NCBI GenBank assembly: GCA_963720755.1
Contig: CAVRGP010000015.1
Span: forward strand, 224,001 to 288,000
DNA: 64,000 bases
Source of the DNA: an uncultured Chloroflexia bacterium
Lineage (GTDB): Bacteria; Chloroflexota; Limnocylindria; Limnocylindrales; CSP1-4
Reading direction: 5' to 3'
In this document: positions 1-64,000 of the stretch, in pieces
Numbering within the stretch: position 1 is the first letter of the stretch
Layout of the letters: every line of letters starts with the position of its first letter
Notes under the pieces: model-generated
What the model saw: only the letters and a program-made list of their open reading frames with translations
Databases searched by the model: none
What the model was told of the DNA's origin: nothing
Position numbers and translations under genes: made by a program

Positions 1-1134
1 CACGTCGCGAAGGCCGAGCACATCGCCCTGGTCCAGGCAGTCGGGGGCACGATGAACGGCTCGACCTGGTTGGACCGCACGAACTACTTCGAGACGCTGC
101 CGGCCCACCAGCTCGAGCTCGCCCTGTGGCTCGAGGCCGATCGGATGGCCACCCTGCTCGATGCCCTCAGCCAGGAGAACCTCGACAACCAGCGCGAAGT
201 CGTCAAGAACGAGAAGCGCTGGTCCTACGACAACCGTCCGTACGGGTCGTTCCAGGAGAAACTCCAGGGGCATCTGTTCCCGCCGGATCACCCCTACCAT
301 CACTCCACGATCGGATCGATGGACGATCTCGATGCCGCGTCGGTGGAAGATGTCAGCGCGTTCTTCCGCACGTACTACGCGCCCAACAACGCGGTCCTTT
401 CGATCGTCGGTGCGGTCGAGACCGACGCGGCGGTCGCGGCGGCGGAGCGGTACTTCGGATCGATCCCAGCCAACCCGGACATCCCGCGACTGGGCGACCT
501 GTCGCTGCCGATGACCCTGGGCGGCGAGGTTCGCGAGACTGTCTACGACAAGGTCCCGCTGCCACGAGTGCACGTCGGGTTCCGTTCGCCGGTCTTTGGC
601 GACCCGCGCCTCGAAGCGCTCGACCTGGCCGGCCAGATCCTGTCGGGCGGGAAGGGGAGTCGTCTCGATCGTCGGTTGGTTCGGGACGAGCAGATCGCCC
701 AGGACGTCGCGGTCTTCACCATGGGGTTCATCGGCGGCGCGTCGGTCACGGCGGGCTGGGCCACGGTTCGTCCGGACGTGTCGGTGGCCCGGGTCGAGGC
801 CGCGTTCCACCAGGAACTGGCCCGCCTCACGACCGAGCTGGTCAGCGATGACGAGCTTGATCGCGCGAAGGCACTGACCGAGGCGGACGAACTCGGCTCG
901 CTCCAGCGGGTCGAGGAGCGGGCCGACCGCCTGTCGATGTACGCGACGTTGTTCGATGAGCCGGAGATGATCAACCGGATGTTGCCGCGCTACCTCGCGG
1001 TCACGCCGGAGGCGATCCGGGATGCGGCTGCGGCGGTGTTCCGGCCGGACAACCGGGTGGTCCTGACCTATCTCCCCGAGGAAGACGGCGAAGGCGCGGC
1101 AGCCCTCAGCGACGACGACGAGGCGGCAGCATGA
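1..1134 (+). CDS. M16 (pitrilysin/insulinase) family zinc peptidase, 5' truncated by the window edge
   Basis: Frame is open from base 1 (HVAKAEHIALVQAVGGTMNGSTWLDRTNYFE). M16 signatures: NGST..DRTNYFE, LALWLEADRM, HPYHHSTIGS, YYAPNNAVLSIVG. Confidence 0.9.
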   Translation, partial: HVAKAEHIALVQAVGGTMNGSTWLDRTNYFETLPAHQLELALWLEADRMATLLDALSQENLDNQREVVKNEKRWSYDNRPYGSFQEKLQGHLFPPDHPYHHSTIGSMDDLDAASVEDVSAFFRTYYAPNNAVLSIVGAVETDAAVAAAERYFGSIPANPDIPRLGDLSLPMTLGGEVRETVYDKVPLPRVHVGFRSPVFGDPRLEALDLAGQILSGGKGSRLDRRLVRDEQIAQDVAVFTMGFIGGASVTAGWATVRPDVSVARVEAAFHQELARLTTELVSDDELDRAKALTEADELGSLQRVEERADRLSMYATLFDEPEMINRMLPRYLAVTPEAIRDAAAAVFRPDNRVVLTYLPEEDGEGAAALSDDDEAAA

Positions 1135-2558
1135 GCGCGACGCCGGATCCGCGGATGGACGGCCCGGTCGTGGCGGATCGACCGAGGCCCGGGGCGCCCA
1201 CGGCCTATGCCTTCCCTTCGGTCGCGACCACGGAGCTTTCGAACGGCCTGTCGATCGCGATCGTCGACCTGCCGGGACGTCCACTCGTGTCCGCCTCGCT
1301 GATCCTGGTCGGTGGTGCCGCGGAAGAGCCGGAGGACGCCGCCGGTGCGACCGTCCTGGCCGCTCGAGCCCTGACCGAGGGGACCGACCGATACGATGCC
1401 ATCGCCCTGGTCGAGGCAGGCGAACGACTTGGCGCGTCGCTCCACGCCTCGGGCGGCTGGGATTCCCTCACGATCGGGGTCGACGTCCCGGCGGCGAGGC
1501 TGGAGCCTGCCCTCGAGCTCGTCGCGGAGGTGCTGCTTCACCCGACCTTCCCGACGGACGATGTCGAGCGTCTCCGTGACGAGCGCTTGAACGACCTGCT
1601 CCAGGCTCGGGCGGATCCCCGCCGACGGGTCGAGGAAGCGTTCATCGGCACCATCTATGCGCCGGCATCGCCCTATCACCGACCCGCCGGTGGCACCCGT
1701 GAAACGGTCTCGGGGTTGACCGCCCCGCTGTTGCGCTCGACGTTCGAGCGCCTTCGCCGGCCGGATCGAGCGACCCTGGTGGTCGGCGGGGATCTCGGAG
1801 GACTCGACGTCGTCAACGTCGCGACCCGGCTGTTCGGCGACTGGACCGTCGCACACCCCGTCGGGACCGAGGCCCGAGCGGTGGTGGATACCGGGACGGA
1901 CGCCGGTCGGCTCGTCCGGGTCATCCACCGACCTGGCGCCGTCCAGACCGAGATCCGGGTCGGCCATCGAGGCATCCCGAGGCGGATCGACGACTTCCAC
2001 GCCGTGTCGGTGATGACCGCCATCCTCGGTGGGGTGTTCAATTCGCGGCTCAACATGAAGCTCCGCGAGGAGAAGGGCTATACGTACGGAGCCGGGGCCG
2101 GCTTCGACATGCGCCGCGGCGCGGGACCGTTCTCGGCGCGAGCCGCCGTCAACACGGAGGTGACCGTCCCCGCGATCGTGGACATGCTCGCGGAACTCCG
2201 CCGGATGCGCGACACGGATGTCGAGATGAACGAACTCGTCGCCGCCCGTGATTTCCTCGTTGGCGTGTTCCCCCTCCGCTTCGAGACCCCCGCTGCGGTC
2301 GTCGGTGCACTCGGCAGTCTGGCGGTCCATGGGCTGGACGCATCCGAGCTGATCGGCTATCGCGCGGGCATCGAGACCGTGACGATCGACGCCGTCGCCG
2401 CCGCTGCCCGATCACACCTGCATGTCGATACCGCGTCGGTCGTGCTGGTCGGTGACGCCGATGCGTTCGGCCCAGCCATCGAGAGCGCAGATCTCGGACG
2501 TGTCGTCATCGAACGGGATGACGACACGACGCCACCGGCCGCAACTGGACCAAACTGA
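1131..2558 (+). CDS. M16 family peptidase, non-catalytic partner subunit
   Basis: ATGA overlap with the upstream M16 gene. Motifs LSNGL, ILGGVFNSRLNMKLREEKGYTYG. No HxxEH, which is typical of the second subunit of a heterodimer. Confidence 0.88.
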   Translation: MSATPDPRMDGPVVADRPRPGAPTAYAFPSVATTELSNGLSIAIVDLPGRPLVSASLILVGGAAEEPEDAAGATVLAARALTEGTDRYDAIALVEAGERLGASLHASGGWDSLTIGVDVPAARLEPALELVAEVLLHPTFPTDDVERLRDERLNDLLQARADPRRRVEEAFIGTIYAPASPYHRPAGGTRETVSGLTAPLLRSTFERLRRPDRATLVVGGDLGGLDVVNVATRLFGDWTVAHPVGTEARAVVDTGTDAGRLVRVIHRPGAVQTEIRVGHRGIPRRIDDFHAVSVMTAILGGVFNSRLNMKLREEKGYTYGAGAGFDMRRGAGPFSARAAVNTEVTVPAIVDMLAELRRMRDTDVEMNELVAARDFLVGVFPLRFETPAAVVGALGSLAVHGLDASELIGYRAGIETVTIDAVAAAARSHLHVDTASVVLVGDADAFGPAIESADLGRVVIERDDDTTPPAATGPN

Positions 2559-2727
2559 AACTATTCGCCCTCGGACCGCCTCAGGGAAGTAGTCGCTGAT
2601 CAGGTGATCGGTCCTTGAGGGAGAATTCGTTGATTCGCCATGACGCCAGGCTCGTTCTGGACCGAGTGAGGCTTCCAGCGTGACATCGGCGACATCTGAC
2701 GATGGATCCGCTGGTTGTCCCTCATGA

Positions 2728-3417
2728 TTGCGTCCAGCGGGTCAACTGCGCCGGGCGCGGACGGCCTGCCAGGAACAGGGGAGCCAGGCGATCCATCCAC
2801 CCACGTCAACCAGTGCTCCGGGCGATGAGCCGACCGATCGCACGATCGTCGATGCCGTCATCGGCGGCGACCGTGACGCGTACCGTCACCTCGTCGATCG
2901 AGAGGCCGCGTCGGTCGTTCGCGCCTGCCACCGGATCCTTGGCGACCTGCACGAAGCTGAAGACGCCTCCCAGGAGGCCTTCGTGACCGCATACCGGTCG
3001 CTGGCGAGCTGGCGTGGCGACGGCCCGTTCGGCGCGTGGTTGACCCGGATCGCCGTGCGTATCTCGCTCCGCAAGGTCAGCCAGCGTCGCTCGGTCGTCT
3101 GGCTGGAGGAGGTCGGGCCTTCCGACCCCAGGACGGGCGCCCCGGGCGAACGCGGTCTTGCCGGCACCCTCGCGGCCGGGCAGGGATCCGATCCAGCATC
3201 GCTGGCGATCCGATCCGAGCGTGCCGCGTCCCTCAGGCGGGCCGTTTCGGCATTGCCAGAGCCGTATCGCGAGGTGGTGACGCTCCGCTTCTTCGGAGAG
3301 TTGTCGCTCGATGAGATCGCGCGGCAGACCGAGCGCCCGCTCGGGACGGTCAAGACCCATCTTCGCCGCGGTCTGCTCCGACTCCGTGCGACCGTCGAGC
3401 CGGGGGACGAACGATGA
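2728..3417 (+). CDS. ECF RNA polymerase sigma factor (sigma-70 family)
   Basis: Region 2: AEDASQEAFVTAYR...FGAWLTRIA. Region 4: LPEPYREVVTLRFFGELSLDEIA..TERPLGTVKTHLRRG. The true start is uncertain and probably near 2790-2830. Confidence 0.9.
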   Translation: MRPAGQLRRARTACQEQGSQAIHPPTSTSAPGDEPTDRTIVDAVIGGDRDAYRHLVDREAASVVRACHRILGDLHEAEDASQEAFVTAYRSLASWRGDGPFGAWLTRIAVRISLRKVSQRRSVVWLEEVGPSDPRTGAPGERGLAGTLAAGQGSDPASLAIRSERAASLRRAVSALPEPYREVVTLRFFGELSLDEIARQTERPLGTVKTHLRRGLLRLRATVEPGDER

Positions 3418-4115
3418 GTGGGCCGGGTCGACGGTTCGATCCCGCCGAGTTGCGGTCGCCGGGTCAGGCCGATCCGTCCGCCGCCGAACTCGCGGATGCG
3501 CTTGCCACGGCCCGTGAGCTCGAGGCCCTGGCGTCCGACGCCCTGATCCGACCGACCGAGGATTTCGGCGATCGGGTGATGGCCGCGATCGCCCAGGAAC
3601 CAGCTCCGAAACTCGTCGTCCGACCCGGATCGACGGTTCGGGGCGGTCGGCTCGGAGCGTTCCTCATCGCCGTTCGTGAGTCATGGGGCGTGGCGATGAG
3701 TGGCGGCCGACCGATGGCGGTCCGCGCCCAGGCCCTCGCGTTCGTCCTGCTGGTGGTGTTGGCCGCCGGAGCCCTGACCGGGCTGACTGCCGTCACTGTC
3801 GGCGGGCTGCTGAACTCGGGCCCGACGCCGATCCCGACCACCGAGGCCCCTCCGACGACGACACCGACGCCGACCCCGGTCGAGCCGACGGCGAGTCCTT
3901 CCGACACCGCCGAACCGTCCGACACCGCCGAACCGTCCGACACCGCCGAACCGTCCAATTCGGCCGAGCCGTCCGACTCCGCCGACCCGAAGCCGAAGCC
4001 ACCGTCAACGCCGACCAGCACGCACAGGCCCGGCGCGACCGAGACGCCCGATCCCGGCGAGACGCCCGATCCCGGTGAGACAGCCGAGCCGACCGACAGC
4101 CTCGGGGATAGTTAG
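3414..4115 (+). CDS. Putative anti-sigma factor: single TM helix and Pro/Thr/Ser-rich extracellular tail
   Basis: ATGA coupling to the ECF sigma. PTEDFGDRVMAAI motif, hydrophobic segment ALAFVLLVVLAAGALTGLTAVTV, low-complexity C-terminus. Confidence 0.7.
   Translation: MSGPGRRFDPAELRSPGQADPSAAELADALATARELEALASDALIRPTEDFGDRVMAAIAQEPAPKLVVRPGSTVRGGRLGAFLIAVRESWGVAMSGGRPMAVRAQALAFVLLVVLAAGALTGLTAVTVGGLLNSGPTPIPTTEAPPTTTPTPTPVEPTASPSDTAEPSDTAEPSDTAEPSNSAEPSDSADPKPKPPSTPTSTHRPGATETPDPGETPDPGETAEPTDSLGDS
3901..4078 (+). repeat. Coding tandem repeats: 18-bp CCGACACCGCCGAACCGT x3 plus degenerate copies (PSDTAE), and 18-bp GAGACGCCCGATCCCGG(C/T) x2 (ETPDPG)
   Basis: Visible directly in both DNA and protein. 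Confidence 0.85.
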
Positions 4116-4190
4116 GTCGAACCAGCGTGAGCGCCCCCCGGCCGGCCCGGACGTGGCCCGCGGTCTGAGTGGGGCGGGTACCCTCTCAGG

Positions 4191-4853
4191 ATGATCGTGG
4201 TCATCGGAACGCCCCGGGTACGTGACGACGATGGCATCGTCAGTGCGACCGGGACCGCAGCTCGCATCGCGCTGGCTGCCGCCGGGGCTGGGCGCCGCGT
4301 CCAGCTCGTGGGCAAGATCGGCGACGACCCGCTGGCCGACGCGCTCGTGATCGACCTGGCCCGCGGTGGGGTCGGTCACGTAGCCGTCCTCCGCGACGCG
4401 GGACGGTCGACCCCGATCCAGCGTTCCGATCTCGACGACGAAGCACCCGGTGGCGCGGATCACGACGACGCGACGAGCGACGCGGTCGACCCGTCCGTCG
4501 CCGATGGCCCCGTCCTCGACGCGGCCGACGTCGATCTGGGTCTGCGCTACCTGACCGACTTCCAGGTCGTCGTGCTGGCCGAGTCCGCACCACCTGACGT
4601 CATCTCGGTCGTGGCCGAGGCGGCGGAATGGGGCGACGCCCGGATGATCCTGGTCGTCGGTGCCGATGACGCGGTCCCGGGCGGGCTGCCGGCCGATGTC
4701 GTCGTGTTCGCAGCGCCTTCCTCGGACCCGGATGGCGTGTTCGCCACCCTCGTCGGCGTCTTCGCCGCCGCGCTCGATGACGGCACAGAACCGGAAGCGG
4801 CCTTTCGGGCCTCGATCGCCACCGACGGCTGGACCGACGCCGTGGCCGAGTGA
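4191..4853 (+). CDS. PfkB/ribokinase-like protein, degenerate
   Basis: The N-terminus resembles PfkB signature 1 (GTAARIALAAAGAGRRVQLVGKIGDDPLAD...LARGGV). The C-terminal DTxGAGD motif is absent. Confidence 0.6.
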   Translation: MIVVIGTPRVRDDDGIVSATGTAARIALAAAGAGRRVQLVGKIGDDPLADALVIDLARGGVGHVAVLRDAGRSTPIQRSDLDDEAPGGADHDDATSDAVDPSVADGPVLDAADVDLGLRYLTDFQVVVLAESAPPDVISVVAEAAEWGDARMILVVGADDAVPGGLPADVVVFAAPSSDPDGVFATLVGVFAAALDDGTEPEAAFRASIATDGWTDAVAE

Positions 4854-4863
4854 CCCGCCGACC

Positions 4864-5532
4864 CTAGAACGGAACGATCAGCTCCGGCCCGTCGCGCCGG
4901 ACGTCGTTGACTGCCCGACTGACCGGATAGATATCGAGACTCACGGTCGAGTCCGGCACCAGCAGTCCGAGCAGTTCGGATCGGTCTCGTTCGCCCGTCT
5001 CCAACCAGCGGTCCCAGGCGTCCTCCGCGACGACCACCGGCATCCGGTCATGCAGATCGGCCAGCGCGTCATTCGGTGTCGTCGTGATGATGGTGAAGGT
5101 CCGTCGGACGATGTCGTCGGACGGATCGCGCCAGCCCGCCCACAGGCCCGCCAGTGCGAGCGGCCGCCCGTCGCGCTGCGCGACCCGGTACGGCTGGCGG
5201 ATCGTCCCCTCGCGCTTCCACTCGTAGAACGAGTCGACCGGGACCAGGCAGCGCTTGCGCGCGAAGGCATCGCGGAAGGCCGGACTCGTCGTGATCGTCT
5301 CTGCCCGGGCATTGAACATCCGGGAACCGACCTTGGCCTCTTTCGCCCAGTGCGGGATCAGACCCCAGCGATACGCGGTGACGGCGCGCCGGTCGTCGCG
5401 CTGCACCACGACGAGTGCGTCATCAGTCGGCGCGACGTTGTAGTGGTGACCGGGGTCGTCCACGAGCGGCTCGGCGCCGAAGATCTCGGCCAACTCGGAC
5501 GCGGGCCGCTCCTGGGTGAACCGTCCGCACAT
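4864..5532 (-). CDS. SOS response-associated peptidase (SRAP/YedK/HMCES family, abasic-site protection)
   Basis: N-terminal MCGRF, YNVAPT, WGLIPHWAK, FNARAET, FYEW, HDRMPV. Confidence 0.95.
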   Translation of the reverse strand: MCGRFTQERPASELAEIFGAEPLVDDPGHHYNVAPTDDALVVVQRDDRRAVTAYRWGLIPHWAKEAKVGSRMFNARAETITTSPAFRDAFARKRCLVPVDSFYEWKREGTIRQPYRVAQRDGRPLALAGLWAGWRDPSDDIVRRTFTIITTTPNDALADLHDRMPVVVAEDAWDRWLETGERDRSELLGLLVPDSTVSLDIYPVSRAVNDVRRDGPELIVPF

Positions 5533-5558
5533 GCGACCAGTCTAGTATCGTCCGGACG

Positions 5559-6812
5559 ATGGACGATCCGCCGCGCCCCGGGGCACCCGATCTACGCTCG
5601 ACTGGACCCCTGTCGCGCGATGAGGCGCTCGCGCTCGTCACTCGGGGCGATGAGTTGCTGGCGTCGGGCGACTATGCAGAGGCCGGCCAGCATTTCTCTC
5701 GAGTCGTCGGGTTCGACGATGCGGCCATCACCGCCTCCGCACTGCTCGGCCTCGGCGAGGCGCACTACCGACTGAACGATGAGGTCGGGGCCGTCCAGAC
5801 CTGGGCGGCGATCCTCAAGCTGCCAGACACACCGTCGACGTATCGAGCGTGGCGAAACCTCGCGGCGGCGCGGGTCCGCGATGGCGATCTCCCTGGCGCC
5901 ATCGATGCCTATCGAGAGGCGGACCGGCTGGCGCCCGATGCCGATAAGGCGGAGATCGCCAACCGCCTTGGGTGGCTTGCGAAGGAGACGGGCAATACTC
6001 GCGCCGCGAAGCGGTACTTCGCGAGGGGTCGTGGTGACGGGCCCCGGGTGCCGCTGACCCTGCTCATCATCGCCATCACGTCGATCGTCTCGCTGACGGC
6101 GCTCTTCGCCACTGAGGGCCAGGCGATCTACGACCTCCTCCAGCTCGACAAGCCGGCCGTCGCAGCGGGTGAGTACTGGCGATTGTGGAGCGTGACCCTC
6201 CTGCACGGCGACCTGCTCCACCTGGGCTTCAACATGTATGCCCTCTACCTCGCGGGAACGATCGTCGAGCGGTGGTACGGCTCGATCCGGTTCCTGATCT
6301 TCTACCTGGCCTGCGCCGCGGCCGGCTCGACGGCGAGTTTCGTGTTCGGCGGCGACATCCCGTCGGTCGGGGCGTCGGGGGCGATCTTCGGGTTGTTCGG
6401 GATCCTGCTGACGGCCAGCTGGCTGCACCATCCGGTCGATCGGCAGGCGCGCGGGCTGATGAACCAGCTGGTCTTCCTGGTCATCCTCAACCTCTTCCTC
6501 GGTTTCTCGTCGGGCGGGTCCATCGATAACGCCGCCCACGTGGGTGGTCTCGTGGCGGGGCTTTGGTTCGGCGCGCTGATCCCTCCGAGCGGGGTGCCGA
6601 CGCTGTCGTCGCTCTGGAACCGGCCGGGGGTGGCGAGGACCGGCGCCGGCACGGCGAAGACCCCGTTCTACGTCGTCGCCCTCGGGGTGGTGGTGGTCGC
6701 TGTCGTCGTGGTCATCGGCCTTGCCGTCGGAACCAACGATCGGGTGACGGCGACGGAGCGCGATCCGACGCTCGTCCCGGCGGTCGTCTACAGCTCGCCG
6801 AAGACGACCTGA
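5559..6812 (+). CDS. Rhomboid intramembrane serine protease with N-terminal TPR repeats
   Basis: YWRL...LLHGDLLHLGFNM, GASGAIFG (catalytic Ser), AHVGG (catalytic His). About 150 aa of TPR-like helices at the N-terminus. Confidence 0.92.
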   Translation: MDDPPRPGAPDLRSTGPLSRDEALALVTRGDELLASGDYAEAGQHFSRVVGFDDAAITASALLGLGEAHYRLNDEVGAVQTWAAILKLPDTPSTYRAWRNLAAARVRDGDLPGAIDAYREADRLAPDADKAEIANRLGWLAKETGNTRAAKRYFARGRGDGPRVPLTLLIIAITSIVSLTALFATEGQAIYDLLQLDKPAVAAGEYWRLWSVTLLHGDLLHLGFNMYALYLAGTIVERWYGSIRFLIFYLACAAAGSTASFVFGGDIPSVGASGAIFGLFGILLTASWLHHPVDRQARGLMNQLVFLVILNLFLGFSSGGSIDNAAHVGGLVAGLWFGALIPPSGVPTLSSLWNRPGVARTGAGTAKTPFYVVALGVVVVAVVVVIGLAVGTNDRVTATERDPTLVPAVVYSSPKTT

Positions 6813-7549
6813 GGTCCCGGCTCACCGGTCGCCCCGCCGATCGGCTCGAGCGTGACCATCGCGGCCGTGCTGCCGGCGAGATCCACGCCGAATGGCGCCA
6901 GGAACGGTCCCGTTCCGGAATACCTGAACGTGGCCAGGGCATGGACACCCTGGGCGTCCGCATTCCATAGCTGGTAGACCATCCCGTCCGGCGTTGCCGG
7001 CAGGTGATCGGCCATCAGGAAGGCCTCGTCCGTGCCGGGGTGATAGACGATCATCGCGTCCGCGCTGGGCGCCGCCGGCTCGGCCGACAGACTCGCCGTC
7101 CGATGCGCCGGGTCGAGGATGACCGACATCGCCGCCGCCTGCGTCCGTAGCTGGTCGCTCGCGACGGCCGCGTCGTCGGTCAACTGGACCGTTCGAGCGG
7201 CGAGGCCCGCGGTCACGACGGCAAGGACGGCGGCGACCGCCAGCGCGGCCCAGGTCGGACGCATCCTGACCGGCGCGCGACGCTGCTCGATCCGCGCAGG
7301 TGTCAGCACAGGATCGGGCACGGCCTGGACGCGCGGCAACGCTCGCAAGGTCGCGCCGAGGAGGATGTCCGGAGGTGTCCGCTCGGGCGTCGTGAGAGCG
7401 AGGTCGGCGAGGACGTCATCGAGCGACACGGCCAGTTCGGCACACGAGGTGCATCCCTGGGCGTGCCGGTCGAAGACGCGTCGCTCCGAGGCATCGAGAT
7501 CGTCGAGCGCGGCTCCGGCCGCTAGTCGACGGAAGGTTGCGTGGTCCAT
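6788..7549 (-). CDS. rskA: Anti-sigma factor, RskA family, with zinc-finger (HxxxCxxC) N-terminus
   Basis: HAQGCTSC ZAS motif, a TM helix, and an RskA C-terminal domain (YQLW...AMVTLEPIGGATGEPGPQVVFG). Lies downstream of an ECF sigma. Confidence 0.8.
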   Translation of the reverse strand: MDHATFRRLAAGAALDDLDASERRVFDRHAQGCTSCAELAVSLDDVLADLALTTPERTPPDILLGATLRALPRVQAVPDPVLTPARIEQRRAPVRMRPTWAALAVAAVLAVVTAGLAARTVQLTDDAAVASDQLRTQAAAMSVILDPAHRTASLSAEPAAPSADAMIVYHPGTDEAFLMADHLPATPDGMVYQLWNADAQGVHALATFRYSGTGPFLAPFGVDLAGSTAAMVTLEPIGGATGEPGPQVVFGEL

Positions 7550-8316
7550 CGGGTCGCTCCATCAGCGACATCCTCGTCCTCCGAGACCGTGGTCCCGAGG
7601 ACATCGCGGAGCCGGAGCAGGGCGCTCCGGATCCGGGTCTTGGCGGTGCCCAGCGGGATCCCGAGCTGGTCCGCGACCTCGACGTGGGTCAGGCCCCCGA
7701 AGAACGCCAGTTCGAGCGCGGTCCGCTGCGTGTCGCTCAGCTCGGCGACGGCAGCTCGGACGCGATCGCGGCGCAGATTCCGCCAGGCCTCAAGGTCGAC
7801 GTCGTCGCCCGCGACCTCCAGCTCGAGGTCCACGTCGGCCGTCCGCTTCCGGACATTCGCCTCACGACGGACGAGATCGATCGCCTTGTGGCGGGCCAGG
7901 CTGAACAGCCACGGACCGACCGACCCCCGCGTCGGGTCGAACCGGGCGGCGTCCTTCCAGACCGCGATGAACACTTCCTGAACGACGTCCTGGGCGAAGC
8001 GATCGGCTCCCGTGACCCGATAGGCGAGCGAATACAGGGGACCGCTGTATCGGGCGTAGAGCGCCTCGACCGCTCGTTCGTCGCGATCGACGATCCGAGC
8101 GAGCAGGTCAGCTTCCTCAGCCCGCCGGGCGTCCTTTTCAGCCTGGATCGGGTCGATCGGATCGTCGCTCCTGGGCAGTGCGCTCGCCTCCGCCTTGGGC
8201 CGCGCGGTCGCGGCGGGGTTGCCACCGATCGAGGTGACTCGCGAGTCTCGATGATACCCGCGAGCAGGGGTGCCGAGAGCCGGGAACAGGATCGCCGGCA
8301 TCGCAGAAGTGTCCAC
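7522..8316 (-). CDS. sigK: ECF sigma factor, SigK-like
   Basis: AQDVVQEVFIAVWKDAARFDPTRGSVGPWLFSLARHKAIDLVR; LELAFFGGLTHVEVADQLGIPLGTAKTRIR. Start inferred at GTG 8316 (alternatively ATG 8301). Confidence 0.82.
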   Translation of the reverse strand: MDTSAMPAILFPALGTPARGYHRDSRVTSIGGNPAATARPKAEASALPRSDDPIDPIQAEKDARRAEEADLLARIVDRDERAVEALYARYSGPLYSLAYRVTGADRFAQDVVQEVFIAVWKDAARFDPTRGSVGPWLFSLARHKAIDLVRREANVRKRTADVDLELEVAGDDVDLEAWRNLRRDRVRAAVAELSDTQRTALELAFFGGLTHVEVADQLGIPLGTAKTRIRSALLRLRDVLGTTVSEDEDVADGATRWTTQPSVD

Positions 8317-8324
8317 GACTGGTG

Positions 8325-8350
8325 TTCGTCCGCCGCCGCCGCCCGGATTG
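8325..8350 (-). promoter_or_regulatory. Putative SigK-type autoregulatory promoter CAATCC-N15-ACGAA
   Basis: Closely resembles the mycobacterial SigK consensus CCATCC-N15-CCGAA and lies 8 nt upstream of the GTG start. Confidence 0.6.
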
Positions 8351-8372
8351 GCGGATGCGAGCGATCGCTTGC

Positions 8373-10166
8373 TCAGGCGGTCGGCTCCTCGGGTTCCGGA
8401 TCGCCGTCCAGGGCCGTGGCGAGCTGTCGGAGCGGCGTCGCGGCGGCGATGTCGACCGACAGGTAGCACTGGTCTTCGCCGATGAGCGACATCAGCCCAG
8501 ATCGGCGCATCCGATCTCGAACCGAACCGCGGACTTGCGCCAGGCGCAGTTCGATCGCCCGGTTCCGAAGGTCCGAGTACAACAGGGTGAGCATGTCGAT
8601 CGTTGCCACATCCAGGTCGGCCGTCGCGGAGATGTCGAGGATGACGGCCCGTGGCGCCGATGCCCGCCCGGCGATCAATGCCGTGATCTGATCCTTGGCG
8701 ACGTCGGCGTTGACGAACGTGAGCGGCACATTGGGACGCAGGATGAGGAGATGCGGGACCGGCTCGGCGGAGGTGTGGCGATCCGTGTCGCCGAACACCG
8801 GTGGATCGCCCGGGATCCGACCGAGCGTCGCGATGTACGGTCGGCTGGCCTGGTACAGGATGGCCAGCAGGGACAGGGCCACCGCGATCGCCATCCCGGT
8901 CAGCGCCGTCGTGAACACGACACCAGCGAGCGCGGTCATCGCCAGCAGGAAGTCGGTTCGCCGCCAGGCGAAGTAGCGCCGCAGCTGGCCGAGGTCCACC
9001 AGGCCCAGGACGGAGCTGATGACGATGGCCGACAGGACCGCCATCGGCAGGTTCTTGAAGAGCGGCGCCAGGAAGATCGAGGTGGCCAGGACGAGACCGG
9101 CGGTGAACAGGGACGATACCTGGGTCCGGTTGCCGGACGCCTCGCCGGTCGCCGACTGGCTGAAGCTCGCGTCCACGACAAAGCCGCCGAACAGACCGGC
9201 GCCGAAGTTCGATGCTCCGAGGGCGATCAGTTCCTGGTCCGGGTCGATCTCGTAGTCGTGCCTGGCCGCGAACGACCGGGCCGCCCCGATCGACTCGGCG
9301 ATCGCCAGGAAGACGATCCCGAAGGCTCCGGTCACGACCAGGACGAGATCGCCGAACGCGATCCGCGGCATGGTCGGGAGCGGGACGCCGGTCGCGACCT
9401 CCCCGACCACCGCGACGCCGTAGCCTGCGAGGTCGAACGCCGTCGACAGGCCGATGCCGACGAGCAGGGCGACGAGCGCCCCCGGGATCCGAGGGGCGAT
9501 CCGCTTGAGGATCAGGATGCCGACCAACGATCCCACGCCGAGCATCGCGGTGTACGGCACGGTATCGGTGAGCTCGAAGATCAGCGCGATCAGGCGTTCG
9601 GGGACGGTCCCGTCCACTGTTGGGATGCCCAGCAGCCCGGGCAGCTGGCCGAGGGTGATGGTGACCGCCAGGCCGATCACGAACCCGGTGACCACCGATG
9701 CGGCCAGGAATTGGGACAGGAAGCCCAGGCGCAGGGCTCCGGCCACGATGAGGATGATCCCGACCGTCAGCGCCAAGGCGGCGCTGAGCGCGACATAGGT
9801 CGCCATATCGGCCGATCCGGCGCCGGCCCCGATGACCGAGGCGGACAGGATCGCCACCGACGAACTGGCAGTGACCTTGACGTGGCGCGACGTCCCGAAC
9901 ACGGCGTAGGCGGCAAGCGCCGCGAACGCCGTGACCAGGCCCAGTTCGGGCGGGACCCCGGCCAGGCCCGCATAGGCCATGGCGACCGGGACCATGACGC
10001 CCCAGCTGACGAGACCGGAGATCAGGTCGAAGCGCAGGTCGGCCCGGTCGTAGCGCGGGAGCCAGCCCAGGATCGGCACATAGTGGGTGATGGCTTCGCG
10101 CACGGCCGACGCCTCGTGCGGTCGAGTCGGTCGCGGTTCGGGCGTTTCGATCGGGGTCTCGCTCAT
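8373..10166 (-). CDS. SulP/SLC26 family anion permease with STAS domain
   Basis: DLISGLVSWGVMVPVAMAYAGLAGVPPELGL, DPDQELIALG.SN, and C-terminal STAS (LTFVNAD, VILDISATADLDVAT). Start taken at MSETP. Confidence 0.93.
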   Translation of the reverse strand: MSETPIETPEPRPTRPHEASAVREAITHYVPILGWLPRYDRADLRFDLISGLVSWGVMVPVAMAYAGLAGVPPELGLVTAFAALAAYAVFGTSRHVKVTASSSVAILSASVIGAGAGSADMATYVALSAALALTVGIILIVAGALRLGFLSQFLAASVVTGFVIGLAVTITLGQLPGLLGIPTVDGTVPERLIALIFELTDTVPYTAMLGVGSLVGILILKRIAPRIPGALVALLVGIGLSTAFDLAGYGVAVVGEVATGVPLPTMPRIAFGDLVLVVTGAFGIVFLAIAESIGAARSFAARHDYEIDPDQELIALGASNFGAGLFGGFVVDASFSQSATGEASGNRTQVSSLFTAGLVLATSIFLAPLFKNLPMAVLSAIVISSVLGLVDLGQLRRYFAWRRTDFLLAMTALAGVVFTTALTGMAIAVALSLLAILYQASRPYIATLGRIPGDPPVFGDTDRHTSAEPVPHLLILRPNVPLTFVNADVAKDQITALIAGRASAPRAVILDISATADLDVATIDMLTLLYSDLRNRAIELRLAQVRGSVRDRMRRSGLMSLIGEDQCYLSVDIAAATPLRQLATALDGDPEPEEPTA

Positions 10167-10321
10167 GCGCCGCAGGCGCGGCGGAGGCTGTCCGGCCGAT
10201 CCGCCATCGTCGCGGGCTGCAGCATGCGGGTCATCCACTCCCCGTCGATCAGGACCCCCATGCCGGGAGTCGCGAGGCCGCCATCCTACCAACCGCCTGC
10301 CGGGCCGAGTACGCTGCGTCG

Positions 10322-11242
10322 GTGTTCGCCACGCTGCTCGGGGCGCTGCCTCGGCCACCGGTCCCGGAAGACGCCCCGATCGACGCGATCGTCGAGGCCG
10401 TCGTCGCCGCCCAGGACGCAGCCGGACTGGAGCCCATCACCGACGGTGGCTTCCGCGACGGAGCCGATCCGGTCGGGGCGTGGCGATCGACGTCGAGCTC
10501 GACCGACCGGATGGTCAAGCAGGTCCTGACGGGTCCGTACACCTTCGGCCGGTCGCCGTCCGGGGCCGTCGCGAAACCCGCGGACCGTGCAGGTGTCACC
10601 CTGGCGCGGGCGTCCGCATTGCATGGTGTCATCCGCGACCTCGCCGACGCGGGCTGCGTGCTGGTCGAGATCCACGAACCGGCGGCGACGTCGATCGGAG
10701 AGGATCCAGATGAGCGGGCGCTCTTCCGCGAGGCCCATGAACGCATGGCCCGGGATCTGGACGGGGTCCACCTGTCACTCGCGATCACCGGCGGGGACGC
10801 GGACGTCGCGGGCGTCGACACGCTCCTTGCGGCGCCCTATGCGAGCCTGGCGGTCGACCTCATCGCCGGTCCGGAGAACTGGCGACTCGTCGTCGCGACG
10901 CCGCAGCAAGTCGGCATCGTGTGCGGAGCCATGTCCGCGGCCGACGACAGCTTCGACGGACCGGAGGTCCTGCTCTGGGCCGCCGGCTACGCGGCGTCCA
11001 CGAAGGGCCGCGGGCCGCTCAGGGTCGGCCTCGCCACCGCGTCCTCACTGGCCCACCTCCCGTGGGCGGTCGCGGCTCGCAAGCTCGAGCGCCTCGGGGA
11101 GGCCGCGCGACTTGCCGAGCTGCCGGTCGACGAACGCAACGCCCGGCTGGATCCGCGAGCCGTCAGCATCCGGAGCGCCGCGCTCGGGCGGGTCGGGCCG
11201 GCGCGACCGAACCGTCCGGTCAAGGATCACGACGCGACTTGA
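10322..11242 (+). CDS. Cobalamin-independent methionine synthase (MetE)-like TIM-barrel protein, degenerate
   Basis: [47 protein letters not shown] and [13 protein letters not shown] match the MetE catalytic-domain pattern. The Zn ligands appear to be missing. Confidence 0.6.
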
Positions 11243-11267
11243 TTCCGTGGCCCGGCGGTGCCACCAT
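11239..11267 (+). promoter_or_regulatory. Putative sigma70 promoter of the form II cox-like operon (TTGATT-N17-CACCAT, extended -10 TG)
   Basis: Consensus-like hexamers at canonical spacing upstream of the GGAGG RBS. Confidence 0.45.
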
Positions 11268-11328
11268 CGGGCAACCTCTCCACCGTCCTCGACTCGGCCA
11301 CCGGATTCGTCGAAGGAGGTTCTCGTCC

Positions 11329-11817
11329 GTGAGCGAACACATCGCGTTCGTCGTCAATGGGACACCCCGCGAGCTCGATGTCGAGCCGAGACGGATGCTC
11401 GTCCAGGCCCTCCGTGAGGACCTCGACCTGACCGGGACCCACATCGGTTGCGACACGAGTCAGTGCGGCGCCTGCACCGTCCATGTCGACGGCCGGCCGA
11501 TCAAGTCGTGCACGATGCTCGCGGTCCAGGCCGACGGCGCCGAGGTGCTGACCATCGAAGGTCTGGCCGACGGCGAGACCCTCCATCCGATGCAGAACGC
11601 GTTCTGGGAGAAACATGGCCTGCAGTGCGGATTCTGCACGCCGGGCATGATCATGACCGCGGTCGACCTGCTCGATCGGAACCCGGACCCGACCGACGAC
11701 GAGATCCGCCACGCGATCGAAGGAAACTTCTGTCGCTGCACGGGCTACCAGAACATCGTCGCGGCCATCCGCCACGCCGCCGAGACCATCCGGTCCGGCG
11801 CGGCTGCCAGCGCATAG
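11329..11817 (+). CDS. (2Fe-2S)-binding small subunit (CoxS/CutS-like) of the form II CODH-like molybdo-flavoprotein
   Basis: [29 protein letters not shown] start after AGGAGG. Confidence 0.93.
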
Positions 11818-11833
11818 GGCGAGGAGGCACGAC

Positions 11834-14236
11834 ATGACCACCGACGTCCTGGGGGCCCGGGTCAAGCGAGTCGAGGATCCGCGCTTCATCACCGGCGAGG
11901 GCAACTACGTCGACGACATCAAGCTCGCGTCGATGGCCCACATGGCCATCCTGCGCAGCCCGTACGCGCACGCCAACATCCGTTCCATCGACATCTCGGC
12001 CGCCAAGAACATGCCGGGCGTGGCCGCGGTGTTCGTCGGCGCGGACATCCCGTACAACCCGCTGCCGATGGCCTGGCCGGCGGGCGGCAGTGCCGGGATC
12101 CAGAACAACATCAACATGCCTCGCGTGCTCGCGACCGACAGCGTCAAGTGGACCGGCGAAGGCGTTGCTGCGGTCGTCGCGGACACGGCGGCCCAGGCGT
12201 TCGACGCGCTCGAGGCCATCGTGGTCGACTACGAGCCCCTGCCAGCGGTCGTCGATGCGGAGAAGGCCATCGCGCCGGGGGCTCCACAGCTCCATGAGAA
12301 CGCCCCGAATAACGTCGTGTTCGAGTGGAGCGTCGGCGACAAGGCGGGGACGGACGCAGCGGTCGATGGCGCCGAGGTCGTGGTTCGCCAGCGGATCGTC
12401 AACCAGCGCCTGATCCCGAACCCGATGGAGACCCGCGGCGACATCGGCTGGTACAACCCGGGCACGGACGAGTACACGGTCTGGATGTCCAGCCAGACGC
12501 CACATATCCAGCGGTTGCTGCTCACCGCGTTCGTCACCGGGATCCCGGAACACAAGGTCCGCTGCATCGCCCCGGACGTCGGTGGAGCGTTCGGGACGAA
12601 GATCTTCTGCTACGCGGACATGGCCCTGACGATGTTCGCCAGCAAGGCCATCGGTGGGCGTCCGGTCAAGTGGGTCGAGAGCCGGCGCGAGAACTACCAG
12701 AGCACGATCCACGGCCGCGATCACATCACCTACCTGGAGATCGCCGGTACCCGCGAAGGCGAGATCACCGGGGTCCGGGTCAAGACCCTGGCCAATCTCG
12801 GTGGCCGCCTGTCGACGATCGGACCGGGCATCCCGACGACCCTCTACGCACGGGTCCTGAGCGGCTGCTACAAGATCCCGAACGTCTATGCGGAAGTGAC
12901 CGGCGTCTACACCAACACGACCTTCGTCGATGCCTACCGCGGCGCGGGTCGGCCGGAAGCGACCTACGTCATCGAGCGGGCGATGGACCTGTTCGCGGCG
13001 GAGATCGGGATGGACCGGGCCGAGATCCGGCGCCGGAACTTCATCGCCCCGGACAAGTTCCCGTACGAGAACCCCTCGGGCCTCGGGACGGCATCGGGTG
13101 GCGCCAAGATCTACATCGACTCCGGGAACTACGAACCGGCGATGGACAAGGCCCTCGAGATGGCGGGGTACGCCGGTCTGGAGGCAACGAAGGCCGAGGC
13201 GAAGACCCGCGGCAAGCTCCTCGGCGCCGGTCTGTCGACCTACCTCGAGGTCTGCGGGGTCGCCCCATCCAAGTGGATCGGAGCCGTCGGCGAAGGCTGG
13301 GGCGCTGCCATGTGGGAATCGGCCAACATCCGGGTCCACCTGACCGGCAAGGTCGTCGTGACCATGGGAACGTCGCCCCAGGGTCAGGGTCATGAGACGA
13401 CCTACGCGCAGGTCATGAGCCATGAACTGGGCGTGCCCATGGACGACATCGTCATCCAGCATTCGGACACCCAGGGGACCCCATTCGGCTACGGCTCCTA
13501 CGGCAGCAGAACGTCGTCGGTCGGGAGTACCGCGGCGATCAAGGCCGCCGTCAAGATCCGGGAGAAGGCACGACGGTACGCGGCCCACATGCTCGAGGCC
13601 TCGCCCGAGGACATCGAGATCGAGGGTGCGAACTACCGGGTCAAGGGCAGCCCCGACAAGGTGAAGACCCTCCAGGAGATCGCATTCGCGCTCGACCTCG
13701 CGTTCGATACCCCGGAGGGGATGGAGCCGTATCTCGACGAGACCGCTTACCACGACACCCCGAACTGCACCTGGCCGTTCGGGACTCACATCGCCATCGT
13801 CGAGATCGACGAGGAAACCGGACATGTGGAGCTCGTCCGGTATGTCGCGGTCGATGACGTGGGCAACAAGATCAACCCGATGATCGTCGATGGCCAGCTC
13901 CATGGTGGCATCGCCCAGGGCGTCGGCCAGGCGCTCTGGGAGGGGGCGATCTACGACGACCAGGGGCAGCTGCTCACGGGCTCGATGCTCGATTACGCGA
14001 TGCCCAGGGCGTCGTTCTTTCCGCATCTCGAGCTGGATGAGACGGTGACCCCGTCGCCGGTCAATCCGATCGGGGTGAAGGGCGTCGGCGAGGCCGGCGC
14101 GATCGCGAGCACGGCAGCCGTGGCCAATGCGGTCGTGGATGCGCTCAGTCCACTAGGCATCCGACACCTCGATATGCCCTACACACCACAGACCGTATGG
14201 CGCGCCATCCAGTCCGCGAAGGGAGGCCAGGCGTGA
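11834..14236 (+). CDS. Xanthine dehydrogenase family molybdopterin-binding large subunit, form II CoxL-like
   Basis: Active-site loop AYRGAGRPEA (form II, no Cu-binding Cys), GGAFGTK, QGQGHET, KGVGEAG. S-L-M gene order. Confidence 0.93.
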   Translation: MTTDVLGARVKRVEDPRFITGEGNYVDDIKLASMAHMAILRSPYAHANIRSIDISAAKNMPGVAAVFVGADIPYNPLPMAWPAGGSAGIQNNINMPRVLATDSVKWTGEGVAAVVADTAAQAFDALEAIVVDYEPLPAVVDAEKAIAPGAPQLHENAPNNVVFEWSVGDKAGTDAAVDGAEVVVRQRIVNQRLIPNPMETRGDIGWYNPGTDEYTVWMSSQTPHIQRLLLTAFVTGIPEHKVRCIAPDVGGAFGTKIFCYADMALTMFASKAIGGRPVKWVESRRENYQSTIHGRDHITYLEIAGTREGEITGVRVKTLANLGGRLSTIGPGIPTTLYARVLSGCYKIPNVYAEVTGVYTNTTFVDAYRGAGRPEATYVIERAMDLFAAEIGMDRAEIRRRNFIAPDKFPYENPSGLGTASGGAKIYIDSGNYEPAMDKALEMAGYAGLEATKAEAKTRGKLLGAGLSTYLEVCGVAPSKWIGAVGEGWGAAMWESANIRVHLTGKVVVTMGTSPQGQGHETTYAQVMSHELGVPMDDIVIQHSDTQGTPFGYGSYGSRTSSVGSTAAIKAAVKIREKARRYAAHMLEASPEDIEIEGANYRVKGSPDKVKTLQEIAFALDLAFDTPEGMEPYLDETAYHDTPNCTWPFGTHIAIVEIDEETGHVELVRYVAVDDVGNKINPMIVDGQLHGGIAQGVGQALWEGAIYDDQGQLLTGSMLDYAMPRASFFPHLELDETVTPSPVNPIGVKGVGEAGAIASTAAVANAVVDALSPLGIRHLDMPYTPQTVWRAIQSAKGGQA

Positions 14237-15081
14237 TCCCGGCAGCGTTCGACTACCAGCGGCCGTCGACGGTCGACGATGCGCTCAAGGCCCTGGCGGG
14301 CGCCGGGGACGGGGCCAAGGTCCTGGCCGGCGGCCAGAGCCTGCTCCCGCTCCTCAAGCTCCGGCTGGCGAGCGCGGACACGCTCATCGACATCGGTCGC
14401 CTGTCGGAATTGAAGGGCGCCGGTCCGACTCCTGACGGAGGGTTCGAGTTGGGGGCGCTGGCAACGTACGCCGAAGCCCTCGCGGCGTCGGCCGACGACT
14501 GGACCGCAGCGGGCATCGAGCAGATCGGCGACGTCCAGGTTCGCAACCGCGGGACCGTAGGTGGGTCGGTCGCTCATTGCGACCCGACCTCGGACCTGCC
14601 GGCGATGGGCCTCGCGCTCGACTACTCCATCGTCCTGCGTTCGGTCCGCGGCGAGCGGGTCGTGCCGATGGACGGATTCTTCGAGGGTCCGTTCCAGACT
14701 CGAATGGCTCCGGACGAGCTGGTCGTGGCGTTGCGTCGCGGCCCGCTTCCGCCCGGAGCCGCCGGTGCGTACCGGAAGCTGGCACAGCCGGCATCCGGCT
14801 ATGCGACGGTCGGGGTCGCGGCCGTGGTCGCGATGTCCGGTGGAGCGATCAGCCACGCTCGCGTGGCGTTGACCGGGGTGGGCGAGGCGCCCTACCGAGC
14901 CAAGGGGGTCGAGGACGCCCTCCTTGGGACGGATGGCTCGGCAACCGCGGTCGCGGCAGCGGCCGAGCACGCGATCGACGGACAGACCGTCAACAGCGAT
15001 ATCCATGCGGATCGCGAGTACCGGGGTCGGATGGCCGTCGTGTACACACGACGGGCGATCGAGGGTGCGCTCGGGCGCTAG
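14233..15081 (+). CDS. FAD-binding medium subunit (CoxM/CutM-like)
   Basis: IPAAFDYQRP, LAGGQSLLPLLKLRL, QVRNRGTVGGS. GTGA overlap with the large subunit gene. Confidence 0.92.
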   Translation: MIPAAFDYQRPSTVDDALKALAGAGDGAKVLAGGQSLLPLLKLRLASADTLIDIGRLSELKGAGPTPDGGFELGALATYAEALAASADDWTAAGIEQIGDVQVRNRGTVGGSVAHCDPTSDLPAMGLALDYSIVLRSVRGERVVPMDGFFEGPFQTRMAPDELVVALRRGPLPPGAAGAYRKLAQPASGYATVGVAAVVAMSGGAISHARVALTGVGEAPYRAKGVEDALLGTDGSATAVAAAAEHAIDGQTVNSDIHADREYRGRMAVVYTRRAIEGALGR

Positions 15082-15110
15082 GTCGCGCGACCGACCGTCC
15101 CAGCCACATC

Positions 15111-16154
15111 GTGCAGGTCCAGCGCGTCACGCCCGGGCGGCGGGTCCCCGCTCGCCTGGTGGGTTCGGTGCTTGCCCGCGATGTGAGCGTGGCCGGCCGG
15201 CGTTGGTCGAAGGGCCGCCGGCTGACCGCAGACGACCTGGCCGCGCTGGCGGCCGCGGATCCGGGCACGCCGATCAGCGTGCTGGTGCCAGAGGCCGGCG
15301 AACTCCATGAGGACGATGCCGCCACTCGGTTGGCGGACGCGGTCGGTGGGTCCGGGCTGACCCGGCGCGGGCCGAACCAGAGCCGGATCGACTTGCTGGC
15401 CGCGGCGCCGGGCGTCCTGCACGTGCGGGTGGCCGACCTGGAGCGACTCAATCGGATCGATCCACTCGAGGTGTTCACGGCGTTCGACGGCCAGATCGTC
15501 GATCGTGGCGATCTCGTCGCGAGCGTCAAGGTGGCCCCGCACCTGGTGGAGGCCGCGATCGTCGACGCGGGCGCTCGGCTCGCCGGGTTCGGCAACGATC
15601 CGCTCGTCTGGGTGGCGCCGTTCATCCCCGGGCGGGTCGGGGTCATCGTCAAGGGATCCGTCGGCGCCACGGCGCGCGAGCGGTTCGAGACCAGTGTCCG
15701 GGCCAAGATCGAAGGTCTCGGTTCGGTCCTTGACGCTATCGAGTACGTCCAGGACGACCCCGAAGCGGTCGAGGCGGCCCTTGCGGACTTCGTTCGACGA
15801 CCCGATCCGCTCGATCTGATCCTGACTGCCGGAGCGGCCAGTACCGATCCGCTGGATGCGTGTTTCGTTGCCATCGCCGCCCTCGGCGGCCGCGTGGTCC
15901 GCCGGGGCGTGCCGGCGCACCCGGGGTCGATGCTCTGGCTCGCCAGGATAGGCAGGACGGCGATCGTCGGTCTGCCGACCTGCGGCGCCTACTCGAAGGC
16001 CACCGCCGTGGACCTCCTGCTGCCCCGCCTCCTGTCGGGCGAACCCGCATCCGAGCGGACCGTGGCTACGCTCGGACATGGCGGGATCCTCACCCGCAGC
16101 CAGCGCTTCCGGTTCCCGCCGTACGCCCGCGAGCTGGATGCGCCCGAGGGGTAG
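15111..16154 (+). CDS. Molybdopterin-binding (MoeA/MogA-like) domain protein
   Basis: LHEDDAA, GAASTDPLD, GVPAHPGSMLWLA and GLPTCGAYSKATAVDLLLPRLL are typical of MoCF_biosynth-domain proteins found near xdh/cox clusters. Confidence 0.75.
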   Translation: MQVQRVTPGRRVPARLVGSVLARDVSVAGRRWSKGRRLTADDLAALAAADPGTPISVLVPEAGELHEDDAATRLADAVGGSGLTRRGPNQSRIDLLAAAPGVLHVRVADLERLNRIDPLEVFTAFDGQIVDRGDLVASVKVAPHLVEAAIVDAGARLAGFGNDPLVWVAPFIPGRVGVIVKGSVGATARERFETSVRAKIEGLGSVLDAIEYVQDDPEAVEAALADFVRRPDPLDLILTAGAASTDPLDACFVAIAALGGRVVRRGVPAHPGSMLWLARIGRTAIVGLPTCGAYSKATAVDLLLPRLLSGEPASERTVATLGHGGILTRSQRFRFPPYARELDAPEG

Positions 16155-16322
16155 GGCGGCGGTGGCCGAGACCTCGGAGACACACGACGCGCCGCGCGAT
16201 GGCGCAGGTAGGTAGACCCGTTCTGCCGCCGCGACTGGCGGTCGCGATCGGCCGCGGCGACGTTGTTTGAGTATTTGCCCTGCCCGATCCGTCATGACAG
16301 GTAACACGGCCCGACCTGGGCC

Positions 16323-16895
16323 GTGCCGGAGATGGAGCGTTTGATGAGGCGCGAACTTGTCGAGGCGGCGGGCCGTGGAGACCACGAGGCATTCGAGATC
16401 CTCGCGACCTCCGCTGCCGATCGCCTTCACGCGGTCGCTCGCCTGATCCTTCGGGACTCGGCCCTGGCGGAAGACGCGGTACAGGAAGCGCTTGTCAACG
16501 CGTGGCAGCAGCTTCCCTCGCTGCGTGATCCGGATCGGTTCGACGCCTGGCTCTATCGCCTGGTGGTCAACGCCTGTGCCGACCAGGGCCGACAGCTGCG
16601 GCGCCGGTCGCAACAGGTGCGACTGCTATCACTCGATGTCCCGATCAGCGACGACACCGGTGATGTCGCCGATCGGGAGCAACTGGAACGGGGGTTCAAT
16701 CGACTGAAGCCCGACCAGCGGGCCGTGGTCGTCCTCCACTTCTACAGCGGGTTCTCGGCAGCCGAGATCGCACCGATCCTCGGGATTCCCGAGGGAACCG
16801 CACGATCCCGACTTCACTACGCGACCGAGGCGATGCGGGCGGCCCTCGAAGCCGACGCACGACCGCCGGCGGCCGCCCATGACAGGACTGCGTGA
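16323..16895 (+). CDS. ECF sigma factor
   Basis: LAEDAVQEALVNAWQQLPSLRDPDRFDAWLYRLVVN; LKPDQRAVVVLHFYSGFSAAEIAPILGIPEGTARSRLH. Confidence 0.92.
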   Translation: MPEMERLMRRELVEAAGRGDHEAFEILATSAADRLHAVARLILRDSALAEDAVQEALVNAWQQLPSLRDPDRFDAWLYRLVVNACADQGRQLRRRSQQVRLLSLDVPISDDTGDVADREQLERGFNRLKPDQRAVVVLHFYSGFSAAEIAPILGIPEGTARSRLHYATEAMRAALEADARPPAAAHDRTA

Positions 16896-17866
16896 TGGCC
16901 AACGACAGGCAGCTTGAACGGACGATCAGCCGCTGGCTCGAGGCAGAAGCCCCGACCCAGTTGCCCGATCGTGTCCTGCGCGCGACGTTCGAACGCACGC
17001 GCACCTCCAGGCAGCAGCGAAGCTGGCGCGCCCTCCTGTGGAGGAACCGAATCGTCATGAACAGATCCATCCCCATCGGCCTCGGCAGCGCCGCCGTGGT
17101 CATCGTCCTTCTCGGTGGCGTCATGCTCTTCGGTTCGTCCGGCGTCGGCGGACCAGGCCCATCGCCGACACCCAGTCCAACGCCGACAGCGACCTCGACA
17201 CCGACGCCGGCGCCGAGCTCGACCGCCGAACCGACACTCTCGATCGGCGGCGGACTGCCGTTGGGCCCGTACCAGATCGGCCAGGAAGTCGTCCCCATTA
17301 CCGTCGACATCCCGTCTTCAGGGTGGATGCCCATCACCGAACTCCAGGCCCTGTCCAAGGCGGACGACGGTCTGGACCCGCCGGATACCGTCGGTGGCGC
17401 GTTGCTCGCGTGGGCATGGCCTGCCGGAACCGGGTTCAACGTGTACGGGGATGGCTGTCATTGGGCGACGACCATCCCGGAGATGCCGGCCACGACGCCC
17501 GACGAGATCGCCGCGGCTCTCGCGACCCAGACGTCGAGCGACCCGACCGCGCCAGTGGCCGTCACCGTGGGCGGCTACGCCGGCAAGGCGATTACGCTGA
17601 CCGTGCCGATGACCTACGACCTGCCGAACTCGACCCGCGAGCAACGATTCGCCGATTGCGATCAGTCGCAGTACGGCTTCTATGCAGGCGGGGCAGACAC
17701 CGAACCGACGCGCAACGCCCAGGGAGCGGGCCAGGTCGACGAGCTGTGGATCCTGGACGTGAACGGTGTGATCGTGATCCTCGACGCGACCTACGGCCCT
17801 GCAGCATCGGCGGAGCTCGTCGGTGAGCTGCGAGCCATGGCCGAGTCGGCCACTTTCGGCGGCTAG
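16892..17866 (+). CDS. Putative anti-sigma / single-pass membrane protein with extracellular domain
   Basis: Coupled to the ECF sigma. Short N-terminal helical domain, TM helix, PT linker, then an extracellular domain with 2 Cys. Confidence 0.65.
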   Translation: MMANDRQLERTISRWLEAEAPTQLPDRVLRATFERTRTSRQQRSWRALLWRNRIVMNRSIPIGLGSAAVVIVLLGGVMLFGSSGVGGPGPSPTPSPTPTATSTPTPAPSSTAEPTLSIGGGLPLGPYQIGQEVVPITVDIPSSGWMPITELQALSKADDGLDPPDTVGGALLAWAWPAGTGFNVYGDGCHWATTIPEMPATTPDEIAAALATQTSSDPTAPVAVTVGGYAGKAITLTVPMTYDLPNSTREQRFADCDQSQYGFYAGGADTEPTRNAQGAGQVDELWILDVNGVIVILDATYGPAASAELVGELRAMAESATFGG

Positions 17867-17871
17867 ACCAG

Positions 17872-17902
17872 TCGGTGGGCGGCCGTTGTGGCCGCCCACC
17901 GA
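17872..17902 (+). terminator. GC-rich hairpin TCGGTGGGCGGCC-GTTGT-GGCCGCCCACCGA
   Basis: Perfect 13-bp inverted repeat immediately after the stop codon. No U-tract. Confidence 0.5.
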
Positions 17903-17925
17903 TCCGTTCCTCGGGGAGGCTCTCG

Positions 17926-19308
17926 ATGATCTGCCGTCGATCCATGCGCGGTCTGTCGGCCGCGATCGTCCTCGCCATCGTGGCCGGGTGTGCACAGAGC
18001 GCCACGACACCTGCGTCGTCGCCATCCTCATCATCGTGCGGCAGCCAGTCGGTCGCCGGAAATCCCCGCGCATCCGAGGCCGGAAACCTGCTCATCATCG
18101 GCCGGATCCTGACGATGGACGAGCCGCCCATCGCGGAGGCGGTCCTGGTCGAAGACGGAGCCGTTGTTGCCGTCGGCGGCCGGGCCGAGCTGTCGGAGCT
18201 CGCCTGCGACGACGTGCCGGTCATCGACCTCGGCCAGAGCGTCGCGTACCCTGGGTTCATCGATGCCCATGCGCACTGGATCGGGGACCGCGACCGCTAC
18301 GGTATCCGCTCGCCCGAGGAGGCGATGGATGCGGCCATCTCCCGGGGCTGGACGTCGATCTCCGAGCAATGGGTCAACCCGCAGCGTCTCCTCGAGCTTG
18401 AGACCCTCGCGGCCGATGGCGCCATGCCCTTCCGTGTCGACGCCTATCTCGCCCTCAACTACGCGACTGCATTCCTCGGGGACTGGTATGTCGATCGCGA
18501 GCCCGGCCCCGTCGGCGACCACCTGCGCGTCCGTGGTCTGAAGATCCACCTCGACGATGGCCCGGGCAAGATCATCAACTGGGAACCGGCGGAGCTGACC
18601 GCGACCATCGGACGGGCGAACGAGGCCGGCTGGCAGATCTCCGTCCACTCCGTGAGTGCGGCGGCCCTGGACCTGGCGCTCGATGCGTTCGAGGCGTCGA
18701 TCGGCCCGACCGGGCCGAACCCTCTCCATCATCGGATCGAGCACCTCATCCAGGTGACCGATGACCAGCTGGCTCGCGTCGTCGCGATGGACATCGCTGC
18801 CGTGATCCACCTTGACGGAGCCGCCGACTGGATTCTCGACCCGAGGGTGCTGGCTGAATTCGATCGGGACGATCCCGGCGAGGCAGCGGAACTGCTCGCC
18901 CGCTGGCGAGATCTCGTGGACGCCGGGCTGCATGTCGCGTCGGCGACCGACGCGCCATGGACCTTCGAGGACGGGCTGGTCGATGACATCGGTCGGCCCT
19001 TCGACCAGATCGCGGCCGGGATGGACGGGCGAGTTCGTACGAGGCCGGACACACCCGATTGGTTGCTCGACCAGTTGCTGACCGCGGAGCAGGGGCTCCG
19101 GGCGGTGACCTCGGACGCTGCCTGGGCCGTCGGCGACGAGGAGCGTCGAGGCCACCTCGCCCCGGGCGCCCTCGGCGACGTGACCATCCTGTCCGGCGAC
19201 GTCACCTCCGCCACTCCCGACGAGATCCGGGCGATGGATGTCGTCGCGACGATCGTAGGTGGGACCGTCATCCACTGTTCCGACGCCGAGGTCTGCGGCA
19301 AGGACTGA
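17926..19308 (+). CDS. Amidohydrolase family 3 (YtcJ-like) metallo-hydrolase, probable lipoprotein
   Basis: Lipobox LAIVAGC; PGFIDAHAH, KIHLDD, HRIEH, ATDAPW, RGHLAPGALGDVTILS. Confidence 0.82.
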   Translation: MICRRSMRGLSAAIVLAIVAGCAQSATTPASSPSSSSCGSQSVAGNPRASEAGNLLIIGRILTMDEPPIAEAVLVEDGAVVAVGGRAELSELACDDVPVIDLGQSVAYPGFIDAHAHWIGDRDRYGIRSPEEAMDAAISRGWTSISEQWVNPQRLLELETLAADGAMPFRVDAYLALNYATAFLGDWYVDREPGPVGDHLRVRGLKIHLDDGPGKIINWEPAELTATIGRANEAGWQISVHSVSAAALDLALDAFEASIGPTGPNPLHHRIEHLIQVTDDQLARVVAMDIAAVIHLDGAADWILDPRVLAEFDRDDPGEAAELLARWRDLVDAGLHVASATDAPWTFEDGLVDDIGRPFDQIAAGMDGRVRTRPDTPDWLLDQLLTAEQGLRAVTSDAAWAVGDEERRGHLAPGALGDVTILSGDVTSATPDEIRAMDVVATIVGGTVIHCSDAEVCGKD

Positions 19309-19409
19309 CGCACACCGAGAGCTGCGGATCGCCCATTGCATACCGGGTCGCGCGTCGAGTCGAGGAGATGGCGTGCATGCGACCCGGTCGCGACGTGTAG
19401 ATTCCCCTG

Positions 19410-20324
19410 ATGACCGACCGCGATGCCCGGCCTGCCGGGACCCGATCCATCGAGGCGATCCAGGACGACTTCCGGGGCCGCGACTACATCGCCGATCGGT
19501 CTCTCGCGACCGCGGTCTTCCTGGCCCTCGAGTTGGGTCGCCCGCTGCTGCTCGAAGGCGAGGCCGGCGTCGGGAAGACGGAGCTTGCCAAGGTGCTCGC
19601 GGTGTCGCTCGGCGCTCCGCTCATCCGGCTGCAGTGCTATGAGGGCCTCGACGTCAACACGGCCGTCTACGAGTGGAACTATCCACGCCAGATGCTGGAG
19701 ATCCGCCTGCTCGAGGCCCGCGGTGAGGCGGATCGCGCCACCGCCCACGACATCTTCGGGGCGGACTTCCTCATCCGACGGCCTCTCCTCCAGGCCCTGG
19801 AGGCGCCCGAGGGGATCGCCCCGGTCCTGCTCATCGATGAGATCGACCGGGCCGACGAGGAGTTCGAGGCATACCTCCTGGAGATCCTGTCCGATTTCCA
19901 GGTGACGGTCCCGGAGATCGGCACGATCAAGGCGCTGACACCGCCCAGGGTCATCCTCACCTCGAACCGGACACGCGAAGTCCACGATGCGCTGAAGCGC
20001 CGATGCCTCTATCACTGGATCGACTATCCGACCGCCCAGAAGGAATACGAGATCGTCCTGGCCAAGGTCCCGGACGCTCCGGAACGCCTCGCCCGCGAGG
20101 TCGTCGGCTTCATCCACCGGCTGCGCGAGGCGGATCTGACCAAGGTGCCCGGGATCGCCGAGACGCTCGACTGGGCAGCAGCCCTCCTGTCGCTCGGTGC
20201 TCGCGAGCTTGCGCCCGAGTTGGTCGACGAGACCCTCGGCGTCATCCTCAAGTACGAGGAGGACATCCGCCAGGTTCGGGGTGACGGGACCCGCCGCTAT
20301 CTCGACGAGGCCGCTGCCGGCTGA
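19410..20324 (+). CDS. coxD: MoxR-family AAA+ ATPase (CODH maturation)
   Basis: LLEGEAGVGKTE, LIRLQCYEGLD, LLIDEIDRADEEFEA, EVHDALKRRCLYHWIDYP. Confidence 0.9.
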   Translation: MTDRDARPAGTRSIEAIQDDFRGRDYIADRSLATAVFLALELGRPLLLEGEAGVGKTELAKVLAVSLGAPLIRLQCYEGLDVNTAVYEWNYPRQMLEIRLLEARGEADRATAHDIFGADFLIRRPLLQALEAPEGIAPVLLIDEIDRADEEFEAYLLEILSDFQVTVPEIGTIKALTPPRVILTSNRTREVHDALKRRCLYHWIDYPTAQKEYEIVLAKVPDAPERLAREVVGFIHRLREADLTKVPGIAETLDWAAALLSLGARELAPELVDETLGVILKYEEDIRQVRGDGTRRYLDEAAAG

Positions 20325-20344
20325 CCAGCCGGCACGATCGCCCG

Positions 20345-21733
20345 ATGTCTGATCCAGCCATCATCCGCGCGCCGTTCGGCCCGGAGGTGGATGGCCGGCG
20401 CCTGTTGCGCGAAGCGGTCGGGTTCGGCCGGTCGTTGCGCGTCGCACACCTGTCGATCGATCTCGGCGCAGCCGTCGATTTCGCTCGCGCACTGACGCTC
20501 GTCGACCTGTCGGATCGGGAGCAGGTCCGGGCGGCCGGTGCTGCCGTCTTCGTCCGGCGGCGCGACGAGCGGGCCGTCTACGATGCCGCCTTCGATCGGT
20601 GGTGGCGGCAGCGCGGATCGGCCTTCTCGGACGAGTTCCAGCCGCCGACCCTCGGGATGCCCGACGATTCCCCGGCGGAGGACGAAATGCCCGGGGCGAC
20701 ACCGCCGGAAGACGGTCAGCCGCGAGGGCAGATGGCCCCCGACGAGCGTGGCATCCCGATCCCGACCGGCGAGGACGGCGACGACGATGAGGACAGCCCC
20801 ATCGAGGGCGTGGTCGTGGCTCCGGACGCGTACTCGCAGGGCGAAGTCCTCCGGCACCGGGAGTTCGACCGCATGACGCCGGCCGAGTTGCGCGAAGCCG
20901 AGCGCCTCGTCGACCTCCTCGTCCCGAGCCTGGAGCGGCGCCGGACGCGTCGATATGAACTCCACGCACACGGTCGCCGACTTGCTCCGCGGGCGATGTT
21001 CAGGAGGAATCTCGGGACCGGCGGCCAGATGCTCGACTGGGTCTGGAAGCGACAAGTCCGCGAACCCCGATCGCTCGTGGTCCTGTGCGACATCTCCGGT
21101 TCCATGGAACGGCATTCGCGTCTGCTGCTGCGTTTCGTGCAGGCGTTGTCCGCGGCGTCGGAGGTCCGGACCGAGTCATTCGTGTTCGGGACGCGCCTGA
21201 CCCGGGTGACGCGCCTGCTGCGCGATCGCGATCGCGACCGGGCGCTCGCTCGAGTCGCCGACTCGGTCAACGACTGGGCCGGCGGGACCCGGATCGGGGA
21301 GTCCTTCCGCACCTTCAACCAGCAATGGGCGCGGCGGTCACTCCGAACGTCCGGGGTCGTGATCGTGGTGTCCGACGGGTGGGACCGGGGGGATCCAAAC
21401 CTCGTTGCCACCGAGACGGCCCGACTCCGGCGGAATTGTCACCGCCTCATCTGGCTCAATCCGCTCGCCGGCACACCTGGGTACCAGCCGCTGGCCGGCG
21501 GGATGCGGGCCGCGTATCCCTATGTCGACGACTTCCTGCCGGCCGGGACGGTCGCTTCGCTCGAGCGGCTCGGCGAGATCCTCGGTGGTGTCCGGGCCAG
21601 TGACACGCGACGAGGGAGCGAAGCCGCAGCCCATGCGGCGATGCCCGGGACCGGCGGCCCAGCCGTCGGCCTTCCCCCGTCATTCGTCGGCGGTGAGACC
21701 ATCGATCGGAACGCAGCGAGGCCATTGCGGTGA
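20345..21733 (+). CDS. coxE: VWA-domain CoxE-like protein
   Basis: LCDISGSMERHS, FVFGTRLTRVT, WAGGTRIGES, VSDGWDRGD, LIWLNPL. Follows coxD. Confidence 0.9.
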   Translation: MSDPAIIRAPFGPEVDGRRLLREAVGFGRSLRVAHLSIDLGAAVDFARALTLVDLSDREQVRAAGAAVFVRRRDERAVYDAAFDRWWRQRGSAFSDEFQPPTLGMPDDSPAEDEMPGATPPEDGQPRGQMAPDERGIPIPTGEDGDDDEDSPIEGVVVAPDAYSQGEVLRHREFDRMTPAELREAERLVDLLVPSLERRRTRRYELHAHGRRLAPRAMFRRNLGTGGQMLDWVWKRQVREPRSLVVLCDISGSMERHSRLLLRFVQALSAASEVRTESFVFGTRLTRVTRLLRDRDRDRALARVADSVNDWAGGTRIGESFRTFNQQWARRSLRTSGVVIVVSDGWDRGDPNLVATETARLRRNCHRLIWLNPLAGTPGYQPLAGGMRAAYPYVDDFLPAGTVASLERLGEILGGVRASDTRRGSEAAAHAAMPGTGGPAVGLPPSFVGGETIDRNAARPLR

Positions 21734-22869
21734 AGGAACTCCTCGATACGCTCGACGGCTGGGGATCGGTTGGTATCGATCCGACCGAGATCGGCCGTGC
21801 GGTGGTGGTCCGGACCTTCGGGTCCGCCCCCCGACCGGAAGGGGCCGTCCTCCTGTATGCGACGGATGGCCGGATCGCCGGCTCGGTCAGCGGCGGGTGC
21901 GTCGAGGGCGCAGCCGCCGAGGAGATCGACCGGGCGAGGGCCACCGGCCACGCTCGAGTCATCCGGTACGGGATCAGCGACGAGGAGGCATGGGACGTCG
22001 GCCTGGCCTGCGGCGGCACGATCGACGTACTCGTCGAGCCGGTCGTGCCGATCGCCGTGATCGAGGCGGCGCGTCAGTCGGTCGGGGCGGGTGGCCATGG
22101 TTCGGCCGTCATCACGCCGCTCCCCGCCGATTCGCCACCGGGCGCCTTCGGTCCCCACGCACCGGGCGACGGCGCGCCGCCCGAAGCCGGTTTGGTGGTG
22201 GCTGATGATGGGGGAGTGGCGGGGACGACCGGTTCGGAGGACCTGGACGCGACCCTGAGGGATGCGGCGATGACGGCGCTGCAGCGAGGTCTGTCACGGA
22301 CCGTGGACCTGGGCGATCGCTCGTACTTCATCGAGGTCTTCCCCGTCCGGCCGAGACTCGTCATGGTCGGCGGTGTGGAAGTCGCTCGCTCGCTCGCGCG
22401 CCTGGCCGGCGAACTCGGGTTCGAGACGGTGGTCGTCGACGGCCGTGCCGCCTTCGCGACCCGGGAGCGGTTCCCCGATGTGGATGAACTGGTCGTCGGG
22501 TGGCCCGATGAGGTAGCCGAAGAGATCGGCCTCGGTCCGAACGATGCGGTCGCGGTCCTGTCGCATGACGTCAAGTTCGATGAGCCGGCAATCGTCGAGG
22601 CGTTGCGACGCGGTTGTCGGTACGTCGGCGCGGTGGGGTCGCGCAAGACCCAGGCGGATCGGCGTGCGCGGCTCCTCGCGGCGGGTGTCACCGAATCGGA
22701 GCTGGCACGACTGCGCGGCCCGGTCGGTCTCGACCTCGGCGGGCGGGCGCCCGCGGAGACCGCCCTGGCCATCCTGGCCGAGATCGTCGCCGAGCGGTAC
22801 GGCGGTTCCGGTCGGCCGATGCAGGAGCAGGCGATCGCGACGCCGGGCGCGGCGGTGTCACCCGGCTGA
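21730..22869 (+). CDS. XdhC/CoxI family molybdenum-cofactor insertion chaperone
   Basis: GSAPRPEGA, GSVSGGCVEG, VGLACGGTIDV, YVGAVGSR, GPVGLDLGGRAPAETALAILAEI. Confidence 0.9.
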   Translation: MKELLDTLDGWGSVGIDPTEIGRAVVVRTFGSAPRPEGAVLLYATDGRIAGSVSGGCVEGAAAEEIDRARATGHARVIRYGISDEEAWDVGLACGGTIDVLVEPVVPIAVIEAARQSVGAGGHGSAVITPLPADSPPGAFGPHAPGDGAPPEAGLVVADDGGVAGTTGSEDLDATLRDAAMTALQRGLSRTVDLGDRSYFIEVFPVRPRLVMVGGVEVARSLARLAGELGFETVVVDGRAAFATRERFPDVDELVVGWPDEVAEEIGLGPNDAVAVLSHDVKFDEPAIVEALRRGCRYVGAVGSRKTQADRRARLLAAGVTESELARLRGPVGLDLGGRAPAETALAILAEIVAERYGGSGRPMQEQAIATPGAAVSPG

Positions 22870-22925
22870 ACCGTCGGCAGGTCGGGCGCTCTCCGGGCCC
22901 GCGGGTATCCCTGCGCGGTTGCTCA

Positions 22926-22991
22926 CCGGGTAATCCCTGATCGCAGTCGCGGGTGTGCCCCGATGGCATCAACGGGCTGGTCCACGACGCT
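22926..22991 (+). promoter_or_regulatory. Response-regulator box promoter 1: CCGGG-TAAT-CCCTG-N10-CGGGTGTGCCCCGATG-N20-GACGCT
   Basis: Same architecture and spacing as the sites at 28386 and 30349. Confidence 0.7.
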
Positions 22992-23066
22992 GTCCAGGCA
23001 CCGGGGATACCGGGGCAGGACATGGAGTCGGCCTTCACACGACCTCCGGATCGCAGAGAGGTCCCT

Positions 23067-23573
23067 ATGGATACACCCCGCATCCCCGGCCGGTCCGCCG
23101 GGCTGGCTCTCTTGGTCGTGGCGCTCGCGGCTGCATGCACCCCGGCTGTCTCCCAGTCGCCGTCCCCGACGGCTTCGTCGACTGCCGCCTCGTCGGCGCT
23201 GCCGATGACCACCCCAGCGGTCTCGTTGGTGGTTGCCGCCGGCGCTGTGACCGTGGACATCTCCGATGGATCGGGGACGCTGGTCGAAGCACGATCCGGG
23301 ACGCCCGGGGACGGCGCATCGGTCGTCCCGTACGAGGTGGCGGTCACGAACGTGGACGCTTCCACGTTGCGGCTCATCTGGAGCGGCGGTCCATGCGACG
23401 TCGAAGACAGCCTGTCGATCGATGCGTCCGGGCGCGCATTCCTGCTCGTGGAGCCGGAGTGCCCGGGTGACGACGTCGCCTTCGACCGGATCCTCGACCT
23501 CCGATTCTCGCGGGCCATCGACGCCTCCGACGTCGAGGCCCGCCTCCAGGACGGCGTGGATACGTCGTCCTGA
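23067..23573 (+). CDS. Hypothetical lipoprotein
   Basis: Lipobox ALAAAC, Ser/Thr linker, domain with WSGGPC...C. GAGG RBS. Confidence 0.7.
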   Translation: MDTPRIPGRSAGLALLVVALAAACTPAVSQSPSPTASSTAASSALPMTTPAVSLVVAAGAVTVDISDGSGTLVEARSGTPGDGASVVPYEVAVTNVDASTLRLIWSGGPCDVEDSLSIDASGRAFLLVEPECPGDDVAFDRILDLRFSRAIDASDVEARLQDGVDTSS

Positions 23574-23632
23574 CCCACACCCAACGAAGCCGGATCGCCG
23601 ATCGGGGCGATCCGGACGGAAGGAGCGAATGA

Positions 23633-24568
23633 ATGAACCGCATCATCGGCATCGCGACCGCGATTCTCCTCGGCCTGTTCGTCCTGCTACCGGTCGCCGC
23701 CGCGGCCGAGCCGTGGGACCACGCGGACCACATCATCATCAGCACCGGTGGGGACATCACGCTTCCAGCCGGTCACCACGTCGACCTGCTGGTTGTCAAT
23801 GACGGCGCAGCGACGATCCTCGGCGATGCCGACGGCGTCGTCGTGGTCAACGGGTCGGCTGCCTTCGTTGGGTCGACCGCATCCGGGATCGTCGCTGTGT
23901 CAAGCACGGTGACCCTGGACAGCGCGACGACCATCTCGGGTGACATCCGTACGTTCGAGTCGTCCGTCGTGCAGGCGCCCGGATCGGTCGTGCAAGGACA
24001 GATCGTGGAAGGTGCCGACGGCGTCGACTGGCCCGGCACAGCGGCGGTTCTTGCCTCGGTGGCGATCCTGATCTACCTCGGCTTCTACGTGCTCGCCGCG
24101 GCGACGGGGCTCGTGGCGGCTGGAGTGGCCTCGCGCCAGCTCCGGGCGGCCGGGGCCCTGATCCAGGGTGAACCGGGTGCGACGATCGTCGCCGGTCTGG
24201 CCGGATCGATCGGCGTCGTGCTGGCGGCGTTCCTCGCCATGGTGACGATCGTCGGTATCCCGCTCGGGATCGCGATCCTGATCGGCGTCCTGCCGGTGCT
24301 CGCGTTCGCCGGGTACCTGGTCGCGGGCGTCTGGCTCGGCGATCAGATCCTGGCGCGGCTGACTCCGACGGTCACTCGCGAGCGTCCGTATCTCGCCGCG
24401 GTCGTCGGTCTGGCGGTCCTGCAGCTGGTGAGTATCGTCCCGTTCATCGGTGGTGTGGTGGCGTTCCTCGGGTTCGGGGCCGTCGTCCTCCTGCTCTGGC
24501 GGACGTTCCGGGCGACGCCCGAAACGGGTGCTGTCGAGGCGACGGGGATGGCCGGCGCCGTCAGCTGA
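23633..24568 (+). CDS. Membrane protein with N-terminal beta-helix (bactofilin/polymer-forming-like) and multiple C-terminal TM helices
   Basis: Signal peptide, repeated GD/V-rich beta strands, about 5 hydrophobic helices (VTIVGIPLG; IVPFIGGVV). Confidence 0.65.
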   Translation: MNRIIGIATAILLGLFVLLPVAAAAEPWDHADHIIISTGGDITLPAGHHVDLLVVNDGAATILGDADGVVVVNGSAAFVGSTASGIVAVSSTVTLDSATTISGDIRTFESSVVQAPGSVVQGQIVEGADGVDWPGTAAVLASVAILIYLGFYVLAAATGLVAAGVASRQLRAAGALIQGEPGATIVAGLAGSIGVVLAAFLAMVTIVGIPLGIAILIGVLPVLAFAGYLVAGVWLGDQILARLTPTVTRERPYLAAVVGLAVLQLVSIVPFIGGVVAFLGFGAVVLLLWRTFRATPETGAVEATGMAGAVS

Positions 24569-24781
24569 CGACTCGCGGAACTCGGACTGGCCCGGTCGAC
24601 GTCAGGTCGGCCGGGTCCGTCGGCGTGCGCCCGGTAGGCCGAATGGCTCTGGCGTCGGACGGCGGTCCGGGTCGACAGTCTGGGCGAACGGTGGGCGTCG
24701 CTGCGCTCCTGGGGTATGGCGTGCAGGCCCCCGAGCCGTCGCCCGAACTCAGACAACGGGCGGCATCCGAGGAGGAACCCG

Positions 24782-25516
24782 ATGCACGGCACCGATCACC
24801 TGGCGCAGGGCAGGATCGCGAGGGTCACTGGAGGGCTCTATCTCGGATTCATCCTGACGTCGGTCCTCGCCGACCTGCTCGGGCACATCGGCCTCGGTAG
24901 CGCGGAGCAGGTCCAGCAGGCGATCGCCACGAATGAACCGTCATTCCGCCTCGGTCTGGTGGTTGCCCTGATCTCGGCATTCCTCTTTGTCATGGCCGCC
25001 TGGGGCCTCTTCGTCCTTCTGCGACCGGTCAACCGGGACCTGGCCCTGCTCTTCCTCGTGCTCAACGCCATCGGCGTGGCGATCCAGTGCGCGAGCATGC
25101 TCCCGCTGGCCGCCGCGATGCTGATGGCGGACGGCACCAACCACCTGCAGGGCTACTCAGCGGGTCAGCTGGAGGGATTGGCGTTCCTGTCCATCAGTGT
25201 CTACAAGACCGGTTTCGTGATGGCGCAGCTGTTCTTCGGGGCATGGCTCTTCCCGCTCGGCTATCTCGTCTACAAGTCCGAGTTCCTTCCACGCGTCCTC
25301 GGGGCGCTTCTCCTCCTTGACGGGGTCGCCGTGATCGTCTGGTTCGTCCAGGCCCTGATCCTGCCGGACTATCCCGCGATCCATGTGCCGGGCCTCGTCG
25401 TGAGCGTCCTCGCGGAGGTCGGGCTGGCGCTGTGGCTCCTCGTCAAGGGCGTCACCATCGTCGACACCGGGAGCGGTGGGGCGACGGCCGATGCCATCGG
25501 CGCGAGTCGTATCTGA
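24782..25516 (+). CDS. DUF4386-family membrane protein
   Basis: ARVTGGLYL, LFVLLRPVNRDLALL, FFGAWLFPLGYLVYKSEFLPRVLG, EVGLALWLLVKG. GGAGG RBS. Confidence 0.8.
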   Translation: MHGTDHLAQGRIARVTGGLYLGFILTSVLADLLGHIGLGSAEQVQQAIATNEPSFRLGLVVALISAFLFVMAAWGLFVLLRPVNRDLALLFLVLNAIGVAIQCASMLPLAAAMLMADGTNHLQGYSAGQLEGLAFLSISVYKTGFVMAQLFFGAWLFPLGYLVYKSEFLPRVLGALLLLDGVAVIVWFVQALILPDYPAIHVPGLVVSVLAEVGLALWLLVKGVTIVDTGSGGATADAIGASRI

Positions 25517-25571
25517 GGTCCCGTCGCCCGGCCACCAACCTGGATCCCGGGGCGGCACCTGGCCTTCGGGG

Positions 25572-26225
25572 TCAGCCTCGGAGATAGGCCAGCACGGCCA
25601 GGACCCGACGGTGATCGTCGGGAGCCGGCAGCAGTTCGAGCTTCGAGAAGATGTTGGCGATATGCGCTTCGACCGTCTTCGGGGCGAGGAACAGCTGGTC
25701 GCAGATCGCCTGGTTCGAGCGGCCCTCGGCGATCAGCGACAGCACTTCGCGTTCTCGCTCCGTCAAGTCGTCGATCGGGGACTTCTCGCGTCGGCGCCCC
25801 ACGAGCTGGGCGACGACCGCCGGATCGATGACCGACCCGCCCTTGGCGACCCGGCGCACGGCGTCCGACAGTTCGTCAAGGTCGTCGACACGGTCCTTGA
25901 GCAGGTAGCCCATGCCACCCTCGCCATCGGCGACCAGGCGCAGGGCGAAGGTCGTCTCGACGTACTGCGAGAGGACGAGGATCCCGACCGACCTCCCGTG
26001 CTCGGCGCGGATGGCTTCCGCGGCGCGCAGACCCTCGTCGGTATGAGTGGGTGGCATCCGAATGTCGGTGATGACGACATCCGGCTCGTGCTCACGGACC
26101 GCTTTGATCAGGTCCGTTGCATCGCCGGCCTGGGCGACGACCTCGAACCCGGCCTCCGCCAGCAGGCGCGCGATCCCTTCGCGCAACAGCAGGGAGTCGT
26201 CGGCCAGGACGATGCGGAGCGTCAC
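25572..26225 (-). CDS. NarL/LuxR family DNA-binding response regulator
   Basis: ADDSLLLREG, DIRMPPTHTDEG, LTEREREVLSLIAEGRSN...KTVEAHIANIFSKL. Confidence 0.95.
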   Translation of the reverse strand: MTLRIVLADDSLLLREGIARLLAEAGFEVVAQAGDATDLIKAVREHEPDVVITDIRMPPTHTDEGLRAAEAIRAEHGRSVGILVLSQYVETTFALRLVADGEGGMGYLLKDRVDDLDELSDAVRRVAKGGSVIDPAVVAQLVGRRREKSPIDDLTEREREVLSLIAEGRSNQAICDQLFLAPKTVEAHIANIFSKLELLPAPDDHRRVLAVLAYLRG

Positions 26226-26614
26226 AAGGCGGCGACCATACCGAGGATCGCCGCCCCGGACAATTCATCCTTCGGGACGAAACCGACAACCGGGCTGCCG
26301 CTGAGTCGGGGGCCGTACTCGCTGGCCGAACGACTCGAGGTCAGGACGACCAGCGGCTTCGGATCGCCGGCTGCGAGTCGCAGGGCGACCTCGAACCCGT
26401 CGATGTCGGGAAGCCCGATATCGAGCAGGACAAGGTCCGGCCGCAGGGAGCGGAACGCCGTCAGGCCCGAGGCGCCGTCCACCGCCTCGCCGACGACATC
26501 GAGGCCGTCGGCTTCTAGTATTGCCCGCGCCTGACGGCGGAAGCCGGGATTGTCATCGATGATCAGGATCGTCTTCACCGCGACATCGTCGCAGGTCCGG
26601 TCGTGGTCGACCAC
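26222..26614 (-). CDS. Stand-alone receiver (REC) domain response regulator
   Basis: ILIIDDNPGFR, LLDIGLPDIDG, FVPK. The true start may be about 26580. Confidence 0.88.
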   Translation of the reverse strand: MVDHDRTCDDVAVKTILIIDDNPGFRRQARAILEADGLDVVGEAVDGASGLTAFRSLRPDLVLLDIGLPDIDGFEVALRLAAGDPKPLVVLTSSRSASEYGPRLSGSPVVGFVPKDELSGAAILGMVAAL

Positions 26615-26657
26615 AGGGATAACCCGGATGGACCGTGCGATCTCAGGGTCAACCCTG
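26614..26657. promoter_or_regulatory. Two CAGGG-N4-CCC(T/G)G boxes in the divergent RR/HK intergenic region
   Basis: CAGGGATAACCCGG at 26614 and CAGGGTCAACCCTG at 26644 match the target-promoter palindrome, suggesting autoregulation. Confidence 0.6.
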
Positions 26658-26693
26658 CTGTCCCGGCAGGAGGTCGTGTGGCACAGTCACGCG

Positions 26694-28367
26694 ATGCACG
26701 GTCGAACCCTGCGCGTCGTCATCGCGGTCGTCGGCACACTGGTCTCGGTCGGAGCCGAGGTGCTCGCCATCAACGCCGGCGAGCCAGCGCGGGTGGCGTT
26801 GCTCCACCTCGCGATCGGTCTGACCTACCTGTACGGCGGCCTGGCGATCTGGGACCACGCCCCGGCCAACAAGACCGGGATGAAGATGACGGCGGTCGGT
26901 CTGACCTGGTGGTTGCAGGCGATCGCGATGACCGGCCTCCCTGTTTGGGCAGACATTGGGAACGCGCTGTACGACATCCCGACGGTGTACATCTTCGCCC
27001 TGGTCCTGGCCTATCCAAGCGGGCAACTCAGGCCTGGTGCCGACCGTGTGGCGATCGCCATCCTGCTGATCGGCACGACGGCGTTGAACATGGTCCAGTT
27101 CGTCCCTGCGCCCCTCGTCGTCAACGAAGGGATCAATGGTCTCTTCGTCGGGATCGCGCTGGTCACGTTGACCATCGTCATGATCCTGCGCCGCTGGGTC
27201 ACGGCGCCTTCGCGATCGCGCCGAGAGCTCTTGCCCGTCCTCGTCGCCGGGACGGTCTTCATCGTCAGTCTGGCCATCAACCTGGGTCGCCGGATCTTCG
27301 ACGTCTCGGACACCCTGGGCGACGTGCTCGTGGCGATCAACGACCTGGCACCAGCGGCCATCCCGATCGCGCTGCTGATCGGCTTCTTTCGCCAAAGCGA
27401 ATACCGGATGCAGGCCCTGATCGACGCCATCCCGGACCGGATCATCCGGATCAGCCGGGACGGCACCCCGACCAACGTCCGAGGGGTCGGGGCTGGCCCC
27501 GGCGCGTCGCCGACGGCCGTGTCGGTGGCTAGGACCTTCGACCGCATGCGGGGGTGGGTCGGCGTCGAGGCGCAATCGGCGACCCAGCGGGCGCTCGACC
27601 AGGGCGGCGTCCAGACGTTCGACTTCTCGATCGACACGGAGATCGGGCGTCGCGAGTTCGAAGCTCGGGTCACGGCCAGTGGACCGGATGAGGCCACCGC
27701 CATCATCCGGGACTTCACCGATCAGCGAGCCATCGATGCCGAACTCCGGAGGTCGCGGGCGCGCATCGTCGAGGTCGCCGATGCCGAACGACGACGGCTC
27801 GAGCGAGATCTGCACGACGGTGCCCAACAGCGCCTGGTCGCGCTGTCGCTGTCGCTGCGGCTGCTCCGCTCGAAGCTTCACGACACACCGGAGCTGGACC
27901 CGGCGGCAGCGGCCGCCGCGGACGATGCGGCCGAGGAGCTCAGGGTGGCGATCGCCGAGCTGCGCGAACTTGCCCGCGGCATCCATCCGGCGATCCTCAC
28001 CGAGGCTGGACTCGGGCCCGCCCTGACGAACCTGGCGGAACGGTCCGTGGTCCCCGCGGTGGTCACCGACCAACCCGATCGTCGGCTCCCGGCTCCGATC
28101 GAAGCGACGGCCTATTTCGTCGTGTCCGAGGCGCTCGCGAATGCGGCCAAGCACGCCGCGGCAACCAGGGTCGGGATCGGCGTACGGTGCACGGCGACCT
28201 CGTTGCGGGTCGAGGTCAGCGACGATGGCGTCGGTGGCGCCGACCGTGGCCGCGGCACCGGGATCGAGGGGCTGCACGATCGAGTTGCGGCACTCGGCGG
28301 GACGCTGACCGTGGACAGCCCGCCCGGCCAGGGCACCCTCGTGGCGGCGGACATCCCGATCGCCTGA
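26694..28367 (+). CDS. Membrane sensor histidine kinase (HisKA_3 type) with multiple TMs and a PAS-like domain
   Basis: ERRRLERDLHDGAQQRL, EALANAAKH, VSDDGVGG, GTGIEGL. Multi-TM N-terminus. Confidence 0.93.
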   Translation: MHGRTLRVVIAVVGTLVSVGAEVLAINAGEPARVALLHLAIGLTYLYGGLAIWDHAPANKTGMKMTAVGLTWWLQAIAMTGLPVWADIGNALYDIPTVYIFALVLAYPSGQLRPGADRVAIAILLIGTTALNMVQFVPAPLVVNEGINGLFVGIALVTLTIVMILRRWVTAPSRSRRELLPVLVAGTVFIVSLAINLGRRIFDVSDTLGDVLVAINDLAPAAIPIALLIGFFRQSEYRMQALIDAIPDRIIRISRDGTPTNVRGVGAGPGASPTAVSVARTFDRMRGWVGVEAQSATQRALDQGGVQTFDFSIDTEIGRREFEARVTASGPDEATAIIRDFTDQRAIDAELRRSRARIVEVADAERRRLERDLHDGAQQRLVALSLSLRLLRSKLHDTPELDPAAAAAADDAAEELRVAIAELRELARGIHPAILTEAGLGPALTNLAERSVVPAVVTDQPDRRLPAPIEATAYFVVSEALANAAKHAAATRVGIGVRCTATSLRVEVSDDGVGGADRGRGTGIEGLHDRVAALGGTLTVDSPPGQGTLVAADIPIA

Positions 28368-28385
28368 CCCTGCCCGGCGACCGGG

Positions 28386-28451
28386 CAGGGTAGACCCTGC
28401 CGGCGTTCGCGGGTGGTCCCCGATGCCGGTACGCGGCTCCGGCCAGAGGCT
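28386..28451 (+). promoter_or_regulatory. Response-regulator box promoter 2: CAGGG-TAGA-CCCTG-N10-CGGGTGGTCCCCGATG-N20-GAGGCT
   Basis: Conserved motif upstream of the ABC operon. Overlaps the hairpin CCCTGCCCGG-CGA-CCGGGCAGGG that follows the kinase gene. Confidence 0.7.
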
Positions 28452-28493
28452 TGTGGCATGCCAAACCAACCCTCGGAGCAAGGAGTCCCACCG

Positions 28494-29444
28494 ATGACGA
28501 ACGCCATCTCGACGGTCGGCCTGACCAAGCACTATCGCGACGTCCCGGCCCTGACCGACCTCACCCTCGACGTGCCCGCTGGCACGATCTTCGGCTTCCT
28601 CGGCCCGAACGGGGCCGGCAAGACGACGGCACTGAAGGTGCTTGCCGGCCTGACCCGTGCAACGGCTGGCAGCGCCACCATCGCCGGAGTCCCGGTATCG
28701 GCCGCGGGCGACCACCGCCGACATCTCGGCTACCTGTCACAGGATCCGCGCTTCTACGGCTGGATGACCGGTCGCGAGACGCTGCGCCATGTCGCTCGCT
28801 ACCGCGCCCGCGACGATGGACGCGAAGCGCGCATCGACGCGCTTCTGAAGCGGGTCGGACTCGCGGATGCCGGGGACCGCCCGACTGCCGGCTATTCGGG
28901 CGGGATGCGCCAGCGACTGGGCATCGCCCAGGCCCTGGTGGGGAACCCCGCGGTCATCCTCCTCGACGAGCCCGTCTCGGCGCTCGATCCCATCGGCCGC
29001 AAGGACGTCCTGGACCTCATGCGTGAGCTCAAGGGCGAGACCACGGTCTTCTATTCGACCCACATCCTCGACGACGTCCAGCGGGTCAGCGACCACGTCG
29101 CGATCCTCGATCACGGCCGGCTCGTCAAGGCGGCACCGACCCAGGTCCTGCTGTCGTCATTCACCCAGAACGTCCTGCGGGTCGTCGTTGATGACGCCGG
29201 GCCCGAGACTGCGGCAGGGATCCGGGCGATCCCGGGCGTCGCCTCGGTCGCGCTCATCGCCGAGGTACCCGGACGGACCACCTACGACGTCGGTACCCGC
29301 GAGGGTGCCACCGTCGACGTCCAGCGCTCGATCACGAGGTTCGCGGTCGACGCCGGACTGACCCTCATCAGCAACCAGCCGGAAACGCTCGATCTTGAAA
29401 GCGTCTTCCTGCGCCTCATCGATCAGAAGGAGGTGGCGGCATGA
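28494..29444 (+). CDS. ABC-2 type exporter ATP-binding protein
   Basis: GPNGAGKTT, YSGGMRQRLGIAQAL, LLDEP, STH. Confidence 0.93.
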   Translation: MTNAISTVGLTKHYRDVPALTDLTLDVPAGTIFGFLGPNGAGKTTALKVLAGLTRATAGSATIAGVPVSAAGDHRRHLGYLSQDPRFYGWMTGRETLRHVARYRARDDGREARIDALLKRVGLADAGDRPTAGYSGGMRQRLGIAQALVGNPAVILLDEPVSALDPIGRKDVLDLMRELKGETTVFYSTHILDDVQRVSDHVAILDHGRLVKAAPTQVLLSSFTQNVLRVVVDDAGPETAAGIRAIPGVASVALIAEVPGRTTYDVGTREGATVDVQRSITRFAVDAGLTLISNQPETLDLESVFLRLIDQKEVAA

Positions 29445-30244
29445 CCGCCCGTTTCATCACCATCGAGTCTCCATCCGTGAACGAGCCCGCCGGCGGGATG
29501 TTCCTCGGCTTCGGCAACACGTTGCGCAAGGAGCTCGCCGAGTGGCTGCACGGCCCCAAGATCCTCGTGATCGCGGGTCTGTCGATCGCCATCGCGATCT
29601 TCACGACGATGCTCACCCGGATCGAGCAGGCGACGGTCGAAGGCGGATACGCCCTCGACGTGTCGACCGATCCGACGGCCAACGTGCTGCTCGGCTGGAG
29701 CGGCCAGGTCGTCGCCCTGATGGCGATCATCGCGACGATGACCATCATCTCGGTCGAACGCGATCGAGGAACGCTCGCCTGGAGCCTGACCAATCCGGTC
29801 TCGCCGACGAGCATCCTCGCAGCGAAGTTCGCAGCCTCGATGATCGTCTTCAGCCTGGTCGCCGTGATCCTGCCGATGACAGTGGCGGTCGGCGTGGCGA
29901 CGGTCGCCTATGGATCCCTGCCGGACCTCGAGGTGGTCGGATCGTTCACCGTCCTGTTCCTCGCGGTGCCGGCCCTGTTCCTGTCCCTGACGATCGGTCT
30001 CGGGGCGGGTATCCGCTCCACGGCCGGGATCGCAGCGGTCGCGCTCGCGGTCCTGTTCGTGCCGCAGATGCTGGGCGGTATGGTGCCGTGGTTGGACGAG
30101 CTGTCGCCGACCGCCATCGGACGGTGGGCGCAGGCGGTCGTCGTGGGGGAACCGGCCCCGTTGACGATCCCTATCAGCTGGCTGGTCTCGATGCTGGTGA
30201 TCGTCGTCGGCGCGAAGCTGGTGTTCGATCGACAGGAGTTCTGA
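29441..30244 (+). CDS. ABC-2 type exporter permease
   Basis: Six TM helices, ISVERDRGTLAWSLTNPVS..ILAAKF. Coupled to the ATPase. Confidence 0.88.
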   Translation: MTARFITIESPSVNEPAGGMFLGFGNTLRKELAEWLHGPKILVIAGLSIAIAIFTTMLTRIEQATVEGGYALDVSTDPTANVLLGWSGQVVALMAIIATMTIISVERDRGTLAWSLTNPVSPTSILAAKFAASMIVFSLVAVILPMTVAVGVATVAYGSLPDLEVVGSFTVLFLAVPALFLSLTIGLGAGIRSTAGIAAVALAVLFVPQMLGGMVPWLDELSPTAIGRWAQAVVVGEPAPLTIPISWLVSMLVIVVGAKLVFDRQEF

Positions 30245-30280
30245 TCGACCGGGGCCGGCGCGGTCGGCCTCGCCACTCAG

Positions 30281-30313
30281 TGACGGCCGGTGCATCGCCT
30301 GCACCGGCCGTCA
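30281..30313 (+). terminator. Hairpin TGACGGCCGGTGCA-TCGCC-TGCACCGGCCGTCA
   Basis: Perfect 14-bp inverted repeat after the permease stop codon. Confidence 0.55.
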
Positions 30314-30348
30314 GTCCGTGTCCGCAGCCCCTCGTACCACCGGCCGGG

Positions 30349-30414
30349 CAGGGCTAGCCCTGCTGAGAGTCTCGGGTGCGCCCCGATGGCACGCGACGGT
30401 CCGGACCCGACCCT
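30349..30414 (+). promoter_or_regulatory. Response-regulator box promoter 3: CAGGG-CTAG-CCCTG-N10-CGGGTGCGCCCCGATG-N20-GACCCT
   Basis: Same motif and spacing as the sites at 22926 and 28386. Confidence 0.7.
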
Positions 30415-30464
30415 GTGGGCACGCAGCCGGTCGATGGGATCGGCCGACAGACGGGAGGGACATC

Positions 30465-31631
30465 ATGCGGATGCTCCGCGAACTCGGTCGACGCAGGCTC
30501 CGGACGAGCCTGACCATCGTCGGCATCGCCATCGGGATCTGGGCGCTCGTCGTGTTCAGTGCGATGGCCAACAAGATCAACGCGCTGGTCGACGGCGGGA
30601 GTGAGTACTACGCCAACAAGATCGCGGTCAGCGACGGTGGGCTGGCTGGCTTCGGTGGTGCTCCGATGCAGCTCAGCCTGCTCGACACGCTGTCCACTGT
30701 CGAGGGCGTCGATGTGGTCGTTCCGAGCGTCAGCATGCTGGCCGAGAACGTCGCCGGCGTGTCGTTCGGGACTCCTGAACAGATCGTGGCCACGCCGATC
30801 GGCGCCGACCAGGGTCGTGAGACGGTCAAGCTGCATCTGGCGTCCGGTCGCGACCTGGAGGCCACCGACGAGGGCCATGACGTCGCCGTGCTGGGCTCGA
30901 CCTTCGCCAGCAAGCACCACGTCGTGGTCGGTGACGAGGTCACGACCCACGGTCGCTCGTTGGAGGTCGTCGGGATCCTGGAACCGACGCTGACCAGTCC
31001 GGACACCACGGTCATCGTCCCGTTCACCACGGCCCAGGACCTGCTCCACGAGGACCTGCCCCCGGTGATCCGCGATCGGGTCGCTGCTGCGGACATCGCC
31101 AGCCAGTTCATCGTCTACCCGGCGCCGGGCTCGGACCATCGGGCCGTCGCCACCGCCATCGAGGCGGCGCTGCCCGACCTGTCGGCGATGACCGGTGCGG
31201 AGTACGACCAGGCTATCGGCAGCTCGGTCAGCATCTTCAACGCCGTGATCATCGGGATCGGCCTGATCGCCCTGCTCGTTGGTGGCATGTCGATCATCAA
31301 CACGATGGCGATGTCGATCGCCGAGCGGACCCGCGAGATCGGCGTCCGTCGGGCGATCGGCGCCAGCCGGCGACGGGTCGTCCGTGAACTGATCGCCGAA
31401 GCCGGCGTGATCGGCGCCATCGGCGGCCTGATCGGCATCGCGTTCGGCGTCATCGTCGTCCTCCTTGCCAACGAGGCAGGACGGGCCGCCGGCACGGTCC
31501 TGTTCGAGCTGACGCCGGGGACTGTCCTCTTCGCCTTCGCGTTTTCCACGATCCTCGGCGTGATCGCCGGGATCTTCCCCGCCTGGAGCGCGGCCCGGCT
31601 CGACCCGGTCACCGCCCTCCGCTACGAATAG
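30465..31631 (+). CDS. MacB/FtsX-family ABC transporter permease
   Basis: RTSLTIVGIAIG, GGMSIINTMAMSIAERTREIGVRRAIGA, PAWSAARLDPVTALRYE. Confidence 0.92.
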   Translation: MRMLRELGRRRLRTSLTIVGIAIGIWALVVFSAMANKINALVDGGSEYYANKIAVSDGGLAGFGGAPMQLSLLDTLSTVEGVDVVVPSVSMLAENVAGVSFGTPEQIVATPIGADQGRETVKLHLASGRDLEATDEGHDVAVLGSTFASKHHVVVGDEVTTHGRSLEVVGILEPTLTSPDTTVIVPFTTAQDLLHEDLPPVIRDRVAAADIASQFIVYPAPGSDHRAVATAIEAALPDLSAMTGAEYDQAIGSSVSIFNAVIIGIGLIALLVGGMSIINTMAMSIAERTREIGVRRAIGASRRRVVRELIAEAGVIGAIGGLIGIAFGVIVVLLANEAGRAAGTVLFELTPGTVLFAFAFSTILGVIAGIFPAWSAARLDPVTALRYE

Positions 31632-31640
31632 GAGTCCGAG

Positions 31641-32363
31641 ATGACCATCCTGGAAGCCACCAACCTGCGCAAGTCGTACAAGCTGTCCCGGACCAATGTG
31701 ATCGAGGCCCTCCAGGGCGTCGACATCTCGATCGACGAAGGCGAGATGGTCGCGATCATGGGTCCGTCCGGTTGCGGGAAGTCGACCCTGATGCACGTCC
31801 TTGGCCTGCTCCACTCGCCCGACGAGGCGGACGGACCGGCCCCGGACCTCCGGTTCGGCGGACGGTCGATGATCGGCCTGTCGGATACGGAGCGGACCCG
31901 GATCCGGGCGACGGACATCGGCTTCGTCTTCCAGTCGTTCAACCTCGTCTCGACGCTGTCGGCGGCCGAAAACGTGGCCCTCGCGGCCGAATACGCCGGA
32001 TCGTCCCGGGCACAGGCCCGGACGGTTGCGCTCGAGTCACTCCACCTCGTCGGTCTCCGCGACCGGGCGGGTCACCGCCCGGCCGAGCTGTCGGGTGGTG
32101 AGCAGCAGCGTGTCGCCATCGCCCGGGCGCTCGTCAACCGGCCGCGCCTGGTCATCGGGGACGAGCCGACCGGCAACCTCGACAGCGCCCGGTCGGCTGC
32201 GGTCCTCGGACTGTTGCGTCGACTGAACCGTGAGTCGGGTCAGACCTTCATCATCGTGACCCACGATCCCGCGGTCGGGGCGGCCTGCGACCGGACGATC
32301 CGGATGCGGGACGGACGCGTCCTCACCGACGTCGATGCCGCCGAGCTTGCGATAGCCTCCTGA
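31641..32363 (+). CDS. MacB/LolD-family ABC transporter ATP-binding protein
   Basis: GPSGCGKST, IGFVFQSFNL, LSGGEQQRVAIARAL, DEPTGNLD, VTHD. Confidence 0.93.
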   Translation: MTILEATNLRKSYKLSRTNVIEALQGVDISIDEGEMVAIMGPSGCGKSTLMHVLGLLHSPDEADGPAPDLRFGGRSMIGLSDTERTRIRATDIGFVFQSFNLVSTLSAAENVALAAEYAGSSRAQARTVALESLHLVGLRDRAGHRPAELSGGEQQRVAIARALVNRPRLVIGDEPTGNLDSARSAAVLGLLRRLNRESGQTFIIVTHDPAVGAACDRTIRMRDGRVLTDVDAAELAIAS

Positions 32364-32378
32364 CCGCGCTCGGCGACG

Positions 32379-32409
32379 CGCCCGGGTCCGGCACTGCCGG
32401 ACCCGGGCG
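32379..32409 (+). terminator. Hairpin CGCCCGGGTCCGGCA-C-TGCCGGACCCGGGCG
   Basis: Perfect 15-bp inverted repeat closing the ABC operon. Confidence 0.55.
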
Positions 32410-32499
32410 TTGCCATGTGGTCAAGGCGCGGGTCAGCATGCAGGCGCGGTCGCTGGACACCCATGAACCGCTCGCGCCCGATGGTGGGAAGATGGCTCG

Positions 32500-33906
32500 G
32501 TGATGCAACGGATCGCGACCGTCGTCCTCGCCGCGGGGGTCGGGTCGCGGTTCGGGGGCGGGAAGGTGCTCGCCCGGCTCGGGGGGAAACCGCTCCTGCA
32601 GCACGTCCTCGATACGCTGGCGGCGGCCGGGTTGACCGAGGTCGCGGTCGTGCTCGGCGACGACGCGCCGGCGGTCGAGTCCGCGATCTCCTGGCGGGCC
32701 GAACGGCGGATCGTCAATCCGCGGCCGGATGACGGTCTGTCGAGTTCGCTCCGCCTGGGGATGGACATGGTCCGTGGCGACGCATCCGCCGTCTTGATCG
32801 TTCTGGGCGACCAGCCGTTGCTCTCGGTCGACGTCATCGCGTCGCTCATCGGGGCCGCGGGGGACGAGGCCCGGCCGATCGTGGTGCCGGGGTTCGACCA
32901 TGGGCGTGGACGAAATCCCGTTCTGATCGGGCGATCCGCGTTCGGCATCGTGGCCGACGCGACCGGCGACCGCGGGCTGGGTCCGATCATCGACGCCCAT
33001 CCCGACCGAGTGCTCGTCGTGCGCGTCCCGGGAGATAATCCGGACGTGGACACGCAAGCCGATCTTGCCAGCGTCGCCGAGGAGGCGTGGGCATCCCGGG
33101 TCCGGGCCAATCGCGATCAGGTCGATCGGGTGCGCGAGGTCCCCGACGGCACCGACTTCTATGCGCCCGTCAGTTCGATGTTCCGGGCCGACCCGACGAG
33201 GACTGACGACCCGGTCCTCGATCTCCTCCTCGGGATGACCCGACCGGGCAAATCCTGGCTCGACATCGGCGCTGGCGCCGGTCGATATGCCCTCCCGGTG
33301 GCGCGTGCGCTCGCTCCATCTGGTGGCCGGGTCATCGCGCTCGATGCGTCGGCGTCGATGCTCGGCGCCTTGCGAGAGATCGCCGAGGACCACGGGATCG
33401 AGAATGTCACGACGATCGAAAGTCGCTGGCCGCCGTCAGACCTTCGGCCCGCGGAACTCGCCGCCGATGTCGCCCTGATCGCCCACGTGGGATATGACAT
33501 CGAGGCGATCGGACCCTTCCTCGACGCGATGGAGGCGGCAGCGGGTCGCGCCTGCGTGGCGGTCATGATGGAGCAGATGCCGGCCTCGGCCGCCGATCCG
33601 TTCTGGCCCCCCGTGCACGGCGAGTCCCGAGCGGCCCTGCCCGCCCTGCCCGATCTGATCGACCTGCTCGTCGCTCGTGGGCGCCACCCGACCGTCCAGT
33701 GGGTGGCGGCCGAGACGCGCCGCTACGAATCCCGCGACTCGCTCGCCGCATTCGCGGTCCGTCAGCTCTGGATCGACCCGGCGGGCCCGAAGGGCGAGGC
33801 GCTGCGATCGACCCTCGACGACCTGGCCGTCGAGGACGATCAGGGGTGGACCATCCGCGGTCGCGGCCCGATCGATCTCGGGGTCGTCACCTGGGAACCG
33901 GGCTGA
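32500..33906 (+). CDS. Fusion: MocA/MobA-like molybdenum cofactor cytidylyltransferase (NTP_transf_3) plus class I SAM-dependent methyltransferase
   Basis: N-terminal LAAGVGSRFGGGKVLA, LGDQP, NPVL, DVDT. C-terminal WLDIGAGAGRYA...ALDASASML. Confidence 0.82.
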   Translation: MMQRIATVVLAAGVGSRFGGGKVLARLGGKPLLQHVLDTLAAAGLTEVAVVLGDDAPAVESAISWRAERRIVNPRPDDGLSSSLRLGMDMVRGDASAVLIVLGDQPLLSVDVIASLIGAAGDEARPIVVPGFDHGRGRNPVLIGRSAFGIVADATGDRGLGPIIDAHPDRVLVVRVPGDNPDVDTQADLASVAEEAWASRVRANRDQVDRVREVPDGTDFYAPVSSMFRADPTRTDDPVLDLLLGMTRPGKSWLDIGAGAGRYALPVARALAPSGGRVIALDASASMLGALREIAEDHGIENVTTIESRWPPSDLRPAELAADVALIAHVGYDIEAIGPFLDAMEAAAGRACVAVMMEQMPASAADPFWPPVHGESRAALPALPDLIDLLVARGRHPTVQWVAAETRRYESRDSLAAFAVRQLWIDPAGPKGEALRSTLDDLAVEDDQGWTIRGRGPIDLGVVTWEPG

Positions 33907-33938
33907 CCGGCGGGTCGACCGGCACGACACGGTCTACG

Positions 33939-33968
33939 TTGACGCCCGGCTGATACCGGGTCGATACT
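33939..33968 (+). promoter_or_regulatory. Putative sigma70 promoter of coxMSL (TTGACG-N18-GATACT)
   Basis: Near-consensus hexamers about 150 nt upstream of coxM. Confidence 0.55.
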
Positions 33969-34120
33969 GTTCGGCAACGCTTCCCCCGAGTCGCGGACCC
34001 TCCTCCGTCGCTGTCAAGGACACCGCGAGGGACCGTGGTCGTCGCCAACCGCTCTGCGCCCATCCGGGCCGGATGGGCCGACATCGAACCCGCCCGCGGC
34101 GGGGAGGAGGTCCCAGCGCG

Positions 34121-34996
34121 ATGATTCCAGCCCAATTCGATTACGTCCGACCGGCGAATCTCGACGAGGTGTTGCGGATCCTCAAGGATCGGGAAGGGGA
34201 AGCGAAGATCCTGTCCGGGGGCTACAGCCTCCTGCCCCTGATCAAGCTCCGGCTCGCGCAGCCGGCCCTGCTCGTCGACCTCCGCGACATCGACGGCATG
34301 GACACCATCATCGAGACCGACGATGACCTGCGGATCGGGGGACGGGCGACCCATCGCCAGATCCACGAATCGGCGATCGTCGCCGACCACTACCCGCTTC
34401 TTCGCGACGTGACCGCGGTCATCGGCGATCCCCAGGTGCGCAACTGGGGCACGATCGGTGGGTCGGTCGCCCATGCCGATCCGGCCTCGGACTGGCCGGC
34501 CGTCCTCCTCGCGACGCGCGCCTCGCTGGTCTGTCGGAGCCAGGCGGGCGAGCGTACGGTCGCGGCGCGCGACTTCTTCGTCGACACGTTCCAGACCGCC
34601 ATCGAGCCGACCGAAGTGCTGACCGAGGTCCGGTTGCCCAGGCGCCCGCCGGGCGCCGGGGGCGCCTACGAGAAGCTGGAGCGCAAGGTCGGTGACTTCG
34701 CGACCGTCGCCGTGGCCGCGTTCGTCGCCCTCGGCCCGGATGGCCGGATCAAGCGGGCCGGGATCGGGATCACCGGTGTCGCCGAGGCGCCCTTCGCCGC
34801 GACCGATGCCGAGGCGGTCCTCGAAGGCAAGGCACCATCCGACGCCCTGTTCCGGGAAGCCGGTGCCGCCGCCGGGGAGCAGAGTCGCCCGTTCGGCGAT
34901 GTTCGCGGTCCGGTCGAGTACAAACGAGCGATGGCGGCCGAGTTGACGCTCAGAGCCCTTCGACGCGCCACCGAGCGCGCGCAAGCGTACGCGTAA
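34121..34996 (+). CDS. coxM: Aerobic CO dehydrogenase medium (FAD) subunit
   Basis: [56 protein letters not shown] gene order. Confidence 0.93.
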
Positions 34997-35007
34997 GGAG
35001 GCCACCG

Positions 35008-35520
35008 ATGACGACCCAGCGCATTTCGGTCACGGTCAATGGCGAGACCCACGAATCGGACGTCGAGCCTCGCCTCCTGCTCGTCCACTACATCCGCGAC
35101 ACGCTCGGCCTGACCGGCACCCACGTCGGCTGCGACACGAGCAATTGTGGCGCCTGCACCGTCCACGTCGATGGGAACAGCGCCAAGTCCTGCACGATGC
35201 TCGCCGTCCAGGCCGATGGCCGGGAGATCACGACGATCGAGGGGATGGCCACCGAGCCGACGCTTCACCCGCTCCAGCAGGCCTTCTGGGATCAGCACGG
35301 GCTGCAATGCGGGTTCTGCACCCCGGGCATGATCATGCAGTCAGCCTGGCTCCTCGCCGAGAACCCCGACCCGACCGAGCAGGAGATACGTGAGGGCATC
35401 AGCGGCAACCTGTGCCGCTGCACGGGGTACGTGAACATCGTGAAGTCCATCCAGCAGGCGGCCGCGGAGATGGCCGCCGCCGCCGAGACCCAGACCGGTT
35501 CGCCGGTCGCGGCCGGCTGA
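35008..35520 (+). CDS. coxS: Aerobic CO dehydrogenase small (2Fe-2S) subunit
   Basis: [28 protein letters not shown]. Confidence 0.94.
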
Positions 35521-35535
35521 GCGGGGAGTGACGAG

Positions 35536-37920
35536 ATGACGACACAGGCAGAGCCCCGTACCAGCGCCGCGATCGGTGGCATGGGTCACTCGGTCAAGCG
35601 CAAGGAGGACCCGCGGTTCATCCGCGGCCAGGGCGAATACATCGAAGACGTGAACCTGCCCGGCCAGTTGTGGCTGGACATCGTCCGCAGTCCGTATGCC
35701 CACGCCAAGATCAAGAGCATCGACGCATCCGAGGCCCTCAAGATCCCGGGCGTCGCCGCCGTCGTGACCGGCAAGGACCTGGAGGGCTACAAGCTCCACT
35801 GGATGCCGACGCTGGCGGGCGACATGCAGATGGTGCTCCCCGTGGACACCGTGATGTACCAGGCACAGGAGGTCGCGGCCGTCATCGCGACCTCCCGCTA
35901 CGCCGCCGCCGATGGTGTGGCCGCCGTCCTCGTGGACTACGAGCCGCTGCCGGTGATCGTGGACCCGTTCAAGGCGCTCGAGCCCGACGCGTTCGTCCTC
36001 CGGCCGGACCGTGGCCCGGACAAGCAGACCAACCATATCTGGCACTGGGAATCCGGCGACCGGGAGGCGACCGACGCCGATCTCGCCGCGGCCGAGGTCC
36101 ACCTCGAGCAGGACATCTATATCCCGCGGATCCACGTCGCCTCGATCGAGACGTGCGGCTGCGTGGCAGATTGGGATCCGGTCCGCGAGCAGCTCACCCT
36201 CCACATGACGTCACAGGCGCCCCACGCCATCCGGACGGTCCTGGCCCTCGTCGCCGCCGGAGCAGGCCTGCCGATCTCGGAGCAGAACATCCGGGTCAAG
36301 ACGCACGACATCGGCGGTGGCTTCGGGGGCAAGGTGCCGGTGTATCCGGGCTACGTCCTGGCCGTCGCCGCGTCATTCCTGACCGGAAAGCCGGTCAAGT
36401 GGATCGAGGATCGCTCGGAGAACCTCCAGGCTGACTCGTTCGCCCGCGACTACCACATGCACGTCGAGATCGGCGCGACCAAGGCCGGCAAGATCACCTC
36501 GCTCAAGGCGAAGACGATCGCCGACCACGGCTACACGGACGCGGCCGCGGACCCGTCCAAGTATCCGGCCGGCCTGTTCAACGTCATCACCGGGTCGTAC
36601 GACTTCCCGAACGCGTTCGTCGAGGTCGACGGCGTCTACACCAACAAGCCGCCTGGGGGCGTCGCCTACCGCTGCTCCTTCCGGGTGACCGAGGCGGTCC
36701 ACGCGGTCGAGCGGATCGTGGACATCCTGGCCCACGAGATCGGCAAGGATCCGGCCCAGCTCCGGATGGAGAACTTCATCCAGCCCGAGCAGTTCCCGTA
36801 CAAGACACCGACCGGCTGGTCGTACGACTCCGGGAACTACCCGGCGGCGCTCCAGCTGGCCATGGACATGATCGACTACCCCGGGCTTCGCAAGGAGCAG
36901 GCGGAGAAGCGCGCCAAGGGCGAGCTCATGGGCATCGGCATCAGCAGCTTCACCGAGATCGTCGGGGCCGGGCCGTCGCACGACTTCGACATCCTCGGCA
37001 TCAAGATGTTCGATTCGTGCGAGATCCGGGTCCACCCGACCGGCAAGGTCATCGCCCGGATCGGTGTCCAGTCCCAGGGCCAGGGCCACGAGACGACGTT
37101 CGCCCAGATCATCTCCGAGGAGCTCGGCTTCCCGGTCGGTGACATCAAGATCGAGTACGGCGACACGGACACGGCACCGTACGGCCTGGGCACCTACGCG
37201 TCGCGGTCGACGCCGGTCGCCGGGGCCGCGACGGCGATGGCCGCTCGCAAGATCCAGGCAAAGGCCCGGAAGCTTGCTGCGCACCTGCTCGAAGCCAACG
37301 AGGACGATCTCGAGTGGGAGCCCGGCAAGTTCAGCGTCAAGGGCTCGCCCGACCGCTTCAAGACGATCCAGGAGATCGCCTTCGCGGCCTACACCAACCA
37401 TCCGCAGGGGATGGAGGCCGGCCTGGAGGCGGTCGACTATTACGACCCGCCGAACCTGACCTTCCCGTTCGGTAGCTACATCTGCGTCGTCGATATCGAC
37501 AAGGGGACCGGCCAGGTCCACGTCCGTCGGTTCGTCGCCGTGGACGACTGCGGCAACATCATCAATCCGATGATCGTGGACGGCCAGATCCACGGCGGCC
37601 TGACCATGGGTCTCGCTCCGTCGCTGTACGAGCAGATCACCTACGACGAACTCGGCAACAACATGGCCGGCACGTTCATGGACTACCTCCTTCCGACCGC
37701 GGTCGAGGTCCCGTCATGGGAGACCGGCAAGACGACCACCCCGTCGCCGCATCATCCGATCGGTGCCAAGGGGGTCGGCGAGTCGGCCACGGTCGGGGCG
37801 CCGCCCGCCATCGCCAACGCGGTGGTGGACGCGCTCTGGCATCTCGGCGTTCGCAACGTCGACATCCCGATGACGCCCCAGAAGATCTGGGCCATCCTCC
37901 ACGAGAAGGGGATCAGTTGA
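35536..37920 (+). CDS. coxL: Aerobic Mo-Cu CO dehydrogenase large subunit, form I
   Basis: Diagnostic [12 protein letters not shown] loop (Cu-ligating Cys), [28 protein letters not shown]. Confidence 0.97.
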
Positions 37921-37951
37921 CCGACGGTCACGGGACCGACGGGACCACCTG

Positions 37952-38989
37952 ATGGACGGCTCGGTCTTCGCCAGGGCTGCCGAACTCGAGGCTGCGGGTC
38001 GATCGTTCGCGGTCGCGACCGTCGTCGCGGTCCGGCGGCCGACGTCTGCCCGTCCGGGCGCATCCGGGATCATCCATCCGGACGGAACGATCGAGGGCTG
38101 GGTCGGCGGGAGCTGTGCCCAGCCGGTGGTCGTCCGCGAGGCGCTTCGGGCGGTCGCGGATGGGCAGCCGCGCCTGCTCCGGCTGTCACGGGATGGCCCT
38201 GGCGAGGGTCGCCGCGCTGACGGGGTGATCGAGCTGGTCATGACCTGCCACTCGGGCGGCACATTGGAGATCTACGTGGAACCGCATCTACCCAAGCCCA
38301 TGCTGTGGGTCGTCGGCACGACCCCGATCGCCGGTGCCCTGGCCGGTCTCGGGTCGGCGGCGGGCTGGCAGGTGACCGTCATCGACCCGGTCGCCGACCC
38401 TGACGCGTTCCCGATGGCTCGCGTTCACCAGTCGGCCGATATCCGGGGACTGGACCCGGAAGCGACCCCGTACGTCGTGGTCGCGAGCCAGGGGATCTGG
38501 GACGAGGAGGCCGTCGGACTCGCCCTGACCCGGGATGTCGCCTACGTCGGTCTGGTGGCGTCGCCGACCCGGGCCGCCGTGGTCCGTGACTGGCTGCGTG
38601 AGGAAACCACGGTCGGTGACGACCGGATCGCCGCGTTACGAGCCCCGGCCGGTTTGGACCTTGGCGCCGAGACAGCCGAAGAGGTCGCCCTGTCCATCCT
38701 CGCCGAACTCGTCCAGGTTCGGCGCGGCCGCGCCGACTTCGTCGCCGCGCCCGGTCCCGCGACGATCGCCGGTGCGGCGGCCGCCACCGCCCCGATCGAG
38801 TCCGTGGTCGATGACATCGTCCTGCTCGATCCGGTCTGTGGCATGACCGTCGAGCGCGCCCACGCCCGCCACCTCGCCGAGCACGACGGCGTCGTCTACG
38901 CCTTCTGCTCGATCGGATGTCGGACCCGGTTCATCAAGGAGCCGGCCACGTTCCTGGAGGCGAACTCCTACTCATCGATGCACGACTGA
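37952..38989 (+). CDS. XdhC/CoxF family chaperone with C-terminal YHS metal-binding domain
   Basis: GWVGGSCAQP, MTCHSGG, APAGLDLGAETAEEVALSILAE. C-terminal DPVCGM...YAFCSIGC..RF (YHS). Confidence 0.85.
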   Translation: MDGSVFARAAELEAAGRSFAVATVVAVRRPTSARPGASGIIHPDGTIEGWVGGSCAQPVVVREALRAVADGQPRLLRLSRDGPGEGRRADGVIELVMTCHSGGTLEIYVEPHLPKPMLWVVGTTPIAGALAGLGSAAGWQVTVIDPVADPDAFPMARVHQSADIRGLDPEATPYVVVASQGIWDEEAVGLALTRDVAYVGLVASPTRAAVVRDWLREETTVGDDRIAALRAPAGLDLGAETAEEVALSILAELVQVRRGRADFVAAPGPATIAGAAAATAPIESVVDDIVLLDPVCGMTVERAHARHLAEHDGVVYAFCSIGCRTRFIKEPATFLEANSYSSMHD

Positions 38990-39007
38990 CCAGCAGCCGG
39001 AGGCTCC

Positions 39008-39454
39008 ATGCATTTCGAAGGTTCCGTTCCGATCAAGGCATCCCGCGATAAGGTCTGGGCCTTCGTCATCGACCCGGAACAGGTCGGGCAGTGCGGACCG
39101 GGCGTCGAGAAGATCGAGGTCGTCGATGCGACCCACTTCAAGGCGACGGCCAAGGTCGGCATCGGCTTCATCAGCGCCCGCTTCGTCGTGGACATGACCT
39201 TCGCCGAGCAGGAACCGCCGGATCGGGCTCTCATCAAGGCCCACGGCCAGGCACCCGGGAGTGCGGTGGATGCGACCGCGGAGATGCGTCTGTCGGACGG
39301 CCCGGACGGTGCCACGGTCATGGATTGGAACGCGGACGTGAACCTGTCGGGCACGCTGGCGAGCGTCGGCGCGCGACTGATCGAAGGGACCGCCACCAAG
39401 ATGATCGGCCAGACCTTCGACTGCATGCGGACGAAGCTCGAAACGCCGGCCTGA
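39008..39454 (+). CDS. coxG: CO dehydrogenase subunit G (SRPBCC/START fold)
   Basis: VWAFVIDPEQVGQCGPGVE...GTLASVGARLI. Located in the cox operon. Confidence 0.88.
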   Translation: MHFEGSVPIKASRDKVWAFVIDPEQVGQCGPGVEKIEVVDATHFKATAKVGIGFISARFVVDMTFAEQEPPDRALIKAHGQAPGSAVDATAEMRLSDGPDGATVMDWNADVNLSGTLASVGARLIEGTATKMIGQTFDCMRTKLETPA

Positions 39455-39476
39455 TCGCGGATCTGGATCGGTCACG

Positions 39477-40115
39477 GTGGAGCGCCTGCATCGGGTCGTC
39501 GGTCCGGCGTCGACCAACGTCCACATCCTTGCGGATCCGCGCTCACGCGAGGCGATCGCCATCGATACCGCGACGCCGTCGCTGGCATGGATCGCGGACG
39601 AGCTGGCCCAGCGGTCGTGGACGCTGAAGTTGATCGTGTCGACTCACGGTCACTGGGATCACATCGGGGACAACACGGCGGTGGCCACGGCGACCGGGGC
39701 AGAGATCGCCGTCCATCCGGCCGATCGACAACGGCTCACCGATCCGCAGCCCCTGTGGGCACCCTTCGAGATCGTGCCGTCCATCCCGGCCGTCGAGCTG
39801 GCAGAGGGCGGGTTCATCCGGTTCGGATCCATCCGACTCCGCGTCCTCCATACGCCTGGCCATACGGAGGGATCGGTCTGCCTGTCGGCCGATGACGACG
39901 GCCTGTTGTTCAGTGGCGACACCTTGTTCGAGGGTGGATGGGGTCGGATCGACCTGCCCGGTGGCAACGCGTTGGCCATGGCCGAGTCGATCACCCGTCT
40001 GGCCGGCCTCGAGGACCACGTCGGGGTCATGCCCGGCCACGGCAACGAGACGACGATCGGTCGCGAACGCGCCTGGATGGACCTGGTTCGCGACGGAGGC
40101 CGCCTCTTCGCCTGA
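39477..40115 (+). CDS. MBL-fold metallo-hydrolase (glyoxalase II-like)
   Basis: THGHWDHIG, HTPGHT, FSGDTLF, PGHG. Confidence 0.92.
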   Translation: MERLHRVVGPASTNVHILADPRSREAIAIDTATPSLAWIADELAQRSWTLKLIVSTHGHWDHIGDNTAVATATGAEIAVHPADRQRLTDPQPLWAPFEIVPSIPAVELAEGGFIRFGSIRLRVLHTPGHTEGSVCLSADDDGLLFSGDTLFEGGWGRIDLPGGNALAMAESITRLAGLEDHVGVMPGHGNETTIGRERAWMDLVRDGGRLFA

Positions 40116-40155
40116 TCGAACGCGGCGTCCACCCGGCGGGGCCAGGCGAGTCAGC

Positions 40156-40188
40156 GTCCGCGTTTGGTCCGCGTTTGTTCCCCGTCCG
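40156..40188 (+). promoter_or_regulatory. 11-bp direct repeat GTCCGCGTTTG x2 plus a degenerate third copy; candidate SARP-binding site
   Basis: Perfect tandem at 40156-40166 and 40167-40177, upstream of the lipoprotein/NTase operon. Confidence 0.5.
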
Positions 40189-40246
40189 TAGGGTCCGCAT
40201 CTCCGGCGCCCGTCAGCGTCGACGGGGATGCGAATCGGAGGGTGGC

Positions 40247-40840
40247 ATGCGACGGACCGTGATACTCACCATCGGGGCGATGCTGATCGTCGCCGCCTGC
40301 TCATCGAGTGGCAGTACCTCGGAGCCCGAGGCATCCTCGGCGCCAGGCGCCGGATCGTCCACGCCGGCGGTCCCGCCCGTGGCCAGCGTTCCAGGGGATC
40401 TTCCGAGCGTCGATCCGTCCGACCCGCTGGCCGGTTTCCGCGACAAGGACGCTACGGCGGTCGTCGTCATCGGCGATCAGCGCTATGAATTCAGCGGGCT
40501 CTATTGCGTGACCATGGGTGGCGCCCTCGGCGCCAAGAGTGTCGGCGGCGATCCGACCGTCAGCATCGACCTCCCGCCCCAGGATTGGGAGACATCGGCA
40601 GAGGGGTGGGACCCGCCGGCCGTCGTCGTGTCGATCGACGATCCGTATGCCAAGTACAGCGCCGACCCGCAGGCCGCCGAATACCTGACCAACATCAAGC
40701 CCGGCATGAGTCAGGTCGACAGCTTCACGACCGACGGCTATCAAGCCTCAGGGGCGGCTTCGTTCGTGGACGTCGCTGACTTCTCGTCGGGTCCCGTGTC
40801 GATCACAGGCACCTTCGAAGTCAGCTGTCCACGGCCCTAG
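40247..40840 (+). CDS. Hypothetical lipoprotein (beta-rich, two Cys)
   Basis: Lipobox LIVAAC, S/P linker, domain running AVVVIGDQRYEFSGLYC...GTFEVSC. GGAGG RBS. Confidence 0.75.
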   Translation: MRRTVILTIGAMLIVAACSSSGSTSEPEASSAPGAGSSTPAVPPVASVPGDLPSVDPSDPLAGFRDKDATAVVVIGDQRYEFSGLYCVTMGGALGAKSVGGDPTVSIDLPPQDWETSAEGWDPPAVVVSIDDPYAKYSADPQAAEYLTNIKPGMSQVDSFTTDGYQASGAASFVDVADFSSGPVSITGTFEVSCPRP

Positions 40841-40865
40841 CGCGGCACCTACGAGAGGCTCCACG

Positions 40866-42212
40866 ATGGCCGATCCGTCGAGCTCGCCTGGCCGGGACGA
40901 AGCCACCGAGAAGTTGCTCGACGCTGCCGACTCGCTTGGGGTCGAGATCGACCGCGACGAGGCGGAGCGTTGGATCGAGGCCATGTCGGCCGATGCGTCC
41001 GGGACCGTCGAGATCGACGTGAACTCGGGCGTCTACGGCCACCGGGTCACGATGGTGGACTACGACCCCGTCCATCTCGCGAGATTTCGTCGGATGGCGG
41101 CGATCGTCGGGTTCGAGGACCGGCCACCGCAGGTCACGACGGCGCTCGCATTATCCGGCTCGGCTGCACAGAGCCGGATCCAGCGGTTCCCGGCCGACGC
41201 CGACTTCTTCGAGCGGATCCACATCCGGGCCGACACCCGGGAAGCGGCTTGCGACATCCTGGCGACGGTCATCCGGGACAAGGCACGGTCGACGGTCGGG
41301 CACGACGGGCACCGGCTCCAGGAAGTCAAGTTCGGGAGCTGGCCGGAGGACGGTGTCGCGGACGGCGTGGCCGTGCGTCGCGGATCGCCGGTCTCGTGGA
41401 CAGCGAAGCAGGTCGAGGCCGGCTTCGTCGACGTCGTGCGATCCGATGGCACCAGCGATCGATTGGGTTGGGGCGACGTCGCGCTGGATCCGGGCTGGTG
41501 CAAGCTCGACTGGGTCATCGCGGATCCAGTCGGCGGTGGCCTCGCCAACGTTTCGAACGTTCTGGATCCGACCTGGGAAGCCCCCGACGGGACGATCACC
41601 CCGCTGGATGGCTACCTCGATCCGTACTTCCAGGAGGTCTACCTCGAGACCGATTCGATCCCGCTGTTCACAAAACTCGTCAAGGAACTTGGCGCGGACT
41701 CGGTCGCCGAGTACGTGGAGCGGCTGACCGAGGAGGTCTACAAGTACACGGTCAAGGAACCCAATTACGGCAAGGCGGCCAGACGGATGTACAACATCTT
41801 CCGGTTGACCGGCCGCTACGTCGAGGCTGCCTACGTCCGCGAACTGTTCGACGAGCCGGTCACGGCGCTCTACCAGGTCGCCGCACTCCTCCGGACACTC
41901 GACGAAGCGGCCGACGCGGGCGACACGTTCGAGACGGACGCGATGGTCGGCCAGCTCGATCAGCTGATCATGTCCGCGATCACCGCACTCGAAGGGCGTG
42001 ACGAAGCCGAGATGGTCCGCCGGCTGCTTCACCTGCGCGACGCGATCAGCCGTCGTGCCGACGCCTCGGAACGGGCCGCCGACATCGCCGCGGTCCGCGA
42101 CGACGCCATGACCGCGGTCAACGTCTATTTCGAACGGGTGCTGACGGCCGTTCCCAGTATCGCGGCGTATCTGGATGACATCGCAGACCTGCACGGAGGG
42201 AGATCGGGATGA
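40866..42212 (+). CDS. Uncharacterised protein with a Pol-beta-superfamily nucleotidyltransferase motif
   Basis: LSGSAAQSRIQRFPADADFF fits hG[GS]x9-13Dh[DE]h. Candidate third acidic residue in CKLDWVI. Helical C-terminus, no signal peptide. Confidence 0.65.
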   Translation: MADPSSSPGRDEATEKLLDAADSLGVEIDRDEAERWIEAMSADASGTVEIDVNSGVYGHRVTMVDYDPVHLARFRRMAAIVGFEDRPPQVTTALALSGSAAQSRIQRFPADADFFERIHIRADTREAACDILATVIRDKARSTVGHDGHRLQEVKFGSWPEDGVADGVAVRRGSPVSWTAKQVEAGFVDVVRSDGTSDRLGWGDVALDPGWCKLDWVIADPVGGGLANVSNVLDPTWEAPDGTITPLDGYLDPYFQEVYLETDSIPLFTKLVKELGADSVAEYVERLTEEVYKYTVKEPNYGKAARRMYNIFRLTGRYVEAAYVRELFDEPVTALYQVAALLRTLDEAADAGDTFETDAMVGQLDQLIMSAITALEGRDEAEMVRRLLHLRDAISRRADASERAADIAAVRDDAMTAVNVYFERVLTAVPSIAAYLDDIADLHGGRSG

Positions 42213-42832
42213 GACAGCGTCGCAAGTTGAACGGGTCCGTGTTCCTCGGCATCGTGTTGATGGCCGGTGCGTGCAGCAGCGGATCGACGACCGAACCGTC
42301 GGCGGCGCCGGATCTCGGAGCCGGTCCGTCTCAGCCGACCTCGGTCTCGACGCCGGGCAGCACGGCCGCCCCGGCATCGGATGGCCCAGCGGCCGACGGT
42401 GCGCTTGGGGCGGTCGTCAACGTCGCCGGCCACACGTACACGTTCCTGCCCGGACCCTATGGTGTCTGTGGTTATCGAGACGACGGCGCGATCACCTTCT
42501 CCGGCGGCACGAGCGACTTCGACCCGGCGGTCGGCGGTGGGGCGAGCGCAGCATTCTTGATCCAGATCGACGGCTGGCAGGATCCCGATCCGGACCTGGC
42601 CAACGACGGCGACCCCTACATCAATATCAGCGACTATGTCGATGGCCTGCACTGGAACTCCGGCCTTGGCCCGTTCACAGGTGGTGTTACCTACGCGGAT
42701 AGTCACATCGAGTCGTCGACGCTCGTGGGCGGCCGGGCCGAAGGATCGGCCCTGTTCGTCGAGCTGCAGAAAACGTCGGGCCAGGAGCCGCCCGTGTCGA
42801 TCCCGGGGACGTTCGAGATCACCTGCGAATGA
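42209..42832 (+). CDS. Hypothetical lipoprotein, paralog of 40247-40840
   Basis: Lipobox MAGAC; AVVNVAGHTYTF...VC...GSALFVE...PGTFEITCE. ATGA overlaps on both sides. Confidence 0.72.
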   Translation: MRQRRKLNGSVFLGIVLMAGACSSGSTTEPSAAPDLGAGPSQPTSVSTPGSTAAPASDGPAADGALGAVVNVAGHTYTFLPGPYGVCGYRDDGAITFSGGTSDFDPAVGGGASAAFLIQIDGWQDPDPDLANDGDPYINISDYVDGLHWNSGLGPFTGGVTYADSHIESSTLVGGRAEGSALFVELQKTSGQEPPVSIPGTFEITCE

Positions 42833-43719
42833 GCTGGCGTCGATATCGGGTGGCTGACGTGTCGCTGACCGGGGGCTTTCGGACGTGGATGATCATCATG
42901 GCCTGCGCGCTGGCCGCCTGCGGGGGGACGTCTGATCCGGCCGGTGGCGGATCGGCCTCCGATCCGGGTGGGCCACCCGCCTCACCCGAGACGACGAACG
43001 ACAGCAGTGGCGATAACGCGCCGGTCACCGCCACAGTCGACGGCACGACCTACGGGTACCCGGCCGGGACCTGTGACGTTGGCGGCGATCGGGTCCAGGT
43101 CCATGCAGCCCGAATGGACGTACTGGCCACGGTCGATGTCCGATGGCTCGGCGACGGCGGCAGGGAGACGTTCGATGTCGTCCACACGGGTGGACAGGAC
43201 CCGCAGCCGCCGACCCCGTTCGACCTTCATGCGAGCCCGAACGATGCGGACACCACCTGGGACGTGAGCGTCGACGGGAATAGCGCGGTGATCGTGGCCC
43301 GGATGCTCGACCGATCGCCTGCAGGAGCCGGCGGATACCACGACGTCACGATCAACGTCCAGTGCAACGAGCGTGGGTTCGGCGGCTTTGAGGCACCCGA
43401 GACGAATGTGCCTCAGACGGAGCTGCCGGTGGCGACGTCGGCGGGCGAGAGCGCGATCGCTCTCGAGCTGGGCGGCACGACCTACTCGTGGACGTACCCC
43501 GGCTGTGCGGCGGCCGAAGCCAGCGGGTTCGTGGCCGTGAACCCGGCGCTCGACCGGCTGTTCGTGACGGCCGGTGAGATGACGCTGAGCCTGGCCGATG
43601 GCACCACCTGGACGGCGACGGGCGCGCAGCTCTCGATCTCCGGTGGTTCGGCGACCTGGACGGGGACGATGGCTTCGACCTCCGGCTCACAGCCGGCGAC
43701 CCTCACGATCGCTTGCTGA
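42829..43719 (+). CDS. Hypothetical lipoprotein with two tandem Cys-bridged beta domains
   Basis: Lipobox ALAAC; VTATVDGTTYGYPAGTC...VTINVQC and IALELGGTTYSWTYPGC...ATLTIAC. Confidence 0.7.
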   Translation: MSWRRYRVADVSLTGGFRTWMIIMACALAACGGTSDPAGGGSASDPGGPPASPETTNDSSGDNAPVTATVDGTTYGYPAGTCDVGGDRVQVHAARMDVLATVDVRWLGDGGRETFDVVHTGGQDPQPPTPFDLHASPNDADTTWDVSVDGNSAVIVARMLDRSPAGAGGYHDVTINVQCNERGFGGFEAPETNVPQTELPVATSAGESAIALELGGTTYSWTYPGCAAAEASGFVAVNPALDRLFVTAGEMTLSLADGTTWTATGAQLSISGGSATWTGTMASTSGSQPATLTIAC

Positions 43720-43754
43720 GTGTGTGCCTGACCGGGTAGGTCAAGTGGAGCAGG

Positions 43755-46673
43755 TCAAGACTGACCGGCGATGAGCCGCAACTCCTCGACCAGCCGGCCG
43801 GCGAACACGGTCGTCGGGATGGAGCTGAGTTCCGGCCGCTCGCCCGTGGCAGCCAGACCGGCGGCGATCCGAGCTCGGTAGCCGGGCGTGGCGGCGTGGC
43901 GATCATCCAGCGGGATCCATCCGTACTCGCGATGGACGCGATCGAACTGGTCCAGCAGTTGTGCCGCCATCTGCCAGGCTTCCCGGTCGATGAGGAGCGG
44001 AAGCGCGCCAAAGGCATTGAGCACGAAGTAGATCGCGTGCTGCCGTGCGGTGAGATCGAGTGCTTCGACGATGGCCTTCGCGGCTTCGGCCGGATCGCCC
44101 CATTTCGCCTCGACGAGACCACGCTGGGCCAGGGCTCCCGACCGGACCCGGCGGTCGTTGGCCCGATCGGCAAGGATCAGCGCCCGGTCGAGGTGCGCTC
44201 GCGCTGTCGCCTCATCGTCGTCGTGCCAGGCTGCGAGTGAGAGATGCCGATGGCCGACCGAGGCGATCCGCGGGTAATCCTCGGCCTCGAGGAAGGCGGT
44301 GGCGCCGATCAGGATGGCCTCGGCCAGATCCCGGTCGGCCCCATAGGCGGCCTGCATCCCGATGACCACCCGGCACTCCGCAGCGGCGACCCGGTCGCCA
44401 GCCGCCTCGTAGGTCGAGATCGCCTGGTTGATCAGCGAGACACCTTCGCTCGGCCGACGGTGGATCTGGACGCGGCCCATGCCGTACAGGCCGCGCGCTT
44501 CGCGACGCCGGTCGCCCAGTCGGATGGCCAGGTCACGAACCTCCGCGCTCATCGCTGCCGACTCGTCGTAGTGGCCGACGAAGAACGCCATCCCACTCGC
44601 TGCGGCCAGGATGTCGATCCGGCTCGAGTCGTCGCTGGCGAAGGCGAGACACTCCCGGAGCCAGCGCTGGCCCTCGGAAGCGAGGAAGCGACTGATCCAG
44701 AACTGCGCCAGGCCGGCCGCGATCTCGGCCGCCTGGGCGGCCCGATCAGTGTCGAGGAGGTGGCGCATCGCGATGCGATGGTCGGCGATGCTGGCCTCGA
44801 CCTCGTTCAGTGCGGCTGCTTCCATCGACGTGAAGGCAGCGGCATCGGTCGCTCGGGCGGCCGCGACGGACCAATCGGCATGTCGGTCGCGGGCGGCTCG
44901 CGACTGACGCGAGGAAGTCAGTCTCCGGAGCCCGAAGTCGCGCACCGGCTCGAGCATCCGATACCGCACGGCACCGTCGCGGGCTCGTTCCGGCACGAGC
45001 AGTGATGCCTCGACGAGTCGACACAGCGTGTCGTCGATCGTCCTGGGGTCGTCGGTATCGACGCAGACGCTGCCGAACGCGCCCGCCGTGAACGTGTCGA
45101 CGAAGGCGGACGCCCTCGCCAGGACCTGTCGATCCACGGTGTCGAGCAGCGCGACACTCCGGGCGATCGCGTCGGCAACCGACGCATCGTCGTCGGGGCC
45201 TGACCCCTCCGGGCGTGCGCCGGCCGGCCTCTGTCGGCCGGCGAAGGTCAGACCGGCCGCTCGGTGCAGATCGAGCGAGACGACCCGCCGTGCTGCCAGT
45301 TCCACGGCGAGCGGCATCCCACCGGTCCTCCGACAGAGGGCGAGCAACTCCTCGGCGTCGGCAGCCCTGAGGTCGATCCGTGGATCCGCGTCCCGGACTC
45401 GATCGGCCATCATCTGGAGCGTTGCCGACTCCCACATGCCGTCGGTCATCTCGGGCAGTGACAGCGGTCGGAGCGGCCAGACCGTCTCGCCGGCGATACC
45501 GAGACGCCGGCGGCTCGTGGCCAGGATCCGCACCCGGTCGCCGTGGAGTCGCGTCCCGAGCAACCGGCGGACCTCGGCAATCACATGCTCGCAGTTGTCG
45601 ATGATGATCAATGCCGGACGCGGCGCAAGGAGTCGGTAGAGCTCGTCGAGTTCGTCGACCCGGTCATCGATCGCCAGGACCGAGGTGATCGTGGATAGGA
45701 CATCGGCCTCGGTCCTCGTGCCCGAAAGCCTGACTAGCCAGACGCCGGCATGGTGTGCGTCGAGACGTCGGGACCCGAGCTCGATCGCGAGTCTGGTCTT
45801 GCCGATGCCGGGTGGTCCGGTGATGGTGACGAGATGATGACGGTCTGCGGCCGCGCTGACCGCGGCAAGGTCGCCCTCGCGGCCGACGAAGGTCGAGTCC
45901 ACGAACGGGACGTTATGCGCTCCGCTTGCGCCGGGCAGGTCGATCAACGCAGGATCGTGGTTGTGGACCCGCGTCTCGAGCGCCTGGAGACGCGGCCCGG
46001 GGGTCACCGCCAGCTCCGCGTCGAGCGTCTCGCGAGCCGTCTTGAGCGTCGCCCGGGCGTCGGAGGCTCGGCCCGCCATGGAGTAGGCCAGCACCAGTTC
46101 CTCCCACAGCGACTCGTTGAGCGGCTGTTCGGCGACAAGCTGTCGGAGGAGCGCGATCGATTCCGACACGCGGCCCTGCAGGTTGAGCGCACGCGCCTGG
46201 GTGGTCCGAGCAGCGATGAGCAACTCGACCAGGCGGTCACGCTCGCCGCGTGCCTCCTCGACGTCGGCCAGCTCCGGGTATGGCTCACCGCGCCACAGTC
46301 GTGCCGCGCGGGCGCCGATGTCGCCGGCATCCCGGAACCGGCCCTGGGCCAGATGGCGTCCGGCGCGAGCGACCAGGGTGGTGAACTGGCGGACATCGAA
46401 CTCATGTCCTTCCAGATGCAGCAGGTACCCGTCCCGATGGAGTTGGATGACACCGGGCACCCGGCGTCGGAGGGCGGACAGGTGGACGTGGATCGCCCGG
46501 CCCGCGGTCGCCGGCGGTGTCTCGCCCCACATCCGGTCGATCAAGGTATCGATCGGGAGTGGCGCCTCCGGGTTCACCAGGAAGGACGCGAGGAGGCGTC
46601 GGTGGGCGGGACGCAACGGGATCGCCTGTCCGTCAGACAGCACGATCAGGGTTCCGAGGGCCTCGAATCTCAT
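43755..46673 (-). CDS. AfsR/SARP-family transcriptional regulator (wHTH-BTAD, NB-ARC-like ATPase, TPR)
   Basis: MRFEALGTL..., LWRGEPYPEL, PLNESLW..LVLAY, FVGRE, TGPPGIGKTRLA, IIDNCEHV, GMPLAVELAA, TPR tail. Confidence 0.9.
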   Translation of the reverse strand: MRFEALGTLIVLSDGQAIPLRPAHRRLLASFLVNPEAPLPIDTLIDRMWGETPPATAGRAIHVHLSALRRRVPGVIQLHRDGYLLHLEGHEFDVRQFTTLVARAGRHLAQGRFRDAGDIGARAARLWRGEPYPELADVEEARGERDRLVELLIAARTTQARALNLQGRVSESIALLRQLVAEQPLNESLWEELVLAYSMAGRASDARATLKTARETLDAELAVTPGPRLQALETRVHNHDPALIDLPGASGAHNVPFVDSTFVGREGDLAAVSAAADRHHLVTITGPPGIGKTRLAIELGSRRLDAHHAGVWLVRLSGTRTEADVLSTITSVLAIDDRVDELDELYRLLAPRPALIIIDNCEHVIAEVRRLLGTRLHGDRVRILATSRRRLGIAGETVWPLRPLSLPEMTDGMWESATLQMMADRVRDADPRIDLRAADAEELLALCRRTGGMPLAVELAARRVVSLDLHRAAGLTFAGRQRPAGARPEGSGPDDDASVADAIARSVALLDTVDRQVLARASAFVDTFTAGAFGSVCVDTDDPRTIDDTLCRLVEASLLVPERARDGAVRYRMLEPVRDFGLRRLTSSRQSRAARDRHADWSVAAARATDAAAFTSMEAAALNEVEASIADHRIAMRHLLDTDRAAQAAEIAAGLAQFWISRFLASEGQRWLRECLAFASDDSSRIDILAAASGMAFFVGHYDESAAMSAEVRDLAIRLGDRRREARGLYGMGRVQIHRRPSEGVSLINQAISTYEAAGDRVAAAECRVVIGMQAAYGADRDLAEAILIGATAFLEAEDYPRIASVGHRHLSLAAWHDDDEATARAHLDRALILADRANDRRVRSGALAQRGLVEAKWGDPAEAAKAIVEALDLTARQHAIYFVLNAFGALPLLIDREAWQMAAQLLDQFDRVHREYGWIPLDDRHAATPGYRARIAAGLAATGERPELSSIPTTVFAGRLVEELRLIAGQS

Positions 46674-46797
46674 GTCATCGCGCCCGCGGCGTCGTAGCCC
46701 CTGGACGCCTGCATCGAGGATGCGCGGCGGCACGGTCGCGGGCAGGAGCGGGCCGGTTCCATGCCTGATGATACCTAGGTCGGCGGGACCCTCGACG

Positions 46798-47793
46798 CTA
46801 CCTGGCGAGCGTTCGCCGGTACGCCGCTGCCCGACTGTGGACCTCGAACCCAAGGCCCTCGTACAACCCCAGCGCGCCGTTGGGGTTCTCCGAGTCCACG
46901 CCGAGCATCGCTTCATCCAGACCAGCGTCCCGGAACCGCCTGAGGGATTCGGCGGTGATCGCGCGAGCGAGACCACGACGGCGCCACGGCCGACGCACGC
47001 TGATGTGTTCCAGCCAGCCGCGCTTGATACCCAGCCGTTGGTTCTCCTCCGCCCAGACCCAGTTCTGGACGACGCCGGCAACCTCGTCGCCGTCCCAGGC
47101 CACGACCCACAGGTTCGTGTCGAGACCATCCCGTCCGAACGTCTTGGCGAAGTCGCTGTCGCCCATCTCGCGGTGGCCCCAATGGTCCCGGAACGCCTCG
47201 TTCTCCGCATCGACGACCTGGCGACGCTGGTCCTCGCGGATCGTCCGGACCTCCAGCCCATCGGGGAGGGGAGCGTCGGGGATGTCATCGAGCGAACGTC
47301 GGCGCATCAGGAAGAAGTGCCGGACCGGCTCGAAGCCGGCGTCCGCCAGGAGCCTGCAATGGCCGATCTCGGCATCCTCGGCAAAGGATCCAAGACCGAC
47401 CTCGGTGTCAGCATCTTCGACCGCGGCCCTCGCTCCGGCTCGCGCGATCGCCCAGGCCTGGAGCCAGCGACCGAGTCCGCGTCGACGAAAGCCCGGATCC
47501 ACGGAGCCCCAGATGTCGTAGATCGGGACGTCATCCCGGATGACGCGCTCCAGTCCCGTCGCCGCGATCACCCGACCGTCGACTTCGACCAGGATGACGT
47601 CGTCGGCCGGGTCCACCCCCTCCGAGCTCTCCATATCGATCTGCAGATCAGAGGCGGTCGGCAGGTACGGGATCTGGTCGAACGCGTTCGCGGTGGCGAT
47701 GAGATCGGCGAGTCGCGCGTAGTCCGAAGCGTCGCCGAACCGGCAACCGACCGCGCCCTCGACGGGCGACGCCTGGAGGTCCGTGATCGTCAT
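46798..47793 (-). CDS. Tandem-domain GNAT acetyltransferase (MshD-like)
   Basis: Two acetyl-CoA motifs (VDPGFRRRGLG; VRRPWRRRGLA), EAFRDHWG, LGVDSENPNGALGLYEGLGF. Confidence 0.88.
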   Translation of the reverse strand: MTITDLQASPVEGAVGCRFGDASDYARLADLIATANAFDQIPYLPTASDLQIDMESSEGVDPADDVILVEVDGRVIAATGLERVIRDDVPIYDIWGSVDPGFRRRGLGRWLQAWAIARAGARAAVEDADTEVGLGSFAEDAEIGHCRLLADAGFEPVRHFFLMRRRSLDDIPDAPLPDGLEVRTIREDQRRQVVDAENEAFRDHWGHREMGDSDFAKTFGRDGLDTNLWVVAWDGDEVAGVVQNWVWAEENQRLGIKRGWLEHISVRRPWRRRGLARAITAESLRRFRDAGLDEAMLGVDSENPNGALGLYEGLGFEVHSRAAAYRRTLAR

Positions 47794-48824
47794 GCCTCGA
47801 ATGTACGCCGGTAGGCGCCCTCGCGTCGGTAGACCTCGAAGCCGACGCCCTCGTAGAGCTGCACCGCTCCATTCGGGTTCGTCGCATCGACACCGAGCAT
47901 CGCCTCGGTCAAGCCCTTCGCCCGCAACCGTTCCAACGAGGTGACGGTGAGCGCGCGCGCCAGACCACGACGACGCCACTCGCGCCGGACGCAGACCGTC
48001 TCGAGCCATCCGCGTTCGACACCGAGGTCGGCGTTCTCGTCGGCCCAGATCCAGTTCTCGACGACGCCGGCGACCTGATCGCCGTCCCACGCGACTGCCC
48101 ACAACGAGGTGTCGATCTCCTTGTGGGCGAAGCTCACCTCGAAATCGTGGTCCGTTCCCTCGCGATGACCCCAATGGTCGCGGAAGGCCTCCACCTCGGC
48201 GTCGTAGATCGCCCGATGCTGGTCTGGCGTCACCGCCCGTACCTCGAGACCATCGGGCATCGCCACGGGCGGGATCGACGCGCCGAGGTCGCGACGCATC
48301 AGGTAGAACTGCCGCACACGTTCGAATCGTTCGTGGGTGAGCAGGGCGATCGCGCCATGCTCACCGTCATCGGCGCCCGACTGGACGATGATCGGGCGAC
48401 CCGGCTGGATGTCGGCTGCCCGGTCGCGGACTCGCTGGAGGTTCCACGCCAGCAGGGCACGACCGATCCCACGCCGGCGGACAGCCGGATGGACATGGCC
48501 GTAGACCTGGAACATCTGCTCGCCGTCGCGAACGACCGATTCCGATCCGGCCGAGGCGACGACCGTTCCGCCGAGTTCGACCATGACGAAGTCGCGGACG
48601 GGGTCGAACCCCGGGTCGCCTTCCTTTCGGAGACGCAACTGCTGTGCGGTCGGCAACCACGGGATCCCGTCGGCCCGGCTCGCCGTTCGGAGCAGGGACG
48701 CGAGCGGTTCGTAGTCGTCCACGCCCATCCAGGCCCGAGCCTGGAGGCCGGGGATCGGCGGCAGGCCATCCACGATGGGCGGACTGGTCGGCACATTCGT
48801 GGTCGTGGTCGTGGTCGTGGTCAT
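47790..48824 (-). CDS. Tandem-domain GNAT acetyltransferase, paralog of the adjacent gene
   Basis: VHPAVRRRGIG; VRREWRRRGLA; EAFRDHWG; LGVDATNPNGAVQLYEGVGF. Poly-Thr N-terminus. Confidence 0.88.
   Translation of the reverse strand: MTTTTTTTTNVPTSPPIVDGLPPIPGLQARAWMGVDDYEPLASLLRTASRADGIPWLPTAQQLRLRKEGDPGFDPVRDFVMVELGGTVVASAGSESVVRDGEQMFQVYGHVHPAVRRRGIGRALLAWNLQRVRDRAADIQPGRPIIVQSGADDGEHGAIALLTHERFERVRQFYLMRRDLGASIPPVAMPDGLEVRAVTPDQHRAIYDAEVEAFRDHWGHREGTDHDFEVSFAHKEIDTSLWAVAWDGDQVAGVVENWIWADENADLGVERGWLETVCVRREWRRRGLARALTVTSLERLRAKGLTEAMLGVDATNPNGAVQLYEGVGFEVYRREGAYRRTFEA
48799..48822 (-). repeat. Hexamer repeat (GACCAC)x4 encoding an N-terminal Thr run
   Basis: gtggtc repeated on the + strand; protein begins MTTTTTTTTN. 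Confidence 0.75.
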
Positions 48825-49915
48825 CGGTCCCTCCCGTATTTTCGTTCCATGTGTTCGCCGACGGACTTGCTGATGAGCTTCCATGTGCGGCGGTGCTCCG
48901 CCCGCGCCCGTGGGTCACCCTCGCGGGCGAGTCGTGCCGATTCACGTTCGAGCTTGCGGTGGCTGGCGAGGCGATCCTCGGTCAACCGCCCATCGGCCAG
49001 CGCGGCCTGGATCGCGCAGCCCGGCTCGCCGTCGTGCCCGCAGTCGCTGAAGCGGCAGGTGGCGGCGATGTCGACGATGTCGTCGAACGCCTCGTCGACG
49101 CCCTCGTCCGCTCCGAGCACTTCGAGGGCCCGGATCCCGGGGGTATCGACGAGCAGGGCGCCATCCGGCAGTTCGAACAGTTCGCGATGGGTCGTCGTAT
49201 GCCGGCCCCGCGAGTCGGATGCCCGGACCTCGCTGGTCGCCTGGCGATCCTCGCCGAGGAGTGCGTTCACGAGGGTGGACTTGCCGACCCCCGACGATCC
49301 GAGGATGGCTGCCGTCGTGCCCGGCCGGAGGTGGGTGCGGAGCGCATCGAGGCCCTGGCCGGTCCACGCGGACACGGCGACCACGGCGACACCGGCAGCG
49401 ATCGCGTCGACGGCCACCAGGCGACCGTCGACGTCGTCGGCCAGGTCCGCCTTGTTGAGGACGACGACGGGGGTGATCGCACTCGACCAGGCGACGGCGA
49501 GATAGCGCTCGATCCGGCGCAGGTTGAAGTCGTTGTCGAGCCCGGCGACGAGGAGGGCGACATCGACGTTGGCCGCCATGACCTGCTCGTCATCAAGGCG
49601 GCTCCCGCGCCTCGAACCGTCCGCGGCCATCCGCTTGAAGACGGTTCGTCGAGGCAGGATGGTGGCGACGACGTCATCCTGGTCGACGCTCACCCAGTCA
49701 CCGACCGTCGGGAAGTCCGAGTGCGCGAGGGCATCGAACCTGAACGACCCTGAGACCGTCGCCGGTCGATCCCCGCGGTCGTCCCGGACGATGGACGTCT
49801 CGCGATGGACGGCCACGACGCGCGCCGGACGGTGGCCGGCGCGCGCGACGGCCGCGAAGGCGTCGGCCCAGCCGGTGTCCCATCCGAGCGCGTCGAGCCG
49901 GTCGGTGGCCACCAC
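48821..49915 (-). CDS. rsgA: Ribosome small subunit-dependent GTPase A
   Basis: PTVGDWV, AANVD, NKAD, GSSGVGKST, GRHTTT, DTPGIR, Zn finger CRFSDCGHDGEPGC. Confidence 0.95.
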   Translation of the reverse strand: MVATDRLDALGWDTGWADAFAAVARAGHRPARVVAVHRETSIVRDDRGDRPATVSGSFRFDALAHSDFPTVGDWVSVDQDDVVATILPRRTVFKRMAADGSRRGSRLDDEQVMAANVDVALLVAGLDNDFNLRRIERYLAVAWSSAITPVVVLNKADLADDVDGRLVAVDAIAAGVAVVAVSAWTGQGLDALRTHLRPGTTAAILGSSGVGKSTLVNALLGEDRQATSEVRASDSRGRHTTTHRELFELPDGALLVDTPGIRALEVLGADEGVDEAFDDIVDIAATCRFSDCGHDGEPGCAIQAALADGRLTEDRLASHRKLERESARLAREGDPRARAEHRRTWKLISKSVGEHMERKYGRDR

Positions 49916-49916
49916 C

Positions 49917-50720
49917 TCAGCCCACCCGCTTGAGCTTGCCGGTCCGCTTGGCGTAGTGCTCGGCACGGCCGAACGCCCACAGCCCGAACGGGATGAACAC
50001 GACGCCCATGACGATGAGTGGCCAGACGAGCGAGGTCAGGTCACTCACGGGCGTTCCGTCGATGAGTCCGGCTCGGACGCCCTCCAGGACGTAGGTCGCC
50101 GGCGACAGTCGCGACAGGACCTGCATCCACGGCGGCAGGATGTCGACGGAGTAGTACACGCCGCTGACGAGCAGCAGGACCGACTGCAGGACGAACGTCA
50201 TCTGCGCGCCACGCTCGACGTACAGCAGGGGCAGGATCGCGGCGATCATGCCGATGCCGACGAAGCTGAACGAGCCCAGGATCATGAACGCGACGACCGT
50301 CCCCGGGTTCGCCTGGCTCAGGTCGAGCTGCGGGAAGAACAGGATCAGGGCGACGAAGATGACCGACGTGTGGACGAGGCCGTAGACCATCGCGTAGGCG
50401 ACCGACCCGAGCAGCTGCGACCAGCGCTGGATCGGCGCCATCATCGTGTATTCGAGGGTGCCCTCCCAGCGTTCGACCGTGATCGTCTCGGCGATCCAGC
50501 TGAACACCACCGACAGGTAGTTCCAGAAGATCGCCCCGATCATCAGCGACAGCAGCAGCGTCTCGTTGCCCTGCGACGCACCGATGAGCGAGATCGAGAG
50601 CGCGCCCGCGACCGAGTAGACCAGGAACGCGAGTTCCCAGCCCCAGTAGCGGCGAGTCAGATTGAAGTTGCGCTCGATGAAGGCGTACGAGGCCTTCAAC
50701 TCATGGGTCACGACGGTCAT
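49917..50720 (-). CDS. ABC-2 type exporter permease
   Basis: ERWEGTLEYTMMAP, LLVSGVYY..LPPWMQ..S..SPATY. Six TMs. Confidence 0.9.
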   Translation of the reverse strand: MTVVTHELKASYAFIERNFNLTRRYWGWELAFLVYSVAGALSISLIGASQGNETLLLSLMIGAIFWNYLSVVFSWIAETITVERWEGTLEYTMMAPIQRWSQLLGSVAYAMVYGLVHTSVIFVALILFFPQLDLSQANPGTVVAFMILGSFSFVGIGMIAAILPLLYVERGAQMTFVLQSVLLLVSGVYYSVDILPPWMQVLSRLSPATYVLEGVRAGLIDGTPVSDLTSLVWPLIVMGVVFIPFGLWAFGRAEHYAKRTGKLKRVG

Positions 50721-50756
50721 CGGGATGATCTCCAGGGTGGTGGAGCCGGTCCGGCC

Positions 50757-50948
50757 CTAGCGGGACCGGACCGGCTCGAGTGCGGGCTCCGCGGCGAGCC
50801 GGGCACCGAATGCGATGATCCGGTGGCCGACCGCCTTGCGGATGGATGGGGATGGCTGACGGACGCGGCGCAGGAGAGCGGCATGGGCGATCTCGCGCTC
50901 GATCCGCTCCCTGGCCAGCTGGCCGTGCAGTTCCGGGGAAAAGTTCAT
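50757..50948 (-). CDS. Small basic hypothetical protein (63 aa)
   Basis: Perfect AAAGGAGGTGAT Shine-Dalgarno. Fills the gap between the ATPase and permease genes. Confidence 0.7.
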   Translation of the reverse strand: MNFSPELHGQLARERIEREIAHAALLRRVRQPSPSIRKAVGHRIIAFGARLAAEPALEPVRSR

Positions 50949-50963
50949 GGGTATCACCTCCTT

Positions 50964-51863
50964 TCAGTCGGTCTCGGCGTCGTCGTCCTCGATGTCGTCA
51001 TCGAGTGATCGGCCGGTATAGGTCATGAACACGTCTTCCAGCGTCGCGGGACCCGTCACGCGATCGCGGATGAGGGATTTGAGGCCGGACGGTGTGTCCT
51101 CGGCCACGACTCGAGCGTCGTCGATGATCGTGATCCGGCCACACAGCCGTTCGGCTTCGGCAAGGTCGTGGGTCGTCAGGACGATGGTCGCGTCGTGGGT
51201 CTGACTGAGCTCCTCGATGAACGACTGGACGTCCAGCTTGGAGCGCGGATCGAGACCCGTGGTCGGCTCGTCCAGGAGCAGCAGCGTCGGGCTGGTCAGC
51301 AAAGCTCGCGCGATGGCGACCTTCTGCTGCATCCCCCGGCTCATCTGCTCGATCGGTCGGTCGATCCGCTTCTCCGAGATGCCCAGTCGAGCCAGGATCC
51401 CGATCGCCTCGCGTTTCGCCCTCGGACCATCCAGGCCATACAGGCGGGCTGCGAAGAGAAGGTTCTCCATCGGGCTGAGCTTCTTGAAGAAGGCAGCGTC
51501 CACGCTGACCCGATTGATCAGGCGCTTGACCGCCATCTCATCGCGCACGATGTCGTGGCCGAAGACCTCGATCCGACCCTCGTCGAGGGTCAGCAGGCCG
51601 CAGATCAACCGGATAAGCGTCGACTTGCCGGAGCCATTGGCGCCCAGGACCCCATGGATGTCGCCGCGCTCGAGGCGCATCGACACGTGCGAGATCGCGG
51701 TCACCGGTGGCTTCTTCCGACCCACGACGAACCGCTTGCTGACATCCTCGACGAGGAGTGCCGGCACGGCCGACGGCGCGGGTGCCGGCGGCTCGACCAC
51801 GACCGACATCGACGGCCGGTCGGCCGGGTCGTTCTTCAGTTCGGGGCTCAACAGAGCGGTCAC
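50964..51863 (-). CDS. ABC-2 (DrrA-like) exporter ATP-binding protein
   Basis: GANGSGKST, MSRGMQQKVAIARAL, LLDEPTTGLD, TTH. GTG start after GGAG. Confidence 0.92.
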   Translation of the reverse strand: MTALLSPELKNDPADRPSMSVVVEPPAPAPSAVPALLVEDVSKRFVVGRKKPPVTAISHVSMRLERGDIHGVLGANGSGKSTLIRLICGLLTLDEGRIEVFGHDIVRDEMAVKRLINRVSVDAAFFKKLSPMENLLFAARLYGLDGPRAKREAIGILARLGISEKRIDRPIEQMSRGMQQKVAIARALLTSPTLLLLDEPTTGLDPRSKLDVQSFIEELSQTHDATIVLTTHDLAEAERLCGRITIIDDARVVAEDTPSGLKSLIRDRVTGPATLEDVFMTYTGRSLDDDIEDDDAETD

Positions 51864-51990
51864 GATGGTCTCCAGGGTTGACGGTGCAGATGGGCTGACA
51901 TGACAAGAGCCGCGGGTCCTCTCCGACCTGTTCGTCGGCGGGCCTCGCGGCTCTGGTGGCTCGGCTGCCGGCGGGGCAGTGCGAGACATC

Positions 51991-52024
51991 AAAAAAGCCG
52001 GGGGCCCGATCTGGCCCACGGCTC
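51991..52024 (-). terminator. Intrinsic terminator in the 5' leader (attenuator): AGCCG-T-GGGCC-loop-GGCCC-C-CGGCT-TTTTT
   Basis: GC stem followed by a U6 run on the minus strand, lying between the promoter and the first structural gene. Confidence 0.8.
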
Positions 52025-52059
52025 GTGGTTCGTCCGGTTGGCGGTCCTGCCGCCTGCGG

Positions 52060-52143
52060 CTAACTCGAGTGGGGCACAGATCTCCCGCGTGCGCGACCCG
52101 TGATGGGCGCAACGCATCGGGTAAGAAGGAACGGTGTCGTCAT
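52060..52143 (-). CDS. Putative leader peptide MTTPFLLTRCVAPITGRARGRSVPHSS (27 aa)
   Basis: Strong AAGGAGG RBS 9 nt upstream. Lies between a sigma70 promoter and an intrinsic terminator. Confidence 0.7.
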   Translation of the reverse strand: MTTPFLLTRCVAPITGRARGRSVPHSS

Positions 52144-52198
52144 TCGAGCCGCCTCCTTCATCGCCTGATCCATGCCCGCGACGTGCGAGCCGGTCGGC

Positions 52199-52228
52199 AG
52201 TCTAGCCGGGCTCGGGAGTCGCTGTCAA
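52199..52228 (-). promoter_or_regulatory. sigma70 promoter TTGACA-N18-TAGACT
   Basis: Consensus -35 and a good -10, upstream of the leader peptide. Confidence 0.7.
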
Positions 52229-52798
52229 TCCCAGCCGGACGATCGGTCGGATCGGGCTGGTCGCGTTCCACTGGCGCCGTTCGACGACGGTGAATCCGGC
52301 CCGCTCGAACATCGCCAGCGTGCCGTGATAGGCGTTCGCGCCGGGGACACGGCCGCCGGCAGTGTCGATCGGATACGCCTCGAGGGTCATGGCGCCGTGC
52401 GACGTCGCGAATTCGATCGCCGCGGCCAGGAGCGCGGTGGCGACGCCCTGCCCTCGCGACCGGCGCGATACGACGAAGCACACGATCGACCAGACGGGCA
52501 CGTCGTCGAGCGGGGCGAGCAGTTTCGAATGGGCCAAGCGCTCGTAATCCTCGCGAGGCGCGAGGCTGACCCAGCCGACCGCGCGTCCATCGTCGTAGGC
52601 GACGAGCCCGGGCGCGGGTTGACGGTTGGTGAGGTCCTCGAGTGCCGCGCGGTTCCCGGCGGGGGTCGAATTCGTCCAGTCCCGGCCCCGGAACCGGAAG
52701 TAGGTGCACCAGCACCACTTGGGATCGCCGCCTTGCTCGAACACGCCGGCAAGGTCCGCGAATCGATCAGGCGTGAGCGGTCGGACGTCGAGTGCCAT
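52202..52798 (-). CDS. GNAT family acetyltransferase
   Basis: CWC motif, PGLVAYDDGRAVGWVSLAPR, WSIVCFVV..RSRGQGVA, LEAYP, FERAGF. Confidence 0.88.
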   Translation of the reverse strand: MALDVRPLTPDRFADLAGVFEQGGDPKWCWCTYFRFRGRDWTNSTPAGNRAALEDLTNRQPAPGLVAYDDGRAVGWVSLAPREDYERLAHSKLLAPLDDVPVWSIVCFVVSRRSRGQGVATALLAAAIEFATSHGAMTLEAYPIDTAGGRVPGANAYHGTLAMFERAGFTVVERRQWNATSPIRPIVRLGLTATPEPG

Positions 52799-52869
52799 GA
52801 CCTGTCCAGTCTCGCCCAACTCCCGGGGCGACGTTTGACCCTGGATCGCGCCACCCCTACGCTCCGAAC

Positions 52870-53724
52870 GTGGCTTCTGAGGCGCGCTCGATCGTCGGGC
52901 TCATCGGCGAGGGGACGCTCGACGGAGAACTGGCGTCGCAGCTCTGGTTGTTGATCGAGGGCCGGGTCCCGATCATCGTCGCCTCCGACGACGATCCGAC
53001 TGAAGCATCGATGGTCCTGACCGCGCTCCTGGACTTCCTGCCTCCGACGGTGTCGGTCGTCGAGCTTGCCGGGTCGACCGAGTCGTTCTCGTGGCTGCCG
53101 CAGGCGTCGGAACTCGGGTGGCCCGGCACCGTGGATCTCAAGGCGGACGCCGACCCGGTCAGGCCGGATCGGACCGTGCTCCTGGCAGCGGGCCTGGCGG
53201 ATCGCGGGAAGCGCAGCACCCCGGGCCCGGTCGCCAGGATCGCCGTTCGGGCAGCATCGATCGGCTACGGTCTGGCCGCCACGATGCGAGCCGGTTCGCT
53301 CGAGGCCGTGTTCACCGCGCTCCGGCAGGCACCGGTGGGTCTGTCTGATGACGAGTGTTCGCACCTGGGTGTGGTCCTCATCGTGCAGCGCGTGGACGAT
53401 GGATCCCGCCGCGTCACGGCCGCGCATTTCGTCCGCCCGATGGCCCGGGACGTGCACGGTCACGTGCAGCGGCTGGGGCCGGCCGTCATCGCGACCTGGG
53501 ACCCGGGGTCTGCCGCGTTCGCGCACTTCGGGTGGGGGGTGACGCCCGAATTCGCCCGTCGGGTCGGTCGTCACGCAGGTGACTTCGAGGTCGAGGTGGA
53601 GCGTCGCCGCGACTACCTCGAGCGACTGGTGGCGGGTGATGTCGGCGACTCCGACGGAGTGCGCCGAGCCATCCGCGGCTATCGGCCGGCGGCGGCGTTT
53701 GACGCTCCGCGGATGGACGCTTAG
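52870..53724 (+). CDS. Hypothetical protein resembling a degenerate VirB11/CpaF-type secretion ATPase
   Basis: LIGEGTLDGELASQLWLLIE..., LTALLDFLPP, GYGLAATMRAGS. The Walker A GKT is absent. Confidence 0.5.
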   Translation: MASEARSIVGLIGEGTLDGELASQLWLLIEGRVPIIVASDDDPTEASMVLTALLDFLPPTVSVVELAGSTESFSWLPQASELGWPGTVDLKADADPVRPDRTVLLAAGLADRGKRSTPGPVARIAVRAASIGYGLAATMRAGSLEAVFTALRQAPVGLSDDECSHLGVVLIVQRVDDGSRRVTAAHFVRPMARDVHGHVQRLGPAVIATWDPGSAAFAHFGWGVTPEFARRVGRHAGDFEVEVERRRDYLERLVAGDVGDSDGVRRAIRGYRPAAAFDAPRMDA

Positions 53725-53763
53725 GCTCGCCCTCCGAGCCCTGCCACCGCACGGGAGCACGCC

Positions 53764-55206
53764 GTGGATCCCATCGAACCGACCGATCCCCAGCCAGCGA
53801 CGCTCGGTGCCCTCAAGGCCTCAGGCTGGCGCTCTCGATCGGTCAAGGATGAACTCCGGAGCAATCTCCTCGGATTGCTCGGGTCGGGCGAACCGATCTT
53901 TTCCGGCGTCGTGGGCTATGAGGATACGGTCGTCCCGGCGATCGAGAACGCGATCCTGGCCGGCCACGACCTGGTCTTCCTCGGCGAGCGGGGCCAGGCC
54001 AAGACGCGGTTGGCCCGGACCCTCGTCGGCCTGCTCGATCCGTGGCTCCCGGTCGTGCACGGTGGCGAGCTCAACGATGACCCTCTCGCGCCGATCAGTC
54101 CGGCCGCCCGCTCGATCGTGGACCGCGACGGCGACGCGACCGAGATCGCGTGGCTGCCTCGCGACCGGCGCTACGCGGAGAAGCTGGCGACGCCGGACAT
54201 CACGATCGCCGACCTGATCGGCGAGGTCGACCCGATCAAGGTCGCCGAGGGCCGCTACCTGTCGGACGAATTGACCCTCCATTACGGGCTCATCCCCAGG
54301 GCCAACCGAGGGATCGTCGCGATCAACGAGTTGCCCGACCTCGCCGAGCGGATCCAGGTCGGGCTGTTGAATATCCTCGAGGAGCGCGACGTCCAGATCC
54401 GTGGCTTCGTCGTCCGTCTGCCACTCGACCTGTACATGGTGGCATCGGCGAACCCCGAGGACTACACCTCTCGCGGCCGGATCATCACCCCGCTCAAGGA
54501 TCGCCTCGGCTCGCAGATCCGGACCCACTATCCACGGTCGCTCGAGCATGAGATGGCGATCGTGCGCCAGGAGAAGCAGCGGTTCGAGGCGGCCGATGGC
54601 GTACCGGTCGTCGTGGTCCCGGCGTTCATGGAGGAGCTTGTCGCCGAGTTGACCCACCTTGCCCGGCGCTCACCCGAGATCAGTCAGCGGTCGGGCGTGA
54701 GCGTCAGGGTGTCGGTCGCCAACGCCGAAGTCCTGGAGGCGACGGCGCTCAAGCGGGCGGTCCGGCTCGGCGAATCGGTCGGGTCCCCCCGGGTCTCGGA
54801 TCTCGGAGCGGTCGTCGCTTCCACCGTCGGCAAGGTCGAGCTCGAAACGGCCGGGGACGATGCGCCGGAGGAGCGGGTCGTCGAGCGGCTCATCACCCGC
54901 GCCCTCCATGCCACGTTCAACCGTCACGTCCAGCTCGACGACCTCGACGGCGTCGTGGAGGCGTTCGAGGACGGGTTCACCGTCGAGACCGGCGAACGGA
55001 TCCCGTCGCGCGAGTATGTCGCGTGGATGCGCGAGGTCCCTGGTCTATCGATGGCAGTCGATCGCCTCGGGGCGCTCGACGTCACCGATGGCGCCGAGGA
55101 GCCCGCGGTCGTCGCCTCCGCGGTCGAGTTCCTCCTCGAGGGCCTCCATCTCGCGAGGCGCCTGAACAAGGACCGGGTCCCCGGCGGGACGGTCTACCAC
55201 CGGTGA
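53764..55206 (+). CDS. Magnesium-chelatase-subunit-like AAA+ ATPase
   Basis: LGERGQAKTR, EKLATPD, GLIPRANRGIVAINELPDLAERIQVGLLN, NPEDYTSRGRIITPLKDR. Confidence 0.88.
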   Translation: MDPIEPTDPQPATLGALKASGWRSRSVKDELRSNLLGLLGSGEPIFSGVVGYEDTVVPAIENAILAGHDLVFLGERGQAKTRLARTLVGLLDPWLPVVHGGELNDDPLAPISPAARSIVDRDGDATEIAWLPRDRRYAEKLATPDITIADLIGEVDPIKVAEGRYLSDELTLHYGLIPRANRGIVAINELPDLAERIQVGLLNILEERDVQIRGFVVRLPLDLYMVASANPEDYTSRGRIITPLKDRLGSQIRTHYPRSLEHEMAIVRQEKQRFEAADGVPVVVVPAFMEELVAELTHLARRSPEISQRSGVSVRVSVANAEVLEATALKRAVRLGESVGSPRVSDLGAVVASTVGKVELETAGDDAPEERVVERLITRALHATFNRHVQLDDLDGVVEAFEDGFTVETGERIPSREYVAWMREVPGLSMAVDRLGALDVTDGAEEPAVVASAVEFLLEGLHLARRLNKDRVPGGTVYHR

Positions 55207-57374
55207 CGGCCTACAGCCCGGACCCCGGCGATATCGGACCGGAGACGGTCGGGTCCGGATCCGAGGCAGGGCCGCCCGACGACGGCCGGGGCGGGACGGG
55301 ATCGGCAGCCGGTGCGCTAGCACGGTCGGCTCGCTACACCGCCTGGGACGGCAGCCAGCGGGTGGCCGACCTCGAGGCCGACGAACTGGTCGATGCCCTC
55401 GCCGACGACATGATGGCAGAGGGCGATCTCGCCGAAGCCCTGCGCCGGCTTCTGGAACGCGGGTGGCGCACGGGCGATCCGACCCGTGGCGACCTGCCCG
55501 GTCTTCGCGACCTGATGGACCGACTCGAACGCCGTCGCGAGGAGATCCTCGAACGCTACGGGTTGGGCGATGCGCTGGGCGACATCCGACAGGAGCTGGA
55601 CGAGATCGTCGACCTGGAGAGAACCGGGGTCGAACGCCGGCTCGACGACGCTGCGACACCGGACGCGAACGCAGGATCGGATGCGGCGATCGCGCAGGAC
55701 GCGGAGCTCCGGTCGATGCTTCGGGGAGCGGCCGCCCGGCGGCTCGACCAGCTCGACACGTTGCCGCCCGACATCGGCGATCGGATCCGTGGTCTCCAGG
55801 ACTACGACTTCCTCGAGCCAGCGGCGCGTGAGCGCTTCGATGCCCTGGTCAAGCGCTTGCAGGGCCAGGTCCTCGATCAGTTCGTGGCCGGCATGTCGGA
55901 CGCCATCCATTCGATGCGGCCGGAGGACCTCACCGCGAATCGGGAGATGGTCCGGGACCTCAACGCCCTCATCCGCGAACGGATCGGGGGCGGGGACCCG
56001 GATGCCACCGAGTTCCTGGCCAAGCACGGCCGGTTCTTCCCGGGAGCACGCACGTTCGACGACGTGATCGACCAGCTGGCCCGACGTATGGCCGCGATGC
56101 AGTCGCTGCTTCGATCGATGTCGCCCGAACAGCGCGCCGAACTCCAGTCGATGACGGACGCGCTCCTCCGCGACGACCGGCTGCTGGTGGACCTTGCCGA
56201 ACTCGCCTCGAACCTTGACCTCCTCGTCCCGGGCGGCCTTGGCGACCGGGTCCCCTTTGCCGGCGAGGAACCGCTGGGGTTCGGCGGAGCTCTGGCCGAG
56301 ATCGGCCGGCTGGAGGCGATGGATCGCCTGGGCGACGCTCTGTCCGACATCGGGTCACCGGCCGACCTGGCCGCCATCGACCGGGCCGAGGTGCGTGACC
56401 TGCTGGGCGAGGACGGGCTGCGCGATCTCGATGCGCTCGACGACATCGCCCGTCGCCTTGAGGCGGCCGGATACCTGACCAGGGACGGTACCCACCTCGA
56501 GTTGACGCCGCGCGGCAGCCGACGGATCGGCCAGAAGGTGCTCGACGACCTGTTCGCGCGGCTTCAGCGCGACGCGTTCGGTGGGCACCGGCTCGATCGG
56601 GCGGGGCGGGGAGGGGAGCGCACCGAGGCGACCAAGCCGTATGAGTTCGGGGACCCGTTCCACCTGGACCTGCGCGGGACGATGTTCAATGCCCTGGGCC
56701 GCGAGGAGAACGCACCGGCGGCCCGGGCCGCTGCCGGCCGGCAGCGGATCCAGCTGCGGCCGGCGGACTTCGAGGTGTTGCAGACGGAGCAGCTGACCCG
56801 TACCTCCACCGTGCTGCTGGTCGACATGAGCCGGTCGATGCTTCTTCGCGGCTGCTTCCTGGCAGCCAAGAAGGTGGCGGTCGCACTCGACACCTTGATC
56901 CGGACCCAGTACCCGAGCGACCAGCTGACCGTCATCGGCTTCGCCTACTACGCCCGCGAGATCCGACCCGGGGCCCTCGCCGAGCTCACCTGGCACGGCT
57001 ACGAATACGGCACGAACCTCCAGCACGGGCTGCTCCTCGCCCGCCGGATCCTCGAGCGGACGCCGGCCGCGAACAAGGAGATCGTCGTCATCACGGATGG
57101 CGAGCCGACCGCTCATTTCGAGGACGGCCAGGTGGAATTCAACTATCCACCGACTCGGCGGACGATCCAGGAGACGCTCCGGGAGGTCATCCGCTGCACG
57201 CGGTCGGGCATCACCATCAACACGTTCATGCTCGAGCGTTCGCCGGCTCTTGCCGACTTCGTCGCCTACATGACGAAGCTGAATCGGGGACGGGCGTTCT
57301 ACGCGACCCCGGAACGCCTCGGCGAGTACATCCTGGTCGACTTCGTCAACCGTCGTACGAAGCGAGTCTCGTAG
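55203..57374 (+). CDS. VWA-domain protein, partner of the AAA+ ATPase
   Basis: RYTAWDGSQ, KPYEFGD, LLVDMSRSM (MIDAS), TNLQHGL, ITDGEPTAH. GTGA overlap with the ATPase. Confidence 0.87.
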   Translation: MTAYSPDPGDIGPETVGSGSEAGPPDDGRGGTGSAAGALARSARYTAWDGSQRVADLEADELVDALADDMMAEGDLAEALRRLLERGWRTGDPTRGDLPGLRDLMDRLERRREEILERYGLGDALGDIRQELDEIVDLERTGVERRLDDAATPDANAGSDAAIAQDAELRSMLRGAAARRLDQLDTLPPDIGDRIRGLQDYDFLEPAARERFDALVKRLQGQVLDQFVAGMSDAIHSMRPEDLTANREMVRDLNALIRERIGGGDPDATEFLAKHGRFFPGARTFDDVIDQLARRMAAMQSLLRSMSPEQRAELQSMTDALLRDDRLLVDLAELASNLDLLVPGGLGDRVPFAGEEPLGFGGALAEIGRLEAMDRLGDALSDIGSPADLAAIDRAEVRDLLGEDGLRDLDALDDIARRLEAAGYLTRDGTHLELTPRGSRRIGQKVLDDLFARLQRDAFGGHRLDRAGRGGERTEATKPYEFGDPFHLDLRGTMFNALGREENAPAARAAAGRQRIQLRPADFEVLQTEQLTRTSTVLLVDMSRSMLLRGCFLAAKKVAVALDTLIRTQYPSDQLTVIGFAYYAREIRPGALAELTWHGYEYGTNLQHGLLLARRILERTPAANKEIVVITDGEPTAHFEDGQVEFNYPPTRRTIQETLREVIRCTRSGITINTFMLERSPALADFVAYMTKLNRGRAFYATPERLGEYILVDFVNRRTKRVS

Positions 57375-57445
57375 GCCTTATCCTGCGAACGACGAGCTCA
57401 TCGAACGTGGGATGAGCGCATCTCGGACATCAGCGGAGGAATGCC

Positions 57446-57922
57446 TTGGAACTCTCGCAACTGGTCCCGTACCTGCTCTTCCTGCACGTGATGGGGGCGA
57501 TCCTCGCGTTCGGGCCGACGTTCGCGTACTCGATCATGGGGGCGATGGCCGGGCGTGAGCCGCAGCATGCCAATTTCAGCTCGCGCCAGGTGGCCGCGAT
57601 CGGCAACGGCCTGGTCTATCCGCTGGCGATCTTCCAGGGGATCACGGGTGTCCTGCTGATCATCTCCGGCCAGTTCGATGTCAAGAACCTCTGGTTGGGT
57701 CTCGGCATCGTCCTGTATGCGATCGCGTTGACGTACGCCTTGACGGTCCAGCGCAACGCGCTCCACCACCTGATCGAGCTCACCTCGACCCCCCCGGCGC
57801 CAGGCTCGCCGCCGTCGCCCGAGATCCCGGCAACGGTCAAGAAGGTCCAGCGTGGCGGCATGTTCCTCGGCCTGTTGATCGTGGTGATCGTCTTCCTGAT
57901 GGTCGTCAAGCCGACCCTCTGA
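57446..57922 (+). CDS. DUF2269-like four-TM membrane protein
   Basis: LFLHVMGAILAFG, ITGVLL, C-terminal VFLMVVKP. Confidence 0.75.
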   Translation: MELSQLVPYLLFLHVMGAILAFGPTFAYSIMGAMAGREPQHANFSSRQVAAIGNGLVYPLAIFQGITGVLLIISGQFDVKNLWLGLGIVLYAIALTYALTVQRNALHHLIELTSTPPAPGSPPSPEIPATVKKVQRGGMFLGLLIVVIVFLMVVKPTL

Positions 57923-57993
57923 TCTCCGGATGGGTCCGGTCGGGCAGCGGTCGCTACCATGATGGCGACACGATCGACAGGAGACCCATCGCG

Positions 57994-59400
57994 ATGCCAC
58001 ACGTTTCGAACTCCACCTCGGATCTGCTCGGGAGCCTCAGCCCGAGCGCCCATCTAGCCGCCGACCGACTCGTCATCGATGACGAGTCGGCGTTTCGGTC
58101 GACGACCATCCGCGACCTGGCCTGGACGGCGGCGTTCGCCAACGACGAAGCCACGATCGCAGGGGCCCAGTGGCTCATCTGGGAAGCGAGCCAGGCTCTG
58201 GGCGCGCGGTCGGCCAGCATCCAGGCCTTGTACGACGCCCGGGCTCGCGGCGAGGTCGGCGGCTTCACCGTCCCGGCGATCAACCTCCGGGCACAGACGT
58301 TCGACATGGCCCGGACCGTCTTCGAGACCGCCGCAGCCGCGGAGGTCGGGGCCGTGATCCTCGAACTCGCCCGGAGCGAGCAGACCTATACGTTCCAGCG
58401 CCCGGTGGACTACGCCACCTCCGTCCTCGCCGGTGCGATCGCCGCGGGCTGGCAAGGCCCCGTCTTCATCCAGGGCGACCATTACCAGTTCAACGCCAAG
58501 AAGTACGCCGCCGACCCCGAGTCGATGACCGAGGAGATCCGGCGCGCCTGCCGGCTGGCCATCGACGCCGGCTACCGGAACATCGATATCGACTCCTCGA
58601 CCCTGGTCGACCTGTCGAAGCCGAACGTCGACGAGGAGCAGCGCGAGAACTACCGGCGGGCCGCCGAATTGACGGCGCTCATCCGGACGCTCGAGGTCGA
58701 CGGTGTCACCGTCAGTGTCGGGGGCGAGATCGGCGAGGTGGGGACCCAGAATTCGACGGTCGCCGAATTGCGAGCCTATCTCGATGGTTACCGCCGGGAG
58801 CTGGACAGCCTGGCCCCGGGTGTTCGGGGTATCTCGAAGGTCAGCGTCCAGACCGGCACGTCCCATGGCGGGATCCCGTTGCCCGGCGGGGGCGTCGCCG
58901 AGGTGAAACTCGACTTCGAGGTCCTGCGTGAGCTCGGCGTAGTCGCCCGCGAGTACGGTCTGGCCGGTGCGGTCCAGCACGGCGCGTCGACCCTTCCGGA
59001 CGAGTTGTTCCACCGGTTCCCGGCCGTCGACACTGCCGAGATCCACCTGGCGACCGGCTTCCAGAACGCGCTCTATGAGCACCCGGCCTTCCCGGAGTCG
59101 CTGCACCGCCAGATCGAGGCGTGGTGCTTCGCCAATGCTGGCGCTGAACGCAAGGTCGACCAGACGGATCAGCAGTTCGTCTACACCACCCGCAAGAAGG
59201 CGATCGGGCCGCTCAAGCGGGAGCTGTGGGACCTCGACACGAAGGATGAGATCCTCGCCTCGCAACGACGCAAGATCGAGTATCTCTTCACGGAGTTGCG
59301 GGTTGACGGTTCTCGATCGATCGTCGACCGGTACGTCGAGCCGGTCGAACTGCACCGGCCCATGCCGGACACCCTGCGCACGCCAGCTGCCGCCGGCTGA
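57994..59400 (+). CDS. Class II fructose-bisphosphate aldolase family protein
   Basis: FTVPAINLR, FIQGDH, IDIDSS, GGEIGEVG, VQTGTSHGG, VQHGASTLP, EIHLATGFQ. Confidence 0.88.
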   Translation: MPHVSNSTSDLLGSLSPSAHLAADRLVIDDESAFRSTTIRDLAWTAAFANDEATIAGAQWLIWEASQALGARSASIQALYDARARGEVGGFTVPAINLRAQTFDMARTVFETAAAAEVGAVILELARSEQTYTFQRPVDYATSVLAGAIAAGWQGPVFIQGDHYQFNAKKYAADPESMTEEIRRACRLAIDAGYRNIDIDSSTLVDLSKPNVDEEQRENYRRAAELTALIRTLEVDGVTVSVGGEIGEVGTQNSTVAELRAYLDGYRRELDSLAPGVRGISKVSVQTGTSHGGIPLPGGGVAEVKLDFEVLRELGVVAREYGLAGAVQHGASTLPDELFHRFPAVDTAEIHLATGFQNALYEHPAFPESLHRQIEAWCFANAGAERKVDQTDQQFVYTTRKKAIGPLKRELWDLDTKDEILASQRRKIEYLFTELRVDGSRSIVDRYVEPVELHRPMPDTLRTPAAAG

Positions 59401-59412
59401 TCCCGCGCCGGC

Positions 59413-60354
59413 GTGGACGCTGCCGAGACCGTGGCCGACGATCCGCGCGATCCGCTCGTCCGCGCCCTGGCCCGGGTGCCCGAATTCGCCGCCCGGACGG
59501 TCCGGCTGACCGCCCTGTCGGGTGGCATCACCAACCGGAACTTCATGGTCGAAGCGGACGGGACGAGTGATCGATGGGTCATCCGCCTGGCCGGTAACGA
59601 CACCCACCTGCTCGGGATCAGTCGCGAGGTCGAACACGCGGCGACCGTCGCCGCGGCGGGCGTCGGGGTCGGTCCGGAGGTGACCGCTTTCATCCGGCCG
59701 GAGGGGTACCTCGTGACCCGATTCATCGCGGGTACGCCGGTCGACCTGGAGACCGTTCATCTGCCCGAGACGCTCGCTCGGATCGCCGATTCGCTGCGAC
59801 GCGTCCACGACGGACCGGCGATCCCTGGTCTGTTCGTTCCGCTCCGGATCGTCGAAGCCTATCGTGCCCTCGCGATGGCCCGGGATGTGCCGATCCCGGC
59901 CGCGTACGAGCGGGCGCTGGCCGTTGCCAGGCGGATCGAGGGGGCGCTCCTCGCCGAGCCGATCGAATTGCGGCCGTGCCACAACGATCTGCTCAACGCC
60001 AACTTCATCGATGACGGCGTTCGCATCCGGATCATCGATTGGGAGTACGCCGGGATGGGTGACCCGTTCTTCGACCTGGGCAACCTCAGCGCCAATCACG
60101 AGCTGTCGCCCGACGAGGACGCGATCCTCCTGGCGGCCTATGGCGGCGGCGCCGACGCGCGACAGCTGGCACGACTGACCCTGATGCGCATCGTGTCCGA
60201 CTTCCGCGAGGCGATGTGGGGCGTGCTGCAACAGGCGATCAGCACGCTCGAGATCGATTTCGTCGCCTACGCAGATGCGCGCTTCGACCGGCTCCTGACC
60301 GAGGCGGGATCCCGGCGTTTCGAGCGCGCAATCGCCGCGATGACCGGGGAGTGA
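59413..60354 (+). CDS. Choline/ethanolamine kinase family phosphotransferase
   Basis: LSGGITNRNF, PCHNDLLNANFI, IIDWEYAGMGDPFFDLG. Confidence 0.9.
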   Translation: MDAAETVADDPRDPLVRALARVPEFAARTVRLTALSGGITNRNFMVEADGTSDRWVIRLAGNDTHLLGISREVEHAATVAAAGVGVGPEVTAFIRPEGYLVTRFIAGTPVDLETVHLPETLARIADSLRRVHDGPAIPGLFVPLRIVEAYRALAMARDVPIPAAYERALAVARRIEGALLAEPIELRPCHNDLLNANFIDDGVRIRIIDWEYAGMGDPFFDLGNLSANHELSPDEDAILLAAYGGGADARQLARLTLMRIVSDFREAMWGVLQQAISTLEIDFVAYADARFDRLLTEAGSRRFERAIAAMTGE

Positions 60355-61433
60355 TGGACGACGGACCCGATCCGCCCGCCGGATCGCCAGCCCGCCGTGT
60401 CGCCCTCGGCGCGATCGTCTTCGTCGCGACGCTCGCGTTGCTGTTCGGGATCGGTTCTCTCGTCGGGGGCAGCCCTTCGGGTTCGGAGGGACCGGGTCCA
60501 TCGACTGGACCGGCGAGTGGCGTCTCGTCGCCACAGGTATCGGAGGCCGTGCCGTCGGCGACGACCGGTCCGACAGGCACGGCCACATCTGGCCCGACCG
60601 TCGGGCCGACGCCGTCCGCGGTCACTCCGACCGCAGGGACGGATGCGGTCCTCGTCGGGGCCGGCGATATCGCGGATTGTGGGTTGCCCGACGATGGCGC
60701 AACGGCGGACCTCATCGCCGGGATCCCCGGCACGGTGTTCACGGCCGGCGACAACGCCTACCCGACCGGATCCCGGACGCAATTCGGCGATTGCTACGAC
60801 CCGACCTGGGGGCGCTTCCTCGAGCGAACCAGACCGGCGCCAGGCAACCATGACCACCTGACTGCCGGCCTCGCTGGCTACCTGGACTACTTCGGATCGT
60901 CGGCCGCGCCGAATGGCACGAGCTGGTACTCATACGACGTCGGGACGTGGCACATCATCGTGCTCGACTCGTCGTGCGACATCGTGGGCGGATGCGGCCC
61001 CGAATCGGAGCAGGGTCGATGGCTCGCCGCCGATCTGGCAGCATCCGACGCCCGGTGCACGCTGGCGGTCTGGCATCACCCGCGCTGGAGCTCCGGACTG
61101 CACGGCAACGATCCGACCGTCGCGCCTTTCTGGCAGGCGCTCTATTCGGCCGGCGCCGACGTCGTCGTCAACGGCCACGATCACGACTACGAGCGGTTCA
61201 AGCCCCAGGATCCGGCCGGCAACGTCGACGATGCCGCGGGGCTGCGGGAATTCGTCGTGGGTACCGGCGGAGCCGCCCTGCGGTCGTTCTCGTCGACCGC
61301 GGCGAACAGCGTGGTGCGGGTCGCCGGGGTCCACGGGGTCATCCGGTTCGACCTGCGACCGAATGGGTATGGGTGGCGATTCATCTCCACGACCGGCGAG
61401 GTTTCAGATACGGGCCAGGGGACCTGTCACTGA
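60354..61433 (+). CDS. Membrane-anchored/secreted metallophosphoesterase (calcineurin-like)
   Basis: TM helix and S/P/T linker; AGDIA, AGDNAY, PGNHD, WHHP, NGHDH. Confidence 0.88.
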   Translation: MDDGPDPPAGSPARRVALGAIVFVATLALLFGIGSLVGGSPSGSEGPGPSTGPASGVSSPQVSEAVPSATTGPTGTATSGPTVGPTPSAVTPTAGTDAVLVGAGDIADCGLPDDGATADLIAGIPGTVFTAGDNAYPTGSRTQFGDCYDPTWGRFLERTRPAPGNHDHLTAGLAGYLDYFGSSAAPNGTSWYSYDVGTWHIIVLDSSCDIVGGCGPESEQGRWLAADLAASDARCTLAVWHHPRWSSGLHGNDPTVAPFWQALYSAGADVVVNGHDHDYERFKPQDPAGNVDDAAGLREFVVGTGGAALRSFSSTAANSVVRVAGVHGVIRFDLRPNGYGWRFISTTGEVSDTGQGTCH

Positions 61434-61435
61434 CG

Positions 61436-62221
61436 CTAGCGCACCTCGTCGACGTCCGTCCACCACTGGCGTCGATCGCCGATCCGGTCGCGCATCCGCC
61501 AGGCCATCGGCTTCGGTTCCCCGTCGATCCTGGACTTGACCGCGCGAGTCGCGGTCACCACGCGATCGCGAGCACCGGCATCGAGGTGGGGCTGGGTCAG
61601 CGCCACCGTCCCGACCTTCTCGAGGTTCTGGGTCAGGGTCCGCCAGAGGCCCCAGTCGGCAGCAGCCAGACGGGCGATCCGCTCCAGATCGATCGTGTCG
61701 CCGTCGCGATCGCCGAGCGGATGCTCGAGCAGCAGCATGATCACGTCGACGATGTCCTTCTCGTTGATCTTGACGATCTGGAGTTTGGACAGGAGCAACT
61801 CGGCCAACGGGATCGTCGGGCGCTCGATCTCGAGTCTGCCGGCCAGTGGGATGACGTGGCAGAACTCGAGGCGGTCGTAGAAGACATCCAGGTGGACGCG
61901 CCGGTCCGCGTGGAAGAAGATCGACCGGGCGCCCTCCGATGCGGCATACACTTCGCGGTCGTCGACGTAGCCGTGGCGGACGAGCAGCTCGGTCAGCTCC
62001 TTCGCGCCTCGCCGGTACGCGACCATGTCGATGTCGGCGTAGGTGCGCCTGGACGGGGCCAGCAACGCCGTCGCCGCCGGACAACGCAGTGAAACGGCGA
62101 TGGAGCCGAGGACCCGGAAGGGTATCCCGGCCTCGTCGGCGAACTCGATGATCCGGGCCACCTCCGCTTCCAGCGTCGCCCGGTCGATCGCATACGCCGC
62201 CTGATCACGGGAAGCGGTCAC
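61436..62221 (-). CDS. Putative nucleotidyltransferase-fold protein
   Basis: LGSIAV...RTYADIDMV motif, HLDVFYD, LLLSKLQIVKINEKD. Start inferred at GTG 62221 behind TACGAT. Confidence 0.7.
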   Translation of the reverse strand: MTASRDQAAYAIDRATLEAEVARIIEFADEAGIPFRVLGSIAVSLRCPAATALLAPSRRTYADIDMVAYRRGAKELTELLVRHGYVDDREVYAASEGARSIFFHADRRVHLDVFYDRLEFCHVIPLAGRLEIERPTIPLAELLLSKLQIVKINEKDIVDVIMLLLEHPLGDRDGDTIDLERIARLAAADWGLWRTLTQNLEKVGTVALTQPHLDAGARDRVVTATRAVKSRIDGEPKPMAWRMRDRIGDRRQWWTDVDEVR

Positions 62222-62300
62222 TGCGCGATCGTAGCGGAGCCGATCGGCCCGTGCAGGAGCGCCGCGCGGCCGTCGCTCGGAGGCCATATCGTTTCTGGTC

Positions 62301-64000
62301 ATGGCGACGGATCAGGCTCGGGTGGTGGTCATCGGCGGCGGGATCACCGGTTGCAGCGTGGCCTACCACCTCGCCCTCGAGGGTTGGACGGATGTCCTTC
62401 TGCTCGAGAAGGCCGAGCTGACGGCGGGTTCCACCTGTCAGGCCGCCGGTCTGGTCACTGCATTCAACCCGTCTTCGACGATGATGCGGTTCCGCCGGTA
62501 CAGCATCGACCTGTACCGACAGCTCGGCGTGTTCGATACCGTCGGAAGCCTGCGATTGGCGTCGAGCCACGACCAGCTCCGGGAGCTCGAGCGGGCGGCC
62601 AGCCGAGCGCGCGGGGTCGGTCTCGATGCGGGGGTCATCAGCGCCGAGGAGGCTCGTCGGCTGATGCCGGCGATCTCGGACAAGGCTCTCTACGGTGCCG
62701 TCCACCTGGCCGGGGACGGTCACCTGGACCCACACGGTGCGACGCATGCCGTCGCCGACGCGGCTCGGGCGCTCGGGGTGCGGATCAAGACCGGGATCCG
62801 GGTCACCGGGGTGGAGCTGGGTCAGCGCCGCGAGGTGACCGCGGTGATCACCGATTCCGGCCGGATCGCGACCGACGTCGTCGTCAACGCGGCCGGGATG
62901 TGGGCGCCGCAGGTCGCGGCGATGGTCGGTGGCTTCATCGCGTCCACCCCGGTCGATCATCAACACGTCGCGCTGCGCGCCGTGCCCGGGCACGAACTGC
63001 CCAGGGACATGCCCTGTTTCCGCGATCCGGACAACCTGGTCTACGGCAAGAGCGAGCAGGGCGGGATGCTCTTCGGCGGCTACGAGCTCGACCCGGTCTC
63101 GCGCTGGGAGGATGGCGTCCCGTGGGACCACGCTGCGCGCTCCATGGCCCCCGATTGGGAGCGCTTCGCCCCGCTCATGGCCGGCGCGATCCGACGGTTC
63201 CCGTTCCTGGCCGATGCCGAGGCCATCCGGCTGGTCTGCCATCCCGATGCCATGACCCCCGATGCGAACCCGCTCCTCGGCCCGCTCCCCGGCGTGCGGG
63301 GGTTCTGGGTCGCCGCCGGTCTGTCGCTCAACGGGTTCGGCGGCGGCGGTGGCATCGGTCGGGCGATGGCCGGCTGGATCACCGCCGGCGATCCGGGCGT
63401 GGATGTCGGGCCTTACCGGGCCTGGCGGTTCAGCGACACCTACCGAGACCCGACGTTCGCCGCGGGCCTGGCCCGCGAGATGTACGCCGACTACTACCAC
63501 CTGCGATATCCGTACGACGCGGACGTGACTGGTCGGCCCCGGCGGCTGTCACCGCTGCACGGCCGCCTCCAGGAGACGGGTGCCGTGTTCGGGACCAAGG
63601 CCGGCTGGGAGCGCGCCGACCACCACGAGCCCGGCCGACCGTGGCGCCGGGCCGGACGAGATCAGGCCGGCTGGGGTTGGTCCGAACCGCCCTGGTTCGG
63701 ACGCGTCTGCGCCGAGGCCCGGAGTGTCCGGGAGCGAGTCGGGATCATCGACCTGTCCTCGTTCGGGAAGATCGACGTGGACGGTCCGGGCGCCTTGTCG
63801 CTGCTCCAGCGGGTCGCGGCGAACGACGTCGACCGTCCGGCCGGCAGCGTGATCTACAGCGCATTCCTCGACGCGTCGGGTGGCATGGTCGCCGACGTCA
63901 CGATCACCCGGCTGGCGGCCGAACGGTTCCGGGTCATCACCGGCGCCGGCACCCTCGCATCCGACCTGGCCTGGCTGCGCAACGCCGTCGATGACGATGA
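62301..64000 (+). CDS. GcvT-family FAD-dependent oxidoreductase (dimethylglycine/sarcosine dehydrogenase-like), 3' truncated
   Basis: Not in the ORF track. Read directly: MATDQARVVVIGGGITGCSVAYHLALEGWTDVLLLEKAELTAGSTCQAAG..., later MTPDANPLLGP, GWERAD, IDLSSFGKIDV. Frame is open to the window end. Confidence 0.9.
   Translation, partial: MATDQARVVVIGGGITGCSVAYHLALEGWTDVLLLEKAELTAGSTCQAAGLVTAFNPSSTMMRFRRYSIDLYRQLGVFDTVGSLRLASSHDQLRELERAASRARGVGLDAGVISAEEARRLMPAISDKALYGAVHLAGDGHLDPHGATHAVADAARALGVRIKTGIRVTGVELGQRREVTAVITDSGRIATDVVVNAAGMWAPQVAAMVGGFIASTPVDHQHVALRAVPGHELPRDMPCFRDPDNLVYGKSEQGGMLFGGYELDPVSRWEDGVPWDHAARSMAPDWERFAPLMAGAIRRFPFLADAEAIRLVCHPDAMTPDANPLLGPLPGVRGFWVAAGLSLNGFGGGGGIGRAMAGWITAGDPGVDVGPYRAWRFSDTYRDPTFAAGLAREMYADYYHLRYPYDADVTGRPRRLSPLHGRLQETGAVFGTKAGWERADHHEPGRPWRRAGRDQAGWGWSEPPWFGRVCAEARSVRERVGIIDLSSFGKIDVDGPGALSLLQRVAANDVDRPAGSVIYSAFLDASGGMVADVTITRLAAERFRVITGAGTLASDLAWLRNAVDDD

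Follow-up and report, generated by a model that had tools for sequence, protein, structure and literature searches.

A 448-amino-acid protein encoded in the window, the 64,000-nucleotide stretch of DNA analysed here, belongs to a real, uncharacterised family of stand-alone nucleotidyltransferases (NTases). In the reading that we favour, to which we give a probability of about 0.65, the gene encodes a cytoplasmic, two-lobed NTase and the lipoprotein genes around it were gained in one small lineage, outside the enzyme's function, so that the lipoprotein context would be a clade-local accretion and not a functional system. The initial annotation of this DNA had described an uncharacterised Pol-beta-type NTase in an operon of three paralogous lipoproteins and had suggested a surface-sensing, nucleotide-signalling or toxin-immunity module. 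No curated family claims the protein: searches with Pfam, NCBIfam and PADLOC models and against PDB sequences returned no match.

Four open reading frames lie on the plus strand at positions 40247-43719 of the window, encoding products of 197, 448, 207 and 296 amino acids in gene order: the lipoprotein lipo1 (40247-40840), the NTase (40866-42212) and the lipoproteins lipo2 (42209-42832) and lipo3 (42829-43719). As first annotated, the four are co-oriented and the last three are joined by ATGA start/stop overlaps, at 42209-42212 between the NTase and lipo2 and at 42829-42832 between lipo2 and lipo3. The NTase start at 40866 is preceded by a 25-bp gap with a GAGAGG-type ribosome-binding stretch. 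The NTase and its flanking lipoprotein genes are probably co-transcribed in the source organism, and since the genes upstream, from 35536, are all on the plus strand with gaps of 18-131 bp, the transcription unit may exceed four genes. Convergent to the locus, on the minus strand at 43755-46667 (the start codon is approximate), is a gene for a SARP/AfsR-type regulator whose Pfam matches include BTAD (E 4e-26) alongside Trans_reg_C, NB-ARC/AAA and TPR.

The NTase family is large and found mainly in Chloroflexota, and its homologs group into more than 6161 clusters at 90% identity, with 511 representatives at 50%. The gene is single-copy in each of 80 related loci, a signal peptide is predicted in none of 120 close homologs, and no homolog was found among 72,556 plasmid and 50,697 phage records. 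Two rare distant relatives are fusions to secreted carbohydrate-binding or propeller domains: P0223 combines a signal peptide with AbfB, FBA, Lectin_C and PLAT domains, and P0181 is fused to PQQ_2.

The AlphaFold (AF2) model of the NTase (pLDDT 87.1, pTM 0.85) consists of a helical/beta N-terminus (residues ~8-81), a core with a beta-rich insertion (~90-259) and a helical C-terminal lobe (262-447), and it supports a Pol-beta-type NTase fold. When this model was searched against the PDB with Foldseek, the best matches were to Megavirus chilensis Mg662 (4ams, 4xul and 4amq; E 7e-6 to 2e-4, probability 1.00), with a TM-score of 0.56 on the target over 407-419 columns; all other PDB NTases scored E 6e-3 or worse. 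Against BFVD there were 17 matches at E <=1e-3 (best E 4.5e-13), every one a virophage or giant-virus protein, including proteins of Zamilon and of the Yellowstone Lake, Qinghai Lake and mavirus virophages as well as several from Mimiviridae. The significant matches were all NTase-titled or V21-like, and the weaker tail mixed MB21D2, TENT5, OAS1, DncV, CdnC and CCA-adding NTases with unrelated proteins. Because Mg662 and the V21-like proteins score far above cGAS, OAS, TENT5 and DncV, both the original NTase call and a remark made with it, that the motif spacing resembled orphan NTases of giant viruses, are borne out; those viral proteins match the predicted structure best.

The likeness to Mg662 and to the Sputnik V21/Zamilon/OLV5-type proteins of virophages and giant viruses runs the full length of the fold, from the N-terminal part through the core to the helical lobe; cellular NTases whose function is known match far less strongly. 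V21-like proteins in BFVD matched at E 4.5e-13 to 3e-5 with TM-scores on the target of 0.38-0.70; the Mg662 crystal chains have 341-367 residues and the Zamilon protein has 442, against 448 here. Identity in the structural alignments is just 9-16%, and Mg662 and V21 come from viruses of protists (giant viruses and virophages) whereas the NTase family is bacterial. Searches of PDB sequences with phmmer and with the family profile retrieved no Mg662 chain at E up to 10; the profile retrieved no NTase either, its best match being an unrelated designed protein (E 0.28). We characterise Mg662 by its PDB titles, which call it "a new nucleotidyl transferase" and, for 4xul, name a complex with GTP. 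Virophage literature, in the part consulted here, lists V21 and OLV5 without detectable domains or other homologs (PMC3671162), and the Orpheovirus paper uses HHpred to connect V21-like proteins with a "putative transferase" of Mimivirus (PMC5786535). On the strength of the predicted structure, the closest structural relatives of the family appear to be the Mg662/V21-type "ORFan" NTases of Mimiviridae and virophages.

The positions of the motifs agree with this fold. G98-S99 (41157-41162), the predicted NTP-binding turn, follow strand 90-97, as the G[GS] turn does after the first core strand, and 11 residues later D111-A-D113-F, at the start of strand 111-121, supplies the [DE]h[DE]h pattern of the Pol-beta-like superfamily, with D111 and D113 (41196-41204) as predicted metal-binding carboxylates. 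The hG[GS]...DxD motif first read from the sequence therefore stands in its GS and DxD parts, but the residue before G98 is a serine and not hydrophobic, so the strict "h" is missing. A loose GS/DxD motif is not rare in the window, being found in 6 of 346 six-frame open reading frames of >=100 amino acids, and we accordingly placed weight on conservation and fold. The GS and DxD residues on which the annotation relied are indeed conserved in homologs: all four are present in 120/120 close homologs, and among the representatives G98 is kept in 81/84, S99 in 78/82, D111 in 77/84 and D113 in 80/84.

The third carboxylate is less clear-cut. The segment CKLDWVI is present at residues 212-218, as the annotation had it, but its Asp, D215 (41508-41510), is the least conserved of the candidates: of the 41 representatives in which GS/DxD is intact, 31 have an Asp or Glu at this position, whereas 37 have one at E153, 40 at D234 and 40 at D248. 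E153 (41322-41324) lies in strand 149-158, which follows the helix after DxD as the canonical layout of Pol-beta NTase motifs would have it, and on this topology and its conservation we consider it a more likely third carboxylate than D215. In the C-terminal lobe, within the first long helices, is the basic motif N300-I311 (NYGKAARRMYNI; 41763-41798), the stretch that the related-locus search selected as most conserved. Representatives keep K303 in 93/99, a Lys or Arg at R306 in 94/99, R307 in 96/99, and Y309 and N310 in 96/100 each, and the motif is likely to contact phosphate or substrate.

A further conserved cluster (41565-41633) comprises D234 (87/89 representatives), W237 (88/91), D248 (89/91), D252 (88/90) and Q256 (90/90), and may form a second or different functional site. 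No candidate third carboxylate is as well conserved as D234, D248, D252 and Q256; the 4 of 45 full-coverage representatives that lack GS/DxD mostly keep the cluster (D248 and D252 in 4/4, D234 and Q256 in 3/4), and pseudo-enzymes such as MiD51 occur among the fold matches. Each of these observations would suit a protein that carries out no nucleotidyl transfer, in which the NTase-like core serves as a scaffold while these four residues and the basic helical motif make up the real binding or catalytic site. We think this improbable, since GS/DxD is invariant in the 120 close homologs and intact in 41/45 full-coverage representatives, a pattern that looks like that of an active site, and the closest solved relative was deposited with GTP.

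For the two-lobed NTase that we favour, these features suggest how the enzyme might work. G98-S99, D111/D113 and a third carboxylate, with E153 the likelier choice over D215, would bind the NTP together with two Mg2+ ions, and K303, R306, R307, N310 and R313 of the helical lobe would hold phosphates or the acceptor. The enzyme would then transfer NMP to a cellular acceptor, our leading guess being a nucleotide or the 3' end of an RNA or oligonucleotide, and would do so without a dedicated partner gene. More tentatively, the family could represent the cellular version of the Mg662/Sputnik-V21 NTases, and possibly their origin, making or modifying a nucleotide product of an undescribed kind, with D234, D248, D252, Q256 and the beta-rich insertion as a new substrate pocket; we hold this proposal to be possible but doubtful.

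The three flanking genes would encode exported lipoproteins composed of one fast-evolving two-Cys domain. Each protein has the lipobox originally ascribed to it, with a basic N-terminus and a hydrophobic segment leading to a cysteine (Cys18 in lipo1, Cys22 in lipo2 and Cys31 in lipo3, the segments ending AAC, GAC and AAC); lipo1 gave a weak match to LPAM_1 that fell below the cut-off (E 0.007). The shared two-Cys domain occurs once in lipo1 (Cys87, Cys194), once in lipo2 (Cys87, Cys206) and twice in lipo3 (43015-43368 and 43450-43716). The description of three paralogues is sound for lipo1 and lipo2, which are 29% identical (E 4e-12), but lipo3 is only a distant relative: BLASTP gave E 0.045, cross HMM-versus-sequence comparisons were not significant, and a profile-profile comparison gave a probability of 88.6% (E 2.7e-6, 103 columns).

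Features such as the lipobox and a Pro/Ala/Ser-rich linker recall LpqH (Myco_19_kDa) and other small actinobacterial-type lipoproteins. The best PDB profile match of the two-Cys domain was 4xin, "LpqH orthologue" (108/112 profile positions; E 0.048, below significance), the best Pfam lead was PF05481 (E 0.036 in 1 of 13 domains, short of the gathering score), and an Atlas LpqH cluster, at 0.88, was likewise below significance; the AF2 model of lipo2 (pLDDT 38) was unusable. The domain is possibly LpqH-like. Homologs are few: tblastn across the related loci found lipo1 in L004 only, a search of 5.8 billion proteins gave 3 homolog clusters for lipo2, and lipo3 has 2 besides the window's own protein. 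Lipo3 and its relatives in L006 and L007 carry two to three tandem two-Cys domains. Within the window's clade, lipoprotein synteny has survived although the lipoproteins have diverged to ~15-30% identity, and translation of the genes is coupled; this could reflect selection rather than inertia.

The proposed lipoprotein-NTase module predicts that the genes travel together, and we surveyed the related loci, the best 80 of at least 593 genomes, for lipoproteins and SARP regulators near the NTase. A domain HMM found the two-Cys lipoprotein within 6 kb of the NTase at four of the 80 loci (L002, L004, L006 and L007) and none at the other 76. Three of the four fall with the window in one clade of six (SH-aLRT 97), and L007, outside the tree, presumably belongs beside it. 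A SARP-like regulator recurs at the same four loci, adjoining the locus in L004. At most 13 of 81 loci share any one neighbour family. Neighbours were annotated from each locus's longest flanking open reading frame, and many of these frames lacked a Pfam match and are possibly spurious; those with matches are varied, ordinary chromosomal genes that differ between clades, among them downstream ComEA/ComEC (11/74) and DEAD-box helicase (5/74) and upstream by LeuRS (5/76), aldehyde dehydrogenase (5/76) and DnaG (3/76).

The survey therefore does not support a surface-sensing, nucleotide-signalling or toxin-immunity operon. A four-gene module in which the NTase nucleotidylylates a lipoprotein precursor, or gives an envelope-linked nucleotide signal under SARP control, would account for the ATGA coupling of the NTase to lipo2 and of lipo2 to lipo3, for the presence of same-domain genes flanking or following the NTase at the four lipoprotein-bearing loci even though they have diverged past BLAST detection, and for the nearby SARP-like genes. 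Yet no neighbour is conserved family-wide, and even within the six-member clade L001 and L005 have no lipoprotein. In L004, the closest relative, lipo3 has no counterpart owing to a clean 911-bp indel, and is thus dispensable between genomes that are ~89% identical in DNA. Across the class, a group of Chloroflexota abundant in soil and freshwater, NTase identity is 64-80%, whereas the lipoproteins are near-orphans, a mismatch in rate that argues against a co-evolving pair, and the NTase's lack of an export signal places enzyme and mature lipoproteins in different compartments. We regard such a module as unlikely.

Other two-lobed Pol-beta NTases, namely cGAS/OAS/Mab21 proteins (MB21D2, OAS1), TENT5/FAM46, CD-NTases (DncV, CdnC) and CCA/A-adding enzymes, share the GS-~11-DxD motif and the order of core then helical lobe. 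Their fold matches to the 448-amino-acid protein are weak (E 6e-3 to 0.1, TM 0.15-0.26) and leave the beta-rich insertion (~159-260) and the N-terminal extension uncovered, and the Pfam models of the cGAS/OAS/Mab21, TENT5, CD-NTase and CCA families did not match it. Membership of the CD-NTase/CBASS systems was rejected, with no PADLOC or Pfam match, no Cap effector in the window or among the scanned flanking frames, and TM-scores to DncV and CdnC of 0.14-0.19. MNT-HEPN membership was rejected as well: MNT proteins have ~100-150 amino acids, whereas this one has 448 with a large helical lobe, and the neighbours scanned gave no HEPN match. A conflict system of any such kind, be it a CBASS-like cyclic-oligonucleotide synthase, an MNT-type antitoxin/toxin or a polymorphic-toxin domain to which the lipoproteins give immunity, is very improbable. 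The weak fold matches do include DncV, CdnC, OAS1, MB21D2 and the TglT toxin (E 6e-3 to 0.09), and the P0223 and P0181 fusions recall secreted-toxin architecture. But PADLOC models matched none of the four locus proteins, the window neighbours and the scanned flanking open reading frames of related loci include neither a Cap effector nor HEPN nor any other defence partner, just as the annotation had noted for the operon itself, and the gene is a single-copy, strongly conserved one in ordinary and varied chromosomal surroundings, with no homolog in the plasmid and phage records.

These results remove the unsupported reading of the locus as a novel operon for surface sensing or toxin immunity and leave in its place an NTase family of thousands of members that has neither a name nor a domain model. 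Through its fold link to Mg662 and V21, a viral "ORFan" family of enzymes would gain its first relatives in cells, and the bacterial NTase may be the easier protein on which to seek the activity of Mg662/V21-type enzymes.

The locus comprises four plus-strand genes at 40247-43719 of the window, with a GC content of 0.66-0.71 throughout: lipo1 (40247-40840, 197 aa), the gene for the predicted nucleotidyltransferase (NTase; 40866-42212, 448 aa), lipo2 (42209-42832, 207 aa) and lipo3 (42829-43719, 296 aa). A gap of 25 bp separates lipo1 from the NTase gene, whose start is preceded by a purine-rich stretch, and both the NTase/lipo2 and the lipo2/lipo3 junctions are ATGA overlaps. Directly upstream of lipo1, also on the plus strand, genes for a CoxL-type molybdenum hydroxylase subunit, XdhC (with a YHS domain at its C-terminal end), CoxG and a metallo-beta-lactamase-fold hydrolase occupy 35536-40115, with gaps of 18-131 bp among the plus-strand genes. 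The same metallo-beta-lactamase-fold gene lies ahead of lipo1 in L004, the closest related locus. Downstream of lipo3 and convergent with it is a gene for a SARP-type regulator (Trans_reg_C, BTAD, NB-ARC/AAA and TPR domains), followed by two GNAT acetyltransferases. The latter are encoded by adjoining paralogous genes on the minus strand (46798-48884), each with the GNAT domain in its C-terminal half, and their region has a 67%-identical DNA echo in L004. A promoter and terminator scan of the locus gave no signal above shuffle expectation, and an Rfam search of 39400-44400 identified no family, its sole match, nhaA-I, being at chance level (E 0.41).

Of the window's 346 six-frame ORFs, 6 contain the loose G[GS]-x9-13-Dh[DE]h pattern; we base the NTase identity on conservation and fold, not on the short motif by itself. 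The residues of the GS/DxD site, G98, S99, D111 and D113, are invariant in 120 of 120 close homologs, and among the 50%-identity cluster representatives covering the site they are retained in 81/84, 78/82, 77/84 and 80/84, respectively. AlphaFold2, given a 29-sequence alignment (A2), produced a model of high confidence (pLDDT 87.1, pTM 0.85). It runs from a strand (residues 90-97) through the GS turn into a second strand (111-121) with DxD at its start and then a helix (125-142); the later part is beta-rich to about residue 259 and carries eight helices over residues 262-447.

Foldseek comparison of this model with the PDB returned three significant matches, all to the giant-virus ORFan protein Mg662 of Megavirus chilensis (4ams, 4amq and 4xul). 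The first two entries are titled ‘A Megaviridae ORFan gene encodes a new nucleotidyl transferase’, and the title of 4xul describes a GTP complex. These matches have E values of 7e-6 to 2e-4, a probability of 1.00 and a TM score of 0.56 on the target, and span 407-419 columns at 10% identity. All later rows have E values of at least 6e-3 and TM scores of 0.15-0.26, and among these weak rows MB21D2, TENT5/FAM46, OAS1, the A-adding enzyme, DncV, CdnC, MiD51 and TglT are mixed with unrelated proteins. The conserved GS/DxD site and the recovered fold establish an NTase-fold protein with a conserved site, bearing out the NTase call of the initial annotation. Against BFVD, 17 matches had E values of 1e-3 or lower. 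They include proteins of the virophages Zamilon (4.5e-13), Yellowstone Lake, Qinghai Lake and mavirus, a Fadolivirus ‘V21 virophage-like protein’, a Pithovirus ‘nucleotidyl transferase’, a Faunusvirus ‘L544-like helical domain’ protein, and proteins of Tupanvirus, Klosneuvirus and ChoanoV1. Because of these PDB and BFVD matches, the likeness to orphan NTases of giant viruses, which the initial annotation had put forward, is now the best-supported relationship of the protein. It is seen by structure only; the family profile did not find the Mg662 chain among PDB sequences.

In PMC3671162, Sputnik V21/OLV5 is described as having ‘no detectable domains’ and ‘no other homologs’, and an excerpt of PMC5786535 ties an Orpheovirus V21-like protein via HHpred to a Mimivirus ‘putative transferase’. 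We found no mention of the Mg662 protein in the literature searched, where the excerpts of PMC11646218 and PMC4402537 contain nothing on it, and none of a link between the bacterial NTase family and V21 or Mg662. The NTase superfamily is already known and a fold relative, Mg662, is deposited, and the bacterial family is unnamed and uncharacterised.

Neither the NTase nor the lipoproteins matched a Pfam or NCBIfam model, a Pfam scan of 29 members of the NTase family gave no match, and PDB sequences offered no meaningful match to the single NTase sequence or to the family profile. The family is nevertheless large: a word-indexed search scored over 6161 clusters of homologs, and the top 120 among them share 64-80% identity over 91-100% of the query, are called ‘hypothetical’ wherever they are named, and in no case carry an N-terminal hydrophobic segment. 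An exhaustive search of the 50%-identity representatives found 511 at E <=1e-3 and 148 at E <=1e-30. In GTDB species genomes we confirmed at least 593 relatives, and the best 80 belong to Chloroflexota (Limnocylindria and Anaerolineae) apart from two in Acidimicrobiia; each locus has one copy. At the nearest, L004, the protein is 96% and the DNA about 89% identical. These relatives place the window itself in a Chloroflexota bacterium, within the Limnocylindria group. A tblastn search of plasmid and phage records yielded no NTase homolog, and the ESM Atlas gave unannotated Chloroflexota clusters, a lead at 0.88 to a Nucleocytoviricota NTP_transf_2 cluster and nothing else. The 448-aa protein is real and under strong constraint. 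The two Acidimicrobiia genes (L003 and L011) are nested among Chloroflexota, together with L009 and L010 (SH-aLRT 96, quick tree), a placement that suggests inter-phylum transfer or mis-binning. The L004 NTase gene lies in two frames around 6546-6561 (tblastn aligns it as 6001-6546 plus 6561-7313, and the two ORFs measure 287 and 321 aa), which would be either a true frameshift or an assembly indel error.

Candidates for the third carboxylate were counted in the 41 full-coverage representatives with an intact GS/DxD. D215, initially annotated as the third Asp, turned out to be the weakest, with D or E at that position in only 31; position 153 has D or E in 37, and Asp occupies the D234 and D248 positions in 40 each. 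In the canonical Pol-beta NTase layout, minimal NTases have an h[DE]h motif on the strand following the post-DxD helix. E153 lies on exactly that strand in our model, and we therefore favor it as the putative third carboxylate. Conservation across the family peaks in NYGKAARRMYNI, which lies on the helical lobe (K303 in 93/99 representatives, R307 in 96/99, Y309 and N310 in 96/100 each, R313 in 97/100); by analogy with other two-lobed NTases, this basic motif probably contacts phosphates or the acceptor. GS/DxD is lost in 4 of 45 full-coverage representatives, yet D234, D248, D252, Q256, R307 and R313 are largely kept in them, leaving a second site or a pseudo-enzyme as a viable reading for some of the family. 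We regard a non-NTase or second-site function as unlikely.

Four distant members of the family, P0181, P0218 and P0223 (33-34% identity) and P0194 (38%), bear a signal peptide or an N-terminal hydrophobic segment. P0223 (1291 aa) has large N-terminal AbfB/FBA/C-type-lectin/PLAT domains, and P0181 (1067 aa) a large N-terminal PQQ-propeller domain. Because of these N-terminal signals, some branches of the family appear to be secreted and to work outside the cytoplasm.

All three flanking lipoproteins have a basic, hydrophobic N-terminus that ends in a lipobox Cys. Lipo1 is a paralogue of lipo2 (29% identity, E 4e-12); both contain exactly two cysteines beyond the lipobox Cys, and lipo3 has two such pairs. 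By alignment, a two-Cys domain of about 95-130 aa, with one Cys about 15 residues in and the other at the very C-terminus, occurs once in lipo1, once in lipo2 and twice in lipo3. Non-circular tests of the putative kinship of lipo3 to the other two were mixed: an HMM of lipo1/lipo2 did not find lipo3, cross-group HMM-versus-sequence tests were not significant (E 0.4-10), and profile-profile comparison, the one method to link the groups, aligned them end to end (probability 88.6%, E 2.7e-6). Homologs are few, with 3 clusters for lipo2 among 5.8 billion proteins and 2 for lipo3 besides the window's own protein. Three leads below significance weakly suggest that the two-Cys lipoproteins may be related to the LpqH/19-kDa lipoprotein family: the PDB entry that the domain profile matches best, the ‘LpqH orthologue’ 4xin (E 0.048, 108/112 positions), the best Pfam lead, PF05481 (E 0.036, in 1 of 13 domains), and an Atlas LpqH cluster at 0.88. 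An AlphaFold2 model of lipo2 was unusable (pLDDT 38, 6-sequence alignment).

The initial annotation had proposed that the lipoproteins and the NTase might form a new system. We surveyed neighbors in 81 loci, the best 80 relatives and the window, by all-against-all ORF clustering, setting aside alternative-frame ORF families over the NTase gene itself, and the commonest neighbor family occurs in at most 13 loci. When the longest flanking ORF of each locus was compared with Pfam (74 ORFs downstream, 76 upstream, many of them matchless and possibly spurious), the contexts proved varied, with ordinary chromosomal genes changing from clade to clade: downstream, ComEA or ComEC (11), GlyRS (2) and M17 aminopeptidase (2); upstream, LeuRS (5), aldehyde dehydrogenase (5) and DnaG (3). 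A DEAD-box helicase is convergent with the NTase gene in 5 loci. In one Limnocylindrales subclade (L031, L033, L050, L079 and others) the NTase gene sits between leuS and comEA/comEC, and in Anaerolineales near dnaG, glyS or an M17 aminopeptidase gene. A lipobox regex matched beside the NTase in 3 of 80 loci and overlooked true cases, lipo1 of L004 among them, so we used a domain HMM instead. This placed a two-Cys domain no more than 6 kb from the NTase in 4 of the 80 loci: upstream in L002, on both sides in L004, on both sides in L006 (the downstream protein consisting of three repeats), and in two genes 2-3.5 kb downstream in L007, a locus outside the HMM training set. The proposed operon thus does not generalise.

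In a quick maximum-likelihood NTase tree of 78 rows, which leaves out three of the 81 loci, L007 among them, that yielded no profile-matching ORF, the window, L004, L002 and L006 form a six-row clade (SH-aLRT 97) with L001 and L005, neither of which has the two-Cys domain. The gene just upstream of the NTase in L001 (L001:4577-5908) specifies a lipoprotein of the twin-arginine type, outside the two-Cys family; histidine-rich motifs in its translation look like those of a multicopper oxidase. Even in L004 lipo3 is absent, a clean 911-bp difference (window 42841-43751 against 22 bp at L004:7944-7967) between flanks of about 89% DNA identity. With so few loci positive and such variability inside the clade, a genuine NTase-lipoprotein module is improbable. 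PADLOC models matched neither the NTase nor the lipoproteins, and a defence or toxin system is the most improbable reading of all.

The locus survey, the tree and the absence of lipo3 from L004 together indicate that the association is old but lineage-confined: it has outlasted recognisable similarity among the lipoproteins, is limited to one small lineage, varies there, and does not recur elsewhere in the family. The best-supported reading, to which we assign a probability of roughly 0.65, is that of a predicted stand-alone NTase whose lipoprotein neighbors are a lineage-specific accretion.
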